Translations under genes and position numbers: made by a program
Shown: in pieces, positions 1 through 64,000 of the stretch
Numbering within the stretch: position 1 is the first letter of the stretch
How the letters are laid out: the number at the start of each line of letters is the position of its first letter
NCBI GenBank assembly: GCA_903859155.1
Contig: CAIOLO010000107.1
Coordinates: 3,177-67,176, forward strand
DNA length: 64,000 bases
Direction of reading: 5' to 3'
From: an uncultured beta proteobacterium
GTDB taxonomy: Bacteria > Pseudomonadota > Gammaproteobacteria > Burkholderiales > SG8-39
The notes under the pieces: model-generated
What the model saw: the letters and a program-made list of their open reading frames with translations, nothing else
What the model was told of the DNA's origin: nothing
Database searches by the model: none

Positions 1-138
1 GTCCCGCCGAGGGCCTGGCCGGAGAGGTTTTTTATATCGTTGGCGTAGAGGGCAGCACACTCAGGATATCCAAGGTCCGTCCCGCGTAAGCGGGGGGGGC
101 ACGATCGCATCCATCCGGATTTTTCAGCGGGAGGCAAT

Positions 139-1137
139 ATGTTCGCCAAGCTAATCGGTGTTTTGATTATGAGCGTCGCCATTGGCGCTATCGACGAAAC
201 GCGCGCCTTTGCGGTACCTTTTTTCATCATCGCGCTCGCGGTCGTGTTCGTCATCGAAGGCGTGAGAGTGGTGCCTCAGCAAAACGCCTGGATCGTCGAG
301 CGCCTGGGCAAGTACCACGAGATTCTGGAGCCCGGCCTGAACGTGATCATTCCGTTTATCGACCGCGTGGCCTACCGTCACTCCCTGAAGGAGGTGCCGC
401 TGGACATTCCCGAACAGACCTGTATCACGCGCGACAACACCCAGCTGGCGGTCGATGGCGTGCTGTATTTTCAGGTGACCGACCCGCGCCTGGCTTCCTA
501 TGGCTCGGAGAACTACATCAATGCCATAAGCCAGCTTGCGCAGACCACGCTGCGCTCCGAGATCGGCAAGATGGAACTCGACAAGAGCTTCGAGAGTCGC
601 GAGGAGATGAACCACAAGGTGGTCTCGGTGCTGGACGAGGCCGGCCGCTCCTGGGGTATCAAGGTGCTGCGCTATGAAATCAAGAGCATCACGCCGCCGC
701 AATCCATCCTGCACGCCATGGAAAAGCAAATCACCGCGGAACGCGAAAAGCGTGCGGTGATCGCCAAGTCCGAGGGCGAGCGCCAGCAGGACATCAACAT
801 TGCCGAGGGCAAGAAGCAGTCGGACATCCTGAAGTCCGAAGGTGAAAAGACCGCGCGCATCAACAAGGCGCAGGGGGACTCCACGGCGATCCGCCTGATT
901 GCCGATGCCAACGCAGCGGCGGTCGTCGCCGTGGCCGAGGCCCTGTCAAAAGAGGGCGGGCAGCAAGCGGCCAACCTCAAGGTGGCCGAGGCCTACGTCA
1001 ACGCCTTTTCCTTCCTGGCAAAAACCAACAACACCATGATCGTGCCCTCGAACCTTGCCGATGTGTCCTCTATCCTCGCCACCGCGATGACGGTGCTCGA
1101 CAAATCGCGTCCGGACGGCATCGCGGTGAAGACCTGA
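139..1137 (+). CDS. SPFH/band-7 (stomatin/prohibitin-like) membrane protein
   Basis: 332-aa ORF with an N-terminal hydrophobic anchor. It then shows VPQQNAWIVERLGKYHEILEPGLNVIIPFIDR and a Glu/Lys/Ala-rich tail (AEREKRA..AEGKKQ), the usual SPFH layout. A GGGAGG lies just upstream of the ATG. Confidence 0.85.
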   Translation: MFAKLIGVLIMSVAIGAIDETRAFAVPFFIIALAVVFVIEGVRVVPQQNAWIVERLGKYHEILEPGLNVIIPFIDRVAYRHSLKEVPLDIPEQTCITRDNTQLAVDGVLYFQVTDPRLASYGSENYINAISQLAQTTLRSEIGKMELDKSFESREEMNHKVVSVLDEAGRSWGIKVLRYEIKSITPPQSILHAMEKQITAEREKRAVIAKSEGERQQDINIAEGKKQSDILKSEGEKTARINKAQGDSTAIRLIADANAAAVVAVAEALSKEGGQQAANLKVAEAYVNAFSFLAKTNNTMIVPSNLADVSSILATAMTVLDKSRPDGIAVKT

Positions 1138-1471
1138 CCGGCAGCCAGCCATGCAAAGAGATGATGTCGGCGGGGCGATTTTCGGCCGCTGCGTCGATGA
1201 CCGCCTCGCGCATGGCATGGAGTTCATCTTCGGCAGGTCGATCTGTACCTGTACCTGCGGCGACTTGGCGAGGTTGCTGGAGGCGGGCATTGAGGGAAGA
1301 ATCCCCCATCCCTGACACGCCGGTTCTTGAATACTGGAATGCAAACGCCTCAAGCCGTAGAATGAGCGCTCCCCGCGGGCTGGGGGCAACCGGGACAAGC
1401 CAATTGAGGAGGGAGATTCGCCATCCGGGCGGCTCCAAATCTGAATCGAAGCAGGGGATGGAAAAAATAAC

Positions 1472-1906
1472 ATGGGATCGATACATCTTTTTCGCGATTT
1501 GCCTGAAATCAAGACGTACGCCGCAGGCGAGTACATCTTCCGCAAGGGGGAACAAGGGTCGGCGATGTACATGGTTATCGAAGGCGACATCGAACTGGTG
1601 GTCGGCAGGCTGGTCGTGGAAACGGCGCGTCCCGGCGCTTTCATCGGCGAGATGGCGTTGATCGATGACGCAACGCGCAGCGCCTCGGCACGCGCCAAAA
1701 ACGACGCGCGCGTGTTCCCGATCGATGAGGTGCGGTTTCAGTCGCTGGTGAAGGAGAACCCCTCGTTCGCCCTGGATGTCATGAAGGCGCTGGCGCTGAG
1801 GCTGCGGCGCACCAACGAGAAGGTCGCCTCCCGGCATGCCGCCCCGGTGCGCCGGCGCGTCGCCTCGCCAGCGCCGGTCAAACGCAAGACGCGGCGCGCG
1901 CGCTGA
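1472..1906 (+). CDS. cyclic-nucleotide-binding (Crp-type cNMP) domain protein without HTH
   Basis: AAGEYIFRKGEQGSAMYMVIEGDIELVV ... FIGEMALID ... RSASARA fits the cNMP-binding beta-barrel pattern. At 144 aa there is no DNA-binding domain, and the C-terminal tail is basic. Confidence 0.75.
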   Translation: MGSIHLFRDLPEIKTYAAGEYIFRKGEQGSAMYMVIEGDIELVVGRLVVETARPGAFIGEMALIDDATRSASARAKNDARVFPIDEVRFQSLVKENPSFALDVMKALALRLRRTNEKVASRHAAPVRRRVASPAPVKRKTRRAR

Positions 1907-2030
1907 GCCGGCCGCGGCGCTCCGCGATGACGGCTGGTCGAGGGCGGATGCGCCCCGGTACACCCGGGTAAAGCGAGTTGAAGTTGACCTGCCCCCACCG
2001 ATAAACGATTATTCAAAACTGAAATATTCC

Positions 2031-2699
2031 ATGAGTTCACAATCAATGCCGCCCAACATCAAGAGCAAAGTTGATGACACTGCGCTGGTTGCGCGCCGGC
2101 GCAGCCAGGTTCTGGCCGCGGCCATCGAACTGTTCGGCAAGCGCGGTTACCACCCGACCACCGTGCGCGAGATTGCCGAGCACGCCGGCCTGAGCACCGG
2201 CCTTGTCTATCAATATTTCGGTGACAAGGAGGACGTGCTCTACCTGGGATTGCAGACCGTGCTTGATTCCTACCGGGAGCGAATTCCGGCGGCAACCGAG
2301 GGCATCGCCGATCCGCTGGAGCGCTTCCGCGCGGCAGTGCACGCCTATTGCCGTGTCATCGACGCCAACATCGACGCCACCGTACTTGCTTACCGGGAGA
2401 CAAAATCGGTAAGCCCCAAGCGCCGCGGCGTCATCATGCAGAAAGAGGTCGAAACCAACGCGCTGATCGAGGCGGAGGTGCGCTCATGCGTCAAGGCGGG
2501 ACTGTTCGAGAAGACCGACGTGGGCCTGCTCACGTATCTGATTGTGATGTTCGCGCATGCCTGGGCGCTCAAGGCGTGGCATTTCCAGGGCCAGATGTCC
2601 GTGGAACAATATACGGACCGCAACCTGGCGCTGCTGCTCAATCCGGTATTGACCGAACGCGGACGGCGCGAGAACGTTAGGCTCGCCGCCGCCCGCTGA
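2031..2699 (+). CDS. TetR/AcrR family transcriptional regulator
   Basis: I trimmed the start to the internal ATG (MSSQSMPP..) of ORF 1836..2699. The N-terminal HTH is RRSQVLAAAIELFGKRGYHPTTVREIAEHAGLSTGLVYQYF. The upstream part of the track ORF is Arg/Ala-rich GC noise. Confidence 0.85.
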   Translation: MSSQSMPPNIKSKVDDTALVARRRSQVLAAAIELFGKRGYHPTTVREIAEHAGLSTGLVYQYFGDKEDVLYLGLQTVLDSYRERIPAATEGIADPLERFRAAVHAYCRVIDANIDATVLAYRETKSVSPKRRGVIMQKEVETNALIEAEVRSCVKAGLFEKTDVGLLTYLIVMFAHAWALKAWHFQGQMSVEQYTDRNLALLLNPVLTERGRRENVRLAAAR

Positions 2700-2754
2700 T
2701 CTGCGGTCCTGCTGCTCCCGGCTTTAATCCGGCCGGGCGCATTCCTTCAAGGTC

Positions 2755-3609
2755 TCAGTTTCCTTCAAACACCGGCTTTTGTTTTGCCGCAAAGGCGCGA
2801 TAGGCCCTGCCGAAATCGAGTGTCTGCATGCAGATGGACTGGGCCTGGGCTTCGGCTTCGATGGCATCGTCGATGCCCATGGCCCACTCTTGATGCAGGC
2901 AGCTCTTGGTCATCGCATGGGCGAACGTCGGGCCGTCGGCGATCGAGCGTGCCAGAGCCTGGGCTTCGCTGAGCAGGGTGTCGGAGGCGCACAGCTTGTT
3001 GAAGAATCCCCAGTTTTGCGCTTCCGTGCCATCGATGGCGCGGCCGGTGTACAGGAGTTCAGACGCCCGGCCCGAGCCGATGATGCGCGGCAGCATGTTG
3101 CAGGCGCCCATGTCCGCGCCGGCGAGCCCGACGCGCACGAAGAGGAACGCCACCTTGCTGGTTGCCGTGCCGTAGCGCAGATCCGAGGCCATGGCGACGA
3201 TCGCTCCGGCTCCGGCGCATATGCCGTCGACCGCGGCAATGATAGGCTGCGGACATTTGCGCATCGCCTTTACCAGGTCGCCGGTCATGCGGCAGAAAGC
3301 GAGCAAACCGCCCATGTCGCCTTCTTCCTGGAGCTTGACCAGCGGGCCGATGATCTCGTGCACATCGCCACCCGAGCAGAAATTGCCGCCCGCGCCGTTC
3401 ACCACGATGGTTTTCACGTTGTCGGCGTAGGTCAGATTGCGGAATGTGTCGCGCAGCTCGGCGTACGACTCGAAGGTCAGCGGATTCTTGCGCTCGGGCC
3501 GGTTGAGCGTAATGGTGGCAACCTTGCCGTCGAGTCGCCAGCCGAAATGCTTGGGTTCGAAACGGGTGAAGTCGACATTGGCGGGGGCGAACAGGTCTTG
3601 CGTCTTCAT
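2755..3609 (-). CDS. enoyl-CoA hydratase/isomerase (crotonase) family protein
   Basis: 284 aa. Carries [24 protein letters not shown] and [22 protein letters not shown], the crotonase oxyanion-hole motifs. Confidence 0.85.
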
Positions 3610-3673
3610 GGGGTGATCCTCTCTAGCATTGGTGAATGGGTGGGTGGCTATGCGGGCATGGCGTGTGCGGGCA

Positions 3674-4420
3674 TCAGCCGACCATGGTCAGGCCGCCGCT
3701 GACGCTCAGCACCTGTCCGGTGACGAAGTTGGAGCCCGATCCGGAGAAGAACAGGATGGCCTCGGCCACTTCCTCGGGTTTGCCGAGGCGCCGGAACGGG
3801 ATGGCCTTCACGATTGCCTCGTGAACTTTTTCCGGCACCGCCGCCATCAGCGGCGTGTCGGTAGGACCAGGGCAGACGCAGTTGACATTGACGTTGAAGC
3901 GCGCGCCTTCGCGGGCAAGCCCTTTGGTAAACGCAATCAATCCGCCTTTGGCGGCCGAATACACCGTCTCGCCAAGGCTGCCGACACGGCCGGCGTCGCT
4001 GGAGACGTTGACGATCTTGCCACCGCCAGCGTCGTACATGGGCTGGATCAGCGCGCGCGTCAGGCGAATCGGCCCCATAAGGTTGATGGCCATCAACTTG
4101 TCCCAGAATTCCGGGGTGTTCTTGACAAAGGGCTCGGTGCGGCCCCAGCCGGCCACGTTGACCAGGATGTCGACACGGCCGGTTGATTTCAGGGCCTGCT
4201 CGGCGAACCGGGCGATGGATGCGACATCGGTGACGTCGAGCGCAAGGAATTCCGCCTTGTGGCCCGCCGCCTTGATTTCGCTGGCAACGGCTGCGCCCGC
4301 CTGTTCATTGATGTCGGCGACGAAAACATGTGCGCCGTTGGCCGCAAGCAGTTTTGCGGTTGCTTTGCCGATACCCGAGGCGCTGCCGGTGACTACCGCT
4401 GTCTTGTTTTCCAGATTCAT
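3674..4420 (-). CDS. short-chain dehydrogenase/reductase, BadH/FabG-like
   Basis: 248 aa. Has the [10 protein letters not shown] Rossmann motif, NVSS and the catalytic YSAAKGG (YxxxK). Its start is 3 nt from the stop of the upstream crotonase gene. Confidence 0.85.
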
Positions 4421-4422
4421 GA

Positions 4423-5205
4423 TTACTCCTTGTCAATGTTTTTGGGCCGCGCGGCGCCCGCGAGAAAAGCCGCTACGCGCTCGCGCGTGGCGGCGTTGCC
4501 ATAAAGCTGCCGCGAGGCGGCGAGCTCTTCGGTGTATCCGTCGCGCGACGGATCGTGTGCTGCCTTGATGCAGGATTTGCAGGCGGCCAGTGCCGCCGCC
4601 GGCAAAGCGGCGATTCCCGCGGCGATTTGTGCCGCCCGCGCGGCCAGTTCGGATCCCGGTGCCGACCACTGGACCAGGCCGAGCGCCTGGGCGGTCGCGC
4701 CGTTGGCCATCTCGCAGGTGAGGATCATGCGGGAAGCGATGGCCGTGCCGGCCAGTCTGGTCATGCGCTGCGTGCCGCCCGCGCCGGGGATCAGGCCCAG
4801 GCGTGCCTCGGGCAGACCCAGGTTCGCCTCGGACGCGGCGATGCGCAGGTCACAGGCCAGCGCTAGTTCCATTCCTCCGCCCAGGGCGGCGCCGCCGATC
4901 TCGGCAAGCGTCACCTGCGGCAGGGCTTCGATGCGCGCGAAAAGTTTTTGCATGGCCTCGGCCGCGCCGACCATCGCATCGACGCCGTCCGCCGCGTTGA
5001 AACGACCGCGCATTTCCGCCAGGTCCGCGCCGGCACAAAAAACCTTCTGACTGCTTCTGATATGCAGCACGTGCCAGTCCTCGCGGCCGGCGAGTTCGTC
5101 GAGCACACGCCCGAAAGCCACCAGCCAGTCCGCATTGATGGCATTGACCGGCGCCCTGTCCAGAGTCAGGCAGGCGACCCGGTTAGTGCACTCAAGTTTC
5201 AGCAT
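4423..5205 (-). CDS. enoyl-CoA hydratase/isomerase (crotonase) family protein
   Basis: I trimmed the start to the ATG (MLKLECTNRVACLTLDRAPVNAI) of ORF 4423..5241, whose first codon is TTG. Carries FCAGADL and GGAALGGGMELALACDLR motifs. Confidence 0.8.
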   Translation of the reverse strand: MLKLECTNRVACLTLDRAPVNAINADWLVAFGRVLDELAGREDWHVLHIRSSQKVFCAGADLAEMRGRFNAADGVDAMVGAAEAMQKLFARIEALPQVTLAEIGGAALGGGMELALACDLRIAASEANLGLPEARLGLIPGAGGTQRMTRLAGTAIASRMILTCEMANGATAQALGLVQWSAPGSELAARAAQIAAGIAALPAAALAACKSCIKAAHDPSRDGYTEELAASRQLYGNAATRERVAAFLAGAARPKNIDKE

Positions 5206-5261
5206 CGCGGTCTCGCTTTCTGGTGGATTTGCACACCGCAATCGACTAGCATTTCATCGAT

Positions 5262-5401
5262 TGAACGAACGTTCATTCACTAATTATTTCAGAACCGCCC
5301 AGCGCTGTCAAGCCTATGCTTTTTTTGCCTAAAACAGCATATTAAACACCCTATTGACATCCGGTTTGAATAAGTGTTCAATGCTTTGAACGGGTATTCA
5401 A
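5262..5401. promoter_or_regulatory. divergent promoter region with operator-like dyads
   Basis: TGAACGAACGTTCA lies at 5262-5275. Alternating TTGAA/TTCAA half-sites start at about 5366, 5377, 5386 and 5397, roughly one helical turn apart. TTGACA at 5354-5359 is followed 17 nt later by TTCAAT at 5377-5382. Confidence 0.45.
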
Positions 5402-5404
5402 CTG

Positions 5405-6646
5405 GTGGCAAAATTGGATAAATCGCAGCAGTCGATGGCAAAAAATGCGCTCGGCTCGCGAAGGGTCGGCGCGGTGCAAGGAGCCGAGGCGCTCGCCTGG
5501 CCATTTTTCGCCGATACCCACCGGCAGTTGGCCTTGCGTGCGGCCCAGTGGGCGGGCGAAGCCCTGGGAGAATGGACCCATGACGCCGACGCCGACGGCG
5601 TGTGCCGCCGCTTGGTGCGCGAAATGGGTGCCGCAGGCTGGCTTGCCTATGCCGTCCCCGGCGAGGATGTCGGAGCGCTGGACCTGCGCTCGATCTGCCT
5701 GCTGCGCGAATGTTTCGCTTTTCATGGGGGATTGGCGGATTTCGCCTTCGCGATGCAGGGCCTTGGCAGCGGCGCGATTTCGCTGGCCGGTAATGCCGTT
5801 TTGAAGGCGAATTACCTGCCACGTGTTGCGCGTGGCGAGGCGATTGCCGCGTTTGCGCTCTCCGAGCCCGAGTCCGGCTCGGATGTCGGAGCCATGGCGA
5901 CCACCGCCCGGCGCGAGGGCGACAGCTATGTCCTGGACGGCGTCAAGACCTGGATCTCCAATGGCGGCATAGCGGATTTTTACGTGCTTTTCGCCCGAAC
6001 CGGCGAAGCCGCCGGCACCCGCGGCCTGTCTGCGTTCGTGGTGGACGCCGACACGCCCGGCATCAACGCCGACGAGCGCATCGACATCATCGCGCCACAC
6101 CCGATGGCAACGCTGCGCCTGTCCGGGTGTCGCGTGCCGGCCGACAGGATGCTCGGTTCCCCGGGCGAGGGGTTCAAGGTCGCCATGCGCACGCTGGACG
6201 TGTTTCGCACCAGCGTGGGCGCGGCCGCACTCGGCTTCGCGCGCCGTGCCCTGCGCGAAGCGATCGGCTACGCGCGCACGCGGCACATGTTCGGTCAGGT
6301 GCTGGCAGACTTCCAGATGACCCAGGCCAAACTGGCCGACATGGCCACCGCCGTCGACGCGGCCGCGCTGCTGGTCTATCGCGCGGCCTGGACCCGCGAT
6401 ACCACGGGAAAAGCCATCACGCGCGAGGCCGCGATGGGCAAGATGTACGCGACGGAATCGGCACAACAGGTTATCGACTCCGCCGTGCAGATGTTCGGCG
6501 GACTCGGGGTGGTGAGCGGGCATCCGGTGGAACGCCTGTACCGCGAAATCCGGGCATTGCGGATCTACGAAGGCGCGACCGAAGTGCAAAAGCTGATCAT
6601 CGCCCGGCAACTGCTGTCCGCAGCCGAGGCAGACGACAAGCCATGA
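5405..6646 (+). CDS. acyl-CoA dehydrogenase
   Basis: 413 aa. Carries [21 protein letters not shown] and [14 protein letters not shown], which are ACAD signatures. The start is GTG at 5405, with an alternative ATG at 5435. The stop overlaps the ligase start (ATGA). Confidence 0.9.
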
Positions 6647-8319
6647 GTTACACCGCGCATACCGACACTTTCACCCGCGACCACCTGCCGCCGCGCGAGC
6701 AGTGGCCGGAACTGATTTTCGAGGCGCCCGAGTTGCGTTCGCCGCCGCGCGTCAATTGCGCCGAAGTTCTGCTTGACCGGCATGTCACCGAAGGACGCGG
6801 CGAGCGCGTGGCCATCCATACGCGCACGGGATCGTGGACCTATCGTCAATTGTTCGAGCAGGCCAACCGCATCGCCCGCGTGCTGGTCGAGGATATGGGG
6901 CTGGTGCCGGGAAACAGGGTGCTTCTGCCCGCGCCCAATGGCCCGATGCTCGCGGCGTGCCTGTTCGCAGTGCTCAAGGCTGGCGGTGTCGCCGTACCCA
7001 CCATGCCGTTGCTGCGCGCGCGTGAACTGGCGCAGGTGGTGCGCAAGGCGCGCATCACGCACGCCCTGTGCGACCGGCGCCTCACCATGGAAGTCGAAGG
7101 CGCCCGCGACGGCTGCCCCGAACTGACGCAGATTGCATATTTCGGGGACGACGAATCGGATTCGATCGAGCAGCGATCGAGCCGCAAACCGGGCGATTTC
7201 AGCAACGTGCCGACGGCCGAGGACGACGTGGCGCTGATCGCATTTACCTCGGGCACCAGCGGCGTTCCCAAGGGAACGATGCATTTTCATCGCGACCTGC
7301 TGGCCGTGTGTCATTGCTTTCCCAAGCATGTGCTGGATGCGCGAGCCGACGATATCGTCGCCGGGACGCCGCCGCTCGCCTTTACCTACGGGTTCAGCGG
7401 CATGTTCCTGTTTCCCGCGCATCAGGGGGCGGCCACGGTGTTGATCGAACAGTACACGCCGGAGTCGCTGCTCGAGACCGTGCAGCGACTGGGGGTCACC
7501 GTGTTGTATACGGCGCCCACCATGTACCGGGCCATGACCGCCCTTGCCGCAGGCTACGACCTGTCCAGCCTGAGGGCCTGCGTATCCGCGGGCGAGGCAC
7601 TCCCGGTAACCACGCGCAGCGCCTGGGAGGACGCCACCGGGCTGAGGATTGTCGACGGCATAGGCGCTTCGGAAATGAGCTTCATATTCATTGCCGCCGC
7701 GGGCGAGGCCATTCGCCCCGGTGCGACCGGCAAGCCCATTCCCGGTTATCGCGCCACGGTGCTGGATAACGAGGGCCATCCGGTGCCCCCTGGCACGGTG
7801 GGCCGGCTGGCGGTCAAGGGGCCGACCGGTTGCCGCTACCTCGCCGATGAGCGGCAGCTGGATTATGTGCAGGACGGCTGGAATGTCACTGGAGATGCCT
7901 ACCTGATGGACGCTGACGGATATTTTTTCTATCAGGCACGCGTCGATGACATGATCATCTCCGCGGGCTACAACATTGCCGGTCCGGAAGTGGAGAACGC
8001 GCTGTTGTCGCACCCGGCGGTGGCCGAATGCGGCGTCGTGTCCTGGCCCGACGAGCATCGCGGCCAGATCGCCAAGGCGTTTGTCGTGCTCAAGCTCGGC
8101 TATAGCGAGGATGAAGGCCTTGCGGCGGAACTGCAGGAGCATGTCAAGCGCCACATCGCACCATACAAATATCCGCGCGCCATCGAATTCGTGCATTCGC
8201 TGCCGCGTACCGAAACCGGAAAGCTGCAGCGCTTCAGGCTGCGCCAGGCTCAGGCAGGCGCACCGGTCAACGAGGGCGGGGCGCCGCAGCCCACCTCCTG
8301 GACGGGAGTACCCCGATGA
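6643..8319 (+). CDS. aromatic acid-CoA ligase (AMP-forming; 2-aminobenzoate/4-hydroxybenzoate-CoA ligase-like)
   Basis: I trimmed the start to the ATG at 6643 ([23 protein letters not shown]) inside ORF 6127..8319. Carries [11 protein letters not shown], the [27 protein letters not shown] hinge and [10 protein letters not shown]. The substrate is not determinable from sequence alone. Confidence 0.8.
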
Positions 8320-8777
8320 AACGACTTGTTTCGCTTTGGCTCAACGGGAAGCGCCGCGAGGATGCGGTAGCTGATAACCTGTTGTTGATCGACTATGTTC
8401 GCGAGACCGCCGCTCTGACCGGCACCAAGTGCGGTTGCGACGGCGGCGAATGCGGCGCCTGCACCGTGCTGATCGACGGCGAGCCGCGACTGGCCTGCAT
8501 GACGCTCACGGCGACTTGCGATGGCAAGCGCGTCGAGACCATCGAAGGGCTTGCCGTAGGCGGCACGCTCTCTTCGCTGCAGCAGGCATTCCACGAAAAA
8601 CTCGGCACCCAGTGCGGTTTCTGCACGCCGGGGATGATCATGGCGGCTGAAGCGCTGTTGCGGCGCAACGCCAGTCCGAGCGAAGAAACCATCCGTGAGG
8701 CGCTTTCCGGAAATCTTTGCCGCTGTACGGGCTACGTAAAAATCATCGAGTCGGTAAAGGCAGCGTGCGAGCCATGA
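8316..8777 (+). CDS. hcrC: [2Fe-2S]-binding small subunit of a xanthine-dehydrogenase-family reductase (4-hydroxybenzoyl-CoA reductase gamma-like)
   Basis: 153 aa. Carries GCDGGECGACTVLIDG, CGFCTPGMIM and CRCTGY, i.e. two [2Fe-2S] motifs. The ATGA overlaps the ligase stop. Confidence 0.75.
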   Translation: MKRLVSLWLNGKRREDAVADNLLLIDYVRETAALTGTKCGCDGGECGACTVLIDGEPRLACMTLTATCDGKRVETIEGLAVGGTLSSLQQAFHEKLGTQCGFCTPGMIMAAEALLRRNASPSEETIREALSGNLCRCTGYVKIIESVKAACEP

Positions 8778-11128
8778 GCGAAATTCTTTCCCCGAAACCC
8801 ATGGGCGCGACAATTGCCGCGCACCCGGTCGGCCGGCGCCAGCCGCTGATCGACGGCATCGAAAAAGTGACCGGCCGTGCGCGCTATACCGCGGACCTTG
8901 CCGCGACGCAGGCGTTGACGGGTGTCATCCTGCCCAGCCCGCACGCGCACGCCGAGATCGTGAGCATCGACGTATCGCGCGCCCGGGCGCTGCCCGGTGT
9001 GCGCGCGGTCATCACCGGCGACGATTGTGACGTGCCCTTTGGCATCCTCCCCATTGCCCGCAACGAGTACCCGCTGGCGCGCGGCAAGGTGCTCTATTGG
9101 GGCGAGGCCGTTGCGGCGGTCGCAGCCGATGACGAGCAGACCGCGCTCGCCGCGCTCGCATTGATCGAGGTCGAATACCGGTTGCTGCCCGTCTATACGC
9201 ATGCGGCCGAGGCGCGCGCGCCCGACGCGGTGCTGCTGCATGCGAACAAGCCCGGCAACATGGAGCGCGAGGTCAGCAATTCCTTTGGCGACGTCGATGC
9301 CGGATTCGCCGCGGCGGACCTGGTGCGCGAGGAGAGCTTCCACTACGCGGAAGTGGCGCACGGGCAGATCGAGCCGGATTGCGCGGTGGCGGAATTCGAG
9401 CCCTCAAGCGGCAGGCTCACCGTGCAGTCGGTATCACAGGTGCCGTACTACGTGCACCTGACGATTTCCGAATGCCTGAAGATGGATCCGGCCGACGTGC
9501 GGGTGATCAAGCCATTCGTCGGCGGCGGCTTCGGTCACCGCACCGAGACGCTGCCCTTCGAGGTGACCGCGGCGCTGCTGGCGCGTGCGGCGCGCGGCGC
9601 GGTGAAACTGCAGCTCTCGCGCGCCGAGACCTTCACCATCCACCGGGCGCGACCCGAGACCGACATACGCCTGAAGATCGGCATGAAGAAGAGCGGCGAG
9701 ATCACCGCGGTCGAGGCGGAGGTGGTGCAGCGCGGCGGAGCGAGCGCCGGCTACGGCATCATCACCATCCTGTACGCGGGGGCGCTGCTGCACACGCTTT
9801 ATCGCATGCCGGCGGTCCGCTACCGCGGCTTTCGCGTTTATACCAACACGCCACCCTGCGGACCGATGCGCGGCCACGGCGGCGTGGACATGCGCCACGC
9901 CTTCGAGTCGCTGATGGACATGATGGCTGCGACGTTCGGCCTGGATGCGTTCGCGGTGCGCCGCGCCAATCTTTTTGTCGCGCCGTACCAGACGATGAAC
10001 GAGCTGAAGGTGAGCACCTGTGAACTGGCCGCCTGCCTGGACTGGGTGGAGGAGGCCTCCGGATGGCGCAGCCGCAAGGGCAAGCTGCCGCGCGGCCGCG
10101 GCCTGGGGGTGGCGTGCTCGCATTTCATTTCGGGCGCGGCCAAGCCGGTGCACTGGACCGGCGAGCCGCATGCCACCGTGAATCTGCGCCTTGACTTCGA
10201 TGGCTCGATCACGCTGCTCACCGGCGCGGCCGATATCGGGCAGGGTTCCTCCACGCTGCTCGCGCAGATTGCCGCCGAAGTGCTGGGCCTGGAGCTGTCG
10301 CGGTTTCGCGTCATCGCGGGCGACAGCGCGCTCACGCCCAAGGACAACGGCTCCTACTCCTCGCGCGTGTCGCTCATGGTCGGCAACGCGGCGCTTGCGG
10401 CTGCCGAGGAACTCAAGCGCCAGTTGGTTGCGGCGGCGGCCAAACGCCTGGAGGTGGGCGTCGAGGAGGTCGAATGTCTGGGCGAGGCCTATCTCGTCAC
10501 CGGCACTGACCGCATGGCCTCCTATCGCGACGTCGTCAAGAGCGCGCTGGAGGTCACCGGGCCGCTCACCGCGCGCGGCACCTACACCGTGCCGCTTGAA
10601 TTGCAGGGGGGCAAGTACCGTGGCGCCGGCGTGGGTCCGAGCCCGGCGTATTCGTATGCCGCATCGGTGGTCGAGGTGTCGGTCGACGAGGACACTGGCG
10701 AGATAAAGGTTGAAAAAATGTGGGTGGCGCAGGATTGCGGCGTCGCCATCAACCCGCTGTCTGTCGAAGGCCAGGTGCAGGGTTCGGTCTGGATGGGAAT
10801 GGGACAGGCGCTGTGCGAGGAAACCGAATTCATGGACGGCCGGCCGATGCGCGGCAATCTCCTGGATTATCGCGTGCCGACCATCGTCGAATCGCCCCCC
10901 ATTGAAGTGAAGATCATCAAAGCCTACGAGCCCAATGGGCCCATGGGCGCCAAGGAGGCGAGCGAAAGCTCGCTGGGGAGCATTCCTCCGGCGCTCGCGG
11001 CAGCGGTCGCCGAAGCGATCGGCGTGCGCCTGCCCGGATTGCCGCTCTCGCCCGATCGCGTGCTTGCGGCGATTCAGGCGCGTCGCCGCGATGAGCGGCT
11101 CAAGTCGGCATTAGGGGGGGCAAGCTGA
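8774..11128 (+). CDS. hcrA: molybdopterin-binding large subunit (4-hydroxybenzoyl-CoA reductase alpha-like)
   Basis: I trimmed the start to the ATG at 8774 (MSEILSPKP), which overlaps the hcrC stop. The 784-aa product shows aldehyde oxidase/xanthine dehydrogenase a/b-hammerhead and MoCo-domain patterns (VTGRARYTAD, GGGFG, ECGVAINP-like QDCGVAINP). Confidence 0.75.
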   Translation: MSEILSPKPMGATIAAHPVGRRQPLIDGIEKVTGRARYTADLAATQALTGVILPSPHAHAEIVSIDVSRARALPGVRAVITGDDCDVPFGILPIARNEYPLARGKVLYWGEAVAAVAADDEQTALAALALIEVEYRLLPVYTHAAEARAPDAVLLHANKPGNMEREVSNSFGDVDAGFAAADLVREESFHYAEVAHGQIEPDCAVAEFEPSSGRLTVQSVSQVPYYVHLTISECLKMDPADVRVIKPFVGGGFGHRTETLPFEVTAALLARAARGAVKLQLSRAETFTIHRARPETDIRLKIGMKKSGEITAVEAEVVQRGGASAGYGIITILYAGALLHTLYRMPAVRYRGFRVYTNTPPCGPMRGHGGVDMRHAFESLMDMMAATFGLDAFAVRRANLFVAPYQTMNELKVSTCELAACLDWVEEASGWRSRKGKLPRGRGLGVACSHFISGAAKPVHWTGEPHATVNLRLDFDGSITLLTGAADIGQGSSTLLAQIAAEVLGLELSRFRVIAGDSALTPKDNGSYSSRVSLMVGNAALAAAEELKRQLVAAAAKRLEVGVEEVECLGEAYLVTGTDRMASYRDVVKSALEVTGPLTARGTYTVPLELQGGKYRGAGVGPSPAYSYAASVVEVSVDEDTGEIKVEKMWVAQDCGVAINPLSVEGQVQGSVWMGMGQALCEETEFMDGRPMRGNLLDYRVPTIVESPPIEVKIIKAYEPNGPMGAKEASESSLGSIPPALAAAVAEAIGVRLPGLPLSPDRVLAAIQARRRDERLKSALGGAS

Positions 11129-12108
11129 TGGCACGGCTTCAGGAATTCGTATTGCGCCGTCCCGAGAGCATCGAGGAGGCCGTGGGTCAGCTGGCCGCTG
11201 AACCGGAGGCCCGCGTGATCTCAGGCGGTACCGCGCTGATTGCCAACCTGCGCCTCGGACTCGGGAGTCCGGCGGCGCTGATATCGCTGGAGCGCGTTTC
11301 CGGCATGGACCGGATCGAGGTTTCGGCCAAGGAGATGCGCTTTGGCGCCGGTGTCACCGTCGCGCGCCTGGCCACGGATGACGCCGTGCGCGCGAAACTG
11401 CCGGCGCTTGCCGCAGCCGCGCTGACCGTGGCCGGACCCTCGCACCGCAGCGTTGCCACCATCGGCGGGAATCTGTGTCTCGATACGCGTTGCGTCTACT
11501 ACAATCAGAACGAAACCTGGCGCAGTTCCAATGGCTATTGCCTGAAGTACCGCGGCGATATCTGTCATGTGGCGCCCCAGGGCAAGCGCTGCCACGCGGC
11601 ATACAGCGGCGACCTTGCGCCGGTGCTGCTGGTATTGCAGGCCGGCATCGCCGTCGCGGGAGCGGCGGGCGTGCGGCGCATGCCCCTGGCCGGTTTGTAC
11701 CAGGAAGACGGCGCGCATCATCTGACCCTCGCGCAAGGCGAGTTCGTCTCGGAAGTCAGCGTGCCGCTGCCCGCCGCGGGCATGCGCGTGGCCTATCGCA
11801 AGGCGCGCGTGCGCGGTGCCATTGATTTTCCGCTTGCCGGGGTTGCCATGGCGCTTCGCATGAGCGAAGGACGCGTCGCCGAGTTGCATGTGGCGCTGAC
11901 CGGTACCAATTCACAGCCCATGCTGCTCACCGGGACCGAGGAGTGCCGCGGCGCAAGCGTCGACGAGGCTCTCGCCGACAAAGTGGGAAAACTGGTGCAG
12001 CGACAGGCAAGCCCGCAACGCACCACCGTGACCACCTCCAATTACCGGCGCCAGGTCGCCACCGCCTATGCCCGCAGGCTGATATTGGAGCTTGCGGCGG
12101 CCAACTGA
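11128..12108 (+). CDS. hcrB: FAD-binding medium subunit with Cys-rich insertion (4-hydroxybenzoyl-CoA reductase beta-like)
   Basis: 326 aa with a CoxM/XdhB-type FAD domain (ISGGTALI, ATIGGNL). It carries an inserted loop CLDTRCVYYNQNETWRSSNGYCLKYRGDICHVAPQGKRCH. An extra [4Fe-4S]-binding loop in this subunit is the known hallmark of 4-hydroxybenzoyl-CoA reductase. The gene order C-A-B matches hcrCAB. Confidence 0.7.
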   Translation: MARLQEFVLRRPESIEEAVGQLAAEPEARVISGGTALIANLRLGLGSPAALISLERVSGMDRIEVSAKEMRFGAGVTVARLATDDAVRAKLPALAAAALTVAGPSHRSVATIGGNLCLDTRCVYYNQNETWRSSNGYCLKYRGDICHVAPQGKRCHAAYSGDLAPVLLVLQAGIAVAGAAGVRRMPLAGLYQEDGAHHLTLAQGEFVSEVSVPLPAAGMRVAYRKARVRGAIDFPLAGVAMALRMSEGRVAELHVALTGTNSQPMLLTGTEECRGASVDEALADKVGKLVQRQASPQRTTVTTSNYRRQVATAYARRLILELAAAN

Positions 12109-12185
12109 TTGCACCCGCCACCTATCAGCAATCGAGCAAGTCATCGTGGCGTGACGCCGCCAGGCAGTAACAAGGAGGAAAGCCT

Positions 12186-15100
12186 GTGAAGCTTTTTGAG
12201 CAATTCAATATCCGTGGCATGGTGATTCCCAACCGGGTCATGGTGCCCGCCATGGTGACGCACCTTTGCAAGGAAGACGGCTACGTCACCGACGCCATTA
12301 TCGAGCGCTACGAGCGCTATGCGTTCGGTGGCGCGGGTCTCATCGTGGTGGAGGCCATGGCGGTGCACCAGGTGAAATCCGGACCTCTGCTGCGCATTTC
12401 CGATGACCGTTACATCCCGGGCCTGCGGCGGCTGACCAGTCGCGTACACCAGGCATCCGACTCGAAAATCGTGCCCCAGATCATCCATTTCCTCAAGGTG
12501 GCGCGCTCGGGCTGGCGGCAAACCGTGGACATGCTGACCGAGGAGGAGATCGACCTCATCGTCGAGCAGTTCGGTGACGCCGTGGCGCGCGCGCGCGAGG
12601 CGGGGTTCGACGGCGCCGAGCTGCATTCCGCGCACGCCTACACCCTGTCGTCTTTCCTGTCGCGCAGCAACGCGCGCACCGATCAGTACAGCGGGCAAAC
12701 GCTCGAAGGCAGGCTGCGACTCATCGAGCGCGTCATCGAGAACGTGCGCAGCAAGGCGGGCGAAGACTTTCCGGTTGGCATACGCTTCAACGGCGAGGAG
12801 TTCATCAAGGACGGCTATACCGTACGCGAATCCAAGTTGATCGCGCTCAGGCTGGCGCAGCTGGGCTTCGATTATCTGTCGATGTCCGCGGGCGGGAAGT
12901 TCGAGGACGCGGTACACGCCGAGGGGCAGGTGCTCTATCCCTATACCGGCTATTCGGGTGACCGCTGCATGCCAGGCGAGGGCTATCCGCAGGGGTTGCA
13001 TGTGCCGATTGCGCACGAGGTCAAGGCTTTTCTGCTGGAGCATCGCCTGACCACGCCGGTGGCCATCGCCGGCAAGATTTCGGAGCCGGCGCTGGCCGAG
13101 AGTGTGATTGCCGGCGGCAGCGCCGACATCGTTGGAATTGCGCGCGGCCTGCTTGCCGATCCGGATTGGCCCAGAAAGGTCAAGAAGGGTGAATTCGACC
13201 GCGTGGTTCAATGCGATTACTGCAATGTCTGCAAGGCGCTGGATGGCACCCACCAGACCGTGGTTTGCCACCTCTGGCCCCAGGGAACGATCCAGGCGCC
13301 GCCGGACGCCGGTGGTGAGCCCGCACCACGATGGCCGCAGGGCGGGGCGGATGCCGGCAGTGAGCCCCTGCTCACTGCGGACTTCAAGGACGGTCGGGTG
13401 TTGCTGCGCTGGAAAAAGGCGCCAGGCGCGGTGTACTACAACGTATTCCGTTCCGATGCGGCGTCCCCGCCGCAGTTGGCTGACGCGGTGAAGGTCACCC
13501 GCTGGACCGATCAAACGGTGCTGGCCGGGGCGCAATATCGCTATTTCGTTCGCGCCTGCACCGCCTTTGGCCTGGCGAGCGGTCCCAGCAACGAGATCGT
13601 GCTGGACATTCCGCGCCACGAGCGCGTGGTCCCCTCGAACCGTCCCGATCTCCTGCCGGGGTTCGTTCCCTGGCCGGAGGAATTCGCGCGCCGCTATCGC
13701 GAGGCCGGGTTGTGGGAAGGCATCACGCTTTTCGGCATGCTGGAGCGCGCGATGCGCCGCGATCCGGGCAAGATAGTGATTGTCGATGGCGAGCGTCAGG
13801 TCACTTACGCGGCGCTCATCGCTTACGTCGAGCGGCTGGCGGCGGCATTCCTCGCCGCGGGCCTGCAGCCGCGCGAACGGGTGGTGTTCCAGTTGCCCAA
13901 CGGGCTGGAGATGATCGCGGCATTTTTCGCGCTGACGCGCATCGGCGTCATCCCCGTGCTGGCCTTGCAGGCACACCGGCGCAACGAGATTGCGCACTTC
14001 CTGAAAAATGCGGGAGCGGTGGCGTATCTCATTCCGGAGGCGGTGCGTGACTTCGATTACCGGCAACTCGCCGTGGAAGTCGCCGAAGATTATCCCGCGC
14101 TGCGCTCGGTGATCGTGTTCGGCGAGGCGGGCCCGGGGCAGCTCGCCGTGAGCGAGTTGCTGGCGCGCGCCGAGTCGGCCCCCGCGGTACTGCCGGCGGG
14201 ACCGCGCGCCTCCGAAGTCGCCTTCATGCTGCTCTCAGGCGGCACCACCGGGCTGCCCAAGCTGATCGCGCGCACGCATGATGACTATGTCTGCAATTTC
14301 CGCGAAACCGGGCGAGTGGCCGGCTATGGCAGCGACACCATATATCTGGCCATCGCGCCGATGGCGCACAACTACACGCTGGGGTGTCCGGGCGTCTGCG
14401 GAGTTTTCCTGGTCGGGGGCACCGTCATCATCGCCGGCGCCAGCGACGCGGATACGGTGTGCTCGCTGGTGCAGGAGTGGCGCGTGACCCACGTGGGTGG
14501 CGCGGTGCCGCTGGTGTCGCGCTGGCTCGCCTCGGACGCGGACAAACGCTACGACCTGCACTCGCTGCGCGTGTTTTTCAGCGGCGGGGCCAAGCTCCCG
14601 CCCGAGATGCGCCGTCGTGTGGAGGAGCGCTTTGGCTGCACCTACCTGGAAAATTTCGGCTGCGGCGAAGGCCTTATCAACATCGTACCCAGGGGATCCT
14701 CCGAGTATGTGCGCATGCACAGTTCGGGCCGTCCGGTATGCGATGCCGATGAAATCAAGGTCATCGACGACGACGAGAACGAGGTGCCGCTCGGCCAATT
14801 GGGCGAGCTGGCGTGCCGGGGGCCTTACACGATCCGCGGTTACTACGATTCGCCGGCGGTGAATGCAAGCGGCTTTACCGCCGATGGTTTCTACAAGATG
14901 GGCGACGTGGTGCGTCTGGTGGATGGCGACATCTATCTCGAGGGACGCAAGAAAGACCTGATCAACCGCGGCGGAGAAAAGATCAGCTCCGAGGAAGTGG
15001 AGAATTTCATCGTCGCGCACCCCGCGGTGCATTCCGCGTGCGTGGTGTCGATGCCGGACGCGGTGTTCGGCGAGAAGGCCTGTGCTTTCGTGATGCTGCG

Positions 15101-15290
15101 CGAGGGCGCCACGCTCGACTTCAAGGAGTTGAGCTCGTTCCTGACCGAGCGCGGCATCGCCAAGTTCAAGCTGCCCGAGCGCCTGGAACTGGTCAGTGAA
15201 TTTCCCATGAGCCCGGCGGGAAAAGTATTGCGGCGCGATCTGCGCGTGATGATTGCCGAGAAGTTGGCGGCCGAAGGCGGCAGGCGATGA
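12186..15290 (+). CDS. tri-domain fusion: OYE-type FMN/[4Fe-4S] oxidoreductase, Fn3-like domain, EntE/DhbE-type aryl-acid adenylating (CoA) ligase
   Basis: An uninterrupted 1034-codon frame starts at GTG, preceded by AAGGAGG. The N-terminal part has an OYE pattern (FNIRGMVIPNRVMVPAM, HSAHAYTLSSFLS) followed by CDYCNVCKALDGTHQTVVC. The middle shows LLRWKKAPGAVYYNVFRS..YRYFVRA, which looks Fn3-like. The C-terminal part has WPEEFARRYREAGLW, SGGTTGLPK and GEKISSEEVE. Confidence 0.85.
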   Translation: MKLFEQFNIRGMVIPNRVMVPAMVTHLCKEDGYVTDAIIERYERYAFGGAGLIVVEAMAVHQVKSGPLLRISDDRYIPGLRRLTSRVHQASDSKIVPQIIHFLKVARSGWRQTVDMLTEEEIDLIVEQFGDAVARAREAGFDGAELHSAHAYTLSSFLSRSNARTDQYSGQTLEGRLRLIERVIENVRSKAGEDFPVGIRFNGEEFIKDGYTVRESKLIALRLAQLGFDYLSMSAGGKFEDAVHAEGQVLYPYTGYSGDRCMPGEGYPQGLHVPIAHEVKAFLLEHRLTTPVAIAGKISEPALAESVIAGGSADIVGIARGLLADPDWPRKVKKGEFDRVVQCDYCNVCKALDGTHQTVVCHLWPQGTIQAPPDAGGEPAPRWPQGGADAGSEPLLTADFKDGRVLLRWKKAPGAVYYNVFRSDAASPPQLADAVKVTRWTDQTVLAGAQYRYFVRACTAFGLASGPSNEIVLDIPRHERVVPSNRPDLLPGFVPWPEEFARRYREAGLWEGITLFGMLERAMRRDPGKIVIVDGERQVTYAALIAYVERLAAAFLAAGLQPRERVVFQLPNGLEMIAAFFALTRIGVIPVLALQAHRRNEIAHFLKNAGAVAYLIPEAVRDFDYRQLAVEVAEDYPALRSVIVFGEAGPGQLAVSELLARAESAPAVLPAGPRASEVAFMLLSGGTTGLPKLIARTHDDYVCNFRETGRVAGYGSDTIYLAIAPMAHNYTLGCPGVCGVFLVGGTVIIAGASDADTVCSLVQEWRVTHVGGAVPLVSRWLASDADKRYDLHSLRVFFSGGAKLPPEMRRRVEERFGCTYLENFGCGEGLINIVPRGSSEYVRMHSSGRPVCDADEIKVIDDDENEVPLGQLGELACRGPYTIRGYYDSPAVNASGFTADGFYKMGDVVRLVDGDIYLEGRKKDLINRGGEKISSEEVENFIVAHPAVHSACVVSMPDAVFGEKACAFVMLREGATLDFKELSSFLTERGIAKFKLPERLELVSEFPMSPAGKVLRRDLRVMIAEKLAAEGGRR

Positions 15291-15578
15291 CTGGCGCATG
15301 GCGCCAGGCTGCTGCTGGATGACACCGACGTCCCATAAAGCGCGCGCCGCATGTTGGAAGCAGCGCGGCGAGGCTTTTGCCGCGCGTTATTATCCCAATA
15401 TTAAATTGAAATCGACATACGATATATGTCAAGTATCGGTATAAAACAATAATTGTTTATAATTATGGAAACCATCGCCTGACTCGGGCGACGCCTGTCG
15501 GCGGTAAAAAGAGTTGCCTGGTAGCGTTGAAGTAGTCCAATAAGGGCCGCCCAAAAAGCTGCGCCTGTTGCAGAATTT

Positions 15579-16004
15579 CTAGCGCTGCATCTTTTCCGCC
15601 ACCGGGCTGCCCGCGTTGCGATGCTTCTCGACCAGCTTGAGCATCGTCTCGATGGTGATCGACCCGAAAGTCGCTTTGGTGATTTCGTCGATTTCCGATA
15701 GCACTTGCGCAAGCGCGGTTTCCACCTCGTTGCGCTCCCCGTTGCCGTTTCCCGATTCGACGGTTTGCTCGAACAGTTCGATCACGTCGAGCAGCGTCAG
15801 GCGCTTGGGGTTGCCGGCGAAGCGGTAGCCCCCGCCGACGCCGCGCACCGAATCGAGCAATCCGGCGCGGGCCAGGTCTGCCAGGACTTTCGACAGGTGG
15901 TGAAGCGATACGCCGTACTTGGCGGCGATTTCGGCTGCAGTCACCGGACGCCCCGGATTCGCCGCGAATTCCAGCGTGCTGTACAGCGCAAGGCTGGTGG
16001 CCAT
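15579..16004 (-). CDS. Rrf2 family transcriptional regulator (no Cys cluster motif)
   Basis: I trimmed the start to the ATG (MATSLALYSTLEFAA) inside ORF 15579..16151. The winged HTH is AAEIAAKYGVSLHHLSKVLADLARAGLLDSVRGVGGGYRFA. Confidence 0.8.
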   Translation of the reverse strand: MATSLALYSTLEFAANPGRPVTAAEIAAKYGVSLHHLSKVLADLARAGLLDSVRGVGGGYRFAGNPKRLTLLDVIELFEQTVESGNGNGERNEVETALAQVLSEIDEITKATFGSITIETMLKLVEKHRNAGSPVAEKMQR

Positions 16005-16012
16005 CTGCAGCT

Positions 16013-16480
16013 TCAATCGAGGCTCATTTCCAGCGTTATGACCGGCGCTGCCATCATGCCCTGGCTGCGCACGAACGACAGCATCAGGTTGTTGTCGCGC
16101 GAGACCTGGGTGCGTACTGTATCGACACCGGCGTGCCGGAACCCGGCGCATATTGAATCGAACAGTTTCGTGCCCAGCCCGGCCAGTCGGGCGCCCGGGC
16201 GCACGTCGATGGCGAATACCCAGCCGCAGGACGGTGAGCCAAACTCCCAGTCCCTCACCTCGCCGATGATGAAGCCCTGGATCGTGCCCTCCGATTCGGC
16301 GACCAGAAACAAGCGCTGGCGCGAGTGCCCGGTGCCGAAGCGATGGAACAGTTCGTACCAGTAATCGGTTTTTTGAATACCGGTGCTTTCCGCATCGATG
16401 GCAATCACCTGACCCAGGTCGGCCGCTTCGACCGGGCGGATCACTATGGCGGTGGTGTCCTTTAAGTCCGCAGACGTCAT
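16013..16480 (-). CDS. GNAT family N-acetyltransferase
   Basis: 155 aa. IRPVEAADL...LFLVAESEGTIQGFIIG...RLAGLGTKLF fits the GNAT acetyl-CoA-binding motif A (R/Q-x-x-G-x-G/A). Confidence 0.75.
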   Translation of the reverse strand: MTSADLKDTTAIVIRPVEAADLGQVIAIDAESTGIQKTDYWYELFHRFGTGHSRQRLFLVAESEGTIQGFIIGEVRDWEFGSPSCGWVFAIDVRPGARLAGLGTKLFDSICAGFRHAGVDTVRTQVSRDNNLMLSFVRSQGMMAAPVITLEMSLD

Positions 16481-16499
16481 GGGGCGGCCACCGGTCCGT

Positions 16500-16727
16500 T
16501 CACTGTTGCGCAGGCGAGTTCTGCAGTCGCCGCGCGTTGCCCGCGCAGATCGCCGCGCATTCGGCGGCGTTGTCCGCGTAGAACTGATGCAAGTAGTCGA
16601 CAGGGCGCATTTTCATGTTTTTCTCCAGCAGGTCGTTCGCCGGCGCCTGTTCGAGGCGCGAGAGCAGCGCGATCACAGTCTCATGCTCCTCGTGAAGCTT
16701 GCGGCTGATCTGCCTGCGAAATTGCAC
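16500..16727 (-). CDS. small hypothetical protein downstream of fdx (start uncertain)
   Basis: The C-terminal part of ORF 16500..16850 does not overlap fdx. A possible GTG start gives VQFRRQISRKLHEEHETVIALLSRLEQ... I recognised no family, so coding status is unproven. Confidence 0.3.
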   Translation of the reverse strand: MQFRRQISRKLHEEHETVIALLSRLEQAPANDLLEKNMKMRPVDYLHQFYADNAAECAAICAGNARRLQNSPAQQ

Positions 16728-16750
16728 GGCCTGCCCACCTGGAGACAGGC

Positions 16751-16993
16751 TCAGGTGTGCAGCTGGGCGTATTTGGCCAGCAGTTCCTCGTTGGATTCCT
16801 TGAAGTCCGGATTCTCGGGGATGCAGTCGGCCGGGCAAACGAGCTTGCATTGCGGCTCGTCTTCAGCGCCCACGCATTCGGTGCATTTAAGCGCGTCGAT
16901 CACGTACGGCGTGCCCTTGGTGATTGCTTCGTTGGGGCAAACGGGCGCGCAGGCGTCGCATTCGGTGCAATCCTGGGTAATCATCAGTGCCAT
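16751..16993 (-). CDS. fdx: 2x[4Fe-4S] ferredoxin (benzoyl-CoA reductase electron donor type)
   Basis: 80 aa. Has [12 protein letters not shown] and [15 protein letters not shown] cluster motifs. It sits directly downstream of bcrD, as in Thauera-type clusters. Confidence 0.9.
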
Positions 16994-17038
16994 GTTTTTT
17001 CTCCTTGTGGTGAATGAAATTGCATTGAAAATGCGGCC

Positions 17039-17887
17039 TCAGACCGCGGCAAGGGCTTCAAGTTCGGCGAGCTTGCGATGGCGGAAGGCGCCCCAGATTG
17101 CGGCGCCTATGGCGCCGGCGTAAATCGAGTCGGGGTGGCTCATGGCCTGGATGCCGGTTATTTTTTCGGTGACCAGTTCTTCCTGCAGCGCGGCCAGAAG
17201 GCCGACATCGAGCGCGAGCCCCCCGGTGAGCAGCACGGTGCCCTGGGTGATCCCGGTGACCTTGAGCAGCTTGGCCAGGCGCGATGCCATCGAGAGGTGG
17301 ATTCCCTTCAGGATGTCGGCGGTGGCAATGCCGCGCGAGACCATGTTGATGACGTCGGTCTCGGCCAGCACGGCGCAGATCGAACTCGGCTTTTCGGGAG
17401 TCTGGGAGGTCTTGGACAGCGGGCCGATTTCCTCGATCGCCACGCCCAGGTAGCGCGAAATGTTCTCCAGAAACTGGCCGGATCCCGAGGCGCACTGGCT
17501 GGTCATCTTGGAGGCGAGCACCTTGCCGCGTTCATCGACAAAGATGGCGCGGCCATTGAGCGCGCCGATGTCGACCACCGCCTTGGCCTCGGGGCACAGG
17601 AACACGCCGCCGCGCGCATGCGTGGTCATGGAGTAGAAATGTCCTGTGGCGAATTTGACGTTCTCGCCCTCGCCGGTGGTCGCGGTGTACTGAATATCCT
17701 CCGGTTTGAGCTTCGCTTCCTCCAGAACCTCTTCGTAGCTCGAGCGGGCAAGGTCCATGGCGATCCGCTGGCGGATGCGCTCTACGCGCTTGGCCACCCA
17801 TTCGGTCTTGCCGCCCTCCTGGCGGAACAGTACGGTCTTGACCGCGCCGGAGCCGATGTCGATGCCAATGCTGGTAATTGCGCTCAT
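17039..17887 (-). CDS. bcrD: benzoyl-CoA reductase subunit D (BcrAD/BadFG ATPase family)
   Basis: 282 aa. Has the GIDIGSGAVKTVL actin-like ATPase phosphate-1 motif and CASGSGQFLENI. Its size and position after bcrA fit the delta subunit. Confidence 0.9.
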   Translation of the reverse strand: MSAITSIGIDIGSGAVKTVLFRQEGGKTEWVAKRVERIRQRIAMDLARSSYEEVLEEAKLKPEDIQYTATTGEGENVKFATGHFYSMTTHARGGVFLCPEAKAVVDIGALNGRAIFVDERGKVLASKMTSQCASGSGQFLENISRYLGVAIEEIGPLSKTSQTPEKPSSICAVLAETDVINMVSRGIATADILKGIHLSMASRLAKLLKVTGITQGTVLLTGGLALDVGLLAALQEELVTEKITGIQAMSHPDSIYAGAIGAAIWGAFRHRKLAELEALAAV

Positions 17888-18010
17888 GTCCTCGCCTCCG
17901 ATCGGATGGTTGCTGTTTTAGACACCGAGCTGTCGGCTCGCGAGGCCATTCGCTGCTGTCGCATCCACGCTGCGCGGGGCCCCTGCTTGGCGCTCATGTC
18001 CTCGCCTCCG
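17880..18010 (-). repeat. 21-nt direct repeat pair at the bcrA/bcrD junction enclosing a 37-codon micro-ORF
   Basis: The plus-strand sequence gcgctcatgtcctcgcctccg occurs at 17880-17900 and again at 17990-18010. On the coding strand each copy reads CGGAGGCGAGGACATGAGCGC, i.e. RBS plus ATGA. Confidence 0.85.
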
Positions 18011-19334
18011 CTGTTTTGCCTTCCTCGACCACGGCGCGCCAGGCGAAGGTCGCCCCGCCGAGCGCACCGGTGTAGATCGACTCGGGGTTGATATTGAGGG
18101 TCAGCTCGCCGTAGTTTTCGCGGACGAGATCCTTGAGTGCCTTGACCGCGGCCTCGTTCTTGGCGACGCCGCCGGTGAAGGTGAATTCGTTGCGGATGCC
18201 GCCCGAGCGGGCGAGGATCGACATGGCTCGCAGGATGATGGCGCGGTGCAGTCCGGCCATGATGTCTTCGCGCTTGTCACCCAGCGACAGCCGGTCGCGC
18301 AGTTCGGCGCCGGCAAACACGGTGCAGGTCGAGTTGATGCGCACCGTCTTGGTTGCTTTCATCGCGAGCGGCCCCAGTTCGTGCAGGCCCATGTTCATTT
18401 CATCGGCGATGTAGCCCAGGTAGCGGCCGCAGCCGGCGGCGCAGCGGTCGTTCATCTGAAAGCTCTCGACGATGCCGTGCTTATCAACCTGAATGGCCTT
18501 GGTGTCCTGGCCGCCGATATCGAGAACGGTCGCGGTGCCGGCGTGCATCATATGCGCCCCCAGGCCGTGACACAGAATCTCCGAGCGGATGTGCTCCTTG
18601 GAAAACGGCAGGCGCGCGCGGCCGTAGCCGGTGCCCACGGTGTAGGTCTCCTCCAGCGCCGTGTCCAGAACGCTCTTTATCGGGGCGCGAACCGCGTCGC
18701 CGCGGCTGGCGGTTTCGGGCATCGCCAGGAAAGTGCGATCCAGTGCCGCCAGCAGGTTGGCGCTGATGGCGTCGCCGTACACCCGGTTCTCCACTTCGAT
18801 GATGGAGCGGTCGAATACGTTGACCAGCATGTCGTAGCGCATGCCGGCCTCCTTGGCAACCTGCTCGCCGATGGCAAGGTAGCGGCTGCCGGCGATGTCG
18901 CGAAAGAAGTCGGATTTGCGCTTGGCCCCCGGGGCGAACAGTGCCGGGGCTTCGGCGCGCAGCCGCTTCAATACCTCGGTGAGCGCGGAGGAGACGGCCT
19001 TGCCGGCGTCGCCGAAGCGGCTGCCCTCGGCGTTGCGCTGGCAGGTGGTCTCGAGGTCGGACAGTTGCACCAGGAACTGCTCTAGCCGGAAATCGCGCTC
19101 GAGCTGGGCCAGGAAATCCTCGAGGGCGCCGTTGAGCGCGCCGGAACTGGACAGCGCCTGGCGAAACAGAAAGAAACGCGCGTTGACCAGTGCTTCCTGC
19201 TGGGCGATCTTGGCCGCAGTATCGTAATTCGAGCGCGAATTGGTGATGCCGCGGCCGATGACATTCTGGTTCTCGTCGATAACCACCGCCTTGGTGGTGG
19301 TGGATCCCAGGTCAATCCCTATGAAGCAGCGCAT
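17994..19334 (-). CDS. bcrA: benzoyl-CoA reductase subunit A (BcrAD/BadFG ATPase family)
   Basis: 446 aa. Carries [25 protein letters not shown] and [16 protein letters not shown]. The long insertion between the ATPase motifs is typical of the alpha subunit. Confidence 0.9.
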
Positions 19335-19428
19335 CGAGTCTCCTGTGTCTGTTATTAGACCGGCAACGGGTAAATCTATCGCCGCCTGTTTGAAGCAGCT
19401 TGGCGAGTTTCATGCCAAGCGGTCCTTG

Positions 19429-20763
19429 CTAGTGGCCCGCCGTGACACCGGCCACGGAGCGCTTTTGCTTGATCATCTGGAAGTAGGACTCCAGCCGGTT
19501 CTTGATATTGGCTGCGGAGAAGTAGCGCGGGTCGACCAGGTCGGACTCGATGAATGCAGCGGGTTTGCCGGTGCGCTTTTCGACCTCGCGCAGCATCAGC
19601 AACTGGCCGGCCGAGAAACTGTTGCAGCTTTTGATGGAATTGATCAGCAGGCCGTCCGCCTCATACTCGTCCATGTAGCGGCAGATCATGTCGATGCGCT
19701 GCGGGAAATTCATATTGGTGTAGCAGCCCAGGCAATAGTCTGCGAGCGATTCCAGCGGGTGATCCGGGTCGTGCCGGAAGCCGAAGTCGTACACACCACC
19801 GACCTTGGCATAGGTGCTCGTCACAACGACCGCGCCCTCGTCGTAGAACATCTTCCAGAACTCGCGAAAGCTGGTCCAGTTGGGCGGACCTTCCACCACC
19901 AGGCGGTATTTTTCCTCGGCCATCTCGCCCTCGGGGGTGATCGGACCTTTCTTCTCGCGCACGCGCTGGTCGATCTCCCTGCGCAGCACGTCGTAGTACT
20001 GGGTCGCCTCCGGGGTGCCGCGAAACGCGGTGAAGATCGGCCCGATGTAATACACGGCGCCAAAATAGCCGTCGATGGGCGAGGGCCGGTTCTTGGCCGA
20101 TTGCAGCACACGTACCAGGTCATCCTCGGCCTTGGCCGACTCCTTCATGTACTGGCGCAGCCGGTCGATATCGAACTTCACGCCGGAGACGCGCTCCATG
20201 GTCGGGATCACCGTCTGCTTCAACTGCTTGACGACGTAATCGCGCATGCTTTGCGTGATCTTGCCGTCGCCCTGATAGGGCGTGTGCAGCATGACCGTTT
20301 CGCAATTGTATTTCTGCCGGATCAATTCGAACCACTTCATGAAGGTGAAGCAGCCGGTGTAGGACAAGAGCAGCAGGTCCGGGGTGGGCAATTTCTCGCC
20401 GGTGGGGCCGATCTCGCCGCCCAGCATCATCCCCAGGTCGGCCTTGACATAGGTGCAGACGTCCTCGGAGTGCCCGTCGCGTTCGGCATCCATGATCATC
20501 TTGCCGGATTTCTTGCGCATGCCGTTCTGCAGCGCATTGGTCTCGGGCAGGCTACGGGCAAAATCGAAGCACATCACCAGTTCATTGAGATTGCCGGGAA
20601 CGAAAGTGGCGGCGACTTTCCTGCCGTTCTCGTGAGCGGTGGCGAGCTCGTGATAGTTGCGATTGATCATCTCCTTTTGCAGCAGCATCGCATCCTCTTT
20701 CTGGGCATGCGGCGCGGGCTTCTTGGAGGCTTGCGGCGGCGTCATCTGGACTGGTGTGCTCAT
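19429..20763 (-). CDS. bcrB: benzoyl-CoA reductase subunit B (HgdB/2-hydroxyacyl-CoA dehydratase D-component family)
   Basis: I trimmed the start to the ATG (MSTPVQMTPP), which overlaps the bcrC stop as ATGA. The product is 444 aa and lies between bcrC and bcrA. Confidence 0.85.
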   Translation of the reverse strand: MSTPVQMTPPQASKKPAPHAQKEDAMLLQKEMINRNYHELATAHENGRKVAATFVPGNLNELVMCFDFARSLPETNALQNGMRKKSGKMIMDAERDGHSEDVCTYVKADLGMMLGGEIGPTGEKLPTPDLLLLSYTGCFTFMKWFELIRQKYNCETVMLHTPYQGDGKITQSMRDYVVKQLKQTVIPTMERVSGVKFDIDRLRQYMKESAKAEDDLVRVLQSAKNRPSPIDGYFGAVYYIGPIFTAFRGTPEATQYYDVLRREIDQRVREKKGPITPEGEMAEEKYRLVVEGPPNWTSFREFWKMFYDEGAVVVTSTYAKVGGVYDFGFRHDPDHPLESLADYCLGCYTNMNFPQRIDMICRYMDEYEADGLLINSIKSCNSFSAGQLLMLREVEKRTGKPAAFIESDLVDPRYFSAANIKNRLESYFQMIKQKRSVAGVTAGH

Positions 20764-21929
20764 GCGGCGCTCCATAGCTTGATTGAGTCGGCAAAGGTGC
20801 CGGCCTGTTCCCGGATCGGCGCCATCTGGCCGGTGTTTTCGGCGTACTTGAAGGCGGTGTAGGGAATCTTTTGCTTGGACAGCACGTCCTGCAGCATGGG
20901 CCGCTCGAGCAGCGCCGGGTCGCAGAATGAGGGAGCGGCAAAGATCACGCCTTCGGCGCCGTAGAACTTGACCGAATGCACCAGAAGCTTGCCCTTGTCC
21001 TCTTTTTTCTCGTCGTACTTGGAGGCCTGCTGGTTGGAGCGGTGCAGGAACGCCTTGGACAGCTCCTCCAGCGGGTCGCCGGTGACCGGCACTTCGTCGA
21101 GGAGCCAGCGGTGTATCAGTCCGAAATCATCATCCACGACATAACAGCCGGACATCTCGATCGACTTTATCAAGCCCAGCGGCGGTTGCTCGCAGAACGA
21201 GCCGGTGAGCACGACGCGGGCGTTGTCGCGCTTGGGGCGGTTCTCCAGGTCCACGGCGGCGATGTAATCGCGCACCAGTTGCGTGTGTTCTTGCGGAGGC
21301 AGGATCATTCCCGCGCGAATCACCAGATAGACCTCGGAGGTCGGTGCCTGCCAGGGCTTGCGGGCGCGATAGGCATAGAGCTCCTGCACCGCGCGGCGGT
21401 TATCGTTGTAGACAGCGATTGAAGCGCGCAGCGCATCGTCGCTGATCGGTTTGCCGGCCAGCCGTCCCAGATCCTCGCGCAGCACCTGCATCTCTTGGAT
21501 GTAGAACTCGCCGCCCACCGAATCCAGGTAGTTCTGCGGCACGTCGATGTAGCGCACGTACTTGTCTTTGAACAAAATCTGCCACATGCCCGACAGATTG
21601 CGAATGACGTCGCAAAGCGAGGGGAACAGCATGCCGTCGAGGCAGTCCAGGCGTCCGGTGAGGCCCATCTCCAGGGTCGAGCGCGGGATGCGGCAGATGT
21701 AGCTCTGGTAGTAGGCATCGCCCTGAATGACTTCGAGCTGGTCGCCTCCGCCGAAAATTCCCACCGGCAGCATGCCCGCGGCATGGACGATTTCGCGCGG
21801 CACGTATACCGGCATGTAGCCGATTGCCTTGCGCCCGGGCTCGGCCGCCTTCCACTGCTTGACCGCATTGAAGTGCAGGTCCTCAAAAAGGGCCTGGCAG
21901 CGCTCCATAATCTGCTGAACAGTCGTCAT
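20760..21929 (-). CDS. bcrC: benzoyl-CoA reductase subunit C (HgdA/2-hydroxyacyl-CoA dehydratase D-component family)
   Basis: I trimmed the start to the ATG (MTTVQQIMERCQALFEDLHFNAVKQWK) of ORF 20760..21998, whose first codon is TTG. The product is 389 aa and is the first gene of the bcrCBAD order. Confidence 0.85.
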   Translation of the reverse strand: MTTVQQIMERCQALFEDLHFNAVKQWKAAEPGRKAIGYMPVYVPREIVHAAGMLPVGIFGGGDQLEVIQGDAYYQSYICRIPRSTLEMGLTGRLDCLDGMLFPSLCDVIRNLSGMWQILFKDKYVRYIDVPQNYLDSVGGEFYIQEMQVLREDLGRLAGKPISDDALRASIAVYNDNRRAVQELYAYRARKPWQAPTSEVYLVIRAGMILPPQEHTQLVRDYIAAVDLENRPKRDNARVVLTGSFCEQPPLGLIKSIEMSGCYVVDDDFGLIHRWLLDEVPVTGDPLEELSKAFLHRSNQQASKYDEKKEDKGKLLVHSVKFYGAEGVIFAAPSFCDPALLERPMLQDVLSKQKIPYTAFKYAENTGQMAPIREQAGTFADSIKLWSAA

Positions 21930-22002
21930 GTCCTGGATCCCCCATTTTTGCGCCGGAATACTCCATCTCCCTGAATGGGAGGGGGCAATTTCGTGCAATT
22001 CC

Positions 22003-22773
22003 TTACCGGTGCTCCCACTTCGGCTCCCGCTTGGCGATGAACGCCTCGAGTCCCTCGTTCGCGTCGCGGGTTTTCATCAGTCGATCGAGATACAGCTTTT
22101 CGACTTCTGCAATTCTTTGCTTCATCCGCGGCAGATATGCGCCGCGCGCGGCGCTCACCGCGCAGGCTAGCGATGCGGCGCTTTTTCTGGCGAAATGGCG
22201 ATCAAAATATTCGAGAGCCGTTGCCACAGGATCAGCGCTGACGCTTGTCGCAAGGCCCAGCGCCTTTGCTTCGGTAGCGTCGATCGAGCGTCCCGAGAAC
22301 AACAGGTCCTCGGCCGCGGCCTGCCCGATACGCTCTGGCAGCAGACAAGAGGCGGCGGGCGCGAACACGCCCAGTTGTATTTCCGGTTGTCCGAATTTGG
22401 CGTCGTCAGCGGCGAAGATCAGGCTGCCCGCCATGGCGAGTTCAAGTCCGCCGCCCAGGCACTGGCCGCGCACCGCGACCAGAATCGGGGTCGGCCATTC
22501 GATCATGTCCAGTATCAACGCGTGCAGGCCGGCGAGCATCCGGGCGCAGCGCTCGGCGAGGTGCTCCTCGACGCTCGCGCCAAAAGAAAAATGAGGTCCT
22601 TCGGCATCGAGGAGCACCGCCAATATGCCGGTGTTCCCGCGGTGCGCGCGCAGCGCCTCATCGAGCGCCGCGATCATCGCCGCATCGATGAGGTTTGCCT
22701 TGGGCCGGGCGAGCGAGAGGCGCAAAAGCGCCCCGTCGCGATCGAGCCGTGCCTTGAGCGGTGAATCGCTCAC
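22003..22773 (-). CDS. dch: cyclohexa-1,5-diene-1-carbonyl-CoA hydratase-like crotonase
   Basis: 256 aa of the crotonase family (HFSFGASVEEH, RGQCLGGGLELAMAGSL). The assignment rests on its position between oah and bcrC plus family membership. Confidence 0.7.
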   Translation of the reverse strand: MSDSPLKARLDRDGALLRLSLARPKANLIDAAMIAALDEALRAHRGNTGILAVLLDAEGPHFSFGASVEEHLAERCARMLAGLHALILDMIEWPTPILVAVRGQCLGGGLELAMAGSLIFAADDAKFGQPEIQLGVFAPAASCLLPERIGQAAAEDLLFSGRSIDATEAKALGLATSVSADPVATALEYFDRHFARKSAASLACAVSAARGAYLPRMKQRIAEVEKLYLDRLMKTRDANEGLEAFIAKREPKWEHR

Positions 22774-23894
22774 GCAGCCCCTTTCTTTTTGCCGGGCTGA
22801 ATGCGTTCGGTGAGCGCGTCCGACCAGCCTTCGCCATTGGCGATCGCCTGGCGCAAGGCGATGAAGTCGATCTCGCGGTCCTCCTTGGTGCCCTCGTTGA
22901 AGGCGCGAAAGCCCGCGCGGCCCTCGGTCATCATGTTGTTCGCCAGCCAGGCGCGATGGCTTTCCTTGTTGCGGTTCCAGGCCTCGAGCTTCGGCTTCCT
23001 CAATTCTTCGATGGTCTTGGTGGTGCAGTCGGGGAAGGTCAGCAGAAGCTTGGCGCAGATTTCCTCTACTTTGGCGTCGAGCATGGACAGGTCGATGCTG
23101 CCTTTTGCCAGCAGTGCCTTGCCTTCTTTGGCGGCGTCTCCGGTCTTGAAATCACCAAATACGATGCGGCCGAATTCGTCGGCGTAGCGCTGTGTTTCCA
23201 CCAGGGGGTTGGCGATGAACTTGCCGTCCACCTTCAGGGCCGGGACGATCTCCGCCAGCATGCCCCAGTGGTACGCCTTGTGCGCCGAGAAGGGTTCGCA
23301 CATCACGCAGGCGACCATGGCGCGCTCCGCACCCATGACGGGCGGCAGAAAATCGGTCGCCCCGCCGATTGGCGCCGATCCGTGTTTCGGGCCGGCCTGG
23401 CCGAAACGCGCCAGATCCTGCGCAACGGAAAAATCGCAGGCAAGGCCGATTTCCTGTCCGCCGCCGACGCGTATGCCGTTGATCCGGCAAATCACCGGTT
23501 TGTCGCAGGCGAGGATGGTGGAAACCATGTCGTTGAACAGGCGCATGTACTGGCGGTATTCCTGCGGACGGCCGGCGTAATACTCGGCGTATTCCTTGGT
23601 GTTGCCGCCGGTGCAGAAAGCCTTGTCGCCGACCGCGGTGAATACCACGCAGCTGACGTCGCGCGCGTTCGACGCGGTGCGGAAGGCCATGATCACGCCT
23701 TTGACCATTGCGGTGGTGTAGGAGTTGAACTGCGACGGGTTGTCGAGCCAGATCCAGGCATTGAAAAGACCTGGCACAATCTTGCCGTCGGGCGTCTTCG
23801 CCGGGCGCTTCTCGTAGCGCACGCCGGGCACTGCGTACCCGTCGGCAATATCGTGGCTGTGCAGGGCTGCAGGTGTCGTTGCTGGCGCGTTCAT
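22770..23894 (-). CDS. oah: 6-oxocyclohex-1-ene-1-carbonyl-CoA hydrolase (ring-cleaving, Oah/BamA type)
   Basis: 374 aa, an extended crotonase (FTAVGDKAFCTGGNTKEY, INGIRVGGGQEIGLACDF). Its length and motifs are those of BamA/Oah rather than ordinary 260-aa hydratases. It overlaps the dch start by 4 nt. Confidence 0.75.
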   Translation of the reverse strand: MNAPATTPAALHSHDIADGYAVPGVRYEKRPAKTPDGKIVPGLFNAWIWLDNPSQFNSYTTAMVKGVIMAFRTASNARDVSCVVFTAVGDKAFCTGGNTKEYAEYYAGRPQEYRQYMRLFNDMVSTILACDKPVICRINGIRVGGGQEIGLACDFSVAQDLARFGQAGPKHGSAPIGGATDFLPPVMGAERAMVACVMCEPFSAHKAYHWGMLAEIVPALKVDGKFIANPLVETQRYADEFGRIVFGDFKTGDAAKEGKALLAKGSIDLSMLDAKVEEICAKLLLTFPDCTTKTIEELRKPKLEAWNRNKESHRAWLANNMMTEGRAGFRAFNEGTKEDREIDFIALRQAIANGEGWSDALTERIQPGKKKGAA

Positions 23895-24125
23895 GAAATC
23901 TTCCTTTCCAATTGGTTCTTGCGGTTGGGCTGTTTTGGCCCTTGACGATTATTGATTATTTAGTTAAAGTGGTATTATAGTACTATGATGCGATAATAGC
24001 TGTCAACAGCTTTTGCCGTTCGATGTGTCGTTAGGTGTTTTACGGTGACGGCTTTGCGCCAGGCGGAGTCTGGCGTTTTCTCCGTCCTTGAATTTGATGC
24101 AACGCAAGCGTTGGGAGGTTCACAG
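23895..24125. promoter_or_regulatory. divergent oah / korA promoter region
   Basis: An AT-rich stretch in a GC-rich genome. It contains TTGACG (about 23942), TTGATT...TATTAT candidates, the 10-nt palindrome ATAGTACTAT, and GGGAGG 7 nt before the korA GTG. Confidence 0.4.
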
Positions 24126-25868
24126 GTGCATGACAAAGTAAAAGCGCAGGGCGGGCGCGGCGTCTCGATTGCGCTCGCGGGAAGCGGCGGGGCCGGGGTG
24201 ATGACCGCGGGAAACATGCTGCTTAAAGCCGCGGCGCAGGCGGGCTGGTACGGACTGATGGTGCGCACCAGCGGCCCGCAGATACGCGGTGGCGAGGCCG
24301 CCGCGCTGCTGAGGATTTCCGCGGAACCGGTCGAATGTCTCGATGACCGATTCGACCTGGTGATTGCGATTGATTGGCAGAATATCCATCGTTTTGCCGA
24401 CGAACTTCCACTGGATGCGGGCAGCCTCATGGTCGGCGATCCCGATCAGGGCAACCCGCCCGAAGTGCTGACCCAGCGCGGCACGCGACTGGCGCAGGTC
24501 CCGATAAAGAAAATGGCCAAGGCCATCCCGGGCAGCTGGCCCAACATGATCATGCTCGGGATTGCAGCCGCCCTTGTGGGTTTGCCACTGGATGCGGTGA
24601 AATCCGTCGTAGAAGCGGCTTACGGGAAAAAGAAAAAGGAATTGCTCACGCCAAATCTGGCCGCCGTGGAAGCCGGTTTCGCCTCGGCACAAACGTTACC
24701 GGCGGTGCCGCAATTAGCCGCTGTCGAACCGACCCAAACACCCCGGTGGCTACTTACCGGCAACCAGGCCGCGGGCTACGGCGCGTTGCGCGGCGGAGTG
24801 CGATTTGTCGCCGGTTATCCGATCACGCCGGCGACCGAAGTCCTCGAATGGCTGTCGCCCGCGCTGACGAAGGTCGGGGGCACGCTGCTTCAGGCGGAGG
24901 ACGAACTCGCTTCGATCAACATGATCATTGGCGCCTCCTTCGGTGGTGTGCCCTCACTCACCGTCACCGCCGGGCCGGGCCTGGCGCTGATGGCAGAGGC
25001 GCTCGGGCTTGCGGTTGCCGCGGAAGTGCCGGTGGTAGTGCTCGACGTGATGCGAGGCGGCCCTTCGACGGGCATACCGGCCAAAAGCGAGCAAAGTGAT
25101 GTCAGCATTGCGCTTTTCGGCCTGCACGGAGATGCGCCGCATCTGGTCATTGCACCTAACTCCATTGCAGATTGTCTCGGGGCAACGCAGTGGGCGGTGC
25201 ACCTGGCAGAGGCAATGCAGTCGCCCGCGATCGTGCTCTCGGACCAGTTTTTCGGCCAGACGCAAGCGGTGGTCGACCGTCCCGCAGACATGCATTTCAT
25301 CGGCGAACGGGCGAAAGCCTCCGCCCCGACCGAAGCTTACAAGCGTTATGCGTTGACCGAATCCGGAGTCTCTCCGATGTCAATTCCGGGCACGCCCGGG
25401 GGGGCTTACACGGCCGATGGCCTAACCCACAACGAGCGCGGCGTTCCGTCGAGCCAGGCCGCCGATCATCTGGCTCAACTGGATAAACGTGAACGCAAGC
25501 TCCTGCGCCACGACTATGGCGACTACTGGGCTGAAATAGACGGCCAGGGAGAAATCGCGGTGATTACTTTCGGCTCCTGCACCGGTCCGGTTCGCGATGC
25601 GCTGGCGCGCGCGGCGGCCGACGGGATCAAGGTGCGGCTGGTGTCGATGCGATTGCTTGCGCCAGCGCAGCCGGAGCGGCTCTCGGAGGCATTGCGAGGG
25701 GTTAAGAAAGTGTTGGTGGTCGAGCAGAACCACAGCGGGCAGTTCCACCGATATCTGCGCGCCGACTTTGACCTGCCGGGCGAAGTGCGCAGCCTGCGTC
25801 ATCCCGGTCCTCTGCCCATCCATGCCGAAGAGATCTACCGAAAAATCACCGAATGGAGTCTCATGTGA
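24126..25868 (+). CDS. korA: 2-oxoglutarate:ferredoxin oxidoreductase alpha subunit
   Basis: I trimmed the start to the GTG behind GGGAGG, inside ORF 24045..25868. Carries SIALAGSGGAGVMTAG and YPITPATEVLEW, the typical KorA/OFOR alpha-gamma domain pattern. Confidence 0.85.
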   Translation: MHDKVKAQGGRGVSIALAGSGGAGVMTAGNMLLKAAAQAGWYGLMVRTSGPQIRGGEAAALLRISAEPVECLDDRFDLVIAIDWQNIHRFADELPLDAGSLMVGDPDQGNPPEVLTQRGTRLAQVPIKKMAKAIPGSWPNMIMLGIAAALVGLPLDAVKSVVEAAYGKKKKELLTPNLAAVEAGFASAQTLPAVPQLAAVEPTQTPRWLLTGNQAAGYGALRGGVRFVAGYPITPATEVLEWLSPALTKVGGTLLQAEDELASINMIIGASFGGVPSLTVTAGPGLALMAEALGLAVAAEVPVVVLDVMRGGPSTGIPAKSEQSDVSIALFGLHGDAPHLVIAPNSIADCLGATQWAVHLAEAMQSPAIVLSDQFFGQTQAVVDRPADMHFIGERAKASAPTEAYKRYALTESGVSPMSIPGTPGGAYTADGLTHNERGVPSSQAADHLAQLDKRERKLLRHDYGDYWAEIDGQGEIAVITFGSCTGPVRDALARAAADGIKVRLVSMRLLAPAQPERLSEALRGVKKVLVVEQNHSGQFHRYLRADFDLPGEVRSLRHPGPLPIHAEEIYRKITEWSLM

Positions 25869-26704
25869 GTACCGCCAGCGTTGCAGCCGCGCCGATTACG
25901 GCGGCGGCGTTCAAGTCAGCATACAAGCCGATCTGGTGCCCGGGTTGCGGAGACTACTCGGTACTCTCGTCGATTACCAAGGCGTTCGCGATGCTCGATC
26001 TGAGGCCCGAGAACGTAGCCGTGGTCTCCGGCATCGGCTGTTCCTCGCGCATTCCGGCCTACACAACCTGCTACGGTTTCCACGGTGTGCACGGTCGCGC
26101 GCTCGCCGCTGGTACCGGACTCAAGGTGGCGCGCCCCGATCTCACCGTGCTGGTCGCAGGTGGCGACGGCGATGGCTACTCGATCGGCGGCAACCATTTC
26201 CTGCATGCCTGCCGCCGCAACGTGGATCTGACCTACATCGTCATGGACAATCATGTCTATGGCATGACCAAGGGTCAGCCTTCTCCCACCACCGAGCCCG
26301 ATTGGGAATCCAAACTTTCGCCGGGCGGAACCGGGCTGCGCACTTTCCATCCACTGGTCGTCGCGCTGGCCTCCGGCGCGAATTTCATCGCGCGCACATT
26401 TGCCGGTGACCCCAACGGGACCGCGCAGATCATCGCCGATGCGATTCGCACGCCGGGATTTTCTTTTGTCGAAATTCTCAGTCCGTGCGTCACCCTGCGT
26501 CCCGAACAGCGCGGCTGGAAAGAACAGGCGCACCCGGCTTCGGTGGCCACCACATCCGATCCGGCAAAGGCAGCGCGGTACCTCATGACCGACGATGGAT
26601 TCAATATTGGCGTGCTCTACAAGGGCAACCGCAAGCCCTATCAGCCTCCCATGGGCAAGGGCACTAAACGAGTGGCAGACCTGGAAGCGGAGTTTTCAAT
26701 ATGA
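25853..26704 (+). CDS. korB: 2-oxoglutarate:ferredoxin oxidoreductase beta (TPP-binding) subunit
   Basis: 283 aa. Carries WCPGCGDY and the GDGDGYSIGGNH TPP motif. An alternative GTG start at 25865 overlaps the korA stop. Confidence 0.85.
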   Translation: MESHVSTASVAAAPITAAAFKSAYKPIWCPGCGDYSVLSSITKAFAMLDLRPENVAVVSGIGCSSRIPAYTTCYGFHGVHGRALAAGTGLKVARPDLTVLVAGGDGDGYSIGGNHFLHACRRNVDLTYIVMDNHVYGMTKGQPSPTTEPDWESKLSPGGTGLRTFHPLVVALASGANFIARTFAGDPNGTAQIIADAIRTPGFSFVEILSPCVTLRPEQRGWKEQAHPASVATTSDPAKAARYLMTDDGFNIGVLYKGNRKPYQPPMGKGTKRVADLEAEFSI

Positions 26705-27309
26705 GCACAAAAAAAGCAGTCAAGCAGACGGGGCGTAAAAAGGCCGCAACTTCAGCCAAGGTACGCGCCCCCGTCAGGAAGAAGCCGGGCTCGCCGATCA
26801 GCGTGACCGACGAGATCGATTTCATGACACGCGCCTGGATGATGGAGCTTGAGGCCGTCGAGCGTTATTCGACGCTGGCCGATGCCATGGAGGAGCATAA
26901 CAATCCCGAGGTCACGGAGTTGTTCCGCAAACTCTCGCGGATTGAACAGCTTCACGCCGACCAGATACTGGAGGAGCATCTCTCGAAACGGCCGCCGGTT
27001 CTGCCGCCCGGGGGGATACGCTGGGATGCCGGAGAAGAGGGGCCCGAAACCGCGGATCCGGGCGAGTTGCACTATCGCATGCAACCCTATCATGCGCTGC
27101 AGATAGCGCTCGCCTGCGAACAGCGCGCCTGCCAGTTTTTTACCAAGATTGCGCGCAGTGCGAAAAATACGGCGGTGCGCAAAGCGGCCCGCGAGATGGC
27201 GGCCGAGGAAGCAGAGCATGTGCAGCTGGTCGAGGACTGGCTCAAGCGAACGCCCAAGCCCGATCCTGATTGGGACCACGATCCCGATCCGCCGGTGCAA
27301 TCGGATTAG
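26701..27309 (+). CDS. ferritin-like/rubrerythrin-family di-iron protein with basic N-terminal tail
   Basis: 202 aa. It has two E..(30)..ExxH-type helices (MELEAVERY...RIEQLHADQ and ALACEQRA...AAEEAEHVQ). The N-terminus MSTKKAVKQTGRKKAATSAKVRAPVRKK is Lys/Arg-rich. The ATGA overlaps the korB stop. Confidence 0.65.
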   Translation: MSTKKAVKQTGRKKAATSAKVRAPVRKKPGSPISVTDEIDFMTRAWMMELEAVERYSTLADAMEEHNNPEVTELFRKLSRIEQLHADQILEEHLSKRPPVLPPGGIRWDAGEEGPETADPGELHYRMQPYHALQIALACEQRACQFFTKIARSAKNTAVRKAAREMAAEEAEHVQLVEDWLKRTPKPDPDWDHDPDPPVQSD

Positions 27310-27333
27310 AGAGCGACTGCGCAGGGGTTCGCA

Positions 27334-27729
27334 ATGGAGATTCTGCACCCGGACGATTGGGCGGCCCCGGTCGGCTATGCAAATGGAATTGCCGCCGATG
27401 CCGGCCGCATGGTATTCATCGCCGGGCAGGTGGGATGGGACGCGCAGCAGAAATTTCAATCTGCTGAAATCATTCCGCAGTTCGAACAGGCACTAAAAAA
27501 CGTGCTCGCCGTGCTCGCCGAGGCCGGCGGCAGGCCCGAGCACATCTGTCGTTTAACGGCGTACTGCTGCGACAAGCCGGCGTATCTCGCCGGCCGCCGG
27601 GCACTCGCCCCGATATGGAGGCAGCACATGGGACGTCATTACCCCGCTATGACCTTGGTGTTCGTCGACGACCTGCTCGACAGCCCGGGCAAGATCGAGC
27701 TGGAAGCAACCGCCGTGGTGCCCACATGA
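27334..27729 (+). CDS. RidA/YjgF/endoribonuclease L-PSP family protein
   Basis: 131 aa. GYANGIAADAGRMVFIAGQVGWD ... NVLAVLAEAGG..HICRLTAY fits the RidA fold signature. Confidence 0.8.
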   Translation: MEILHPDDWAAPVGYANGIAADAGRMVFIAGQVGWDAQQKFQSAEIIPQFEQALKNVLAVLAEAGGRPEHICRLTAYCCDKPAYLAGRRALAPIWRQHMGRHYPAMTLVFVDDLLDSPGKIELEATAVVPT

Positions 27730-28502
27730 GCGCCACCCTGACAGGTCGCGTGGCCCTGGTGACCGGTGCCGCGCGCGGCATGGGTGCGTGTATCTCCGCG
27801 GCATTGGCCGCCGAAGGCTGTTCGGTCGCCATGCTGGATCTGGATCGAGCGCAGGCCGCCCTGGATGCGCGCGTCAGTGAAATAGGCAGCGGCGCGATGG
27901 CGGTAACGGCCGATATCACCAGCCAGGAAGCGGTGGTGCGTGCGTTCGCCGCCGCGCGCGAGCGCTTTGGCCGTGTCGATATCCTGGTGAACAACGCCGG
28001 CATGGCGGAATCGGCGCCGTTTGGGCGTACCGATCTCGCGTTGTGGCAGAAGATGATTGCGGTCAATCTGACCGGCACCTACCTGTGCGCGCGCGAAGCC
28101 TACGCCACCATGGCCAAGCAGGATTACGGCCGCATCGTGAACATCTCCAGCACTGCCGGACTGACCGGCATTGCGTACGTCACCGCATACTGCGCGGCCA
28201 AGCACGGGGTTATCGGCCTGACACGCTCGCTTGCCCTGGAGGCGGCCAAGACCAATGTCACGGTAAACGCCATCTGCCCGGGGTACACCGAGACCGACCT
28301 GGTCAAGGATGCCATCGCGAACATCATAGCGAAGACCGGCAAGTCCGAGGCCGAGGCGCGCGCGGCGCTGGTCTCGGGCAATCCGCAGGGACGCATGATC
28401 CAGCCCTCCGAGGTGGCCAACGCGGTGCTCTGGTTGTGTCTGCCCGCATCGCAATCGGTCACCGGCCAGGCGATTGCGGTTGCCGGCGGGGAGGTGATGT
28501 GA
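27726..28502 (+). CDS. short-chain dehydrogenase/reductase
   Basis: I trimmed the start to the ATG (MSATLTGRVALVTGAARGMG), which overlaps the RidA stop. Carries NNAG, NISS and YCAAKHG (YxxxK). Confidence 0.85.
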   Translation: MSATLTGRVALVTGAARGMGACISAALAAEGCSVAMLDLDRAQAALDARVSEIGSGAMAVTADITSQEAVVRAFAAARERFGRVDILVNNAGMAESAPFGRTDLALWQKMIAVNLTGTYLCAREAYATMAKQDYGRIVNISSTAGLTGIAYVTAYCAAKHGVIGLTRSLALEAAKTNVTVNAICPGYTETDLVKDAIANIIAKTGKSEAEARAALVSGNPQGRMIQPSEVANAVLWLCLPASQSVTGQAIAVAGGEVM

Positions 28503-30013
28503 CTAATACTCCAGGAACACTGGCAATAGTCGGAACCGGCGTGATGGGGCGCGGCATCGCGCAGCTTGCCGCACTGGCTGGTGAGCGCGTGCTGTTGCAC
28601 GACGCCAATCCCGGTGCGGCCTCTGCTGCGCTCGCCGGCGTCGCCGCCGACCTGGCGAAGCTGGAGGCCAAGGGAAAGCTTGCCGCCGGCCAGGCCGCGG
28701 CGGCGACGGCAAAGCTCGAAATCGCACCTGATCTGGCGGCGCTTGCAGGTTGCTGGCTGGTGGTCGAGGCGATTGTCGAGAAGCTCGAAGCGAAGCAGGC
28801 CCTGTTCACGAGCCTGGAGGGCGTGGTCGGCGACGATTGCATACTCGCCTCGAACACCTCGACCCTGGAAATCGGCGCGATCGCCGCGGCGTGCCGCCAT
28901 CCGGGGCGCGTTGCCGGATTTCACTTCTTCAATCCGGTGCCGCTGATGAAAGTGGTCGAAGTCGTGGACGGCGCGCTCACCGCTCCGTCAGTGACCGAGG
29001 CGCTTGCGGACCTCGCGCGCCGCATGGGCCACCGTCCGGTGCGTGCCAAGGATTCGCCGGGTTTCATCGTCAACCACGCCGGCCGCGGCTACGGGCCGGA
29101 GGCACTGCGCATCGTCGGCGAGGGCATCGCCTCGTTTCGTGACATCGACGCCATCCTGCGTGAGGGCGCGGGCTTTCGCATGGGGCCCTTCGAGTTGTAC
29201 GACCTGGTGGGTCTGGATATTTCGCACGCGGTCATGGACTCCATGTACCTGCAGTACTACCAGGAACCGCGCTACCGGCCCTCGCCCCTGACCGGCGCGC
29301 GGGTGCGCGCAGGGCTCATCGGACGCAAGACCGGCAACGGCTTCTTTCGTTACGAGGACGGGAAACAGGTTGCGCCGCCGCTGGCGCCCGCTTTGCCTGC
29401 TGTCGACCTGCGACGCCCCGTGTGGGTGAGCGCCCGAGGATTGGGAGGGCGTCTCAGGCCGTTGATCGAAAAGATCGGCGCAGCGCTGGAAACTTCCGCT
29501 AAACCGTCCGCTGATGCGCTTTGTCTGGTCGCGCCGCTAGGCAGCGACGCCACCACCGCTGCCCTGGCCGAAGGCCTCGATGCAGCGCGCACCCTGGCCG
29601 TCGATGCCTTGTTCCCGCTCGAACGTCGTCGCACGCTCATGACCACGCCGGTGACGCGGCCGGAACTGCGCGATGCCGCACAAGCGCTGTTGGCCTCTGA
29701 CGGCGTGCCGGTGACGGTGATCCACGATTCGCCGGGGTTCGTGACGCAACGGGTACTCGCCCACATTGTCAACGTGGCTTCGGATATCGCGCAGCAGCGC
29801 GTCGCCTCGCCCGATGACATCGACGCCGCGGTGAAGTTGGGCCTGGGCTATCCCTTGGGGCCGCTCGCCTGGGGCGATGCGCTCGGACCGGATCGCATTC
29901 TTGCCATTCTCGAGGGACTGCTCGCTTTTTACGGCGAACCGCGCTACCGCCCGAGTCCATGGCTCAAGCGGCGCGCCCTGCTTGGCGTTTCGCTGCTGAC
30001 GCCGGAGGGCTGA
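28499..30013 (+). CDS. 3-hydroxyacyl-CoA dehydrogenase (NAD-binding domain plus duplicated C-terminal domains)
   Basis: I trimmed the start to the GTG that overlaps the SDR stop. Carries the LAIVGTGVMGRGIAQ Rossmann motif, NTSTL, FHFFNPVPLMKVVEV and PGFIVN, then a second PGFVTQR-type C-terminal domain. Confidence 0.85.
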   Translation: MTNTPGTLAIVGTGVMGRGIAQLAALAGERVLLHDANPGAASAALAGVAADLAKLEAKGKLAAGQAAAATAKLEIAPDLAALAGCWLVVEAIVEKLEAKQALFTSLEGVVGDDCILASNTSTLEIGAIAAACRHPGRVAGFHFFNPVPLMKVVEVVDGALTAPSVTEALADLARRMGHRPVRAKDSPGFIVNHAGRGYGPEALRIVGEGIASFRDIDAILREGAGFRMGPFELYDLVGLDISHAVMDSMYLQYYQEPRYRPSPLTGARVRAGLIGRKTGNGFFRYEDGKQVAPPLAPALPAVDLRRPVWVSARGLGGRLRPLIEKIGAALETSAKPSADALCLVAPLGSDATTAALAEGLDAARTLAVDALFPLERRRTLMTTPVTRPELRDAAQALLASDGVPVTVIHDSPGFVTQRVLAHIVNVASDIAQQRVASPDDIDAAVKLGLGYPLGPLAWGDALGPDRILAILEGLLAFYGEPRYRPSPWLKRRALLGVSLLTPEG

Positions 30014-30039
30014 ACACCTCCGGGTGGGATTCTGCCGGG

Positions 30040-31539
30040 TCAGCGCAGCAGCTTGGAGCCGAAAAAAAGCTTGGGCAGCGCACGCACCAGATCCAGCGAT
30101 CCTTCCGCCGCAAAATCCTCCAGCCGCAGGTGTGGATTGCGGGGGCGGATGCGTTCGAAGGCGGCGCGCGCCTGCGGGTCCGCCGGCGGCGGGATGGTCG
30201 CGTCGATCATGAGCTTCGAGCCCATGCGCTGCCAGAGCAGCGTGCCGGGGGCGCCAATTTCGGGAAGGCTGGGATCCATGGCGTGATTGTGGGTGCCCGG
30301 AATGGTCACGACGTCCATTTGCGGGTTGACGCGGGCGTTGATGGCCCACAGCAGTTCCGAGTGGTTGAAAATATCCACGTCGGCGTCGACCGCGATGGCC
30401 ACTTTCGGATGCTGGTATTCCGATGAAAGCGCCGCCATCAGCAGGTTCTTCGCTTCGCCGTAGAAGCGCGGCGTCATCTGGATCACGACGCCGAAGATTC
30501 CGGGGAGCATCATCACATTGTGCAGGTTGGCTCCCCCGCCGACGTCTTTCAAGCGGCGGAAAATGGTCGCGCTCATCGGCACCTTGTGGAACACGCAGCC
30601 TTCCATCTCGGAGCCGTTCTGCAGGTTCTTGAAGATGGCATCGCGCCTGCGCGTCATGCACTGGTACTCGATGATCGGGTTCTTGCCGGTGCCGGTGACG
30701 TAGTAATCCTGGAACTCGGAGAACGGACCTTCATCCTCGCGGATATGCGGCGGGATGTGGCCTTCCAGCACGATTTCGGCGTTGGCGGGCACCTCGAGGT
30801 CGACGGTCTCGCACTTGACCAGAGGCACCGGCGCGCCGAGGAAGCCACCGGCAATTTCGAATTCGTCGTCGCCATACGCGGCGGTCGTCCCGGCCGCGAC
30901 GTAGTACAGCGGATGATGCCCGATCATGATGGCAACCGGCATGGGCTCGTTGCGCTCCTGGTACTTCAGGTAGTTCTTCCAGGAGTGCCTCGGGTAGAGC
31001 AGGATGCCCGATTTGTTCGGACCCTTGATCTGCAGGCGGTGAAAGCTGAAGTTGCGCTTGCCGGTATCCGGATCCTTGGTGACCATGAGCCCGGAACCGA
31101 TCACCGGGCCGCCATCGCGTTGCCCGGCGATATGCACCGGGAGCTGGGTGAGATCGAACTCGCCACGCTTGAACTTCAAATCCTTTACCGGGCCGCTGTC
31201 GACCATCACCGGCGCGATGCGCTGCCCCAGTTTCGCGGCCACGTGCGGTATCAGTTCCTCCTCGGATACGCCGAACGCGACCGCCGCCTGCCGCACATTG
31301 GCCGGGGCCTGGCCGAGTGAGCGCCAGCCATGGGGCAGATTCTCGAAAAACAGCGCCTTGTCGCGGCATTGGTAGAGCAATGCCCCCATCTCGGTGAGCG
31401 GATCGACCGGCTTGTCGACGCGGATCAGCTCTTTGGCGGCGTCGAGTTCGGCGATCCAGCTGCGCAGATCGCGCTCGCTTGCGCGAGGACCGTCCATCGA
31501 CGCCTTGTCTTTCTGCTTGCGCTCCTGTGTGCTCGACAT
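30040..31539 (-). CDS. UbiD-family (prFMN-dependent) aromatic (de)carboxylase paralog 1
   Basis: 499 aa. N-terminus DLRSWIAELDAAKELIRVDKPVDP, with mid-protein EDEGPFSEFQDYY (EGPFxE loop) and a C-terminal region typical of the UbiD fold. Confidence 0.8.
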   Translation of the reverse strand: MSSTQERKQKDKASMDGPRASERDLRSWIAELDAAKELIRVDKPVDPLTEMGALLYQCRDKALFFENLPHGWRSLGQAPANVRQAAVAFGVSEEELIPHVAAKLGQRIAPVMVDSGPVKDLKFKRGEFDLTQLPVHIAGQRDGGPVIGSGLMVTKDPDTGKRNFSFHRLQIKGPNKSGILLYPRHSWKNYLKYQERNEPMPVAIMIGHHPLYYVAAGTTAAYGDDEFEIAGGFLGAPVPLVKCETVDLEVPANAEIVLEGHIPPHIREDEGPFSEFQDYYVTGTGKNPIIEYQCMTRRRDAIFKNLQNGSEMEGCVFHKVPMSATIFRRLKDVGGGANLHNVMMLPGIFGVVIQMTPRFYGEAKNLLMAALSSEYQHPKVAIAVDADVDIFNHSELLWAINARVNPQMDVVTIPGTHNHAMDPSLPEIGAPGTLLWQRMGSKLMIDATIPPPADPQARAAFERIRPRNPHLRLEDFAAEGSLDLVRALPKLFFGSKLLR

Positions 31540-31600
31540 ATCTCCTCCTCCATGCTCCGGCGTTCACATAAAGTTGACCCGCTTTTCCCGACCCAAGTGG

Positions 31601-33178
31601 CTATGCTTCTCCGGGCTGTTTTCCCGGCTCGAATCCGCCGACTTCGTGGTACAGGACCTTGTTATCGGCTTCATAGGCGCGCACTGTCGGCACTTGTCCG
31701 GGCAGTCCGAGTTCTTGCCAGCGGCTCGCCACCTGGTCGTAGATGGATTTGCGCAGCGTGGTGCGCTTGGAAAATACCGGCAGATGACGGTGTTCCTTGC
31801 ATGCGTTGATCAGCGCCTTGGATCCATAGGGCCGCTTTTCGGGCGGGTTCTGTGTCGGGTCGAGCCAGGTGCTCCAGGTGTTGCGCAGGATATCGATGTC
31901 GTCGGTCGGGTTGCAGCGGCTTGCCATTGCCCAGATGACCTGGTCCATGTCGGTCGGATCGATGTCCTCGTCGACCGCGATGATCCATTTGGTGTAATAC
32001 GCACCTCCCGGCCCCTGCGCGGCCAGGGCGAGTGCCTGGGCCGCATGGCCCGCGTAGCGCTGCTCCAGGCTGATGACCGTCATGCCGAAGCCGCCCGCCG
32101 CAGCTGGATGGGAATACACGCCGGCGATGCCGGGAATGCCCAGCTTGTCCAGGTCGTCCCAGATCTTGGCCGAACGGATCACCGAGAAGAATCCGCTTTG
32201 TTCGCACGAGGGGTAGTCCGCCATCAGTGCGTTGGTGAGTATCGGCCGGGAGCGGTAGTGAACCGCGGTGACATTCACCAGCGGGCAGCCGGCTTCCGGG
32301 CGGCCGTAGTAGCCGGGAAACTCGCCGAAGGGGCCTTCCGACCTGACCGAGTTCGGATGGATCACGCCTTCGATCACCAGTTCCGCATTGGCGGGCAACA
32401 GCAGGTCGGTGGTCTTTCCGCGTACCACGGGAATGGGCTGGCCCTTGATGCCGCCGGCGAATTCGTATTCCGAGACATTCTTCGGGAAGGTCTGCGAACC
32501 GACCATCATGAACAGAGGGTCAATGCCCCAGGCGGCCGCGACCTCGATTGATTTTCCCTGTTGCCAGGCACGCGTGATGTGCAGGCGCGCGTCCTTGCCG
32601 GGCGATAGATAAAGCCCGCTCTCGGCCTTGCCCTGCTGCATCATGCGATAGGTGCCCAGGTTGATGTAGCCCGAGTCCGGGTCGCGCGTGATGACGATGT
32701 CGCCGGTGCCCGCATAGCGACCGCCGTCGAGGGGCCAGTGGCGCGGAATCGGCAGCAGGTCCAGGTCGATCTGCGAACCGAGCAGGCTGTTCTCGAACAC
32801 CGGGGCCTGTGCGGCCTGCACTTCGCGCGGCACGATGCGCTGCTTGAGTTTTTCCTTGCAGCGGCGGATCAGTTCGACTGTCGGCGTATCCGCGGGTTCC
32901 TCGAGCGTGAGGGCTATGCGCTTGATGCTCGGCCCGAGGATGTTCCACAGAGAGCGTGCGCCGATCGGGCTTTTTTCAAAGCCGGCAATATTATCGAACA
33001 GGACTGCGGGCGACGGATTCTGCTTGGCCATCAGATAGGAGATCGCGCTCATTTCCTCGTCGCGGTCGACCGATTTGTTGACCTGCACCAGTTCGCCGAT
33101 TTTTTCGACGCGATCAAGCCATTCGCGCAGATCCTGCACCGGCGCCTTGTTCAGCGCGCTATCCACAATCTTGTTCAT
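31601..33178 (-). CDS. UbiD-family (prFMN-dependent) aromatic (de)carboxylase paralog 2
   Basis: 525 aa. Carries DLREWLDRVEKIGELVQVNKSVD and the SEGPFGEFPGYYG loop. It is co-oriented with paralog 1, 61 nt upstream of it. Confidence 0.8.
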   Translation of the reverse strand: MNKIVDSALNKAPVQDLREWLDRVEKIGELVQVNKSVDRDEEMSAISYLMAKQNPSPAVLFDNIAGFEKSPIGARSLWNILGPSIKRIALTLEEPADTPTVELIRRCKEKLKQRIVPREVQAAQAPVFENSLLGSQIDLDLLPIPRHWPLDGGRYAGTGDIVITRDPDSGYINLGTYRMMQQGKAESGLYLSPGKDARLHITRAWQQGKSIEVAAAWGIDPLFMMVGSQTFPKNVSEYEFAGGIKGQPIPVVRGKTTDLLLPANAELVIEGVIHPNSVRSEGPFGEFPGYYGRPEAGCPLVNVTAVHYRSRPILTNALMADYPSCEQSGFFSVIRSAKIWDDLDKLGIPGIAGVYSHPAAAGGFGMTVISLEQRYAGHAAQALALAAQGPGGAYYTKWIIAVDEDIDPTDMDQVIWAMASRCNPTDDIDILRNTWSTWLDPTQNPPEKRPYGSKALINACKEHRHLPVFSKRTTLRKSIYDQVASRWQELGLPGQVPTVRAYEADNKVLYHEVGGFEPGKQPGEA

Positions 33179-33305
33179 TGCTGCTCCTTCGGTTGTTGCG
33201 GCCGACCAGGGCCGCCGTTGTCATTGATTAGTCAGGCAATCCATCAGACATTTCTGTCCATCGTCTCATTCGAACCGGTCGGTTTCCATGATCCAGCGCA
33301 AGCTT

Positions 33306-35690
33306 TCATTGCATAGCCCCGGCTTCGCGGAATTGTTCGAATTCCTCCCGGCTCAAGCCCAGGAACTCGCTGAATACCCGCTCGTTGCCCCCGCCGAGCA
33401 GCGGGGCGGCTGAAAGCACGTCCCCGGGCGTCGCCGCAAGTTCGAAGGCCGGCATGCAGTATCTCTGCTCGCCGATGACCGGGTGATGTTGGCTGCGCCA
33501 CTGGCGCCTGGTCGCGAGTTGCGGGTCGACGAACAGGTCAGCCATCGAACTGACGGCATGGGCCGGAACCTGCGCGCGCTGCAATATTTCGGCACCCGCT
33601 TGCGCACCGATGCCGATAGTCCAGGCGGCAATTGCGGCGTCGATTGTGTTTTGACTGGATTTTCTGCCGGCGAGCGTTGCAAGGCACGCCTGCGCGGCGA
33701 GTTCCGGGCTGCCGATCGCCGTGCAGAGTCGCGCCAACTGCGCCTCCGACCAACAGGACAGGGCCAGCCAGTTGCCGTCGCTGCATTGATAGACGCCGTG
33801 TGGCGATGCGCCAGGGTCCTCATTATTGTTGCGGCCGGCTACCGTGCCGGACCGGTGGTAGTCGAGGAATGCACCGGCGAGGAACATCAGTCCCGATTCG
33901 TATTGCGAGACATCCAGGTACGCACCTTTGCCGGTTACGCGGCGGCGTTCGAGCGCGGCCAGCACCGCTGCTGCACCCATGGTCGAGGCAATGAAATCCA
34001 CGTAAGGGCCGTAGAGCAGCATGGGGGAACCGCCGGGACTTCCGGTGAGCCCGCACATGCCCACCAGCGCGGTGAGTTGCGAGCCGAAACCAGGGGTGTC
34101 CGCGCGCGGACCGGTCTGGCCCATATTGCAGGTGGAAAGCATGACCAGCGCGGGATTTTCTTTGCTGAGTGATTCATACCCCAGACCCAGCCGGTCGATC
34201 ACCCCGGGGCGCATGTTTTCGATGACGACATCGCTCCACAAGGCCAGACGCCGCGCCAGTTCTCGTCCGGCAGGGGTTTTCAGCTCAATCGTCACGCCAT
34301 ATTTTGAGTCGTTGAAATAGGCAAAGCACGCCCCGTTGTCGATGCCTGGCTTGCCACCCCGGTAGGGCGGATACTGAAGTCGAAAACCATCGGGTCGCGA
34401 GCGCGACTCGACGTGAACCGTGACGGCGCCGAAATTTGCCAGCATTTTTCCGATATGCGGTCCCGCGGCGTAGCTGCCGAATTCGACAATCTTCAATCCG
34501 TCGAGCGCGAATGGCGGTGTGGACGAAGGCGTTCGCTTCGCTGCATCCGATCCGGCATTGTCGCGTGCAACACGCCGCTGCCCGGACCACGGCCCTTTCT
34601 GCGCGCCAATCGAAGGGCGCTTGCCATCGACGATCACGAAGCACCCGCAATGGCGTTCGCTCGCGCCGCCGGGTACCGCGAGGTCCTGCCAGAAGTCACG
34701 CGCGGCCAGTTGTGGATCGGTGGCGTTGTCCGCGACGCTGGACACCGGATAGCCGAGCATCTCGCGCCGGTGTGTTTCTTCGAGGAAATCGCGCTTGGTG
34801 AGCTGGGCGAAAAAAGCCGCAATCGGCGCCTCGATGGCATCGATCTCGGCCTGCGCGCGGATCATGGGGTCCCAATTCCCGCAATCGATGGCGGCAAGCG
34901 CACCGAGCGGCGCGCCTGCGCTGCGCATCCACGCAAGCAACTGCTCCACAGTACGCCGGCCGGCCGGACCGCCGTAAAGGATGAAATTTACGTAACCGTC
35001 CCGGCACGGCCAGAATACGCGGAAGCGCGCGCGCGTCACCGACCGGCCTGTCATGAACGCCCCGGCACGGATGGGCGAGACGCCGTCGATATCGACGAAA
35101 GTGGGCGCGTGCGCGAGCGCCACAATCACCGCAGCCTGCGCCGAGACATCGACGAGTTGGCCGCAGCCGCTGCGCGCGCGCTCAGCCAGTGCCGTGAGCG
35201 CGCCCACCGCGGCCTGCGAACCGGCCCAGGGATACGACTGTGGAACGGAAATGCGCAGTGGCTCACCGTCCGGTTCGCCTGCGAGGGACATCGCGCCTCC
35301 GGCGGCCATGATCTCGAGGTCGGTGGCAAGCCAGTCGGATTTCGGACCCGCAAGGCCGAAGGGTGTAATGGCAACCAGGATAAGACGCGGATTGATTGCG
35401 GCAAGCCGGCCGTAGTCGAAAAGTGATGCTTCCACACTGCCGGGCCTGAAGGTGGCCAGCAGGATGTCGGCGCCCGCGGCGAGGCGGTTGAATTCCTCCA
35501 GGCTCGATGGCGCGTGCACATCCAGCCGCTGCAGGCGCTTGTTGATGTTGAGCGCCCGCCAGTCCGAACCATCCAAGCCGGTCTCGGGTGATTCGAGCTT
35601 CAGGACATCGGCGCCCAGATCCGCAAGCAGGCGGCCGGCCAGCCAGCCCAGCCGGTCAGTGCAATCCAGTACCGCGCAGCCATTGAGCAT
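33306..35690 (-). CDS. tandem-fused family III CoA-transferase (two CaiB/BaiF-type modules in one polypeptide)
   Basis: 794 aa. Module 1 begins VLDCTDRLGWLAGRLLADLGADVLKLESP and module 2 begins IVEFGSYAAGPHIGKMLANFGAVTVHVES. Each ends in a ..G(Q/A)(L/Y)(V/L)DVS segment. A Ser/Pro/Arg-rich linker lies between the modules. Confidence 0.85.
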   Translation of the reverse strand: MLNGCAVLDCTDRLGWLAGRLLADLGADVLKLESPETGLDGSDWRALNINKRLQRLDVHAPSSLEEFNRLAAGADILLATFRPGSVEASLFDYGRLAAINPRLILVAITPFGLAGPKSDWLATDLEIMAAGGAMSLAGEPDGEPLRISVPQSYPWAGSQAAVGALTALAERARSGCGQLVDVSAQAAVIVALAHAPTFVDIDGVSPIRAGAFMTGRSVTRARFRVFWPCRDGYVNFILYGGPAGRRTVEQLLAWMRSAGAPLGALAAIDCGNWDPMIRAQAEIDAIEAPIAAFFAQLTKRDFLEETHRREMLGYPVSSVADNATDPQLAARDFWQDLAVPGGASERHCGCFVIVDGKRPSIGAQKGPWSGQRRVARDNAGSDAAKRTPSSTPPFALDGLKIVEFGSYAAGPHIGKMLANFGAVTVHVESRSRPDGFRLQYPPYRGGKPGIDNGACFAYFNDSKYGVTIELKTPAGRELARRLALWSDVVIENMRPGVIDRLGLGYESLSKENPALVMLSTCNMGQTGPRADTPGFGSQLTALVGMCGLTGSPGGSPMLLYGPYVDFIASTMGAAAVLAALERRRVTGKGAYLDVSQYESGLMFLAGAFLDYHRSGTVAGRNNNEDPGASPHGVYQCSDGNWLALSCWSEAQLARLCTAIGSPELAAQACLATLAGRKSSQNTIDAAIAAWTIGIGAQAGAEILQRAQVPAHAVSSMADLFVDPQLATRRQWRSQHHPVIGEQRYCMPAFELAATPGDVLSAAPLLGGGNERVFSEFLGLSREEFEQFREAGAMQ

Positions 35691-35726
35691 GGTTTGCGTC
35701 CCGACCGGCCCTGGGCGCTTTGCCGC

Positions 35727-37298
35727 CTAACGCCCGGTGCGGGCGAGCGAGATAACCCAGCCTGCCATGCGCGCCTTCATCTTGTCGATGTCCTTGGCGT
35801 TGAAAAACGCCTCGGGCTTGACGCGGTCCACCGGATAGACGGGGCGGTGGAAATCGTTCTCGTAGCCGAAGGGCACCGTCGCATCGATGCCCATGCCGCC
35901 TTCGAACATGGTGTTGGAGGCCGTCCACTGCTTGTCCCCCGAGGTCATGCGCTCGGCCGGCATGAAGGTCTGGCCGCGGCCGCCGGGGATCGGGTTGAGG
36001 ATGTCCGATCGCGGATTCACGCGCGTCGTCAGGCACCACATGATGTCGTCCATGGAGTAGATGTCGACATCCATGCTGACGGCGATTGCCAGGCGCATGC
36101 CCTGCGAACAGGAGAGTATGGCCGAGAGGAAATTGCGCTGCCAGCCTTCTTCGATCTGGTTGCGCTTTTTCACCTGGATGATGCATCCGCCCCAGTCGGT
36201 CATGCAATAGGGGATGTGGACGTTCTGGATGATGCCCGGCTGCAGTCGCTCGCACAGGGCGTAGATGGCCGATTCGCGCACCGAGGTGTCGATGTTGGAA
36301 TCGTCCATGGTGTGCACGCCCAGCGGAAAGATGATCGGCTTGGTCTCTTTCTTGCGCATGGTGATGGCGGTGACGTGGAAGGTCGGCGCCTTGTAGGCCT
36401 TGCCCATGTATCCGGCCCACTCGGGATGGAAGTGGAAGCGGCCCTGCACGTCGGCCTTTTCCGACTCGGCGGTTTCATAGCGCTTGTCGCGCGGGTGCAG
36501 GTAGCCCTCCAGCACGTATTCGGCGTCGGCCAGCGTATAGGCATCGATGGTGCGGCATTTCACCAGCCGTACAGGGGAGTTCTGGATCGCGCCGGCAATG
36601 CCGATCTCGTCACAGCCTTTGGGCAGGATGGCGTAATCGAATCCCGAACCCGCCACGAAGGTGCACGAAGGCGGCACGCCGAAACACATGGTGAGCGGAA
36701 TCGGCTGCTCGTCCTTGTAGTGCTCGGTCATCACCTGCCACATGTGCGAGCCGGGCGAGATCTGGAATGTGCCGACATTGCCCCAGCGGAAATTCATGCG
36801 GTTGTAGCCGATGTGGCTGCCGCCGTCGAAATAGGGCCCGACCACGCAGGAAATTCCGGAGCCGATGGTCAGCTCGGATTCCAGGTGTGTATGGCGGATC
36901 GCGGTGATCCACTTGTTGACGTCCAGGTCATCGGTTATGACCAGTTCCTGTACCGGCGCCTCCTCCTGGGAGATGGTCACCGGTTTGATGGGGCGTTCGA
37001 TCGCGCGCGCGACCTTCTTCACGCGATCCAGCGAATTTTCCCATCCGAACATTTTCTCGATGATACGGATGTCGCCGAACAGGTTGGTGATGGCACGCGC
37101 GTAGGGCTTGCCCTTCACCTTGTTGAACAGCATCGGAAGACTGCCGTCGAAGTGTTTCTGCAGACCGGTGATTTCGAGGTCGGGATCGACTTCCTTGTCG
37201 GTTTCGACCAGCAGGCCTTCGGCCCGGAGCCAGTCCACTGCTTTGGGAAGGCTGCTGACATCGGGTCTTGCTGCAGCAGTTTTGGCGGGTTCGTTCAT
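35727..37298 (-). CDS. divergent UbiD-family (de)carboxylase paralog 3
   Basis: 523 aa. The overall UbiD architecture is present (AVDWLRAEGLLVETDKEVDP, C-terminal TTRVNPRSD). The canonical EGPFGE loop, however, reads QGRFHFHPEWAGYMG. Confidence 0.7.
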   Translation of the reverse strand: MNEPAKTAAARPDVSSLPKAVDWLRAEGLLVETDKEVDPDLEITGLQKHFDGSLPMLFNKVKGKPYARAITNLFGDIRIIEKMFGWENSLDRVKKVARAIERPIKPVTISQEEAPVQELVITDDLDVNKWITAIRHTHLESELTIGSGISCVVGPYFDGGSHIGYNRMNFRWGNVGTFQISPGSHMWQVMTEHYKDEQPIPLTMCFGVPPSCTFVAGSGFDYAILPKGCDEIGIAGAIQNSPVRLVKCRTIDAYTLADAEYVLEGYLHPRDKRYETAESEKADVQGRFHFHPEWAGYMGKAYKAPTFHVTAITMRKKETKPIIFPLGVHTMDDSNIDTSVRESAIYALCERLQPGIIQNVHIPYCMTDWGGCIIQVKKRNQIEEGWQRNFLSAILSCSQGMRLAIAVSMDVDIYSMDDIMWCLTTRVNPRSDILNPIPGGRGQTFMPAERMTSGDKQWTASNTMFEGGMGIDATVPFGYENDFHRPVYPVDRVKPEAFFNAKDIDKMKARMAGWVISLARTGR

Positions 37299-37338
37299 GG
37301 CCTTTCCTTTCGGGATTGAACAGCGGTTTGTGAATGCC

Positions 37339-38157
37339 TCATGGCTGATGCATGTTTCTTACGGCTTTTTCAGACAAGGCAATTTCCTCGCGCAGGACCG
37401 AGACGATCTCGCTCCTGCGGGTTTCGGTCATCCGGCTGATGATGGCCCCGACGGTGATCGAGGCGAAGGGGTGTCCGTAGCGGTTGATGATGGGCAGGCC
37501 CAGCGTGGCCGCACCGTCGGCAAGGTGGGCGTCGTTCCAGGCGTAGCGCAGGGCGCGCGAATGCTCCAGCGCTTCGAGCAGTGCCGGCACAGTGAGGTTG
37601 TAGTAGCCGACCAGGCGGGTCGCATTGGCACGCACGATTTCCTGGATCGCCTCGTCGGGCAGGGGCATCAACATGGCGATTCCGCTCGCACCCGCACCCA
37701 GCGGGCGGCGCTCGCCCACGTCCAGCGTGAAGGTCTTGATCGGGAACGAGCCTTCCTTGCGGTCGATGCAGACCGAATCGTGGCCGCTGCGCACCGACAG
37801 GAATACCGTGTCGCCGGTCTTCTCGGCCAGGCGCTGCAACGAGGGGCGGCAGATATCGCAAAGGTTGAATTGCGGTGCGGCGGCCAGGCCCAGCTCGAAC
37901 ACCAGCGGCCCGAGGCAGTACAGGCGCGAATCCGCGTCCTGGGTGAGCAGGCCCTCGGCGATCAGTCCTTTGAGGATGCGGTGCGCCGTGGGCCGTTGCA
38001 GGCCGGAGAATTTCACCACGTCGGTGAGTCGCATGCCGGGGCGATTGCGCGAGGCCACCAGGCGCACGATCGCTGCGGCGCGATGCAGAGTCTGCGTGCC
38101 GCCCGGGTGACTCCGGCTTGGTTTGGCCGGTTTTACTCTGCTGCTGGTGGCGTTCAT
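37339..38157 (-). CDS. IclR family transcriptional regulator
   Basis: 272 aa. The HTH is LHRAAAIVRLVAS..MRLTDVVKFSGLQRPTAHRILKGLIAEGLL, followed by an IclR effector domain. It is divergent from UbiD paralog 4. Confidence 0.85.
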   Translation of the reverse strand: MNATSSRVKPAKPSRSHPGGTQTLHRAAAIVRLVASRNRPGMRLTDVVKFSGLQRPTAHRILKGLIAEGLLTQDADSRLYCLGPLVFELGLAAAPQFNLCDICRPSLQRLAEKTGDTVFLSVRSGHDSVCIDRKEGSFPIKTFTLDVGERRPLGAGASGIAMLMPLPDEAIQEIVRANATRLVGYYNLTVPALLEALEHSRALRYAWNDAHLADGAATLGLPIINRYGHPFASITVGAIISRMTETRRSEIVSVLREEIALSEKAVRNMHQP

Positions 38158-38407
38158 TACCCAATTAGTTCCACTATATGGAAGGCTTTTTGTGCCCTCT
38201 TATGAACCATCGTTCAGTGGTAATGCTAGCATGTATTCGAACTAAATGGGTCTGATTTGTCGGCGTGTGGCAGCCTTTTTTAAATTTTCATTCTGCTATA
38301 ACTCGACCATTTAGTCCATATTGCGGAAGTTTTCCCGGGTGGCTGCTGGCTTGCCCGGGCGCATCGGATCGGCGCACAGGTCCGCTTGAGTCGACTAGGA
38401 GAATTCT
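38158..38407. promoter_or_regulatory. divergent iclR / ubiD-4 promoter region with two palindromes
   Basis: An AT-rich stretch. TTCCACTATATGGAA lies at about 38169-38183 and TGAACCATCGTTCA at about 38203-38216. AGGAG sits 8 nt before the 38408 ATG. Confidence 0.45.
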
Positions 38408-39940
38408 ATGAGCGCGATCGTACGGCTCCCCGACGGTATGGGCAGTCCCATGGGTAACGTGGCCGGCGCAGCAGTACCGGCAAGCAAGGACGTCAGCTAT
38501 AACATCCCCTACGAAGACCTGCGCGGCTGGATCGCGCAAGCCGAAAAACTCGGCGAAGTCCGCCATGTCAAGGGAGCCACCTGGCAGGAGGAAATGGGCA
38601 TGGCTGCCGAGCTGGTGCAGCACGACGAAAAGGCGCCCTGCGTACTTTTCGAAGACGTGCCCGGATGCCGCAAAGGTGATCGCCTGCTGACCAATTTCTT
38701 CGGCGGCCGGCGGCAGAACATGACACTCGGGTTTCCCCTGGATTTCACCAAGCTCCAGCTCTCGGAGGCCTTCCTCGAATGCTACATGCGTGATCTGAAG
38801 CCCATCCCCCATCAGTACGTCGAAACGGGGCCGGTGATGGAGAACGTGATCACCGGCGACGCCATCGACATCACCAAATTTCCCGTGCCCAAGTGGCACG
38901 AGGGTGATGGCGGACGCTACGTCGGAACCGGCAGCTACAACATCACCATCGATCCCGAGGAAAACTGGATCAACGTGGGCACCTACCGGGTAATGATCCA
39001 TGACAAGAACACGGTCGGGTTCTACATGTCCCCGGGCAAGCACGGGCGCATCCACCGCGACAAGTACGAGGCGCGCAACGAACCGATGCCCGTGGTGGTC
39101 GTGATCGGCGGCGATCCGCTGCAGTTCCTGGTTGCGTGCAGCGAGATGCCCTACGGTGTTTGTGAACTGGACATCGCCGGCGGTCTGCGCGGCAAGGCGG
39201 TTAAAGTTGTGAAAGGCCCGGTCACCGGCCTGCCGATTCCCGCAAATGCGGAGATGGTGCTGGAGGGATTCGTGCAACCCCACAAGCGCAAGCTGGAGGG
39301 GCCTTTTGGCGAATGGACCGGTTACTACGCCAGCGACGTGCGCGAGGAGCCGGTGCTGGACATCAAGGCGATCTACCACCGCAACGACCCGATCATCCTC
39401 GGCTGCCCGCCGCAACGGCCGCCCGAGGAACAGGCGCGCTACCGCGCCGTCACCCGCTCCGCGCTGATCCGCAAGAACGTGCTGCAGGCAGGCGTACCCG
39501 ATATCACCGCGGTATGGGCCCATGAAGTGGGCGGTTCACGCCTGCTGCTGGGGGTCTCCATCAAGCAGCGTTATGCCGGCCACTCCAAACAGGCCGGACA
39601 TGTTGCCGCGATGTGCCACGCGGGCGCCTACGCGGGCAAGTACGTGATCGTGGTCGACGATGACATCGATGTGAGCAATCTGGAGGATCTCATGTGGGCG
39701 ATGTGCACCCGTTCCGATCCCGCGACCTCCATTGACATCATCCACGGCACCTGGAGCACCCCGCTCGATCCGCGCATCCCGCCCGAGGAGAAGGCAAAGG
39801 GCAACAACACCAATTCGCGCGCCATCATCGACGCCTGCCGTCCGTACCACTGGCGCGACAAATTTCCCAAGGTCAACATGCCCAGTCCCGAGCTGGCGCG
39901 CCGCACCATGGAGAAATTCGGTTATCTGCTGAAGCCGTAA
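38408..39940 (+). CDS. UbiD-family (prFMN-dependent) aromatic (de)carboxylase paralog 4
   Basis: 510 aa. Carries DLRGWIAQAEKLGEVRHVKG and the LEGPFGEWTGYYA loop, with a good RBS. Confidence 0.8.
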   Translation: MSAIVRLPDGMGSPMGNVAGAAVPASKDVSYNIPYEDLRGWIAQAEKLGEVRHVKGATWQEEMGMAAELVQHDEKAPCVLFEDVPGCRKGDRLLTNFFGGRRQNMTLGFPLDFTKLQLSEAFLECYMRDLKPIPHQYVETGPVMENVITGDAIDITKFPVPKWHEGDGGRYVGTGSYNITIDPEENWINVGTYRVMIHDKNTVGFYMSPGKHGRIHRDKYEARNEPMPVVVVIGGDPLQFLVACSEMPYGVCELDIAGGLRGKAVKVVKGPVTGLPIPANAEMVLEGFVQPHKRKLEGPFGEWTGYYASDVREEPVLDIKAIYHRNDPIILGCPPQRPPEEQARYRAVTRSALIRKNVLQAGVPDITAVWAHEVGGSRLLLGVSIKQRYAGHSKQAGHVAAMCHAGAYAGKYVIVVDDDIDVSNLEDLMWAMCTRSDPATSIDIIHGTWSTPLDPRIPPEEKAKGNNTNSRAIIDACRPYHWRDKFPKVNMPSPELARRTMEKFGYLLKP

Positions 39941-39955
39941 GCCGGACGCTGAGCG

Positions 39956-39999
39956 AAGAGAGAGGGCTCCGGGCAAGAGCCCTTCTCTGCATTTTCTTT
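39956..39999 (+). terminator. rho-independent terminator candidate after ubiD-4
   Basis: A GC-rich imperfect stem (AGAGAGGGCTC / GAGCCCTTCTCT) around the loop CGGGCAA is followed by GCATTTTCTTT. Confidence 0.55.
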
Positions 40000-40060
40000 G
40001 ACGTTCCTTGGTCGCTTGCGAGTCAAGGGTTGACATGCGAAGAGACGGGTTTGTATGCGT

Positions 40061-40108
40061 CCCGTCATTTTGTAAAGTTGCGACTTCGCAACTTTACAAA
40101 ATGACGGG
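40061..40108. repeat. 48-nt perfect palindrome between convergent genes
   Basis: CCCGTCATTTTGTAAAGTTGCGA-CT-TCGCAACTTTACAAAATGACGGG. The arms are 23 nt and perfectly complementary, and are AT-rich relative to the flanks. Confidence 0.8.
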
Positions 40109-40149
40109 AAAAGTGGACGCCAAGGCAAAGCACGCTGTTTGGTTCCTGC

Positions 40150-40923
40150 TCAGGTTTGCCAGGACTTGTACTTCGCGGCCAGTTTTTCGGTTTCGCGTGC
40201 GAGGATGGTCACATCCGATCCCACCGTGATGAACTGCGCCCCCAGGTCGACATAATGGCGGGCGCGCGCTTCGTCGTTGGTCAATATGCCCGGCGCCTTG
40301 CCGCATCGGCGGATGGTGACGATGCCCTCGTCGAGCACCTTCTGCACCTCCGGGTGGTTCATGTTGCCCATGTGCCCCATGTCGGTTGACAGGTCCCCGG
40401 GGCCGAGGAACACGCCATCCACGCCCTCGACACGGGTGATTTTCTCGAGGTTCTGTATGCCCAGACGCGTCTCCACCTGCACCAGCACGCAGATTTCGCC
40501 GGCGGCCTTTTTGGCGTAGTCCTTGATGCGCATGAAACGCGAGGCGCGGGTCGGGCCGCCGGATCCGCGCACGCCCTCAGGCGCATAGCGCGTGTAAGCC
40601 ACCGCATTCCTTGCCTCCTCTTCGGTCTGGATCATGGGGATCAGGAGCGTCTGCGCGCCCGCGTCGAGCACGCGCTTGATCGTCACCATGTCGTTCCAGG
40701 GAACGCGCACCACCGGCTGGGTATGGTTTTCCATGGTTGCGTGCAGCAGCCGCACCATCATGAACATGTCGATCGGCGCGTGTTCGGTATCGATGATCAG
40801 CCAGTCGAGGCCCGCTCCGGCCACCACCTCCATGGCGTATTCGCTGCACAGATTGCACCACACGCCCGCCTGCAGCTGGCCGGATTTCAGGGCGTGCTTG
40901 AAATGATTGACGGGCAGTTCCAT
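40150..40923 (-). CDS. HpcH/HpaI family 2-keto-3-deoxy-acid aldolase
   Basis: 257 aa. Carries LDWLIIDTEHAPID, VRVPWND and QTLLIPMIQTEEEA, the class II HpcH/HpaI aldolase pattern. Confidence 0.85.
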   Translation of the reverse strand: MELPVNHFKHALKSGQLQAGVWCNLCSEYAMEVVAGAGLDWLIIDTEHAPIDMFMMVRLLHATMENHTQPVVRVPWNDMVTIKRVLDAGAQTLLIPMIQTEEEARNAVAYTRYAPEGVRGSGGPTRASRFMRIKDYAKKAAGEICVLVQVETRLGIQNLEKITRVEGVDGVFLGPGDLSTDMGHMGNMNHPEVQKVLDEGIVTIRRCGKAPGILTNDEARARHYVDLGAQFITVGSDVTILARETEKLAAKYKSWQT

Positions 40924-41010
40924 GCGGGGTTCTCCTTGATCACGGTCTCAAAATGCAACGAGGGGATTGCTCCCCCCGCTGGTTGCTGCATCATTGGTGT
41001 CCTGCAACGG

Positions 41011-41877
41011 CTATTTTTCGTCCCTGATCGGGTTGCGAAGCACGCCGACCTTCTCGATGTCGATTTCGCAGACGTCGCCGTCTTTCATGAAAATTGGCGG
41101 CTTGCGCGCCCAACCCACTCCGGACGGTGTGCCCATCACCAGCAGGTCGCCCGGTTCCAGGGTCAGGCATTCGGTGGCCAGTTCCACCGTCTCATCCACC
41201 GGGAACAGCATGTCGCTGGTGTTGGCATCCTGCAGCACCTGGCCGTTGAGCAGGCAGCGGATCTTCAGACCGGTGCCGCCAGGGGGCAGTTCATCGGGGG
41301 TCACCATCCAGGGGCCGAAACCGCCGGTGGCATCGAAATTCTTGCCGATGGTCCATTGCGCGGTTTTGCGCTGATAGTCGCGGATGGAGCCGTCATTGAA
41401 GCAGGTGTAGCCCGCGATGTATTTCAGCGCATCGGCTTTTTTCACGTGACGAGCTTTTTTGCCGACAATGGCGCACAACTCGGCTTCGTAATCGAATTTG
41501 TCCGAAACCTTGGGGCGGATCATCGCCTCGCCATGGGCTGCGAACGATGTCGTGCAGCGCATGAAAAAGCTCGGGTAGGTCGGCTTCTGGTGTCCGCCCT
41601 CGGCGGCGTGATCGGCGTAGTTGAGCCCCAGGCAGATGATCTTCCCGGGACGCGGAATCGGCACCAGGTACTTCAGCCCGGCGAGCGGGTGCTTGTGCTC
41701 CGCTTTGGCGGACGCGGCGGCCTTTTTTGCGGCGGCCATGCCGGTATCGCCCAAGTTGATCAAAGCGAGCAGGTCGCTTGGCAGGTCCGGGGCGGCCAGT
41801 TTGAGATCGACGACCGTATCGCCCTCGACGATACCCAGACGTGCCGTTCCCTGATGTTCAAAGCTGACAATTTTCAT
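41011..41877 (-). CDS. fumarylacetoacetate hydrolase (FAH) family hydratase/decarboxylase/isomerase
   Basis: 288 aa. The C-terminal FAH domain shows KIICLGLNYADHA, DYEAELCAIVGK and GDLLVMGTPSGVG. Confidence 0.85.
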   Translation of the reverse strand: MKIVSFEHQGTARLGIVEGDTVVDLKLAAPDLPSDLLALINLGDTGMAAAKKAAASAKAEHKHPLAGLKYLVPIPRPGKIICLGLNYADHAAEGGHQKPTYPSFFMRCTTSFAAHGEAMIRPKVSDKFDYEAELCAIVGKKARHVKKADALKYIAGYTCFNDGSIRDYQRKTAQWTIGKNFDATGGFGPWMVTPDELPPGGTGLKIRCLLNGQVLQDANTSDMLFPVDETVELATECLTLEPGDLLVMGTPSGVGWARKPPIFMKDGDVCEIDIEKVGVLRNPIRDEK

Positions 41878-42008
41878 GGTTTGGAAATTTCTCTTAGGAG
41901 GTTGAGATGGATGGGGCTGTTCAGGCAGGGCGGCATTCTACCGTTCCTGTATCGGGGCGGGTTCAGCCGTTATCCGGCAGGGTGCGGGGGCCCAAAGCCG
42001 CGCGCCGG

Positions 42009-42986
42009 TTATTCCGCGCGGATGCCTTTTTCGCGGATCAGCTTGCCCCAGCGTTCGCGCTCGCGGCCCAGCGTGACGGTGAACTCCGCAGGGGTGCTGG
42101 GCAGAGGCACGGCACCGATGTCGGCAAGGCGTTTTTGCATCTCGGGCGCACGCACCGCCCGTCCGAGTTCCTCGCTCATGCGGTTGATGATCGCAACCGG
42201 GGTGCCCGCCGGCGCATGCATGCCGGAGAAAAGCAGGGCATCAAAGCTGTCGAGGCCCGCCTCCGCGATGGTCGGCACCGTGGGCATCACCGGATTGCGG
42301 CTCGAACTGACCACTGCGAGTGCGCGCAACTTGCCCTGCTGGACCTGCGAGGCCGATAGCGAAACCGAAAGGAACATGAACTGGGTCCTTCCCGCCACCA
42401 GGTCGTTCATCGCCGGTGCGCCGCCCTTGTAGGGCACATGCACCGCGTCGATGCCGGTGATGCTCTTGAACATTTCGCCGGCCAGGTGGCCCGAGGCGCC
42501 GATGCCCGCCGAGGCAAAACTCAACGAGCCCGGTTTGGCGCGCGCCAGGGCGATCAGGTCGGCCGTGGATTCGGCCGGCAGCCCGGCATACACCACCAGA
42601 GCCAGCGGAAACCGCGCCATGATCGCCACCTGCGCGAGGTCGCGCTGCGGATCGTAGTTGAGCTTTCCGTAGAGGGCCTCATTGGTGGCGATCGCTTCGC
42701 TCGCTATGAGGAAGGTGTAGCCGTCATTGGCCGAGCGGACCACCGCCTCGGCCGCCACATTGCCGCCGGCCCCGCCGCGGTTCTCAAGGAGAATCGGCTG
42801 CCCCAGGGCCTCGTTGAGGCGCGGCTGCAGCAAGCGCGCGAGCGTATCGTGCACGCCGCCAGGCGCGAAGGCGATGACAAAGCGAATCGGCTTTTCCGGC
42901 CATTTCTGCGCCAGGGACAGGCCGGGCGCAGCCAATGCGACAAAAAATGCCATGATGGTCGAGAAAAAACAACCCGTGTTTCGCAT
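42009..42986 (-). CDS. Bug-family (TctC-like) tripartite tricarboxylate transporter substrate-binding protein
   Basis: 325 aa. It has a signal peptide, then WPEKPIRFVIAFAPGGVHD and VPYKGGAPAMNDLVAG, the Bug family signature. Confidence 0.85.
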   Translation of the reverse strand: MRNTGCFFSTIMAFFVALAAPGLSLAQKWPEKPIRFVIAFAPGGVHDTLARLLQPRLNEALGQPILLENRGGAGGNVAAEAVVRSANDGYTFLIASEAIATNEALYGKLNYDPQRDLAQVAIMARFPLALVVYAGLPAESTADLIALARAKPGSLSFASAGIGASGHLAGEMFKSITGIDAVHVPYKGGAPAMNDLVAGRTQFMFLSVSLSASQVQQGKLRALAVVSSSRNPVMPTVPTIAEAGLDSFDALLFSGMHAPAGTPVAIINRMSEELGRAVRAPEMQKRLADIGAVPLPSTPAEFTVTLGRERERWGKLIREKGIRAE

Positions 42987-43210
42987 TGCTTTGGTCTCCG
43001 TTGCTGGGTGCGGTCAGGGGCATTCTCTCATGACCTCGCGCAATCGGTCGGACTGCGCCCGGTGCCCGATCGGCGCACTCAAGGCATCGAGGGCGAGCCG
43101 CAGGACGGGGCGAATTCCCGGACCATGGCGGCGAATATGGCTTTAGAATTGGCCTCGCGGAACATAAAACCTGGCAACGCCCAATCGTTGGCGTGAACCT
43201 GCGGGAGAAC

Positions 43211-43549
43211 ATGATGCGGTGGATTGCTTTGATCGGCCTGTTGCTGTCCTTCGGAATAGCGGCGGCGGAACCCGGAAAGAAAATGTACCGCTGCGGCAAT
43301 GTGTTTCAGGAGCGGCCCTGCGAAGGCCCCAAGCCCGCGGCGCCCAAGGTCGAGGCGACCAAGCAGGATGGCCCCAGCCAGGCGGCGCTCGAGTCGCGCA
43401 AGAGAATTCGCTGCGAGAACTTCGAGCGCCAGGTGACCGAGCTGGTCGGCCGCGAAAAAGCAGAGAAGAATGCGGAACTCCTCAACGGCTGGATCACCCA
43501 GCGCAAGGTCCTGGAAGAGCGCATGAAGTCGGACAATTGCCAGGGATAG
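43211..43549 (+). CDS. small secreted protein (DUF4124-like)
   Basis: I trimmed the start to MMRWIALIGLLLSFGIAAAEP (signal peptide). The mature part contains MYRCGNVFQERPCEG and a charged helical tail with two further Cys. Confidence 0.5.
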   Translation: MMRWIALIGLLLSFGIAAAEPGKKMYRCGNVFQERPCEGPKPAAPKVEATKQDGPSQAALESRKRIRCENFERQVTELVGREKAEKNAELLNGWITQRKVLEERMKSDNCQG

Positions 43550-43773
43550 TTTGAACAAGGTGGCCTTCGCCCCCTCGTAATTCCCCCGAGTCAGAGGGAA
43601 ACGCTGATTGGGTGAACGCTGGATATGATCGAACCTGGAGGCCTTGACCTCGGGTATATCCCCCAAATCAGGGGTAACACGATGGGCCAATTTTCTTGGA
43701 TTGACACTTGTTGAGTGTTTCCCTGGCATTTCCGGCACACGTTCCAGAGGCCCTGCCCTCGGAGGAGATAAAC

Positions 43774-44760
43774 ATGACAGCCAGTGCATTTTCCCTTGTG
43801 AGCAGGTCTTTGGGCGCGCTCATGCTGTGGGTTCTTTCGGCGGCCGCGATAGCGCAGGCCTATCCGGCAAAGCCGCTGCGATGGGTCATTCCTTTTGCGC
43901 CCGGCGGCGGGCTGGATATCATTACGCGAGCCTACGCGCCGCACCTGGGCGCGGCGCTCGGTCAGCCGGTGGTGCCGGAGAATCGTCCGGCCAACGCCGG
44001 CATCCTGGCGATCGAATTCGTCGCCAAAGCGCCGCCGGACGGCTATACCCTGTTGACGCTGGGGCCCGGTTCGCTCGTCTACAACAAATTCATCTATGCC
44101 GATGTCAAATATGACGCCGAACGCGACTTCGCGCCCGTCACGCTGCTCACCAACGCACCCATGGCCTTGTACATCAACGCGGCGGTGCCGGCCCAGACAC
44201 TGGGTGAATTCATCGCGTTGGCCAAAACGCCGGGCGCCAAGCTCAATTACGGCGCACCCGGACACGGACACATCTTTCACCTGGCCATGGAACTTTTCAA
44301 GGAGCGCAGCGGGGTGGACATTCAGTTCGTTCCTTACAAGGGCAGCGCGCCGGTGATCCAGGATCTGGTGGCGGGCAACATCCATGCGGCGTTCAATCCG
44401 GTGACGAGCCAGTTCATAAGCCTTATCAAGGCCGGCAAGATCCGCGCGCTTGCCGCCGGCGGGGACAGCCGACTGCCCGATTTTCCGGATGTTCCCACTG
44501 CCGCGGAGGCGGGGGTGAAGGGCTACTACGCGGTCGGCGGATTCGCCATGTTCGCGTCGGGGGGCACGCCGCGCGACATCATCCTGCGGCTCAACCGCGA
44601 AATGGTGAAGCTCTCCACGCATCCCGAGGTTGTCAAAATTCACCATAGCCAGAACCTGCTGGTGGCGGTGGGCACGCCCGAGGAGTTGCTGGCGCGGCAG
44701 CGTCGCGAATATGACATCTGGGTGCCGATGATCAAACGGCTCGGTATCAAGGCACAGTAG
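43774..44760 (+). CDS. Bug-family (TctC-like) substrate-binding protein
   Basis: I trimmed the start to the ATG behind GGAGGAG (MTASAFSLV..). It has a signal peptide, then YPAKPLRWVIPFAPGGGLD and VPYKGSAPVIQDLVAG. Confidence 0.85.
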   Translation: MTASAFSLVSRSLGALMLWVLSAAAIAQAYPAKPLRWVIPFAPGGGLDIITRAYAPHLGAALGQPVVPENRPANAGILAIEFVAKAPPDGYTLLTLGPGSLVYNKFIYADVKYDAERDFAPVTLLTNAPMALYINAAVPAQTLGEFIALAKTPGAKLNYGAPGHGHIFHLAMELFKERSGVDIQFVPYKGSAPVIQDLVAGNIHAAFNPVTSQFISLIKAGKIRALAAGGDSRLPDFPDVPTAAEAGVKGYYAVGGFAMFASGGTPRDIILRLNREMVKLSTHPEVVKIHHSQNLLVAVGTPEELLARQRREYDIWVPMIKRLGIKAQ

Positions 44761-44862
44761 CATGCGGCATACTGCGTTTGCCGGGTGCCAGTGTCGGGAG
44801 CAGAAACTGAATTTGTTGCAGTCGCGCCCCTGCTAGCAAGTCGATTGACGAAAGGAATATTC

Positions 44863-45825
44863 ATGCGAGCAAAACTCTGGCTGGGGGCTCTGCTTTTTCT
44901 GGCCGCGGCAAACACGTGGTCGCAGTCTTATCCGAACCGGCCGGTACGCGCGATCATTCCGTTCGGGCCGGGCGGTGCAGGCGATATTGCCTTGCGGGGT
45001 TTGGCGCTCGAACTGGCCAAGCAACTGGGCCAGCCGGTCCCGGTGGAGAACAGGCCCGGCGCCAGCACCGCCATCGGCGCCGAGGCCTGCGCCAAAGCGA
45101 CGCCCGACGGATACACCATCTGCCTGCTGCCGATTGACGCCATCAATCTGAATCCGTTTCTTTTTATCAAACTGGCCTACGACCCGGACAAGGATCTGGA
45201 GCCGGTGGTGCCGGTGTTCTCCAACGTCAACGGGTTCATCGTCAACCCGGCGCTGAAAGTGAATACGCTGGGTGAGTTGATTGAAATGGCGAAGTCCAAG
45301 CCGCGCACCATGAACTACGGTTCGCCGGCGAGCTTTGTGCGGATTTTCATGGAAGGATTCAACGCCTCGAGCGGCACCGATTTCCAGCACATACCCTACA
45401 AGGGCGGCGGTGAGACCACGACAGGTCTGCTGACCGGTGAAATACAGGTTGCCTTCATTTCGATAGCCAATGTTGCGGGCCTGGTAAAAGCCGGCAAGCT
45501 GCGCATTCTCGCCGTCGATTCAAGCACGCGATCGGCGATCGCACCCGAAGCGCCGACGCTCGCCGAGACCGGCTACAAGGGCTTTCCGTTTCGCGCCTGG
45601 TACGGCATCTTCGTGCCCAGGGGTACCCCCGCTGCCGCGGTTCGCAGAATCCACTCTGAAGTACTGCAGGCGGCCGGCAGTCCGACGTTTCGCGAGCAGG
45701 TGCTCAGTGCGCGCGGGCTGGAGCCGATGCCGCCCATGTCCCCGGAGCAATTCGCCGCGTTTCTCAAGGAAGACCGGTTGCGGTCGGAGAAGCTGGTGCG
45801 ACAGTCCGGCATCAAACCCGAGTAG
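44863..45825 (+). CDS. Bug-family (TctC-like) substrate-binding protein
   Basis: I trimmed the start to MRAKLWLGALLFLAAANTWSQ (signal peptide). Then come YPNRPVRAIIPFGPGGAGD and IPYKGGGETTTGLLTG. Confidence 0.85.
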   Translation: MRAKLWLGALLFLAAANTWSQSYPNRPVRAIIPFGPGGAGDIALRGLALELAKQLGQPVPVENRPGASTAIGAEACAKATPDGYTICLLPIDAINLNPFLFIKLAYDPDKDLEPVVPVFSNVNGFIVNPALKVNTLGELIEMAKSKPRTMNYGSPASFVRIFMEGFNASSGTDFQHIPYKGGGETTTGLLTGEIQVAFISIANVAGLVKAGKLRILAVDSSTRSAIAPEAPTLAETGYKGFPFRAWYGIFVPRGTPAAAVRRIHSEVLQAAGSPTFREQVLSARGLEPMPPMSPEQFAAFLKEDRLRSEKLVRQSGIKPE

Positions 45826-45867
45826 CGGACAGGCGAATTGCCAGGCCGGGCATGTGAAGGAGTGGTG

Positions 45868-46839
45868 ATGCGAAGACTGTTTGCTTTTATGTTTGGGACG
45901 ACTCTGGCAGCGGTGCTCACCTCAGGCGCGATGGCGCAGGCCTGGCCGGCCAAGCCGATACGCCTGGTCAACCAGTTTGCGCCGGGCAGCAGCGGCGACA
46001 CCACACTGCGCACCCTGGTTCCGATACTCAGCCAGGATTTCGGGCAGCCGGTGGTGATCGACAACCGCGCCGGCGGCGGTGGCGTGGTCGCCGCCGAACT
46101 GACGGTGCGCGCGGCGCCCGATGGCTACACCATTCTGTGCGCCACTTCGGCGACGCAGATCGTGCGCGCCTTCATGGTGCGCGGTTCGAGCTTCGATCCC
46201 GTCAAGGACTTCACGCCGGTCACCGCGCTTTATTCCGCGATCACGCTGCTGGTGGCGCACCCGTCCGTGCCGGTGAATTCGATGGCAGAGTTGATCGAGT
46301 ACGCGCGCAGCAATCCGGGCAAGCTCTCCTATGGCAGCTCGGGGATAGGCACCGACCACCACCTTACCGGCGAGCAGATCCGGATATTGACCGGCGCCGA
46401 TATCGTGCATGTGCCCTACAAGGCCACCGCGCAGGCGCTGATCGATGTGGTCACCGGGCAACTGCCGCTGACCTTCGCCATCACCGGCGCGGCGGGCACG
46501 TTCATCAAATCCGGCAAGATCAAGGTGCTGGGCGTGGTGAAGAACCAGCGCGTCGCCCTGCTGCCGGATGTGCCTTCGTTCGGCGAGGCCATGCCCAAGT
46601 TCCAGCAACCGCCCAACTGGACAGGGATATTCGGGCCGGCCGGCCTGCCCCCGCAGGTGCTCTCGCGCCTGCACAGCGCGGTGGTCAAATCTCTGCATCA
46701 CCCCGACGCGCAGGCGCGCTGGGTCGCCAATGGCTATGAGGTGATCGGCAATACGCCTGAGGAGTTTGCCAGGCAGATCAGGGAGCAGACCGCGCTGGTG
46801 GCGGGAATCGTCAAGGTCGCTGGGATCAAGCCGGAGTAG
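45868..46839 (+). CDS. Bug-family (TctC-like) substrate-binding protein
   Basis: I trimmed the start to MRRLFAFMFGTTLAAVLTSGAMAQ behind GAAGGAG. Then come WPAKPIRLVNQFAPGSSGD and VPYKATAQALIDVVTG. Confidence 0.85.
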   Translation: MRRLFAFMFGTTLAAVLTSGAMAQAWPAKPIRLVNQFAPGSSGDTTLRTLVPILSQDFGQPVVIDNRAGGGGVVAAELTVRAAPDGYTILCATSATQIVRAFMVRGSSFDPVKDFTPVTALYSAITLLVAHPSVPVNSMAELIEYARSNPGKLSYGSSGIGTDHHLTGEQIRILTGADIVHVPYKATAQALIDVVTGQLPLTFAITGAAGTFIKSGKIKVLGVVKNQRVALLPDVPSFGEAMPKFQQPPNWTGIFGPAGLPPQVLSRLHSAVVKSLHHPDAQARWVANGYEVIGNTPEEFARQIREQTALVAGIVKVAGIKPE

Positions 46840-47434
46840 TTGCGCCACGCTCGCTGGATTCTTCAGTACCGCTGGGCGACGGTGGCCCCAGGGTGGGTAT
46901 TCGAGCGCGATCGGGAAGGCAGTTGGATGGCATTACCGGTCTCGATGTCCAGGCGGAAATTCCGTTCGGGCGTTCATAGACAAAATCTGGCGACCAAGCG
47001 AATTGCGTCGAAAATGCGACGTTGGTGTCGGGTTTTCCGTCAATACATGGGCGGGCGCGGCGACGGTTCGTTGGCTTGCCGTAAAACCCCCTGCAAATTA
47101 ACGTGAAAACACCGGGTGCGACGCAGTCAGCACCAAGTTTTAGGGTGCGATCTTTGTTGCAATTTGCGTGTGATCGCCCCCTGAATCAGCCGCTTTGCTG
47201 TGCTGCGGCATGCGCAATCCTAAGCCATTGTCATAAAGCGGAAAATATTGCACATTTTTCGCCAACTATTCTGACAATCCAGCGTCAATAAGTACGTAGT
47301 TTTACGCATATTTGCGTAGAATTTGAGCCGTAGGTTTGTTGAGAATTTCTGGATTTGGAATTGCGCCGATTTATGACCCAGATGTGGCTTGAAATTTGCA
47401 CATCAGGGTACAGGGATGGGCTTAAAGGACTGCC

Positions 47435-50400
47435 ATGAGCGACAAGAAATCGGATGATCGAAGAGACGATGGCCGTAGCGACTATGACCGGGATAACTAT
47501 GACAGTGACAAAAATCACAATTCCGGTAAAACGCTTCGCGGAACGAATGGCGATAACGTCCTGATTGGCACGACCGGCAACGACAGCATTTACGGCGCTA
47601 ACGGCAACGACAGCCTCTCTGGAGGCGCAGGCAATGACTATCTCGATGGCGGCGCGGGCAAGGACGTACTCGATGGCGGCACCGGCAACGACCGCCTGTT
47701 CGGTGGCGCCGGAGACGACAGGCTGATCGGCGGCGCGGGCAACGACGATATCGATGGGGGTTCGGGCATCGATGTCGCGGTGTACAGCGGCAAATTCACC
47801 GATTACAAACTCACGCTCAGCAAGGATGGCGGTCATTCCGGCGACAAAGACGACGATACCAGTGCCATGACGGTGCACGACACTCGCTCAGGTACTTCCT
47901 ACGACGGCACTGACGTTCTAAAGAACGTGGAGGTACTGAGGTTTGCCGATGGCGAATACCGGAATGGAAATTTTTATCCGAATTATGTAAATCATGCGCC
48001 TACGGCGGTGTCCTTGTCGGCGCACACGGTGGCGGAAAACGCTGCCGGTGCGGTGATTGGCAATCTGAGCGTGGTTGACCCGGATGCCGGTGATTCGTTT
48101 ACCTATGCGGTGTCGGATGCTCGCTTTGAAGTGGTGAGCGGTGCGCTGAAGCTCAAAGATGGACAGAGCCTGGACTTTGAAACCACGCCGCAGTTTGACG
48201 TGACGGTGACTGCGACCGATGCGGGCGGGCTGTCCAAGGCACAGGCGTTCACGATCAATGTGACCAACGTGAACGACGCGGCGAAGATCGGTTTGCCCAC
48301 GGTGAACGCGGTTACCGAAGATGTGGCGATGGACGCCGGTTTTTTGAAGGCCACCGGCACCATTTCGATTAGCGATGAAGATGCGGGTGAAGCGAGTTTC
48401 CGGACATCGGTAGTCCCTATGTCGGGAAATCTTGGGACGCTGGACATTAACAGTAGCGGTCTCTATACCTACTCCGTGGCCAATAGCGCGGTGCAATCCC
48501 TGGGCGCGGGCGTTACCAAGACCGAAAGTTTCACCATCACCTCGTTTGACAATACTCAAAAGGTGGTGAACTTCACCATCACAGGCACCAACGACGGCCC
48601 CACAATTGGCGCGCCGACAGTAAGTGCGGTTACGGAAGATGTCGGTGCGGATGCTGCCGGCCGATTGATGGCGACCGGCACCATACATATCGACGACGTC
48701 GACGCGGGGCAAGCGGGTTTCCAGACATCGGTCGTCAAGGTAGGGGCTACAATCCTGGGCACTTTGGTGTTGGAAACCAGTGGCGCCTATACCTACTCGG
48801 TAGCCAACAGTGCGGTGCAATCGCTTGGCGAGGGTGTCTCCAGAGTGGATAGATTTTCCATCACCTCGCTCGACGGTACTTCCAAGGAGGTGAGCTTCAC
48901 GATTAACGGTCAGAACGACGGCGCGGTGATCGGTTCGCCGAGGGTGAGCGATGTTACCGAAGATCTTTTAAGTTCCACTCAAGGCCAGTTGATGGCGACG
49001 GGTACGCTTGCGGTCACAGACGCTGACGCGGGGCAGTCCAGCTTTCTGGCGGGTGATTCCAACCATTCGAACGCGGTAGTCGCTGCGGGCGGCACCCTCG
49101 GTTTTCTGTCATTGGCAAGCGATGGCATATACACCTACTTGGTGGCCAATAGTGCTGTGCAATATCTTGGCGCGAGCGATTACAAGACGGAGACCTTTAC
49201 CGTCTCATCATTCGACGGAACCCGGCAGACGGTGCACTTCACCATCCATGGCACCAACGACGCTGCGCAGATTGGGGCGCCGACTGTGAACGCGGTTACC
49301 GAGGATTTGGGCGTAGTGAGTGGTCAACTGACGGCAAGCGGCACGATTTCTGTCAACGACGCTGACACTGGTCAATCTTCTTTTCAAACATCGGTTGCCA
49401 GCGCGTCTGGAAATGTCGGCAATTTGGTCATTGACAGTAATGGAAATTATACATACTCAGTGGCCGATAGCGCTGTGCAGTATTTGGGGGCTGGTGTCGA
49501 CAAAGTGGAAAATTTCACGGTCACTTCATTTGACGGGACCACCCAGACGGCAAGCTTCACCATTCATGGAGCAAACGATAAGGCCACTATCGGACCGCTT
49601 ACAGCCGGTTATGTAACGGAAAACGTGGCTGTGGACGATGCTGGGTTTTTGAATGCAACAGGCAGCATATCGATTTCTGATGCTGATGCGGGGCAGGGAC
49701 AATTCCAATCAGTGGTAGAAGCTGCGGATACTAATTACGGTACCCTGGTGTTGGAAACCGATGGCCGCTACACCTACTCGGTGTCCAATAGCTTGGTGAA
49801 ATATCTCGATGCGGGCGAGATATACCCCGATAGCTTCATAATTTATTCGCTCGATGGCAGCCATAAATTCGTGACTTTCATCATCCATGGGGTCGGCGCT
49901 GACGCTGCGGTGATCGGATATCCAGCTCCAAATGCTGTCACCGAAGATGCGGGATTGGTCGACAACCTGTTGACGGTAGCTGGCGTCATTTCAATTTCCG
50001 ATACCCCTCAGTCGGATGCCGGCTTTCATACTTCCGTAACCAGCGCGCCCGGCAATATCGGTGCCCTTGTTATCACGTCCGACGGTCATTACACCTACTC
50101 GGCGAATAACGGTCTTGTGCAATATTTGGGCGCAGGCATAGACAAGGTGGATAACTTCACCATTTCGTCGTTAGACGGCACCACGCAGACGGCGAGTTTC
50201 ACTATCCATGGCGTGAACGATGCGGCCATTATCGGCTCGCCGACGGTGGGCACGGTTTCGGAAAGCGTGGCGGTGGACACGGCCGGCTTTTTGAATGCGA
50301 CCGGCACGATATCGATTGCCGATGTTGATGCGGGCCAGGCAAGCTTCACAACGGTAATTGGCGATCAAGGCAACCTTGGCACGCTGGTGCTAGCAGGCAA

Positions 50401-53400
50401 CGGCGCCTACACCTACAAAGTGGCCAATAGCGCGATCGAGTACCTGAATCCAGGTGAATCCAAAGTCGATACCTTCACGATCACCTCCTTCGATGGAACC
50501 ACCCAAACGGTGAACTTCACCGTGAATGGTGCCAGTCCGGCGGTGATCAGCACTCCGCCGGTACATGATGTCACCGAAGATGTGGCGGCAAACGCTGGCC
50601 TATTGACGGCCACGGGCAACATAACAATCACGGATGTCGATCCGGGCCAGGCTGGTTTTCGCACAACGGCAATCGGCGCGCCGGGGAATCTCGGTTCGCT
50701 AGAGATCGCCGTCGACGGTACCTATACCTATTCGGTCGCTAACAGCGCAGTGCAATATCTTGGTGAAGGAAAAACCAGGGTAGAAGACTTTGTCATCTCC
50801 TCATCCGACGGTACTGCCAAAACGGTGAGCTTTTCGATCCATGGTGCAAACGACTTGCCGGTTGCGTCTGACGAAACAAGGAGCATCAAAGAGGATGAGG
50901 TAGTTGTTGTTACCGCGAAAAGCGCTACAGACTTGGATGTTGGCGATAATTTGTCGATTGTTTCCACATCCGGCGCGACAAACGGCACAGCTGAACTGGT
51001 CGATGGTGTTTTGACCTTCAGGCCGGACCTGAACTACAGCGGCCCGGCCAGCTTCAGCTACACCGTATCGGATCAACATGGTGGGACTGCCAGTGCCACG
51101 GTGAACCTGAGCATCGATGCGGTTGCCGATGCCCCCATTGTCCCGGTGCCGGCCAACCTGGGATTCGAAGCAGCGAGCCTCATTAACTGGGAATATTTGG
51201 GCGGCGTTGGGCTGGCGTCAAAATATGGCTCCTTTGGAGATGCTGCCTACTATTTGCCCTATGACGGAAGTCGTATGGCCAAGCTGGATAGCACCTGGGT
51301 TGAACAAGGGGATTTGGAGCGATTCCTCGGCGTCGCAACCGATGGTCTGAACCCATTGGCGATTGAATCAGGTACTGCCTACGAAAACAACATAGCAGAC
51401 GGTTCGGCGATGCGTACCACCATTGCGGTGTCGGCGGGCGAGACAGTGACTTTCAACTGGAACTTCATCTCCACGGATCAAGTTCCTTATGGAGATTTCG
51501 CCTTCGTCGTAATCAACGGCGTGGCCGAACGTCTCTCGGGAAATTCCAATGTTGGGAACTATGGTTCCTCGGGTTGGACGGAATATGCATACACGGCCGG
51601 CTATAGCGGCATTCTCAGCCTGGGTTTCGGTGTGGTGGACACCGGTGACATTGACTCGAATGCGCAGTTGCTCATAGACAACGTGCGCTTCAATGGTTCC
51701 GCAGCGGACGGGTTAGAGGATCATGCGATATTGTTGCCGATTGGATCGCAGCTTTCCGACATGGATGGTTCGGAAACCCTGTCGCTGACGACGATTTCCG
51801 GCGTGCCATTCGGTGCGTTGCTTTCCGCCGGGCGGGACAACCATGACGGTTCCTGGACCCTTACGCAGGCAGATCTCCCTGGCCTGACGATTCTTCCTCC
51901 TGCCAACTATTTCGGAACATTCAGCCTGACGGTGTCAGCGACAGCGACTGAAGCGTCGAACGGCAATCAAGCGACGACGACAAAGACTTTTGATGTCACG
52001 GTCTTTCCGGTCAGCGATGGGTCTGGGATACACGCGGATTCGCAAGTCATCGTTCCCACCGGTTCTTCCACGGTCGGCCTTAATATTGCCGAGCCCATCG
52101 GCATCACCGGCGATGTGCTTATTTCATCGGTTCCGACCAATGGCGTGGTGACGACGAGCGGCGGAACGCAAGTGACTGCAGGGACGCATGTGTCGGCCAC
52201 AGAATTGGCCGGGCTGAGTTTTACGCCCGGTGGCGGCACAGGAAGCAATTCGGGCATGTCGCATACATGGACGGATGCTGCTGGGGCACATACAGGTACT
52301 CATTCCTTCTCGCTGGTCAATGCAACCGGCGCGATTCGGGTGGCGGTGGTGTATTCCGAGGATGAAAATCCGGTGCCGGATGGATCGGGAGGGCAAATGC
52401 CCCTCAGCCTGGTCGCCGCAGGGGATATTTATGACCAGCTCGCCGACGACTCGTATTTTGATTTTAGTCCGACGCTGATCGGGGTTCAAACCGGTGAATC
52501 GGCCACTTATCTGTTGGCGGAGCTATCAAACTACGATGTTGTCATCCACGCCGGGTCTCGCAGTGATGTGATGACAGAAGCGTATTGGAGTGCACTGCGC
52601 CAATACATTGTGGCTGACCAGGGGGGCGTCGTGACAGTGGGCAGCTTCGCTCACACGCTGCACGACACTACCCTCGCTAACAATGCAGATGCGGATTTCG
52701 TAACGCCGATTACGGCGGCAGGTTATACGACTGCATCGGGGGCGGATTCGACTTTTACGGTGGTGGGCGGTCACGCTATCACTTATGGCATCAGCACCGT
52801 TTCCGGGTCTGGAGTCAATGGCACGATGCTGGAGGGGGCGTTGCAAATTGACGGGGACGCAGTCTCCCTGGCAGCGCATCCTGCCGGCGGATCCGTGATT
52901 GCGTATCAGGATATCGATTATATGGGACGCACTGTCTATCTCGGCGAACCGTATGCCGAGAGTGAAGTTTCGGGGGTTCATACCGAACCGGTGCATTCAG
53001 GATTTGCCGACCAGTTGCTGGAGCAGGCGGTGGCTTGGGCGGCCAAGGGCCAGGCGGAGACGAGCAGCGTGAGCTTGTCTGGGGGAACGGGGAATGACGT
53101 GCTCTCCGGCGGTGCGGACAACGATATATTGTCTGGCGGCGACGGCAATGACCAACTCACGGGAGCGGGTGGCAGCGATGAACTTACTGGCGGCGGCGGA
53201 GCGGATCGCTTCCATTACGGCCAGGGCGACATCGGCGTCAGTGTCAACGACACCATCACCGACTTTGAGGTTGGTCAGGGTGGCGACATACTTGATATTC
53301 AAGATTTGCTGATCGGCTACACTGCGGGCACGTCGGTTATCAGTGAATTCGTTATGTTGGAGGACATTGGCGGCACCGACACGCAGGTCAATGTTGACTC

Positions 53401-53509
53401 CAACGGTGGCGGCGACAGCTTTGTCCCATTAGCGCTTCTCAGCAATGTGATCATTTCGGACACATTGCTGAACCAGCTCTTGTCGGAGGGGAATCTGCAT
53501 TTGGGTTGA
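47435..53509 (+). CDS. giant type-I-secretion (RTX-type) adhesin-like protein with cadherin-like and VCBS-like repeats
   Basis: 2024 aa. GGxGxD nonapeptide blocks occur near both termini ([29 protein letters not shown]; [29 protein letters not shown]). It has a cadherin-like module ([21 protein letters not shown]) and 8 modules of about 106-114 aa. The C-terminus [39 protein letters not shown] is typical of T1SS target domains. There is no N-terminal signal peptide. Confidence 0.85.
48272..50850 (+). repeat. eight tandem, diverged coding repeats of about 315-342 bp inside the adhesin gene
   Basis: Unit boundaries are marked by ND(A/G)xxIGxPTVxAVTEDV at about 48272, 48590, 48914, 49256, 49574, 49898, 50216 and 50531, ending at about 50850. 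Each unit contains TGTISIxDxDAGQxxFxT...[16 protein letters not shown]...FTIxSxDGT. Confidence 0.8.
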
Positions 53510-53532
53510 CAGTGCCGCAAATGTTCCCTCGG

Positions 53533-53558
53533 GAAACGGCACCTTCGGGTGCCGTTTT
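53533..53558 (+). terminator. rho-independent terminator candidate after the adhesin gene
   Basis: AAACGGCACC-TTCG-GGTGCCGTTT. The 9-10 bp stem has a tetraloop and runs into TTTTAA, about 25 nt after the stop codon. Confidence 0.6.
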
Positions 53559-53776
53559 AACTGGTGCGGCCAGTACCGGGAGTGAATTCCGCTCTTCGAA
53601 GTATTGCCGCAGGCTTGAAACAGCGCGCTACCTGCTAAAATTTGACACGACGCCACGCTTGGCCCCGTCGCGGGGCTGATCGATCAAATGCATGAGACCA
53701 GAATTCGCCATTTGGCAAAATAGTCCAGTTTGGAAGCAAAACCTGCTCCCCGGGATCACCAGTAGAAGGCACTGAT

Positions 53777-54775
53777 ATGACACCGACAGGCTCATCCAGT
53801 ATCACTGTCATTGTTTGCACACGCGACCGGCCGGCCCTTCTTGAACAATGCCTCTGTGCCTTGTCCAAACAGACGATCCGCCATTTCGACACGCTGGTCG
53901 TAGACAATGCCCCGACCCGGCCGATCCGGGATATCTGCGAGCGTTGGGGTGCAAACTGGGTGCTGGCGCCGACCCCGGGTTTGACGCATGCACGCAATGT
54001 CGGGGCGCGGTTGGCGCAGGGGGAAATCATCGTTTATATCGATGACGATGCGGTACCCGAGGCTGATTGGCTGGAACTGCTGGTGGAAGATTTCAGGGAT
54101 CCCGAAATTGCGGCCGTCACGGGCAGGGTTCACTACATGAAGGCCCAGGGCGATTCACGAGCGATTTCCGACGAGGAGGCCAGCGCGGGTGTGGTAAGAA
54201 TGCGGCGCGTCTTCGACCAAAAGACGCCACGCTGGTTCGCGCTGGCATGTTTCGGCGGTATTGGCGACGGCGGCAATATGGCATTTCGCCGCAGGTTGAT
54301 TACATCCGTGCAACCTTTCGACGAACGGCTGGGGCGAGGAAGGGCGCTGGATAGTGGCGACGAGCACGTGCTCTTTGCATCGTTGCTCACCAAGGGATAT
54401 CGAATCGCGCACAATCCCTCGGCGTCGGTGCGTCATCCGAGTCCTCCCACGCTTGAACTGCAGAAGGCAAGGAGGTTCAGCGATTTGCGTTCGTCAATCG
54501 CGCATCTGCTGTTTGTATGGGGTGAGTTTCCCGGATATCGAATTGAAGTGCTCCGCTTTCTTTTCCGCGCAATGCGAAAACGGATGATCGCAGTATTTAC
54601 AAGGCAACCCGCAATGCTTCCCGTGTTCCGCATGCAGGCCTTGCGGGCGATGTTTGGCGGGGCCCTCGTCTATTTGGCGACGCGCAGAGGATGGAGCGGG
54701 AGAGTAAAAACTGCACGCCGTCAGGGGATCGCGCCGGTTCCTGAGATCAGCGGGCATCGCGCTGCAGGCAACTGA
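53777..54775 (+). CDS. family 2 glycosyltransferase
   Basis: 332 aa. Carries ITVIVCTRDRPALLEQCL..LVVDNAPT and YIDDDAVPEADWL (DxD), a GT-A fold pattern. Confidence 0.8.
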   Translation: MTPTGSSSITVIVCTRDRPALLEQCLCALSKQTIRHFDTLVVDNAPTRPIRDICERWGANWVLAPTPGLTHARNVGARLAQGEIIVYIDDDAVPEADWLELLVEDFRDPEIAAVTGRVHYMKAQGDSRAISDEEASAGVVRMRRVFDQKTPRWFALACFGGIGDGGNMAFRRRLITSVQPFDERLGRGRALDSGDEHVLFASLLTKGYRIAHNPSASVRHPSPPTLELQKARRFSDLRSSIAHLLFVWGEFPGYRIEVLRFLFRAMRKRMIAVFTRQPAMLPVFRMQALRAMFGGALVYLATRRGWSGRVKTARRQGIAPVPEISGHRAAGN

Positions 54776-54884
54776 AGAAATTCAAGGGCTTTGCCCGTCG
54801 ATACCCAGACCACCAAAGAAGGGAGCACGGTGGTCCAGCCCTGTACAGGTTGATCGTTTTCGAACCGTCTTATTGGACTTCACC

Positions 54885-55826
54885 ATGCACGGATTCTGGC
54901 AGGGAAAGCGTGTGCTGATCAGCGGTGGCGCCGGCTTCATCGGCGCGCGTGTGGTGGAGGCCCTGCGGCAACGCGGGGTGGCCAATTCCGACCTTGTGGT
55001 CGTGCGATCACGGACCTGTGATCTGCGCTTGCCGGAAAACTGCAAGAAGGCGGTGCGTGACTGCAACGTGGTTATTCATCTGGCGGCGCCCACCGGTGGT
55101 ATCGCGTTCAGCCGGGCAAAGCCAGCCTCCCAGTATCGCGATTGCGCCTTGATCAACCTTCACATGCTGGAGGCGGCACGGGAGGCGGGAGTCGAGCAAT
55201 TCGTGTCCCTTGGCAATCTTCTGGCCTATCCAGCGGCGGCCGCCTCGCCATTGCGGGAAGATCAGCTCAACGACGGACCTGTCGCGAGCACCCATCTTGG
55301 GATCGGATTGGCCAAGCGGGAAATGGTCGCGCTCGCGGACATGTATTTCCATGAATTCTCGTTGAATGTCGTCAATGTCCTGTCGGCGAATGCCTACGGC
55401 CCGGGCGATCGTGTCGAGGCGCAGCACTCGCACGTGATACCCGCCACCATCGCAAAATGCTTCCGGGACGAAGACCTGATTGTCTGGGGTGACGGCTCGC
55501 CGACGCGCGATTTCCTCTATGTCGATGATATCGCCGAGGGCATTCTGCTCGCGGCGGAGCGCCTGGTTGCTCCGCGCTTTGTCAACCTGGCCTCCGGCGC
55601 CGAAGTGTCGATAGCGGATCTGGTGCGCCTGATTGCATCTCTGACCGGGTTTCGCCGCAGCATCGTGTTCGATGCATCCAAGGGCGGTGGCGATCCGAAG
55701 CGTGTCGCATCCACCGCCCTGGCGAGCGAATTGATTGGCTTTTCTCCCCGGGTACCGCTGGCCGAGGGGTTGGCCAGGACGATTGACTGGTACAAGAACC
55801 TGATTCTGAGGCCCGCTGCGCAGTGA
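54885..55826 (+). CDS. NAD-dependent epimerase/reductase, GDP-L-fucose synthase (Fcl/WcaG)-like
   Basis: I trimmed the start to the ATG (MHGFWQGKRVLISGGAGFIG). It is an extended SDR. NAYGPGDRVEAQHSHVIPATIAKC resembles the Fcl NLYGP.D......SHVIPA motif. The YxxxK region looks atypical (see findings). Confidence 0.65.
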   Translation: MHGFWQGKRVLISGGAGFIGARVVEALRQRGVANSDLVVVRSRTCDLRLPENCKKAVRDCNVVIHLAAPTGGIAFSRAKPASQYRDCALINLHMLEAAREAGVEQFVSLGNLLAYPAAAASPLREDQLNDGPVASTHLGIGLAKREMVALADMYFHEFSLNVVNVLSANAYGPGDRVEAQHSHVIPATIAKCFRDEDLIVWGDGSPTRDFLYVDDIAEGILLAAERLVAPRFVNLASGAEVSIADLVRLIASLTGFRRSIVFDASKGGGDPKRVASTALASELIGFSPRVPLAEGLARTIDWYKNLILRPAAQ

Positions 55827-56920
55827 CGAAAGCTATTGCGCAGATGGAGCCGCTCATCACCGAGGCAGATTGCCAGGCGGTGCAAAATTACATGAGGTCG
55901 GGGGGCTGGCTCACGGAATTCGAGCAGACCCGCTTGCTCGAAAAACGCATTTGCGACTTTACCGGCGCGCGCTATTGCGTCATGGCGCCCAGTGGAACCC
56001 TTGCCTTGTTCCTGGCAATGTCCGCGTGCGGCATCAGTCGGGAAGACGAAGTCATCGTCCCCGACCTCACCATGGCAGCAAGCGCCACGGCGGTCGCGCT
56101 TGCCGGCGGAAAAGTGGTGTTTGCCGATATCGACGCCGAGACACTGTGTCTGGACCTCGGGCGCGCGGAACAGCTGATTTCGTCCCGCACCAAGGCCGTC
56201 ATGTTTGTTTCTCTGAACGGACGCAGCCCTTTGGGGCTTGTCGATTTCGTGGCGCGATGCAACTCTCGCGGCGTCCGCGTCATCGAGGATGCCGCTCAGT
56301 CGCTGGGTTCGTTTTCCGCAGGACGTCATCTGGGCACGATCGGCGACTGCGGTTGCTTTTCATTCAGCTCGCAAAAAATTGTCACCACAGGGCAGGGTGG
56401 CGCCGTGGTCACCAATGACGAAGAGTTGAACCGCAAGATGCATTTATTGCGGGACTTCGGCAGGACCGAGGGCGGATCCGATCATTACCTGAGCGTAGGC
56501 TGGAATCTCAAATTCACCGACCTGCAGGCGGTGGTCGGCTTGTCGCAAATGGGCAGGCTGCCGGAAATGATGGACCGCAAGCGCCGCCTTTTTGAGCTCT
56601 ATCGAAAGCAACTTGCCGGCGTCAACGGAATATCGCTGCCCAGGACCGACACCGGTAGCGTGACACCATGGTTCATCGATGTGCTGGTCGATCCCGAAGA
56701 TAAACGGCCTCTGATGCAGCATTTGCGAAAAAACGGCGTCGGCAGCCGGGAGTTCTATCCGGCATTGCACGCGGAGCCGGCATTTGCGACCGGCGGGCGG
56801 TTTCCCGTTGCGGAGGAAATGTCTGCACGGGGTTTGTGGTTGCCTTCGTCACTGTGCCTTGAGGATGGACAGGTGATGAGAATTTGCGAATTGATGCGGC
56901 AATTCATTTTGAACCGATAA
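55823..56920 (+). CDS. DegT/DnrJ/EryC1/StrS family sugar aminotransferase
   Basis: 365 aa. The GTG overlaps the upstream stop (alternative ATG at MEPLITEAD). Carries MAPSGTLALFLA, VIEDAAQSLGS and the FSFSSQKIVTTGQGG PLP-lysine region. Confidence 0.85.
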   Translation: MTKAIAQMEPLITEADCQAVQNYMRSGGWLTEFEQTRLLEKRICDFTGARYCVMAPSGTLALFLAMSACGISREDEVIVPDLTMAASATAVALAGGKVVFADIDAETLCLDLGRAEQLISSRTKAVMFVSLNGRSPLGLVDFVARCNSRGVRVIEDAAQSLGSFSAGRHLGTIGDCGCFSFSSQKIVTTGQGGAVVTNDEELNRKMHLLRDFGRTEGGSDHYLSVGWNLKFTDLQAVVGLSQMGRLPEMMDRKRRLFELYRKQLAGVNGISLPRTDTGSVTPWFIDVLVDPEDKRPLMQHLRKNGVGSREFYPALHAEPAFATGGRFPVAEEMSARGLWLPSSLCLEDGQVMRICELMRQFILNR

Positions 56921-56972
56921 GGCTTCCGGGAACGTATGGAGGGGAAGCCGCGGTGTGTCTTTCTGCGGCCAA

Positions 56973-58010
56973 TCAGGGAGGGGCCGCTTTGAGAGTCTTG
57001 GTCTTGTACGACCGGACCGGCAATAGAGGATTCATCTTGATAAATTTCTGCGGATTGTTGGGGCACATTCCGCATACCGGTTCCGCGCCTCTGTTGAAGA
57101 ATTCGACAATCTCCTTGTCACTGCATCCCGGGCTCAAAGGCCGGTACTGGAGATAAGGCTGCCATTTTTCCGATAAGGCGTATTTGCGATCCTGCAATTG
57201 CAAATACGCAAGCGGCGCACATTTCCACAGGTGATCCTCAAATAGCTGGAAGCACTGTTGGCCGGTAATGCAATTGTCCCAACTGTTCTGCGGATTGTTG
57301 TCCTCGAAAGGCAGGATTTCGCCGCCAAAGCCGGTGTAGCCCCTGGTCCATTCGTGCAATGAATCATCGATATTCAGGGCAATTCCGTATTCCTTTTGCC
57401 ACTGGTCTGCGAGATCCAGCGCTTTGCGAATTTTCGCTTGATACTTTGGTGAAATGGAACCGTCACTGTGAATTGAAATGGATAGTCGGGTGTTGGTGTC
57501 CGACAGGGCTTGCGGAAGACCCGGGTGCAGGTGCAACAGCAGCCCATTGGTGACAACTTCCATTTCCGTTCTGGAATGCGGCCACATTTCCCTGGTCATA
57601 TAGACAATGTCAACCAGGTCCCGATGCAGGCACGGTTCCCCGCCCAGAATGGCGAAACGCTTCGGGAGCAATCTCTTGTTCCACAACGCCATGGATTTTT
57701 TAATATCCGTTAGCGGGATCGTTCCGGAATGCCTGTGGTTGGTGAAATGCAGGCACCCCTCGCAAGTCAGATTGCATTTGTGGGTTATATGAATTTCCAG
57801 GTGAGGTATCGAAATTCTAGAAGCATTGCCTGGAAATGAAGGGTGCTCCCTGATTGTTCGCGGCAGATGAATGCATGCGCGGAGCAGGCGTCCTGCAGGA
57901 GAGTTGCGCCAGGACGGCGGGAGGGCATTCCACGCGCTGCGCAGGATCTGAATCAAATACGACTCACGCGTCACAGGCAATGCCTTCCCGCCAACGGGCG
58001 AATTGCGCAT
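56973..58010 (-). CDS. radical SAM protein
   Basis: 345 aa. Has HKCNLTCEGC (CX3CX2C) followed by ILGGEPCLH, and a C-terminal Cys pair (VCGMCP). It is the last gene of the minus-strand fucosyltransferase operon. Confidence 0.7.
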   Translation of the reverse strand: MRNSPVGGKALPVTRESYLIQILRSAWNALPPSWRNSPAGRLLRACIHLPRTIREHPSFPGNASRISIPHLEIHITHKCNLTCEGCLHFTNHRHSGTIPLTDIKKSMALWNKRLLPKRFAILGGEPCLHRDLVDIVYMTREMWPHSRTEMEVVTNGLLLHLHPGLPQALSDTNTRLSISIHSDGSISPKYQAKIRKALDLADQWQKEYGIALNIDDSLHEWTRGYTGFGGEILPFEDNNPQNSWDNCITGQQCFQLFEDHLWKCAPLAYLQLQDRKYALSEKWQPYLQYRPLSPGCSDKEIVEFFNRGAEPVCGMCPNNPQKFIKMNPLLPVRSYKTKTLKAAPP

Positions 58011-58143
58011 TGCCGTTCCTGCGAATCATCGTGGCCTTGATCACATTCATTTCCCAATGTGCGAGAGAAGCGCCTAACGGCGAGCTTGATCGAGCACAAA
58101 AATAGCGCGAGTCTTGACGAGCAAATGACGTCGTCTGCAGCGC

Positions 58144-59097
58144 TCAGTGACGCTGATTGAGGAGAATAACCGGCAATTCCGGATTGAAATAGGTCGAGCA
58201 CAGGCTCAAACTCGAGGATGTTCTAATCAGAAAGCGGCATCGGGACAACAGCAGGCAATCGATAATGACATCCTCCCCCTTTTTGTAATTGTTCCCCATG
58301 ATGAAATCTATGGGACTGCCATCGACGGAGCGGTGGGTTTCCCAGCAAAGCACCTTGTCGGGAAAGGAAGTGGCCAGGTAGTCCACGAATGCCTGCTCGT
58401 CCGACGCCACGAATAACCTGTAATGATCGGTCTGGAGGGCGCCAATTGCATTGCGAACCGCGTCCAGAAGATCCTCGTAGGGTACGCGCGGCGCCTCCTT
58501 CCACTTGTCGGTGCCGCGGTAGTGAATTCCAATGAGATAAAAGTCTTCGAAATGCTCGCTAACGAATGTGTCAACAATTTTATGAATATGCGGTTTGACG
58601 TGAATATGCCGAGTTATGAGTTCAAATGCTTTCGCTCGCGGCATATGTTCGCCCCGCGCTGCAAATCGATATTGCTGGCCAATATCGATCTTGCGTTTCG
58701 CCGCATCTGAATCGCGCCCGATATCGACAGTTTCAAAATAATATTCCCACGAGTTGCTGCCGAACGCAGCATCGTAATACAGGCCCCGATTTTCAAAATC
58801 CACCCGTACCCCGGCAATGACATCGCCAAAGTTTTCGAAATGCTCGAGCAAACCCAAAATCACGGTGAATTGGGCATAAAACCCGTCTATCTCGCCACCT
58901 TCCCCGCAATTCATTATCAGAACCGCTTTGCGCGACAATTTGAATCTGACCAGAATCCGCCAGGTCATAAACGCGAGAGATCGAAGTGCGTCCCTGCAGG
59001 CATCTTCGACCGGACCCAAATCCCGGTAAATGCGGCCAATCGCACGGCGCATTCTGCGAGTGAGCGACGGTGCCGGCGCTTCGCCTGTTTCTCTCAT
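58144..59097 (-). CDS. GT23/NodZ-like (alpha-1,6-type) fucosyltransferase paralog 1
   Basis: 317 aa. Carries the three fucosyltransferase motifs IGIHYRGTDKW, LFVASDEQAFVDY and IIDCLLLSRCRFLIRTSSSLS. Compare FUT8/NodZ GVHVRRTDK, YLATDD and D..LS..DFLV.TFSS. Confidence 0.7.
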   Translation of the reverse strand: MRETGEAPAPSLTRRMRRAIGRIYRDLGPVEDACRDALRSLAFMTWRILVRFKLSRKAVLIMNCGEGGEIDGFYAQFTVILGLLEHFENFGDVIAGVRVDFENRGLYYDAAFGSNSWEYYFETVDIGRDSDAAKRKIDIGQQYRFAARGEHMPRAKAFELITRHIHVKPHIHKIVDTFVSEHFEDFYLIGIHYRGTDKWKEAPRVPYEDLLDAVRNAIGALQTDHYRLFVASDEQAFVDYLATSFPDKVLCWETHRSVDGSPIDFIMGNNYKKGEDVIIDCLLLSRCRFLIRTSSSLSLCSTYFNPELPVILLNQRH

Positions 59098-59154
59098 TTA
59101 CCTGAAGCCCGAGGCTTAATCTTGGGGGAATAGGCGGTCCGAAGCGGTTGACGC

Positions 59155-60111
59155 TCAGTAAGGGTGATTGAGCAGGACAACAGGAAGCGCCGGATTGAAA
59201 AATGTCGAAAACAAACCCAAGTGCGAGGATGTCCTGATGAGGAGGTGGCAGCGTGACAGTAATACGCAATCGATCACCACATCCTTCCCCTTCTTGTAGT
59301 TGTTTTCCATTCGAAAATCGATGGGCTTGCCGTCGACGGCACGCTGCGTCTCCCAGATTATCACTCTGTCGGGAAAGGCACTTGTCATGAAATCAACGAA
59401 CGCCTGCTCATCAGAGGCGACAAACAATCGATATTGACCTGCATCGATGGCGCCAATTGCAGCGCAGGCCGCGGTGCGAACATCTTCATAGGAAACACGG
59501 GGTGCCTCGGTCCATTTGTCGGTGCCCCGGTAGTGAATGCCTATGACGTGAAAGCCTTCGAAATACGCGCGCACGAATGAATCGATCTTCTTCAGAATAG
59601 GCGGCTTGATGTGGATATATCTCTCTATGAGATCCAATGCCCGCGATCTGGGCATGTGTTCGCCTCGTGTTGCGAACTGCTCTTCCTGGAAGATTGTGGT
59701 CGTCCGTTCGTCTGCATTGGTTTGTCGGCCAATATCCACGGGTTGAAAAAAGTACTCCCACGAATTGTTGCCGTGTGCGGCATCGTAATACAGGCCGCGA
59801 TCCTCAAAATCAACCCTCACCCCGGCAAGCACATTCCCCCATTTTTCAAAATGCTCAAGCAGGCCCAGAATTACGGTTAATTGCGCATAAAAGCCTTCCT
59901 CCTCTCTGCCTTCGCCGCAATTGAATACGAGAATCTCCTTTTTCGACAACTTGAGCCGGACAAGGAGCGTCCAAGACAGAAATGCCAGCAAGCGAAGCGC
60001 GTCGCCGCAGGCCTCTTCAATGGGGCCCAGACGCCGGTAGATCCGCCCGATGGCGCTTCGTACTCTGCGCGCCGGCGAGGTTTCGGAAATCAAATCGACT
60101 GATTCGCCCAT
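59155..60111 (-). CDS. GT23/NodZ-like fucosyltransferase paralog 2
   Basis: 318 aa. By eye it is the closest paralog to 58144..59097 (GFYAQLTVILGLLEHFEKWGNVLAGVRVDFEDRGLYYDAA). Motifs are IGIHYRGTDKW, LFVASDEQAFVDF and VIDCVLLSRCHLLIRTSSHLG. Confidence 0.7.
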   Translation of the reverse strand: MGESVDLISETSPARRVRSAIGRIYRRLGPIEEACGDALRLLAFLSWTLLVRLKLSKKEILVFNCGEGREEEGFYAQLTVILGLLEHFEKWGNVLAGVRVDFEDRGLYYDAAHGNNSWEYFFQPVDIGRQTNADERTTTIFQEEQFATRGEHMPRSRALDLIERYIHIKPPILKKIDSFVRAYFEGFHVIGIHYRGTDKWTEAPRVSYEDVRTAACAAIGAIDAGQYRLFVASDEQAFVDFMTSAFPDRVIIWETQRAVDGKPIDFRMENNYKKGKDVVIDCVLLSRCHLLIRTSSHLGLFSTFFNPALPVVLLNHPY

Positions 60112-61073
60112 TAGATTCTATTGAGCAGGAGTTGCGGAATTGCAGGATTAAAAAAGGTCGCGCATAACCCCAGGTTCGATTCGGTTCTGATCAACAGGTT
60201 GCATCGGGATAAGAGGAGGCAATCAATGATGGCCTCCTCGCCATTGCGGTAGTTGTTTTCATCACTGTCATGTACGCGTGTGCCATCGGTGGAGCGAATC
60301 GCATCGCAGCTACAGGCTAACTGCGGGAAGTTGCCGCGAACACAATCGACAAAAGCCTGTTCATCCGTTGCCACGAATATCCGGATCTTCCCGGCTTTGG
60401 CATTATTAATCGCCGTTTGAACCGAGGCGCAGACGGTTTCATAGGGTATTCGGGGTGCCTCCTTTACCTTGTCGGTGCCCCGGTAGTGAATGCCAATGAC
60501 GAGGTGGTCGTTGAAATGGGTTTGTACAAACGCTTCAACCTTCGCAGCAACCTGCGGCTTGACGCGAATATAACGATTGATTAGCGTCGCCCCCGTTTTA
60601 CGCGACAGCGTGTTTTCCGCTCTATGGGCAAAAGTGTCATGCTGTCGGGCTGTTATTGGTTTGCTAGCGGCGCTTTCGGCGGATCCGATGGCGAACGGTT
60701 CGAAGTAATAGGACCACCAATTGGAGCCGTATGCCGGGTCAAAGTATAGGCCCTGATCCTTGAAGTCGACGCCAATTCCGGAATACAGAGATTGCCATTT
60801 GTCGTAGTGTTCCAGCATTCCCAGGACGGAACCGAATTCCGCGAACAGGCCTGCGGCGTCTGTTCCCCCTGGGCAGGTGAAGACCAGAAATGGCCTGTTC
60901 AGTGGAAATCCCGCTTTTACCAGGGCGAGACGGGTGCAGCGCCAGGCAAGCAGGAATCCGGCCTTTATTTTGTGCAATATGACACCGGGTATGCCATAGA
61001 AGTGGTCCAGGTAATAAGCGAATCCTGATAGCGGCACCATGGCTTCTGCAGCGTAGGGATTTTGAGGTTTCAT
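60111..61073 (-). CDS. GT23/NodZ-like fucosyltransferase paralog 3
   Basis: I trimmed the start to the ATG (MKPQNPYAAE), 2 nt after the upstream stop. The track ORF would otherwise overlap the upstream gene by 94 nt. Motifs are IGIHYRGTDKV, IFVATDEQAFVDC and IIDCLLLSRCNLLIRTESNLG. Confidence 0.65.
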   Translation of the reverse strand: MKPQNPYAAEAMVPLSGFAYYLDHFYGIPGVILHKIKAGFLLAWRCTRLALVKAGFPLNRPFLVFTCPGGTDAAGLFAEFGSVLGMLEHYDKWQSLYSGIGVDFKDQGLYFDPAYGSNWWSYYFEPFAIGSAESAASKPITARQHDTFAHRAENTLSRKTGATLINRYIRVKPQVAAKVEAFVQTHFNDHLVIGIHYRGTDKVKEAPRIPYETVCASVQTAINNAKAGKIRIFVATDEQAFVDCVRGNFPQLACSCDAIRSTDGTRVHDSDENNYRNGEEAIIDCLLLSRCNLLIRTESNLGLCATFFNPAIPQLLLNRI

Positions 61074-61075
61074 GC

Positions 61076-62005
61076 CTATCGAGATGTCAAAAGAGTGGTC
61101 GGCAGCAAGGGGTTGAAGATACTCGCGCAAAGCCCCAAATGTGACTGGGTTCGGATCAGGAAGTGGCAACGCGACAACAACAGGCAGTCAATGACGGCCT
61201 CCTCGCCCCTCTGGTGTGCATCGGCGTTCAGCCCATGCGTCGGTTTCCCATTGCTTGAGCGAAATATCTTGCAATAAATCAATTGGTCCATAAAGCGATT
61301 CAGCATGCAATCCAGAAAAGCCTGCTCATCGGTCGCCAGAAACAGTCGGATGTTTTGCGTGCCCAGTGCCGCAAGTTTTTCGGTTACCACGGCTAGCACA
61401 TTGTCATACGAAACTCGGGCAGCTTCCACCGACTTGTCGGTGCCGCGATAATGAATCCCGATAACGTACGCGCCGTGAAAATGGTCGTGCACAAACGCAT
61501 CGACTTTGCGCTGGATATGCGGCCTGACGCGGATGTATTGGCTGATCAATCGATGACCGCGCTCGCGGGTCATTTTTCCTGCTGATCGCACCGAGAATTG
61601 AACGTGCTGATAATTGTCTATTACTTTGCGGACGGCATCCTTGTTGCTGCCGACGATACGGATTGGTTCAAAATAATACTCCCACCAGTTTTCGCCCACT
61701 GCCCGGTCATAATACAAGCCGCGATCTTTGAAATCGACTATCACCCCAACGTATTGGTTTTGCCAGGTCTCGTAGTGTTCCAGTGTTCCCAATACCGCCG
61801 CAAATTCGGCGAAGAGTCCTGCAGGATAGGGCCCTGCGTTGTCGAGCAGCAGGACTTCCTTGGGCAATGACAGCGCCGAACGCAGGGAAAGGCGGGCAGT
61901 TCGCCGCAGCAGCGACCAGGCAAGCCCGAGATGGTGCTCTGCAACGCCCAACCACCGCCACAAATACCGCAGACCACTGCGTGCCGGTCTGGAAATGAAA
62001 TTCAT
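61076..62005 (-). CDS. GT23/NodZ-like fucosyltransferase paralog 4
   Basis: I trimmed the start to the ATG (MNFISRPARSGLRYLWR), by analogy with the paralog N-termini. The 134 codons upstream in ORF 61076..62407 have no paralog counterpart. Motifs are IGIHYRGTDKS, LFLATDEQAFLDC and VIDCLLLSRCHFLIRTQSHLG. Confidence 0.65.
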   Translation of the reverse strand: MNFISRPARSGLRYLWRWLGVAEHHLGLAWSLLRRTARLSLRSALSLPKEVLLLDNAGPYPAGLFAEFAAVLGTLEHYETWQNQYVGVIVDFKDRGLYYDRAVGENWWEYYFEPIRIVGSNKDAVRKVIDNYQHVQFSVRSAGKMTRERGHRLISQYIRVRPHIQRKVDAFVHDHFHGAYVIGIHYRGTDKSVEAARVSYDNVLAVVTEKLAALGTQNIRLFLATDEQAFLDCMLNRFMDQLIYCKIFRSSNGKPTHGLNADAHQRGEEAVIDCLLLSRCHFLIRTQSHLGLCASIFNPLLPTTLLTSR

Positions 62006-62126
62006 GTTGGAGTGTCCGGCAATCGCAAAAGTGTCCCTGCGAAAGTCTATCCCGAATAGACCCGTGGGTAGATGCATTTTGTAGGCGGAGCAACTCCAGT
62101 GTGTCGCAGGGCCCGGCGGGCAACGG

Positions 62127-63182
62127 ATGCATTGCGAATCGATTGCGAATCGTTCCATTGCAATGACGGCTGCTATGAATGTAGGATGCGTGATGCGTTG
62201 TCCGCGGCTCGATGAGCTACCTTCTCCGCCCGCCGGAAGTACCGGCTGGCCATGGCGAATTGAAACACCCCCACTTGACGATGTCATGCCCGATGGCGTC
62301 CGGTGGCCGGCGATAAGCATCGTTGTGGCGTCGCTCAACCAAAGCCGATATATCGAGGAGATGATTCGCTCAATCCTGCTCCAGGGGTATCCGGAACTGG
62401 AACTCATTCTGATCGATGGTGGAAGCGATCAGGAGACGCTGGATATCATCGCAAAGTACCAACAATGGTTCTCCTACTGGGTCAGCGAATCCGATCGGGG
62501 CCAATCTCATGCATTCAACAAGGGGTTGGTGCGTGCGACCGGCGCGCTTTTCAACATATTCAGTACTGATGACCTTTTCCTGCCTGGAATTCTGGGGCTG
62601 GTTGCGCAAGCACATGCGAAACATCCCGGAAATATGATTGTTGGCGATGTGATTTTTACGTGGGAGGGCAGTACCAGGAGCGAGGTCCATCGTCCCGAAG
62701 AATCGGATCTGCACGCGTACGCTCAGTGGTGGACCATGGAGCATCATGCTCAACCTGGCGTGTTCTACCCCAGAGATCTCCTTGCCGGGGTGGGTTACCT
62801 CGACGAAGACCTGCACTATTCGATGGACTATGAATTTACCCTGCGCTATTTGGCGCATGCAAAGATGTCGGTGCTGAGGTTCCCGGTCGCCGTGATACGG
62901 AACCACGCGGAATGCAAATCGGTGAAGAATGGGGACTATTGCGTCTGGGAGTGCATGCAGATCTCAAAAACCTACCAGCGCATGTTTCCTGATATCAATG
63001 CTCAGGCAAACCGTCACGCCGCGGGGGTTCTCTTTGGTTTTGGATTCCGCCGGCTGCTCTACGGACAGGGAGACGCATGGAGGTTCATGAAGGAAGGTTT
63101 GCAAAGGCATCCCCTGTGGGCGATCTACTGGCTGCTTCCGGGATGGTTCCTGCGGAAATGGTCGAAGTTGAAAGCCACGTGA
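62127..63182 (+). CDS. family 2 glycosyltransferase (start uncertain: 62127-62193)
   Basis: Carries ISIVVASLNQSRYIEEMIRSILLQGYPELELILIDGGSDQETL, SESDRGQSHAFNKG and FSTDDLFLPG, a GT2 (WcaA-like) pattern. It is divergent from the fucosyltransferase operon. Confidence 0.8.
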   Translation: MHCESIANRSIAMTAAMNVGCVMRCPRLDELPSPPAGSTGWPWRIETPPLDDVMPDGVRWPAISIVVASLNQSRYIEEMIRSILLQGYPELELILIDGGSDQETLDIIAKYQQWFSYWVSESDRGQSHAFNKGLVRATGALFNIFSTDDLFLPGILGLVAQAHAKHPGNMIVGDVIFTWEGSTRSEVHRPEESDLHAYAQWWTMEHHAQPGVFYPRDLLAGVGYLDEDLHYSMDYEFTLRYLAHAKMSVLRFPVAVIRNHAECKSVKNGDYCVWECMQISKTYQRMFPDINAQANRHAAGVLFGFGFRRLLYGQGDAWRFMKEGLQRHPLWAIYWLLPGWFLRKWSKLKAT

Positions 63183-63230
63183 CATGTTTGCCATGTGCAA
63201 AACCTTCGAGTCAGCTGGGCTGAGGGTAGT

Positions 63231-64000
63231 GTGAACGGGATTTCATTTGTCACTCCCTACTGGTCCGGCCGGGAGATGATGCGAATTCACCTTGAATCGA
63301 TCCATCGCTACTACCCTGCGGCCCCGGTTCTGATATCGAAACGCGGCGGCGGCCTTGAGGAAATGGAGGCTTACCGGCGTGATTTCAGGGTGCAATACTG
63401 GCTTGAGGAATGCGAATTCCCGGATGCATACATAAGATTGCTGCAACGCTGCCAGTCTGAATACGTCTGCATCCTAGACCATGACGCCGTCCTTCTTGCC
63501 AGCCTGGATCCGTATCTCAAGGGATTGGCGCAAGGGCAGTACGATCTGGTTGGTGTTGAGGAGCGGATCCGGATGCCCGACAGCATCTGGAAGAGTCAAT
63601 GGCCCGAAGCGGGCGGTTGGTTGCGATTCGCACCCGGCTGTACCGCCGCCAATTTCATCATGTTCAACCTGCGCGCATTCAAGACCCGGTGGGGGCTGCG
63701 CGGGGTATGGGGAAAGAGGCCGCATGGCACGTTGCATTATGAATTCGATTATGGCATCGGCCAGAAGCTGACGAGGCAGCATCTATTGCTTCCATTCCAT
63801 GCTCGCAGGTACGGCATGGGAAATTTATTGTCGGACGACGGCAAGCCGGTGCTATGGCACCAATGGTACGGTTCTTATCGGACCCGATTGCTTGATTCTG
63901 CGCGGGAGCCGGGCAATTCGTCCGAGCCAGACGATCGCGTGGTGTACGACGTGGTGGAAAAAGGGGAGCTGGCTTTTGTCGCGGATTATCCGGCTCTTGA
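63231..64000 (+). CDS. putative glycosyltransferase, 5' partial (runs off the window)
   Basis: This ORF is not in the supplied track because no stop lies inside the window. My own translation from the GTG at 63231 (GAGGG upstream) stays open to 64000: VNGISFVTPYWSGREMMRIHLESIHRYYP...CILDHDAV...FIMFNLRAF. Confidence 0.45.
   Translation, partial: MNGISFVTPYWSGREMMRIHLESIHRYYPAAPVLISKRGGGLEEMEAYRRDFRVQYWLEECEFPDAYIRLLQRCQSEYVCILDHDAVLLASLDPYLKGLAQGQYDLVGVEERIRMPDSIWKSQWPEAGGWLRFAPGCTAANFIMFNLRAFKTRWGLRGVWGKRPHGTLHYEFDYGIGQKLTRQHLLLPFHARRYGMGNLLSDDGKPVLWHQWYGSYRTRLLDSAREPGNSSEPDDRVVYDVVEKGELAFVADYPAL

Follow-up and report, generated by a model that had tools for sequence, protein, structure and literature searches.

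Aerobic CoA-dependent pathways for anthranilate and salicylate have been described (PMC4539516; PMC4600096). In these pathways the ortho-substituted benzoate is first converted into its CoA thioester, WA46 using an EntE-type salicylyl-AMP ligase for the purpose, and the CoA ester then meets an enzyme with an OYE-type C-terminal half. ACMR and SdgC are precedents in which a reductase half of OYE type and an aryl-CoA ligase come together. Thermodynamics makes it hard to reduce a monocyclic aroyl-CoA by direct hydride transfer; the reduction of benzoyl-CoA depends on ATP or bifurcation, and no aroyl-CoA other than bicyclic naphthoyl-CoA is known to be reduced by OYE-type enzymes.

The window, the 64-kb stretch of DNA analysed here, encodes a 1034-aa protein in which an OYE-type FMN barrel, a [4Fe-4S] motif and an Fn3 domain are joined to an EntE-clade aryl-acid ligase (Table 1). 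The initial annotation knew of no described ligase-OYE fusion, and no description of one was found in the literature searched.

The fusion is authentic and rare

The single uninterrupted frame that the initial annotation had read behind AAGGAGG, opening with GTG, was recovered as such, and the OYE, Fn3 and EntE-type ligase domains that it had placed in one polypeptide are all real. Solely for the rarity of the architecture, an artefact of assembly or sequencing, through a chimeric join or a missed stop codon, was considered, and no support for it was found. Four contigs encode a protein identical to that of the window, and a locus assembled independently departs from the window at 3 of 7105 nt, carrying the same ORF with its SNPs outside the join. 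Five orthologs with 65–91% identity, drawn from ENA, JGI and NCBI, keep the frame, the start residue and the synteny. Codon usage is uniform, with GC3 values of 0.81, 0.78 and 0.82 along the three parts of the gene. A chimeric join is excluded by these data, and the chance of any such artefact is negligible. The ORF truly fuses two enzymes for which bacteria usually have neighbouring genes. Such fusions are rare, confined to one betaproteobacterial clade and found every time downstream of hcrCAB.

Table 1. Features of the fusion gene and its surroundings in the window.
Feature	Position	Strand	Remark
TetR-family regulator	1836..2699	+	Position conserved in orthologous clusters
Divergent operon: ECH1 (2755-3609), BadH-like SDR1 (3674-4420), ECH3 (4423-5241)	2755..5241	-	
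Acyl-CoA dehydrogenase, ACAD (5405-6646); Lig1, benzoate-CoA-ligase family (6643-8319)	5405..8319	+	
hcrC (8316-8777), hcrA (8786-11128), hcrB (11128-12108)	8316..12108	+	4-Hydroxybenzoyl-CoA-reductase-type Mo enzyme directly upstream of fusion; Pfam, NCBIfam
Shine-Dalgarno AAGGAGG	12172..12178	+	7 nt upstream of GTG start
Fusion ORF, OYE/FMN + [4Fe-4S] motif + Fn3 + EntE-clade aryl-acid ligase	12186..15290	+	1034 aa
OYE-type FMN TIM barrel	12186..13205	+	aa 1-340; PF00724, alignment, AF2 model, Foldseek
Cys motif C343-x2-C346-x2-C349-x11-C361	13212..13268	+	Predicted [4Fe-4S] site
Fn3-type beta-sandwich	13371..13607	+	aa 396-474; phmmer, AF2, Foldseek
Variable inter-domain linker	13608..13661	+	aa 475-492; sits where unfused relatives have a stop/start junction
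EntE-clade adenylate-forming aryl-acid ligase	13662..15290	+	aa 493-1034
Terminator-like hairpin (10 bp), 3' of fusion gene	15363..15385	+	Probable operon end
2x[4Fe-4S] ferredoxin	~16566-16808	-	Possible electron partner
bcrDABC	17039-21998	-	Possible pathway partner
Dch-like and Oah-like ECHs	22003-23894	-	Possible pathway partners
KGOR-like 2-oxoacid:ferredoxin oxidoreductase	24045-26704	+	Possible electron partner
RidA (27334-27729), SDR2 (27726-28502), 3-hydroxyacyl-CoA dehydrogenase, 3HCDH (28499-30013)	27334..30013	+	Translationally coupled

Domains of the fused protein

The N-terminal reading as an OYE-type barrel ending in CX2CX2CX11C is supported by PF00724, which scores 146 bits against a cut-off of 27, and by the alignment of the cysteines. 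A TIM barrel is predicted by AF2, with FadH, TsER, XenA and NCR as the top Foldseek matches. The HxxHxY motif (H147/H150/Y152) is invariant in the 12 family members aligned, and the invariant loops GGKFEDA (236–242) and PYTGYSGDR (252–260) are specific to the family. C343, C349 and C361 are likewise invariant, whereas C346 is substituted in some relatives. All four motif cysteines align with cluster cysteines of histamine dehydrogenase (3k30; E = 2e-8) and three of the four with those of TMADH (1djn; E = 2.5e-10); FadH and NCR also match this segment. No Pyr_redox or FAD domain was matched by Pfam in the fusion, where Fn3 and then the ligase follow the barrel instead, and the BaiCD model was matched at positions 3–352 of 642 only.

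The similarity of the Cys segment to TMADH and histamine dehydrogenase, greater than to any other enzyme, raises an oxidative or electron-transfer role, in which the module would oxidise a CoA-bound intermediate at a C-N or C-C bond, electrons would leave through the cluster to ETF, ACAD or HCR, and RidA would hydrolyse the resulting imine. The co-occurrence of RidA, an ACAD that is adjacent or fused to the module and the many aerobic carriers would also suit this role, but the active site retains the ene-reductase HxxHxY triad, the partners produce aromatic CoA esters that need reduction rather than oxidation, and the analogy with BamB described below points away from it. We regard it as improbable.

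Although PF00041 gave no Pfam match in the fusion at E<=0.1, the fibronectin-III pattern noticed earlier was borne out, and the predicted structure confirms aa 396–474 as a true Fn3 fold. Residues ~400–480 match a solved "Fn3-like protein" (3mpc; phmmer E = 6.3e-7), the AF2 model of aa 378–482 has a pLDDT of 90.3, and a Foldseek search of the PDB with the Fn3 model returned Fn3 domains only (TM 0.65–0.71), including twitchin Fn31, the Fn3 of CtXyl5A and human FN-III; one family member has a precomputed PF00041 match. The initial annotation had found the domain odd in a cytoplasmic catabolic enzyme, but it is a characteristic feature of a very large family of stand-alone OYE+FeS+Fn3 proteins. 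Speculatively, it probably offers a docking or oligomerisation surface.

The EntE/DhbE-type ligase proposed for the C-terminus is upheld by WPEEFARRY, which begins at aa 496, and by full-length matches to the salicylate-AMP ligase 5wm2 (3e-146), DhbE (2e-144), PchD and EntE. PF00501 (233 bits, aa 519–887) and PF13193 (aa 937–1013) were identified with Pfam, together with the core motifs SGGTTGLPK, GEKIS and PAGK. In DhbE numbering, the pocket consists of H234, N235, Y236, G239, C240, N329, C332, G333 and I337. Position 240 is Cys in the fusion (HNYTLGCPG) and Ser in DhbE (HNYPLSSPG), where it reportedly contacts the 3-OH of DHB. Cys240 is the "no 3-OH" signature of salicylate-type enzymes (5wm2, PchD), and N235 is kept. 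With this replacement, and with 522.6 bits to TIGR02275 against a cut-off of 723.55 (NF008192: 476.7 against 783), 2,3-DHB is an unlikely member of the set of aromatic acids first proposed as substrates, while Cys240 would suit salicylate and the gene contexts given below anthranilate. Where salicylate enzymes have the hydrophobic residues V/L at 329 and 337, the fusion has Asn329 (Ser in orthologs) and Ile337. The OYE-partnered ligases have a polar residue at 329, which the known salicylate enzymes do not, so their actual substrate may be an acid other than salicylate or anthranilate.

No phosphopantetheine-site (PP-binding) motif, NRPS or carrier protein was found in the 64-kb window, whose only giant ORF encodes an RTX/cadherin-repeat protein. 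The ECH, ACAD, SDR and 3HCDH neighbours, the lack of a carrier protein and the pairing with BamB in Thermincola suggest that the ligase makes a CoA thioester.

Gene neighbourhoods and the proposed function

The usual form of the OYE+FeS+Fn3 module is a stand-alone protein of ~480 aa, seen in over 552 species genomes and no fewer than 3106 protein clusters under generic names only; it stands alone in 80 of 80 genome loci. An aryl-CoA ligase, of the EntE or the benzoate-CoA-ligase type, adjoins it in 46 of 83 loci, and within 3 kb EntE-type ligases occur in 18 loci and Lig1-type ligases in 28. In many genomes the two halves are separate genes that adjoin and often overlap each other; a 7-nt overlap with the OYE+Fn3 stop codon was seen for the ligase gene of one locus. 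RidA (18 of 82 loci, plus the window), SDR, ECH, ACAD and MarR recur as neighbours, as does 3HCDH, and the module is elsewhere fused to SDR, ACAD or PaaA-like proteins. In Thermincola, the closest stand-alone ligase (52–53% identity) has, 13 nt behind it, a BamB ortholog of full length (1046 bits against 4z3w). TDO and kynureninase, an anthranilate-making route, were found in 5 loci, and one locus is iaa-like, with hydantoinase, PaaK-type ligase, thiolase, RidA and OYE+Fn3; this set resembles the pathway from indoleacetate to 2-aminobenzoyl-CoA. Only the smaller part of the loci has genes for making anthranilate, and most of these belong to the 3-Cys subgroup rather than to that of the fusion.

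In the window, ACAD and Lig1 are orthologs of genes that flank the stand-alone OYE+Fn3 in group B genomes, and ECH1 (PRK08258 type) is 67–79% identical to the ECH adjoining OYE+Fn3 elsewhere. Elsewhere an SDR is coupled to OYE+Fn3, and its ortholog in the window is SDR2 rather than SDR1; SDR2 lies in the RidA-SDR2-3HCDH operon, 12 kb from the fusion, which the initial annotation did not include. The nearest named families of ACAD and SDR1 include cyclohexane-1-carbonyl-CoA dehydrogenase and BadH, respectively, all below cut-offs. The set of ligase, ACAD, ECH and SDR, with these nearest families, resembles AliA/AliB/BadK/BadH, and the substrate could then be no ortho-substituted benzoate at all but some alicyclic acid or another unsaturated one, with the module as a variant of cyclohexanecarboxylate-type beta-oxidation. 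This is quite improbable, as the EntE fold with N235 and an aromatic pocket, and the benzoate-CoA-ligase family too, belong to aromatic-acid enzymes, and the kynurenine-pathway and BamB contexts indicate aromatic substrates.

The initial annotation had the fusion act with the adjacent HcrCAB-like reductase and feed the bcr pathway. In a scheme centred on HcrCAB, the ligase would supply salicyl- or dihydroxybenzoyl-CoA, HcrCAB would reductively dehydroxylate it, and the OYE part would be accessory, for example in electron input. Each of the 6 fused orthologs with context does have HcrCAB immediately upstream, and no terminator-like site separates it from the fusion gene. All three subunits score above NCBIfam equivalog cut-offs (alpha 1169.8 against 994.6, beta 418.5 against 404.6, gamma 260.9 against 257.8), beta and gamma marginally, so that the substrate could differ from 4-hydroxybenzoyl-CoA. 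However, the association is lineage-specific, the HcrCAB set being found in 0 of 80 other genome loci, four of which have isolated weak Mo-subunit or 2Fe-2S matches only. Dozens of genomes without HcrCAB conserve the OYE+Fn3/ligase pair, whose function therefore cannot depend on it, and HcrB, judging by its equivalog match, has an Fe-S entry module of its own. Little credence is therefore given to a scheme with HcrCAB at its centre.

The best explanation, held with about even confidence, is that the fusion gene arose by the joining of two genes adjacent in many bacteria. With the same even confidence, its product is read from sequence as a bifunctional "activate-then-reduce" enzyme, taking an ortho-amino or ortho-hydroxy benzoate to its CoA ester and then to ring reduction by hydride. 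The domain identities, the authenticity of the fusion and the conserved gene pair with its neighbours are established; the substrate, the direction of catalysis and the electron donor we infer. The EntE-clade domain would adenylate the ortho-substituted benzoate and pass it to CoA; 2-hydroxy- or 2-aminobenzoate is the likeliest acid, and its C4 or C5 might bear another polar group. The FMN/[4Fe-4S] OYE module would bind the aroyl-CoA through its His-His pair, reduced FMN would hand a hydride to the ring at the carbon beta to the thioester, and electrons for renewed reduction of the flavin would arrive through the Fe-S cluster, the co-encoded ferredoxin/KGOR system being a plausible source; 2-oxoacid:ferredoxin oxidoreductase genes lie near OYE+Fn3 in three other loci as well as in the window. 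The dearomatised intermediate might lose NH3 or H2O, the benzoyl-CoA so formed going to the adjacent BCR, or might be processed, as a beta-enamino- or beta-keto-cyclohexene-carbonyl-CoA, by RidA, SDR2, ECH and ACAD.

The activate-then-reduce logic, already put forward in the initial annotation, has strong comparative evidence, as the adjacency of ligase and OYE+Fn3 genes in many genomes, with CoA-ester enzymes as neighbours, supports it, although the activity itself is predicted. The place of BamB after the EntE-clade ligase in Thermincola suggests the same step, ring reduction of an aroyl-CoA, and the OYE+FeS+Fn3 family as a whole probably reduces a CoA-activated ring. As substrate, 2-aminobenzoyl-CoA (from anthranilate) is at least as well supported as the salicylate ester, given RidA and the TDO, kynureninase and iaa-like contexts. 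Several points count against this explanation: in its Cys segment the module is nearest to amine dehydrogenases, whose reaction is oxidative; several relatives have no second Cys; many carriers are cultured aerobes without a conserved low-potential donor in the cluster; the polar residue at position 329 and the small share of loci with anthranilate genes weaken the case for the proposed acids; and a monocyclic aroyl-CoA is, as noted, hard to reduce by hydride transfer.

A chemistry easy for an OYE would be ene reduction after dearomatisation, in which the ligase activates the acid, another enzyme dearomatises the ring (BCR in the window organism, PaaA-like or FAD oxygenases in aerobes) and the OYE module reduces a C=C bond of the dienoyl- or enone-CoA, as does the OYE half of ACMR. 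ACMR and salicylyl-CoA 5-hydroxylase/oxidoreductase provide precedent, bcrCBAD, dch and oah lie 2–8 kb away, and PaaA-like genes (5 loci and the PaaA-like fusion) or FAD hydroxylases (two loci) accompany OYE+Fn3 in some genomes. This is nevertheless rather unlikely. The 28 group B loci keep ligase, ACAD, ECH, SDR and OYE+Fn3, with no candidate dearomatising enzyme besides OYE+Fn3; the Fe-S cluster would be superfluous for an NAD(P)H-driven ene reduction; and the equivalent Thermincola position is taken by BamB, itself a dearomatising subunit.

Comparison with known systems

In comparison with ACMR and salicylyl-CoA 5-hydroxylase/oxidoreductase, the fusion has no FAD monooxygenase half and carries the [4Fe-4S] motif and Fn3; its OYE part is joined to a ligase rather than to an oxygenase and is set in an anaerobic bcr/hcr/kor island. 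NF006101 matches in its OYE half only (model positions 536–727; 134 bits against a cut-off of 1078). With FadH, NCR (the class III aryl-CoA reductase) and cyclohexa-1,5-dienoyl-CoA oxidase it shares an FMN TIM barrel directly followed by a [4Fe-4S] Cys motif; FadH (1ps9) and NCR (6qkg) are among its best fold matches, and the substrates are likely CoA thioesters. Unlike FadH, NCR and the enoate-reductase type, the fusion has Fn3 in place of C-terminal FAD/NAD(P)H domains, and it has the classical HxxHxY motif along with the two family-specific loops; FadH is not known to have HxxHxY. TMADH and histamine dehydrogenase offer the best sequence match to the four-Cys segment, with C-x2-C-x2-C-x11/12-C spacing, but possess an additional ADP-binding domain and oxidise amines, whereas the fusion is without that domain and keeps the ene-reductase residues.

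The ligase is homologous over its full length to EntE/DhbE and to CahJ/PchD/MbtA-type enzymes (E 1e-119 to 3e-146), sharing the N-terminal WPEEF, the core ANL motifs and N235, with Cys240 as in the salicylate enzymes. It departs from these siderophore adenylating enzymes in its pocket (G239, N/S329, C/T332, G333), in having no aryl-carrier protein or NRPS, and in its catabolic context, its closest relatives adjoining OYE+Fn3 or BamB. BamB, of the class II benzoyl-CoA reductase, belongs to the unrelated tungsten AFOR-type family, and its correspondence goes no further than position and function; in an anaerobic aromatic-acid cluster, it takes the same place immediately after an EntE-clade ligase.

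Architecture and authenticity of the fused protein

The 1034-aa protein is encoded by one open reading frame whose GTG start lies 7 nt behind an AAGGAGG motif, and the elements named in the initial annotation all exist, as established through Pfam, NCBIfam, the cysteine motif, and sequence and fold searches of the PDB. The proposed OYE-type reductase region was matched by Oxidored_FMN (PF00724, 146 bits), and the ligase region by AMP-binding (PF00501, aa 519-887) and AMP-binding_C (aa 937-1013). In the AlphaFold model, aa 1-490 form a TIM barrel with FadH, thermophilic-like OYEs, XenA and 2-naphthoyl-CoA reductase (NCR) as top structural matches, and in NCBIfam the N-terminal 357 aa match the first half only of three-domain Fe-S flavoenzymes, such as BaiCD. 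The fibronectin-III pattern that had been described between the two catalytic parts was borne out despite the lack of a Pfam fn3 match in the protein at E<=0.1: the solved "Fn3-like protein" 3mpc is a sequence match of the middle segment (E 6.3e-7), and a PDB fold search with the model of aa 378-482 (pLDDT 90.3) returned fibronectin-III domains only, with TM values of 0.65-0.71.

The cysteine cluster motif was recovered as C343-x2-C346-x2-C349-x11-C361, and it aligns with the [4Fe-4S] ligands of histamine dehydrogenase (four Cys, E 2.4e-8) and trimethylamine dehydrogenase (TMADH; three Cys, E 2.5e-10). In this segment the matches of FadH and NCR are weaker. An oxidative, TMADH-like role of the OYE module is considered improbable.

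A chimeric join or frameshift was ruled out. The identical protein was found on four contigs, and between the window and a separate ENA assembly (L084) there are 3 differences over 7105 nt, none of them inside the ORF. The continuous frame is kept in five orthologs with 65-91% identity from ENA, JGI and NCBI assemblies, and GC3 is uniform over the three parts of the gene (0.81, 0.78 and 0.82). The linker between Fn3 and ligase, of about 18 aa, is the sole poorly conserved stretch among the fused orthologs.

The EntE-type assignment of the C-terminal 540 aa held as regards the clade, the closest NCBIfam family being (2,3-dihydroxybenzoyl)adenylate synthase, and failed as regards the equivalog, with a score of 522.6 against a cut-off of 723.55. 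Among solved structures, the salicylate-AMP ligase 5wm2 is its closest relative (3e-146), ahead of DhbE, PchD and EntE. In DhbE numbering, the pocket keeps H234, N235 and Y236, and it has G239, C332, G333 and I337. Position 240 is Cys, like the salicylate enzymes, and Ser in DHB enzymes; position 329 is Asn in the window, Ser in the orthologs and S/N/D in most OYE-partnered ligases, and Val in DhbE, 5wm2 and the Thermincola ligases. Consequently 2,3-DHB, one of the substrates first suggested, is disfavoured by both the score below the EntE-family cut-off and Cys240 instead of Ser. A non-aromatic substrate is very unlikely next to such a ligase, even if ECH and ACAD genes accompany many members of the family. 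A siderophore/NRPS role of the domain was also rejected, since no carrier protein or NRPS is encoded within the 64-kb window and its 2024-aa ORF is an RTX/cadherin-repeat protein, probably a secreted adhesin with no relation to the catabolic island.

BamB is the tungsten catalytic subunit of class II benzoyl-CoA reductase (BCR). The closest stand-alone ligase representative comes from a Thermincola MAG (52-53% identity, 592 bits vs 491 for 5wm2), where a full-length BamB ortholog starts 13 nt after the ligase gene (1046 bits to 4z3w; 221 bits against a true aldehyde oxidoreductase). It follows that ligases of this clade serve catabolism, and that a strict anaerobe passes their product on to a ring reductase. 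The position that BamB has in Thermincola is held in Proteobacteria by the OYE+Fn3 module. Near the Thermincola gene pair (L087) are a second EntE-like ligase, an ABC transporter and a sigma-54 activator, and the locus has the appearance of a class II aryl-CoA reductase module, substrate-specific and so far unreported, in a Firmicute.

Distribution and genomic contexts of the OYE+Fn3 family

The search for the same domain architecture showed the fusion to be rare. When 5.8 billion proteins were searched by word index, P0001-P0005 were the only ones returned with it, and among 1.84 billion cluster representatives searched exhaustively with HMMER none covers both halves, the best matches there being a ligase-only protein (P0122, 52% identity) and an OYE+Fn3-only protein (P0123, 53%); this second search was dominated by NRPS A-domains and siderophore ligases and is informative only on the lack of two-half coverage. 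The OYE+FeS+Fn3 module is widespread: relatives covering residues 1-476 occur in more than 552 species-representative genomes, and at least 3106 clusters (90% identity) match the Ferrovibrio protein at E<=1e-80, with generic names throughout, the databases labelling the subfamily only "NADH:flavin oxidoreductase". It is a stand-alone protein of about 480 aa in 80/80 genome loci examined. Carriers belong to Alpha- and Betaproteobacteria, Planctomycetota, Acidobacteriota, Myxococcota and Chloroflexota, the cultured carriers including Ferrovibrio, Marinibaculum and Oceanibacterium.

All members of the family alignment share the Fn3 domain, H147/H150/Y152, the GGKFEDA and PYTGYSGDR loops and C343/C349/C361 without change. 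At position 346 one subgroup has G, W, A or N instead of Cys (motif C.Y[GWAN]N.CK; L058-L082, P0008, P0010-P0013 and P0016), and this subgroup may carry a [3Fe-4S] cluster or one with a non-Cys ligand. The module is also fused to SDR (P0011, P0016), ACAD (P0013), PaaA-like (P0009) and SBP-like (P0294) domains; the C-terminal domain of the last, an 816-aa protein, is of the NMT1/phosphonate-binding solute-binding type and is unexpected in a cytoplasmic redox enzyme. The cytoplasmic Fn3 domain and the recurrent fusions to ligase, SDR, ACAD and PaaA-like partners suggest a multi-enzyme assembly that merits structural study. A sister OYE lineage (P0015, P0027), with three Cys and no Fn3, shares the GGKFEDA...YPYTG.SG.ECMP loops and has fusions of independent origin, one with a generic acyl-CoA ligase (1036 aa; beside genes of thiolase-like, DUF35 and SDR type) and one with an Oah-like ring hydrolase, which is convergent evidence that the wider clade works on CoA esters.

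To describe the contexts, ORFs were called in 82 loci and the window, clustered by all-against-all BLASTP, and the recurrent families named with Pfam; the contexts of P0009 (a short contig) and P0023 were uninformative. In group A, with the motif CDYCNVCK as in the window, the genes run SDR - OYE+Fn3 - EntE-like ligase, unless the ligase gene is upstream; this ligase is 49-59% identical to the fusion's ligase domain, and the ligase gene of L091 starts within the end of the OYE+Fn3 gene, an overlap of 7 nt that takes in the stop codon. Group B (CIYCNVCK) shows SDR - MarR - ECH - ACAD - OYE+Fn3 - benzoate-CoA-ligase-family ligase - ABC transporter, including orthologs of the window's ECH1 (67-79% identity), ACAD (56-66%) and Lig1 (51-60%). 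Group C, with three Cys, shows RidA - ECH - (ACAD) - PaaA-like - OYE+Fn3 - tryptophan 2,3-dioxygenase - kynureninase - amidohydrolase, and its clusters make anthranilate. A ligase lies within 3 kb of OYE+Fn3 in 46/83 loci; MarR is present in 39 loci and RidA in 18. A conserved electron donor was not found beside OYE+Fn3 in the loci examined, which hold only sporadic 2-oxoacid:ferredoxin oxidoreductases, one Pyr_redox_2 and FAD hydroxylases.

Individual loci add further detail. L089 has its OYE+Fn3 gene after RidA and a PaaA-like gene, and the hydantoinase A/B, PaaK-type ligase and thiolase+DUF35 pair further upstream resemble the anaerobic indoleacetate pathway. The end product of that pathway is 2-aminobenzoyl-CoA (PMC9613470). 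L005 and L021 each hold two OYE+Fn3 copies with a FAD_binding_3 aromatic hydroxylase in between, which may be a split analogue of the monooxygenase+OYE enzymes ACMR and SdgC. Three group A loci (L008, L013, L017) carry beside the pair PPDK_N and PEP-utilizer genes (phenylphosphate-synthase-like), an Amidohydro_2 gene of decarboxylase type, an IMPase-like gene and a MEDS/BTAD regulator; these could phosphorylate and ortho-carboxylate a phenolic compound.

The catabolic cluster of the window

The window's cluster combines groups A and B with HcrCAB, in the order TetR / ECH1-SDR1-ECH3 (divergent) / ACAD-Lig1-HcrC-HcrA-HcrB-fusion, the run from ACAD to the fusion gene being followed by a hairpin, with no terminator-like site within. 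This order is kept in 6/6 fused orthologs with context. Three of them carry an extra EthD-domain gene between hcrB and the fusion; it is absent in the window and in a 91%-identical relative, where the gap is 78 nt. HcrB (418.5 vs 404.6) and HcrC (260.9 vs 257.8) pass the 4-hydroxybenzoyl-CoA reductase equivalog cut-offs narrowly, and the substrate may be a hydroxybenzoyl-CoA other than the canonical one. The partnership with HcrCAB that had been proposed for the OYE was rejected as a general function, because no other genome examined has the OYE+Fn3/ligase pair together with HcrCAB; a pathway built around HcrCAB, in spite of the conserved adjacency in the fused orthologs, is likewise very unlikely.

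The RidA-SDR2-3HCDH operon, whose genes are translationally coupled, is located 12 kb downstream of the fusion gene; the DNA separating the two encodes a ferredoxin, bcrCBAD, Dch-like and Oah-like hydratases and a KGOR-like enzyme. SDR2 is the ortholog of the SDR coupled to OYE+Fn3 elsewhere (43-62% identity vs 30-43% for SDR1). The same region contains Rrf2, GNAT and rubrerythrin-like genes and, in the 91%-identical relative, a hemerythrin gene; these may serve oxygen protection of sensitive reductases or redox sensing.

Further downstream, a UbiD/CoA-transferase set resembles anaerobic phthalate-type modules (CoA transferase plus UbiD-like decarboxylase). The first UbiD, at 30046-31473 in this comparison, is 81.5% identical to one in an alphaproteobacterial MAG (L011) that adjoins an OYE+Fn3/EntE-ligase pair, whereas the OYE+Fn3 proteins of window and MAG are 64% identical, which suggests horizontal transfer and a functional link of UbiD with ligase and OYE. 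TctC receptors, encoded three times in the window, also flank the OYE+Fn3 pair in L007, L011, L012 and L017.

Coordinates of features in the window and in compared loci
Feature	Location	Strand	Detail
HcrCAB genes	window 8316-12108
AAGGAGG motif	window 12172-12178
Fusion gene	window 12186-15290	+	1034 aa
Rrf2-family regulator and GNAT acetyltransferase	window 15579-16480	-	between fusion gene and bcr
Rubrerythrin-like gene	window 26701-27309	+	ahead of RidA
SDR2	window 27726-28502
UbiD family, first	window 30040-31539	-
UbiD family, second	window 31601-33178	-
Double family-III CoA-transferase	window 33306-35690	-	794 aa
UbiD family, third	window 35727-37298	-
IclR regulator	window 37339-38157	-
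UbiD family, fourth	window 38408-39940	+
HpcH aldolase and FAA hydrolase	window 40150-41877
Three TctC-family (Bug) solute-binding protein genes	window 42009-46839
RTX/cadherin-repeat protein	window 47435-53509	+	2024 aa; N-terminal RTX-type GGxGxD repeats, many cadherin/VCBS-like repeats
EthD-domain gene	L001:9304-9975		222 aa
EthD-domain gene	L002:9299-9967		222 aa
EthD-domain gene	L090:2940-3608		222 aa
UbiD	L011:4410-5927		alphaproteobacterial MAG
P0015	L085:9001-12111		sister OYE lineage
EntE-like "DHB-AMP ligase", then BamB ortholog directly	L087:9001-12645		Thermincola sp. MAG GCA_032027005.1
P0294	L089:9001-11451		816 aa

Proposed function and comparison with known systems

The best-supported reading, with roughly even chances of being correct, sees in the protein a bifunctional enzyme of "activate-then-reduce" type that acts on an ortho-substituted benzoate. 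Here the ligase domain would form the aroyl-CoA, the OYE module would reduce the ring at the carbon beta to the thioester, with FMN as the hydride donor, and FMN would be re-reduced via the Fe-S cluster, possibly from ferredoxin. Two fates of the product can be envisaged: elimination of NH3 or H2O would yield benzoyl-CoA, which fits the activities described for denitrifiers and the location beside BCR; retention would give a beta-enamino/beta-keto alicyclic CoA ester, to be deaminated by RidA and then processed by SDR2, ECH and ACAD, and would account for the conserved neighbours in organisms whose clusters hold no BCR. Another explanation, in which the OYE would act solely after BCR or an oxygenase has dearomatised the ring, is judged unlikely, if less so than the other alternatives.

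As to the substrate of such an enzyme, RidA and the kynurenine and iaa-like contexts speak for anthranilate, and the EntE fold and Cys240 for a salicylate-type acid, the latter acid being also suggested by the phenylphosphate-synthase-like and Amidohydro_2 genes near three group A loci; the polar residue 329 and HcrCAB leave room for a 4- or 5-substituted analogue. The main weaknesses of this reading are: the reduction of monocyclic aroyl-CoA is thermodynamically difficult; many carriers are aerobic; and the anthranilate-producing genes go with another subgroup than the window's.

Measurements in denitrifiers have revealed activities of a "2-aminobenzoyl-CoA reductase (deaminating)" and a "salicyl-CoA reductase", and to our knowledge no genes were ever assigned to the anaerobic reductive removal of ortho-amino or ortho-hydroxy groups from benzoyl-CoA. 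A review (PMC4539516) gives enzyme activity only. The fusion and its unfused relatives are concrete candidate genes for this removal. More tentatively, OYE+[4Fe-4S]+Fn3 proteins could be new ATP-independent aroyl-CoA ring reductases for ortho-amino/ortho-hydroxy benzoyl-CoA, behind the denitrifier activities, with the window's protein as the ligase-fused form; OYE-type hydride addition beta to the thioester would be followed by elimination to benzoyl-CoA or, alternatively, by RidA-assisted hydrolysis to 2-oxo-cyclohexene-carbonyl-CoA.

The outcomes of this analysis expose a very large OYE subfamily, with FMN barrel, Fe-S motif and Fn3 and without the usual FAD/NAD(P)H domains, which appears linked to the catabolism of anthranilate and salicylate, compounds of importance for the turnover of tryptophan and auxin, for signalling in plants and through quinolones, and for pollutant degradation. 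If these proteins are the ring reductases tentatively proposed above, thousands of bacteria, aerobes included, would have a CoA-dependent route for salicylate and for anthranilate from tryptophan or auxin that needs no oxygen; if monocyclic aroyl-CoA is dearomatised without ATP, OYE-type (class III) aryl-CoA reductases would extend past naphthoyl-CoA.

In the literature searched, no description was found of the fusion, in agreement with the initial annotation, nor of the OYE+Fn3 family or of genes for anaerobic 2-aminobenzoyl-CoA or salicyl-CoA reduction. Among known systems, the closest are the anthranilate/salicylate pathways of ACMR and SdgC, aerobic and CoA-dependent, which comprise a ligase and an enzyme with an OYE-type C-terminal half, together with the Fe-S OYE relatives FadH and NCR. 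The fusion differs from FadH and NCR by having no FAD/NAD(P)H domains, from ACMR and SdgC by having no monooxygenase half, and from EntE by a ligase that scores under the cut-offs and has no carrier protein. It is best described as a new OYE architecture joined to a catabolic EntE-clade ligase.

Follow-up and report, generated by a model that had tools for sequence, protein, structure and literature searches.

The locus appears to be an o-phthalate catabolic unit beside an anaerobic benzoyl-CoA pathway, with three extra prFMN decarboxylases for other aromatic acids, a reading to which we assign a probability of about 80%. All six ORFs noted earlier are present at their reported positions in the window, that is, the whole 64 kb stretch of DNA analysed, and their reading frames are intact (Table 1). 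The sequence-only reading had placed four UbiD-family genes in positions 30040-39940; these coordinates are exact, and all four proteins (U1 to U4) match Pfam UbiD_N, UbiD and UbiD_C well above the cut-offs, with E-values of 4e-34 to 2e-69 for the UbiD domain. As had also been noted, three of the paralogs carry an EGPF(G/S)E loop: in the alignment of the four it reads EGPFSE in U1 and EGPFGE in U2 and U4, and the catalytic loop of U3 has the expanded form E...GRFHFHPE. The catalytic Arg and both Glu residues are invariant across U1 to U4; PMC5818171 gives a Glu-Arg-Glu/Asp network as the catalytic signature of the family. U1, U2 and U4 are mutually distant (25-38% pairwise identity), and their sequences mark them as separate prFMN decarboxylases, predicted to be catalytically intact, each from a widespread subfamily of its own.

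Table 1. Features of the locus, with positions in the window.
Feature	Position	Strand	Basis or location
Benzoyl-CoA pathway genes	17039-30013		Pfam tables and 100% tblastn mapping
U1, UbiD family, 499 aa	30040-31539	-	Pfam UbiD_N/UbiD/UbiD_C
U2, UbiD family, 525 aa	31601-33178	-	Pfam UbiD_N/UbiD/UbiD_C
[quoted passage not shown]
U3, phthaloyl-CoA decarboxylase (PCD) ortholog, 523 aa	35727-37298	-	Match to PDB 8PMK/8OZ5
IclR-family transcriptional regulator, 272 aa	37339-38157	-	Pfam HTH_IclR and IclR_C
Perfect palindrome TTCCACTATATGGAA, candidate IclR operator	38169-38183		iclR/U4 divergent intergenic region
U4, UbiD family, 510 aa	38408-39940	+	Pfam; PhdA 7PDA; recurrent pcd/spt neighbour

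U3 matches the PCD structures of Thauera chlorobenzoica (8PMK/8OZ5) with 1086 bits and 449 of 516 residues identical (87%), and is 88.5% identical to both PCD copies on plasmid 2 of Aromatoleum aromaticum EbN1. Like EbN1 PCD, it also carries PCD-specific insertions around its catalytic loop; U1, U2 and U4 lack them. The transferase does belong to family III, as first described, but it is not a single ordinary enzyme, because Pfam finds two complete CoA_transf_3 domains in the one protein. Each half has a 61% identical counterpart in EbN1, RS22145 for residues 1-366 and RS22140 for residues 395-794; the protein is an in-frame fusion of both EbN1-type subunits, in the same order, with a linker of about 28 aa. 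Its nearest solved structure is the heteromeric succinyl-CoA:(R)-benzylsuccinate CoA-transferase (9FN0), likewise of family III, in which chain A corresponds to the N-terminal half and chain B to the C-terminal half; that enzyme acts on a toluene-pathway substrate and consists of separate polypeptides, whereas the subunits here are covalently fused. Fused as well as split transferases are found among related loci.

Since U3 is an 87-88.5% ortholog of PCD and each half of the transferase is orthologous to an EbN1 subunit (61%), we identify iclR-pcd-spt, by orthology, as the known module that converts o-phthalate, from which plasticisers are built, to benzoyl-CoA, here with a fused transferase and without UbiX. 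Some 35 genome loci, drawn from Beta- and Alphaproteobacteria, Binatia, Geobacter and Acidobacteriota MAGs, keep the pcd-transferase pair. [quoted passage not shown] The original proposal of a module that activates aromatic dicarboxylates with CoA and decarboxylates them is close to certain, by orthology, for U3 and the transferase; its extension to the other paralogs is improbable.

The proposed neighbouring pathway is borne out by Pfam, which recognises a class I benzoyl-CoA reductase cluster: two BcrAD_BadFG and two HGD-D matches, ferredoxin, two enoyl-CoA hydratases, a 3-hydroxyacyl-CoA dehydrogenase, an SDR and both subunits of a 2-oxoacid:ferredoxin oxidoreductase. The Pfam tables for this region come from an identical metagenome contig and were placed on the window by 100% tblastn matches. 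Rubrerythrin and RidA genes also lie within 17039-30013, and the ferredoxin gene stands just to the left of this interval.

The best comparison is with the Rhodocyclaceae denitrifiers (EbN1 plasmid 2, T. chlorobenzoica 3CB-1 and Azoarcus sp. PA01), whose module consists of ubiX, pcd, two CoA-transferase genes and a transporter. Besides the decarboxylase, the two systems have in common the gene order (pcd, then transferase), the delivery of benzoyl-CoA to benzoyl-CoA reductase, an IclR regulator (61% identical to that of the EbN1 phthalate island on plasmid 2) and a nearby ortholog of U4, which in EbN1 is RS22170 (72%), located between the two PCD copies. Unlike the Rhodocyclaceae module, the locus lacks idi and PNPOx-like genes, has four TctC binding-protein genes nearby in place of a TRAP or ABC transporter, and carries two additional UbiD genes, U2 and U1, after the transferase. 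It is also chromosomally embedded and shows no compositional anomaly, whereas the EbN1 genes form an IS-flanked island on a plasmid. The claim that there are more UbiD paralogs here than in described systems is only partly true, because the EbN1 plasmid already has two PCD copies and a U4 ortholog. The core module is already known, and the unexplained extra UbiD genes are a moderately interesting addition to it.

U4 is a recurrent neighbour of pcd. Orthologs with 60-92% identity occur in 9 of 22 well-covered loci in the unbiased, transferase-centred set and in 12 of 25 well-covered pcd loci overall, and in eight loci the gene immediately after the transferase is U4. It adjoins U1 orthologs in four loci (in one of them the genes overlap) and is near U2 orthologs in three; TctC is its commonest neighbour family (14 loci), and UbiX accompanies it in most loci. 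By a rough count, about three-quarters of the well-covered U4 loci lack pcd, and some U4 homologs elsewhere adjoin a divergent aryl-CoA-ligase-like gene and UbiX. The nearest solved homolog of both U4 (369 bits) and U2 (261 bits) is PhdA (7PDA), a prFMN-dependent phenazine-1-carboxylate decarboxylase from Mycobacterium fortuitum (PMC10850782). In contrast to PhdA, U2 and U4 are proteobacterial and occur in phthalate or aromatic-acid catabolic settings without phenazine genes; since their mutual identity is just 37.5%, at most one of them could share the specificity of PhdA. From its distribution and similarity, U4 is best described as a frequent accessory of pcd/spt operons that represents an uncharacterised, PhdA-like subfamily.

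U1 and U2 behave differently from U4: neither was found in any of the 25 other well-covered pcd loci, and the U2-U1 pair is an addition to the o-phthalate cluster seen only in this lineage. Moreover, pcd-spt and U2-U1 are split by a toxin-antitoxin/AAA insertion in one close relative, which argues that the pair may work independently of the phthalate genes. By similarity, U2 belongs to a second uncharacterised and widely spread subfamily, its best 120 database clusters being 82-100% identical; its settings elsewhere are IclR-U2-UbiX, or IclR-U2-LigAB with a Rieske dioxygenase. U1 likewise falls in an uncharacterised, widespread subfamily (best 120 clusters 79-99% identical, mostly of 488 aa), which is HmfF-like: the 2,5-furandicarboxylate decarboxylase HmfF (6H6V/6H6X) is its best solved homolog (230 bits to 6H6V) and has the same UbiD fold and catalytic loop. 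The similarity is moderate, however, and the locus has no other hmf genes (HmfG/UbiX, HmfH). U1 occurs elsewhere with Amidohydro_2, AMP-ligases and TctC, and in a Mo-hydroxylase operon with translational coupling; these settings suggest Mo-hydroxylase and Amidohydro_2 pathways instead of furan catabolism. Four of the five other U1/U2 contexts that we read have no adjacent CoA-activating enzyme, and one U1 context has the AMP-ligases. Homologs of U1 are automatically annotated by JGI as '2,5-furandicarboxylate decarboxylase 1'. The start codon of U1 may lie some 11-14 codons further downstream.

These observations bear on whether the extra enzymes are related to phthalate at all. U1, U2 and U4 might each decarboxylate unrelated (hetero)aromatic acids (for instance pyridine or furan dicarboxylates, or hydroxybenzoates), independently of phthalate, and have accumulated in a catabolic island by chance. 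The absence of U1 and U2 from other pcd loci, the mobile-looking insertion in the relative, the alternative partners of U1 (the Mo hydroxylase) and U2 (LigAB and the Rieske dioxygenase), and the lack of pcd at most U4 loci all fit such chance juxtaposition. Against it, 41-48% of pcd loci, spread over several phyla, have U4, often within the operon, a share far above expectation for an unrelated gene; U4 itself recurs beside U1 and U2, and all the genes here lie within 10 kb in what is seemingly one IclR-controlled region. We consider mere juxtaposition a tentative alternative, and rather unlikely. In the o-phthalate reading that we prefer, genomic context suggests that the most likely substrates of U1, U2 and U4 are other (hetero)aromatic carboxylates, for example polycarboxylated, hydroxylated or N-heterocyclic acids related to phthalate, which would be imported via the many neighbouring TctC-type binding proteins. 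If this is true, the three enzymes broaden the range of acids channelled into central aromatic pathways.

Another interpretation, which follows the sequence-only reading and which we judge improbable, is that the transferase activates ortho-, iso- and terephthalate or substituted phthalates and that the four UbiD proteins are isomer-specific decarboxylases of the CoA esters, all yielding benzoyl-CoA. The position of U4 directly downstream of transferase genes in at least eight loci and the ortholog amid the EbN1 phthalate genes would agree with this, and since anaerobic terephthalate degradation still has no known pathway (PMC13040137), there is a gap to fill. The occurrence of U4 elsewhere beside an aryl-CoA-ligase-like gene and UbiX also recalls Syntrophorhabdus aromaticivorans, in which isophthalate-CoA ligase, a UbiD-like isophthaloyl-CoA decarboxylase and a UbiX-like protein form an isophthalate module (PMC9516798). 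Compared by description only, that module follows the same logic as the locus, CoA activation and then UbiD-family decarboxylation to benzoyl-CoA, but activation is by an ATP-dependent ligase rather than a CoA-transferase. However, the characterised succinyl-CoA:phthalate transferases are o-phthalate-specific, and neither iso- nor terephthalate supports growth of EbN1, which has an ortholog of U4 (PMC13040137). The PCD-specific insertions are absent from the three extra paralogs, whose solved homologs (HmfF, PhdA) act on free acids, and the distribution of U1 and U2, outside other pcd loci and mostly without a CoA-activating neighbour, also speaks against isomer-specific roles.

UbiD-family PCD requires prFMN. 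The reported lack of UbiX in the 64 kb holds up: a UbiX-like query from a related locus, itself verified as Pfam Flavoprotein (161 bits), gave a best tblastn match to the six frames of E = 0.55, and PF02441 is missing from the Pfam tables, which extend over most of the window and about 6 kb past its left end. A cluster without UbiX is atypical, because UbiX is present at 23 of 25 well-covered related loci and, according to a 2026 review, in all known anaerobic o-phthalate clusters (PMC13040137). Given its absence from the locus, prFMN for all four UbiD enzymes would most simply be supplied by a UbiX whose gene lies at another place in the genome. Genes for idi and a small PNPOx-like flavoprotein recur at related loci, so cofactor-supply genes do cluster with pcd. 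This recurrence, like that of U4 itself, might suggest that the extra UbiD proteins, U4 especially, mature, store or deliver prFMN for PCD and possibly offset the missing UbiX. We find this very improbable: U4 occurs together with UbiX at most loci and therefore does not replace it, it keeps the full catalytic Glu-Arg-Glu network, most of its loci have no pcd, and UbiD proteins lack the prenyltransferase fold.

The two identities named beforehand as refuting the proposal find no support: none of the four paralogs reaches the NCBIfam cut-off for ubiquinone UbiD or for the alpha or beta subunit of phenylphosphate carboxylase, and U1, U2 and U4 stay below the curated cut-offs of all named UbiD enzymes. 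The phenylphosphate carboxylase beta model gives U2 its second-best and U4 its best NCBIfam score (250 and 291 bits; curated cut-offs 469 and 565), and beyond the UbiD proteins no candidates for phenylphosphate carboxylase or phenylphosphate synthase were recognised among the scanned genes, which cover most of the window. U1 and U2 are neighbours with the same orientation, but the suggestion that they form a hetero-oligomer is unlikely, and it is scarcely credible that U1 with U2 (or U2 with U4) makes a hetero-oligomeric enzyme resembling the phenylphosphate carboxylase alpha/beta core and carboxylating a phenolic or unsubstituted arene, because each family normally occurs alone and both partners have the complete catalytic triad, quite apart from beta-model scores far under the cut-offs and the lack of other such candidates.

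The IclR gene heads what looks like a minus-strand unit, with U4 diverging from it, and homologs of the regulator (54-65% identity) adjoin ubiX-pcd in six related loci. It probably governs iclR-pcd-spt, perhaps with U2 and U1, as well as U4. Gaps between the minus-strand genes are 36-127 bp, and the terminator scan found no terminator-like sites in them; because promoter and terminator scans of the locus performed no better than on shuffled sequence, we speak of the operon structure only as apparent. Within the window, TTCCA-N5-TGGAA is matched exactly only by the palindrome TTCCACTATATGGAA; with one mismatch allowed there are 6 matches against 1.6 expected, and the location of the palindrome makes it a candidate operator for IclR.

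All six open reading frames that the sequence-only reading had placed in this cluster were recovered exactly where it had put them. Four of them encode the UbiD-family proteins U1 to U4, and the UbiD architecture ascribed to them was borne out, with Pfam UbiD_N, UbiD and UbiD_C matched far over threshold in each. The loop that had been pointed out reads EGPFSE in U1 and EGPFGE in both U2 and U4, with an expanded version in U3, and the regulator matches Pfam HTH_IclR and IclR_C. The remaining gene does belong to the family III CoA-transferases, as had been said, and carries two complete CoA_transf_3 domains, a feature that went unmentioned.

Genes of the UbiD cluster, with coordinates in the window
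Gene	Coordinates	Strand	Product length
U1	30040-31539	-	499 aa
U2	31601-33178	-	525 aa
CoA-transferase	33306-35690	-	794 aa
U3	35727-37298	-	523 aa
IclR	37339-38157	-	272 aa
U4	38408-39940	+	510 aa

Phthaloyl-CoA decarboxylase (PCD, gene pcd) decarboxylates phthaloyl-CoA, giving benzoyl-CoA, in a reaction that depends on prFMN, K+ and Fe2+. U3 matches the PDB entries 8PMK/8OZ5, 'Phthaloyl-CoA decarboxylase', with 1086 bits, and is identical to 8PMK at 449 of 516 positions (87%). In Aromatoleum aromaticum EbN1, the plasmid 2 proteins RS22150 and RS22190 are each 88.5% identical to U3 by BLASTP. U3 has the three-domain Pfam architecture of the family; in the alignment, the catalytic columns R168, E270 and E275 are invariant, and U3 has the PCD-specific loop insertions in common with the EbN1 enzyme. 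In the literature, the characterised PCD is that of Thauera chlorobenzoica (PMC13040137), and the very labile phthaloyl-CoA is known to be converted to benzoyl-CoA by a UbiD-like, prFMN-dependent PCD (PMC13040137; PMC9516798; PMC8269228). Because U1, U2 and U4 reach only 62-96 bits against PCD, they are not PCDs. The generic model TIGR00148 (cut-off 244.85 bits) is passed by U1 (264.8), U2 (279.7) and U4 (289.7); U3 passes all three Pfam domain models but, with 107 bits, falls short of the TIGR00148 threshold, as one would expect of a lineage as divergent as PCD.

The pcd gene lies 36 bp upstream of the transferase gene. The two CoA_transf_3 stretches of the transferase differ from one another and are orthologous to two EbN1 subunits: by BLASTP, RS22145 matches residues 1-366 and RS22140 matches residues 395-794, with 61% identity in each case, and this EbN1 pair is called phthalate transferase on the basis of the literature. 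The 794-aa protein thus joins the two subunits head to tail in a single chain. Its closest solved structure is the heteromeric benzylsuccinate CoA-transferase, in which chain A resembles the N-terminal half and chain B the C-terminal half. By orthology to the EbN1 pair, the fused protein is predicted to move CoA from succinyl-CoA to o-phthalate. Roughly a dozen loci have a single transferase reading frame of about 790 aa, and in about 10 others, as in EbN1, the transferase is split into two genes of about 400 aa each that overlap by 4 bp. Both forms occur among relatives, and the fusion is thus a recurrent natural variant. A single-chain transferase may suit pathway engineering.

In a tblastn comparison with plasmids, one record matched, plasmid 2 of EbN1. 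The gene order there is IclR, UbiX, UbiD (RS22190), ABC transporter, UbiD (RS22170), porin and DMT, followed by UbiX, UbiD (RS22150), two CoA transferases, IS5 and a TRAP transporter, with an idi gene close to the island. BLASTP identity to the window's proteins is 61% for the EbN1 IclR and 72% for RS22170, the counterpart of U4. We found no TRAP or ABC phthalate transporter of the EbN1 type in the window.

Pfam tables of the neighboring genes agree with the earlier statement that a benzoyl-CoA pathway adjoins the cluster. To the left, convergent with U1, are genes for a 3-hydroxyacyl-CoA dehydrogenase, an SDR, RidA, rubrerythrin, the two subunits of a 2-oxoacid:ferredoxin oxidoreductase and two members of the enoyl-CoA hydratase family, and beyond these lie the four subunits of a benzoyl-CoA reductase of the class I type (two HGD-D and two BcrAD_BadFG) with a ferredoxin. 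Since a benzoyl-CoA reductase adjoins the module, the assignment of o-phthalate to benzoyl-CoA is straightforward. Judged by these orthologies, iclR, pcd and the fused transferase would make up a bona fide phthalate module. The proposal that the cluster activates and decarboxylates aromatic acids to yield benzoyl-CoA accordingly stands at its core, through the orthology of U3 and of both transferase halves, and loses its novelty in that the pathway was already known. What is new here is the architecture, namely a fused transferase, no UbiX and three extra UbiD subfamilies, together with the recurrence of U4 as a partner. Phthalates are made in bulk as building blocks of plasticisers and polyesters, and to our knowledge the CoA-transferase/PCD route is the only one characterised for anoxic o-phthalate degradation in denitrifiers.

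Farther left, the window contains an Rrf2 regulator, a xanthine-dehydrogenase-family enzyme and another aryl-CoA-ligase-like gene. At 12186-15290 (+) lies a gene for a 1034-aa fusion of an Old-Yellow-Enzyme domain (Oxidored_FMN) with an AMP-binding aryl-CoA-ligase module, next to the three-subunit xanthine-dehydrogenase-family enzyme, which is 4-hydroxybenzoyl-CoA-reductase-like (approximately 8260-12108); such a ligase-reductase fusion is unusual in an anaerobic aromatic cluster. To the right of the UbiD cluster are an HpcH/HpaI aldolase, a fumarylacetoacetate-hydrolase (FAH) family gene and, in a row or close together at 42009-46839, four genes for TctC-type binding proteins; the membrane components TctA and TctB were not found among the window genes scanned. 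GC content between 30 and 40 kb is 0.61-0.65, in line with both flanks, which leaves the idea of the UbiD cluster as a foreign island unsupported. From about 46000 to 64000, GC drops from approximately 0.62 to 0.52-0.58 and the genes are of the surface-protein and polysaccharide kind: a 2024-aa RTX/cadherin-repeat protein (47435-53509), a family 2 glycosyltransferase, an epimerase, a DegT aminotransferase, a radical SAM protein and a NodZ-like protein. This stretch looks like a separate surface-structure island.

To find relatives, we scanned genomes with the fused transferase as query and obtained 47 loci, nearly all from MAGs, in Burkholderiales and other Betaproteobacteria, Alphaproteobacteria, Xanthobacteraceae, Binatia, Geobacter and Acidobacteriota. 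A PCD ortholog (61-95% identical) stands directly upstream of the transferase in about 35 of the 47. The o-phthalate route, then, is widespread among Burkholderiales, Alphaproteobacteria, Binatia and other uncultured bacteria of soil and groundwater. Of the genomes scanned, 'Betaproteobacteria bacterium RIFCSPLOWO2_02_FULL_62_17', a MAG, comes closest: its proteins are 84-95% identical and its gene order, FAH, U4, IclR, PCD and transferase, is that of the window; an 84-kb ENA metagenome scaffold is identical to the window at the protein level.

The absence of UbiX from the 64 kb, noted from the sequence alone, was confirmed. Six-frame tblastn with a UbiX-like protein of a related locus, which itself scores 161 bits against Pfam Flavoprotein, found no match in the window better than E = 0.55, and no gene in the Pfam tables scanned carries a Flavoprotein domain. 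Of the 25 loci that were well covered, meaning that pcd is flanked by 5 kb or more on each side, 23 have a UbiX-like gene of about 200 aa, which either directly precedes pcd or lies at another place in the locus. The nearest relative (L006) has no UbiX in the 3.6 kb available upstream of pcd. The UbiX-less window is a real deviation, because a 2026 review reports UbiX genes in all known anaerobic o-phthalate clusters (PMC13040137). The absence is a property of the cluster and not of the PCD enzyme, and the simplest reading is that prFMN is supplied in trans by a UbiX encoded elsewhere. The o-phthalate route can do without a dedicated UbiX in its locus.

Other small genes recur at the well-covered pcd loci. 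A PNPOx-like gene of about 165 aa is found in 13 of the 25, either just past the transferase or ahead of U4, and an idi/Nudix gene in seven (one or both occur in L011, L012, L015, L017, L022, L023, L028, L030, L084, L089, L094 and others). Both may serve to supply the prFMN cofactor, and neither is present in the window. Directly upstream of pcd, ten loci of the Alphaproteobacteria/Xanthobacteraceae type (L010, L020, L024, L033, L034, L038-L041 and L045) have a gene whose product of about 470 aa shows a weak enoyl-CoA hydratase domain; the window lacks this gene.

For the three additional UbiD proteins, pairwise identity is 31% for U1-U2, 31% for U1-U4 and 37.5% for U2-U4, and each is about 25% identical to U3, while their respective orthologs in other bacteria are 62-95% identical. 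Figures of 25-38% within the cluster against 62-95% outside it rule out recent in-situ duplication as their source; by this measure of divergence, U1, U2 and U4 are old paralogs rather than local duplicates. The Arg and both Glu residues of the Glu-Arg-Glu network, which PMC5818171 describes as the catalytic network of the UbiD family, are kept in invariant alignment columns in U1 to U4, and none of the four looks like a dead subunit. The suggestion that U1 and U2 form a hetero-oligomer did not hold up: each family usually occurs alone elsewhere, and the catalytic residues are kept in both.

We placed U1 to U4 relative to characterised UbiD enzymes by score rankings against the PDB and NCBIfam. 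None of the four reaches the curated NCBIfam cut-offs for ubiquinone UbiD, menaquinone decarboxylase, VdcC, BagN/FevL or the alpha and beta subunits of phenylphosphate carboxylase. The sequence-only reading had held that its proposal would fail if the paralogs branched with ubiquinone-biosynthetic UbiD, or with phenylphosphate carboxylase accompanied by ppcCD/pps genes just outside the window; both assignments are rejected on the cut-offs. Against the ubiquinone model NF008175 (cut-off 788 bits) they score 40-164 bits. For phenylphosphate carboxylase, the best beta scores are 291 (U4) and 250 (U2) versus 469 bits, and alpha scores are at most 183 versus 565; no other subunit of that enzyme and no phenylphosphate synthase was recognised among the window's genes. 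VdcC, the phenolic acid decarboxylase subunit C, is rejected at 167-298 bits versus the NF041204 cut-off of 650, with no adjoining UbiX-type or small partner gene. HmfF, a 2,5-furandicarboxylate decarboxylase, is the best solved homolog of U1, at only 230 bits and with no hmf gene context. For U4 (369 bits) and U2 (261 bits) the best solved homolog is 7PDA, that is PhdA, a phenazine-1-carboxylate decarboxylase (PMC10850782), which is too distant for a transfer of specificity; phenazine gene context is absent for both.

All three subfamilies are large and widely scattered. Among scored candidates, the U1 family comprises 3166 proteins with E <= 1e-30. Its best 120 clusters range from 79 to 99% in identity, and MAGs of Burkholderiales, Alphaproteobacteria and Chloroflexi are among them. 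The corresponding numbers are 5390 proteins for U2 (best 120 clusters 82-100% identical) and 7443 for U4 (68-100%). The closest database matches of U1, U2 and U4, at roughly 70-90% identity, come from MAGs of different classes or phyla.

Of the three, U4 is the habitual neighbor of pcd. In the transferase-centred set, which is unbiased for U4, 9 of the 22 well-covered loci have a U4 ortholog (60-92%), and overall a U4-type UbiD occurs in approximately 40-50% of pcd loci, often inside the operon, as well as on the EbN1 plasmid. The arrangements ubiX-pcd-transferase-(PNPOx)-U4 and pcd-transferase-U4-ubiX are found in Alphaproteobacteria/Xanthobacteraceae loci and on several metagenome contigs. 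A metagenome scan centred on U4 gave 80 loci, many of them short. In these, pcd is near U4 in seven (eight with a weak 50% match in L119), UbiX adjoins U4 in 14, and an aryl-CoA-ligase-like gene is close by in about nine; clustering of the neighbors showed TctC to be the commonest family, with 14 loci. Orthologs of U1 (78-81%) adjoin U4 in four of the 80 and orthologs of U2 (82-84%) are near it in three. Divergent IclR-U4 pairs without pcd exist too (L058). A second UbiD type in phthalate clusters goes unmentioned in the literature searched, a search that had the primary papers on the EbN1 cluster outside its scope.

U1 and U2, on the other hand, are missing from all 25 other well-covered pcd loci. 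One Geobacter MAG and one Binatia MAG have U2 at a distance of no more than 8 kb from pcd or the transferase. In a Pseudorhodoplanes MAG it forms IclR-U2-UbiX beside an NMT1-type ABC transporter, and elsewhere it is found as IclR-U2-binding protein-LigAB-hydrolase beside Rieske dioxygenase, Amidohydro_2 and TctC genes. U1 is accompanied elsewhere by Amidohydro_2, AMP-ligases and acyl-CoA dehydrogenases, and in another locus adjoins a TctC gene. In L140 (6254-11467), a U1 homolog (87%) overlaps the stop of a three-subunit molybdenum hydroxylase operon and is translationally coupled to it, with TctC and Amidohydro_2 genes on the flanks. A U1 ortholog also overlaps the start of a U4 ortholog in L060 (623-3573). 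These last two loci are leads to the substrate class, which may be hydroxylated N-heteroaromatic dicarboxylates.

Outside the window, the four-UbiD arrangement was found on only one related metagenome contig, ERZ1426853, where U2 is 93% identical. There, a 3.6-kb insertion carrying a ParE toxin, a RelB antitoxin, a 196-aa reading frame and an AAA ATPase lies between the transferase and U2-U1. This insertion shows that pcd-transferase and U2-U1 are separable, a hint that the cluster was put together from modules of that kind. The data support the view of the locus as a composite, in which a phthalate module is joined by a frequent accessory decarboxylase, U4, and by the pair U2-U1, which is specific to this lineage and stems from a pool of horizontally mobile UbiD genes. 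Genes for U1, U2 and U4 elsewhere accompany (hetero)aromatic-acid catabolism and TctC-type carboxylate-binding proteins. We infer that the three proteins decarboxylate other aromatic or N-heteroaromatic carboxylates, for example phthalate-related polycarboxylates or hydroxylated dicarboxylates.

The sequence-only reading had suggested that the paralogs might serve different phthalate isomers, and it is possible that U4 acts on another isomer. However, the characterised transferases are reported to be specific for o-phthalate, and EbN1 has a U4 ortholog yet does not grow on iso- or terephthalate (PMC13040137); the isomer hypothesis is weakened by both observations. A bolder alternative, which we consider improbable, makes U4 an overlooked third catalytic component of the phthalate module, with U1 and U2 as further members of a mobile toolkit. 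The U4 substrate would then be a second aryl-dicarboxylate or its CoA ester, with iso- or terephthaloyl-CoA, a substituted phthaloyl-CoA, or a benzene-tricarboxylate that yields phthalate as candidates, and the toolkit of U1 and U2 would be aimed at benzene or pyridine polycarboxylates. Should U4 or a partner act on tere- or isophthalate derivatives, anaerobic terephthalate degradation outside syntrophic consortia would become genetically accessible for the first time. The locus also points to three large UbiD subfamilies, with U4 a habitual neighbor of pcd that is present even in a model strain open to genetic work. Biocatalysts for reversible (de)carboxylation are sought among the UbiD enzymes; assigning the U1, U2 and U4 families would add new reactions and might show how bacteria degrade other aromatic polycarboxylates.

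On the minus strand, the gaps from iclR to U1 are 40, 36, 127 and 61 bp. A consensus scan of 29800-40300 for promoters and terminators returned one site resembling a promoter and 10 resembling terminators, numbers that shuffled sequence also reaches, and is uninformative about operon limits; with that scan, itself no better than shuffles, no minus-strand terminator was found in the gaps. A search for inverted repeats in the three intergenic regions gave nothing useful, the arms of the candidate operator being only 5 nt long. By eye we spotted, and by pattern search confirmed, a perfect TTCCA-N5-TGGAA palindrome, TTCCACTATATGGAA, at 38169-38183 in the divergent iclR/U4 region (38158-38407). It lies 12 bp upstream of iclR and is the only exact copy in the window. 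A copy with one mismatch, at 41872-41886, overlaps the start of the FAA-hydrolase gene at 41877. The palindrome is a possible IclR operator, which would link the hydrolase/aldolase pair to the same regulon.

Follow-up and report, generated by a model that had tools for sequence, protein, structure and literature searches.

Phthalate is a building block of plasticisers, and its breakdown in the absence of oxygen begins with a CoA-transferase. The anaerobic pathway of its degradation has been reviewed, and its intermediate phthaloyl-CoA has been reported to be extremely unstable (PMC13040137). The name SptAB is in use for the succinyl-CoA:phthalate CoA-transferase (PMC11659651), and the succinyl-CoA:phthalate transferases of Azoarcus sp. 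PA01 (for this strain see also bioRxiv 10.1101/2022.07.29.502009) and Aromatoleum aromaticum EbN1 were reported to be specific for o-phthalate (PMC13040137). On plasmid 2 of EbN1, two adjacent genes annotated as 'CoA transferase' (WP_011255034, 395 aa, and WP_011255035, 406 aa) share a 4-bp overlap, the gene order being ubiX-pcd-CoAT-CoAT-TRAP transporter. To our knowledge, the two-subunit form is the only form of phthalate CoA-transferase that has been characterised. From its position in this cluster, and in line with what Ebenau-Jehle et al. 2017 reportedly described, the EbN1 gene pair is presumed to be the characterised SptAB. A different arrangement is that of the DddD/PtmU4 class, in which a single chain carries two CoA_transf_3 domains in tandem with a linker of low conservation between them (PMC6006322, PMC7174347), and in PtmU4 homologues the catalytic Asp is conserved in the C-terminal domain (PMC6006322).

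In the window analysed here, a stretch of 64 kb of DNA, an ORF on the minus strand (33306..35690, ATG start, stop codon included) encodes a fused two-module family III CoA-transferase of 794 aa. An N-terminal module (residues 1-357; 34620..35690, minus strand) is connected to a C-terminal module (residues 395-794; 33309..34508, minus strand) by a linker (residues 358-394, RPSIGAQKGPWSGQRRVARDNAGSDAAKRTPSSTPPF; 34509..34619, minus strand). When searched alone against Pfam, residues 1-365 matched PF02515 (CoA_transf_3; 366 profile positions) with 176.8 bits over positions 1-336, and residues 391-794 did so with 326.2 bits over positions 1-364; both scores exceed the curated cut-off of 23.3 bits, and each half is thus a member of family III. 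The halves share 27% identity over 350 aa (E 6e-23). The first-pass annotation had described two CaiB/BaiF-type modules of 380-400 aa in this ORF; two modules are indeed present, but the N-terminal one is only about 357 aa long and ends without the final ~30 positions of the PF02515 profile, with the linker in their place. The low-complexity linker is as that annotation had quoted it. It measures ~37 aa here and 27-101 aa across homologues, and among full-length homologues its mean identity to the query is 0.09, compared with 0.52-0.53 for the modules.

The two halves are collinear with, and orthologous to, the EbN1 genes, with ~61-62% identity between the N half and the first gene and 61% between the C half and the second. 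Unlike the described heteromer, with subunits of ~43 and 41 kDa, the protein is a single polypeptide, a fused variant in which the low-complexity linker takes the place of the N-type subunit's tail. Since the gene pairs of close relatives, EbN1 included, overlap by 4 bp or sit 9-15 nt apart, a single-base error could merge them, and an assembly or sequencing error could mimic a fusion by hiding an intervening stop or frameshift. The probability of such an artefact is negligible. The identical 794-aa protein was predicted in at least four metagenome assemblies, each independent of the others, homologues with 82% and 80% identity are also 794 aa long, and dozens more fused homologues, at 52-64% identity, come from differing sources. 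The search yielded 108 full-length homologues, 740-854 aa in length, and more than 140 of the best 150 representatives of 50% identity clusters have lengths of ~630-860 aa, exceeding one module. The linker of the 794-aa ORF contains neither a stop nor a start codon, and the frame is likewise uninterrupted in homologue loci L003, L004 and L084. The fusion is real, as the first-pass annotation had proposed, and with hundreds of homologues of ~800 aa a hidden stop or frameshift is excluded.

Fused and split relatives were distinguished by a frame-and-stop test, applied to tblastn segments. Both forms occur within the clade whose members are linked to phthaloyl-CoA decarboxylase (PCD). One apparent split homologue, P0092 (443 aa), was a gene-calling artefact, the ORF at L084 being 795 aa long and fused. 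Among 11 distant split pairs, 10 have both genes in one frame with a single stop between them. Stop-codon readthrough or recoding was considered for these pairs and rejected: the stops are mixed (TGA, TAA and TAG), a normal Met start follows, and the N-type proteins end in the canonical family tail (..GEHN..Y..LGL....GVI and stop). The bias towards a shared frame is most likely a selection effect, tblastn joining pieces that lie in the same frame. We also observed that some split genes overlap by 4 bp at ATGA-type junctions, where altering one base could be enough to fuse them.

The catalytic Asp of family III CoA-transferases is Asp169 in Frc and CaiB. An alignment of the two halves by eye had earlier placed this residue in the C half (YGPYVDFIAS) and found none in the N half (PQSYPWAGSQ), and HMMER alignments against solved family III enzymes led to the same result. 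Asp565 (codon GAT, 33996-33998, minus strand), the predicted nucleophile, falls on the catalytic Asp column of 4ed9 ('afaDift'), 10uh ('amtDiva') and 9fn0 chain B ('nytD178hv'), where it aligns with D178 of 9fn0/9fol chain B, and Tyr153 (codon TAT, 35232-35234, minus strand) falls on the same column in ungapped alignments to three solved enzymes. Asp is therefore present in the C half only, and not in both. Asp565 is invariant in 108/108 full-length homologues, whereas the N-half column is occupied by Y, P, G, F, H or W, with Asp in a single homologue of the 108. Tyr153 lies inside the conserved motif VPQSYPWAG (residues 149-157), and the corresponding motif around the lost Asp column, PQ(S/A)xxW/H(A/T)G, is nearly invariant in fused and split forms. 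The asymmetry is also found in EbN1, with VPQSYCWAG in the first subunit and YGPYIDFIAS in the second.

The layout of the 794-aa protein is real and conserved, yet it lies within an already described two-domain enzyme class. Judged by described architecture, it shares with DddD/PtmU4 the tandem modules, the variable linker and an Asp confined to the C-terminal domain; it differs from them in reaction and gene context, and its own clade is PCD-linked and includes split forms as well.

AlphaFold2 modelled the whole chain with high confidence (pLDDT 94.5, pTM 0.95), the linker alone being uncertain, with low pLDDT. The best Foldseek matches were the subunits of the benzylsuccinate CoA-transferase BbsEF, namely chains B/D (TM 0.92-0.95, rmsd 1.6-1.7) and chains A/C (TM 0.85-0.87). 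BbsEF also gave the best sequence matches for both halves. Chain B is the counterpart of the C half (E 6e-54, TM up to 0.95) and chain A that of the N half (E 1e-33, TM up to 0.87), consistent with a catalytic C module resembling BbsF and the second EbN1 subunit, and a non-catalytic N module resembling BbsE and the first EbN1 subunit, as predicted from the Asp column. PDB entry 9fol is titled 'D178-CoA adduct', and it is D178 of chain B that aligns with Asp565; in chain A, residue 178 is Ala and the residue in the aligned column, 171, is Tyr, so that BbsEF and the 794-aa protein show the same pairing of Tyr and Asp in the catalytic column. In contrast, the BbsEF subunits are separate and only ~27-31% identical to the 794-aa protein, and they act on another substrate in another gene context: the neighbours of the fused transferase are pcd and other UbiD genes, with no bbs genes among them. 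A literature search returned no paper on the BbsEF structure, and sequence and fold searches of the PDB returned no two-domain member among solved structures. Each module also shares its fold with Frc, YfdW, CaiB, SUGCT and alpha-methylacyl-CoA racemase (Foldseek TM 0.80-0.93), and the C half is predicted to use the same Asp-based chemistry as the homodimeric family III enzymes. While Frc, YfdW, CaiB and SUGCT are homodimers with two equivalent active sites, one Asp is present here per pseudo-dimer. Family III enzymes fold as interlocked dimers of two ring-shaped protomers; given the pTM and the matches of each half to single solved protomers (TM 0.85-0.95), the two halves may form such an assembly within one chain.

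Conserved acidic residues are still found elsewhere in the N half, among them D124 of an SDLE motif, and we considered whether both halves could be active, with the N half using an acidic residue placed elsewhere. This is very improbable: D124 is the counterpart of the non-nucleophilic GYD motif of canonical enzymes, Tyr153 sits on an Asp column that is variable among homologues, and in BbsEF the equivalent subunit also has Tyr, the CoA adduct of 9fol being located on chain B only. Rather, the Asp asymmetry, the match of the halves to different BbsEF subunits and the whole-chain model together speak for a pseudo-heterodimer in a single chain, of which one half is catalytic. The first-pass annotation had reached this reading with one active and one scaffolding half; the single Asp agrees with the former, but 'scaffolding' is too weak a term for the N half, which has its own motif and is as conserved as the catalytic half (mean identity across homologues 0.52 versus 0.53). 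That equal conservation, the near-invariant motif and the reported instability of phthaloyl-CoA would also suit an N half with a function of its own, either as a second, non-covalent site for CoA or acid binding or as a docking surface that hands phthaloyl-CoA to PCD. We regard such a function as improbable; an obligate partner making up half of the fold and contributing to the single active site would be expected to be just as conserved.

The gene neighbourhood points to phthalate metabolism. A PCD orthologue of the UbiD family (35727..37298, minus strand) lies upstream of the transferase across a gap of 36 bp, scoring 1085 bits to PDB 8pmk/8oz5, of which 8pmk is named 'Phthaloyl-CoA decarboxylase', and having 88.5% identity to the EbN1 plasmid gene, and 40 bp upstream of pcd lies a gene for an IclR-family protein (37339..38157, minus strand), a putative regulator. 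Downstream of the transferase follow two UbiD-family paralogues on the same strand, B (31601..33178) after 127 bp and A (30040..31539) after a further 61 bp. A further UbiD-family paralogue, D (38408..39940, plus strand), is divergently oriented and 72% identical to another UbiD gene, a second one, located close to the phthalate cluster of EbN1. Genes of class I benzoyl-CoA reductase type (17039..21998, minus strand) are located ~12 kb from the transferase; by domain type they comprise two BcrAD/BadFG ATPases and two HGD-D proteins, so that all four class I subunit types are present. Two enoyl-CoA hydratases, a 2-oxoacid:ferredoxin oxidoreductase, hydroxyacyl-CoA dehydrogenases and TctC-type binding proteins are also encoded. 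The gene string is probably co-transcribed; a promoter and terminator scan gave sites no more numerous than expected by chance.

This locus resembles the EbN1 cluster in the position of the transferase immediately downstream of pcd, in the same Asp asymmetry and in the context of an anaerobic benzoyl-CoA pathway. Unlike in EbN1, no TRAP transporter adjoins, the TctC-type binding proteins being found instead, and two extra UbiD paralogues lie downstream of the fused transferase. PCD requires UbiX for its prFMN cofactor, and known phthalate clusters carry ubiX. In contrast to EbN1, no UbiX gene was found within the 64-kb window by tblastn with EbN1 UbiX (E<=1e-5).

Linkage to PCD extends across the clade. 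A PCD orthologue or UbiD-like fragment lies directly upstream in 15/15 loci with homologues of >=41% identity and available upstream sequence, the window included, and in the 11 genome loci that were fetched the PCD is 48-86% identical to that of the window. No UbiD gene was found within 10 kb in ~64 loci whose transferase identity is <=38%. The difference between PCD and transferase in identity to EbN1 (88% versus 61%) might suggest a mosaic or a recent gene transfer; this origin was rejected, as the conservation of PCD exceeds that of the transferase at every locus (86 versus 57-59% at one, for instance, and 69 versus 48% at another).

Given the pcd gene 36 bp upstream, the collinearity with EbN1 at 61% identity and the nearby benzoyl-CoA reductase genes, the 794-aa protein is, judging from sequence, most likely a single-chain succinyl-CoA:phthalate CoA-transferase. 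The overall explanation that we favour, and consider probable, is that the two subunits of a heterodimer have been joined, N-type to C-type, by a flexible linker of ~37 residues into one chain with one active site that activates phthalate for PCD. Literature searches found no fused phthalate CoA-transferase.

As the identity to the EbN1 genes is only 61%, the specificity of the transferase could differ, and other substrates may be served too, since the transferase gene is followed by another two UbiD paralogues that share its orientation. The same architecture might thus act on an acceptor that is not, or not only, o-phthalate, such as isophthalate, terephthalate or a substituted phthalate, and deliver the CoA esters to the two downstream paralogues for decarboxylation. 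Paralogues B and A lie on the strand of the transferase at gaps of 127 and 61 bp, no terminator-like site was found on the minus strand between the transferase, B and A, and the two have no close characterised relative (best PDB matches 7pda and 6h6v). We nevertheless consider another acceptor unlikely: the transferase is paired with PCD in all 15 informative loci, relatives of paralogues A and B adjoin the transferase in no other locus (37% identity at most), and the PA01 and EbN1 enzymes were reported to be o-phthalate-specific, as cited above. A bolder form of this idea, to which we give still less credence, is that pcd, the fused transferase, UbiD B and UbiD A constitute a multi-substrate module, in which the one transferase would activate several benzene-dicarboxylates (o-, iso- or terephthalate, or substituted forms) and three different prFMN decarboxylases would turn their CoA esters into benzoyl-CoA. 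If true, the module would be a candidate for the anaerobic route of terephthalate degradation, which is as yet hypothetical, and for a CoA-transferase-dependent isophthalate route.

For the favoured phthalate-activating enzyme, we propose substrates and reaction steps by analogy with established family III chemistry. In this pathway, Asp565 of the C half would attack succinyl-CoA to form an aspartyl-succinyl mixed anhydride, which CoA-S- would convert to an Asp565-CoA thioester, freeing succinate. Phthalate would then form an Asp-phthaloyl anhydride, from which attack by CoA-S- would release phthaloyl-CoA. The N half, with Tyr153 and no Asp, would be incapable of this chemistry; it would be needed as the partner completing the dimer-like fold and, like its counterparts in other family III enzymes, would probably contribute a wall to the single active site. 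Finally, the PCD whose gene lies 36 bp upstream would decarboxylate the labile phthaloyl-CoA, and the class I benzoyl-CoA reductase, with its genes ~12 kb away, would dearomatise the resulting benzoyl-CoA.

The fused transferase does not overturn current understanding. With fused and split forms in one orthologous PCD-linked group, nature provides a test bed for the single-chain folding of asymmetric family III dimers. For annotation, where the gene of an ~800-aa 'CaiB-like' protein directly follows a PCD-type UbiD gene, its product can be interpreted as a single-chain phthalate-activating CoA-transferase, and such genes mark a potential for anaerobic degradation of phthalate, and hence of plasticiser material, in uncultured Proteobacteria.

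The 794-aa ORF that the first-pass annotation had read as two CaiB/BaiF-type modules and a linker was located at 33306..35690 (-), with an ATG start and 794 codons. Pfam analysis revealed PF02515 (CoA_transf_3) as two stretches. Scanned separately, residues 1-365 scored 176.8 bits and covered only profile positions 1-336 of 366, while residues 391-794 scored 326.2 bits over positions 1-364. The two halves share 27% identity over 350 residues (E 6e-23), and the linker quoted in that annotation occupies residues 358-394 (RPSIGAQKGPWSGQRRVARDNAGSDAAKRTPSSTPPF). Contigs from no fewer than four separate metagenome assemblies carry an identical 794-aa protein, the same length is seen in homologues at 82% and 80% identity, and dozens more at 52-64% identity are about 800 aa long. 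A stop or frameshift hidden by sequencing error is thereby excluded. An exhaustive search gave 5695 cluster representatives (50% identity) at E<=1e-30; among the top 150, over 140 are about 630-860 aa, a single module being far shorter. A scan of GTDB species genomes found at least 562 places.

The catalytic column was located by HMMER alignment of both halves to solved family III enzymes. Asp-565 in the C half falls on the catalytic Asp (4ed9 'afaDift', 10uh 'amtDiva', 9fn0 chain B 'nytDhv'), and in the N half this column, within an ungapped region, is occupied by Tyr-153, which confirms the earlier suggestion that the N-terminal half may lack the catalytic Asp. Asp-565 is invariant across 108 full-length homologues (740-854 aa, 35-82% identity), whereas the corresponding N-half column holds Tyr in 40, Pro in 23, Gly in 10, Phe in 10, His in 9, Trp in 6, and Asp and Glu in one each. 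The degenerate N half is thus a property of the family. The N half is nevertheless not in decay, judged by a conservation equal to that of the C half: mean identity is 0.52 for the N half and 0.53 for the C half, compared with 0.09 for the linker, which varies from 27 to 101 residues, and a near-invariant PQ(S/A)xxW/H(A/T)G motif surrounds the lost Asp.

Family III CoA-transferases are interlocked dimers, as in Frc, YfdW and CaiB. An AlphaFold2 model of the window transferase, built from a 92-sequence alignment, had a mean pLDDT of 94.5 and a pTM of 0.95, with low confidence only around residues 371-390. Such a pTM over 794 residues implies a confidently predicted, fixed arrangement of the halves, from which we infer that they would interlock and pair intramolecularly. 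The best Foldseek match in the PDB was the benzylsuccinate CoA-transferase BbsEF (chains B/D, TM 0.92-0.95, rmsd 1.6-1.7; chains A/C, TM 0.85-0.87). Chain B is the closest by sequence to the C half (E 6e-54), and chain A, which likewise has Tyr in the Asp column, to the N half (E 1e-33). PDB entry 9fol is titled 'D178-CoA adduct'; counted along the alignment, chain B Asp-178 corresponds to Asp-565. In chain A, residue 178 is Ala, and the residue aligned with Asp-565 is Tyr-171. The pairing of a catalytic with a non-catalytic partner is thus already evident in this solved split relative, and these observations support the proposed single-chain pseudo-heterodimer with one active half. All PDB sequence matches at E<=1e-10 were 359-456 aa, and none of the best 50 fold matches aligned over more than 445 columns; therefore no solved two-domain member was found.

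Two-domain members have been described before. Two CaiB domains were noted in DddD (PMC7174347). According to Dong et al. 2018 (PMC6006322), DddD was the sole two-domain member characterised before PtmU4, activity of PtmU4 requires a conserved Asp of the C-terminal domain, the linker is poorly conserved, and 2401 two-domain homologues were counted in bacteria as of 2017. Given these precedents, the architecture and Asp asymmetry of the window transferase are not new, and the enzyme belongs to a known class.

The genomic context points to a probable substrate. An orthologue of phthaloyl-CoA decarboxylase (PCD) lies 36 bp upstream at 35727..37298 (-), matching PDB 8pmk and 8oz5 over its full length (1085 bits), and is 88.5% identical to a UbiD gene (pcd) of Aromatoleum aromaticum EbN1, carried by plasmid 2. 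The gene order there is ubiX, pcd, two CoA-transferase genes (395 and 406 aa, overlapping by 4 bp), IS5 and a TRAP transporter, and the window transferase is collinear with the pair. The first EbN1 transferase is 61% identical to residues 1-366 and also carries Tyr in the Asp column (VPQSYCWAG), while the second is 61% identical to residues 395-794 and retains the Asp (YGPYIDFIAS). Mosaicism was considered as the source of the contrast between PCD and transferase identities to EbN1 and rejected, since PCD was the more conserved partner in every case. Measured in 11 of the retrieved genome loci, PCD identity to that of the window was 48-86%. Of the retrieved loci, the window included, 15 have a transferase homologue of at least 41% identity and usable upstream sequence, and in all 15 the gene directly upstream is a PCD orthologue or, where the contig ends, a UbiD-like fragment; no UbiD gene was found within 10 kb in any of about 64 loci at 38% transferase identity or below.

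Phthalate activation in those denitrifiers that have been studied relies on a two-subunit, succinyl-CoA-dependent type III CoA-transferase (PMC13040137; bioRxiv 10.1101/2022.07.29.502009, the latter covering strain PA01), named SptAB (PMC11659651), and PCD then decarboxylates the unstable phthaloyl-CoA (PMC13040137). A full anaerobic benzoyl-CoA pathway block occupies 17039-30013 of the window, with genes for each of the four class I benzoyl-CoA reductase subunit types at 17039-21998 (two BcrAD/BadFG ATPase and two HGD-D genes), a 2-oxoacid:ferredoxin oxidoreductase at 24045-26704, two enoyl-CoA hydratases, a 3-hydroxyacyl-CoA dehydrogenase (one of the hydroxyacyl-CoA dehydrogenases in the window), and rubrerythrin-like, RidA and SDR genes. 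The most economical reading is a single-chain succinyl-CoA:phthalate CoA-transferase that would feed PCD and the benzoyl-CoA pathway. In analogy to family chemistry, we propose a mechanism in which Asp-565 would attack succinyl-CoA to form a mixed anhydride, followed by attack of CoA-S- to give an Asp-CoA thioester with departure of succinate. Phthalate would then form an Asp-phthaloyl anhydride, from which CoA-S- would free phthaloyl-CoA for conversion to benzoyl-CoA by PCD. The N half would serve as the partner protomer, and fusion would secure 1:1 stoichiometry and the right pairing of the two paralogous halves.

A database survey, with a frame-and-stop test on tblastn segments, found both fused and split forms in the PCD-linked clade. 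Fused forms comprise the window, three further loci (L003, L004 and L084) and many database proteins of about 800 aa; split forms comprise L005-L011, L034, L041, L051, L061, L065, L079 and EbN1. In proteobacterial split forms, including L005 and L007-L009, the N-gene stop lies 9-15 nt from the beginning of the C half, and ATGA-type overlaps were read at the junctions of L010 (about 11080), L011 (about 1862) and EbN1 (L085 9185-9188); a single-base change could therefore merge or create such junctions, interconverting the two forms. In deltaproteobacterial, Chloroflexi and Binatia split forms, the N-type subunit retains the full canonical C-terminal tail (..GEHN..Y..LGL....GVI*). True intergenic spacers of about 40-150 nt separate the genes in L034, L041, L061 and L079, and the gap in L006 and L051 is just about a dozen nucleotides. 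In L065, a deltaproteobacterial MAG (CP070673.1) in which a PCD-like gene precedes the transferase pair, the N-type and C-type genes are separated by an additional open frame of about 322 codons (11250-12218). A rough neighbour-joining tree with BbsEF as the root placed split forms at no fewer than four separate positions among fused ones, with EbN1 nested among fused relatives. This suggests repeated fusion or fission, although the tree is indicative only and some MAG 'splits' may be frameshift errors.

Four UbiD-family paralogues lie within 10 kb of one another, at 30040-31539 (-), 31601-33178 (-), 35727-37298 (-) and 38408-39940 (+), the third alone being the PCD orthologue. The first two follow the transferase on its own strand, and scanning found no terminator-like site between them; their nearest solved relatives are uncharacterised or distant. 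The fourth, divergently oriented, shares 72% identity with another UbiD gene beside the EbN1 phthalate cluster (L085 1151-2665), and recurs beside the pcd-transferase pair in two other genomes, L005 (12450-13955) and L011 (3656-5179), at 68-70% identity. This uncharacterised second decarboxylase thus seems to accompany the module. Every described anaerobic phthalate cluster is said to include a gene for UbiX, the prFMN synthase; a tblastn search with EbN1 UbiX found none in the 64-kb window. Given the missing UbiX and the three additional paralogues, a broader substrate range is conceivable, though we consider it unlikely.

Three genes for TctC-family (tripartite tricarboxylate transporter) binding proteins, at 42009-42986 (-), 44785-45825 (+) and 45838-46839 (+), flank the cluster and could constitute a phthalate uptake system; EbN1 and L084 instead have a TRAP transporter at this position. 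HpcH aldolase and FAA-hydrolase genes flank the cluster too, at 40150-40923 and 41011-41877. Adjoining the aromatic-degradation genes are molybdenum hydroxylase large and FAD-binding subunits of the xanthine dehydrogenase/4-hydroxybenzoyl-CoA reductase type (8717-12108, +). In a single 1034-aa ORF (12186-15290, +), which may represent one gene, two genes sharing a frame or an over-extended frame, an old-yellow-enzyme-like part at the N terminus (Oxidored_FMN, residues 2-222, partial profile) is followed by an AMP-binding acyl-CoA ligase at the C terminus (residues 519-1013). Further along are a gene for a 2024-aa protein (47435-53509, +), in which RTX calcium-binding repeats occur together with multiple bacterial cadherin-like/Ig domains, and four consecutive paralogous genes with weak NodZ/alpha-1,6-fucosyltransferase-like matches (58144-62407, -), adjoining glycosyltransferase, epimerase, DegT aminotransferase and radical SAM genes in a surface-polysaccharide-type cluster.

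In the searchable literature, the widespread occurrence of a phthalate-activating transferase as a single chain, and the alternation of fused and split forms within one PCD-linked clade, both appear to be undescribed. The window transferase is no surprise to a specialist; its use lies in annotation and as a test case for evolution.
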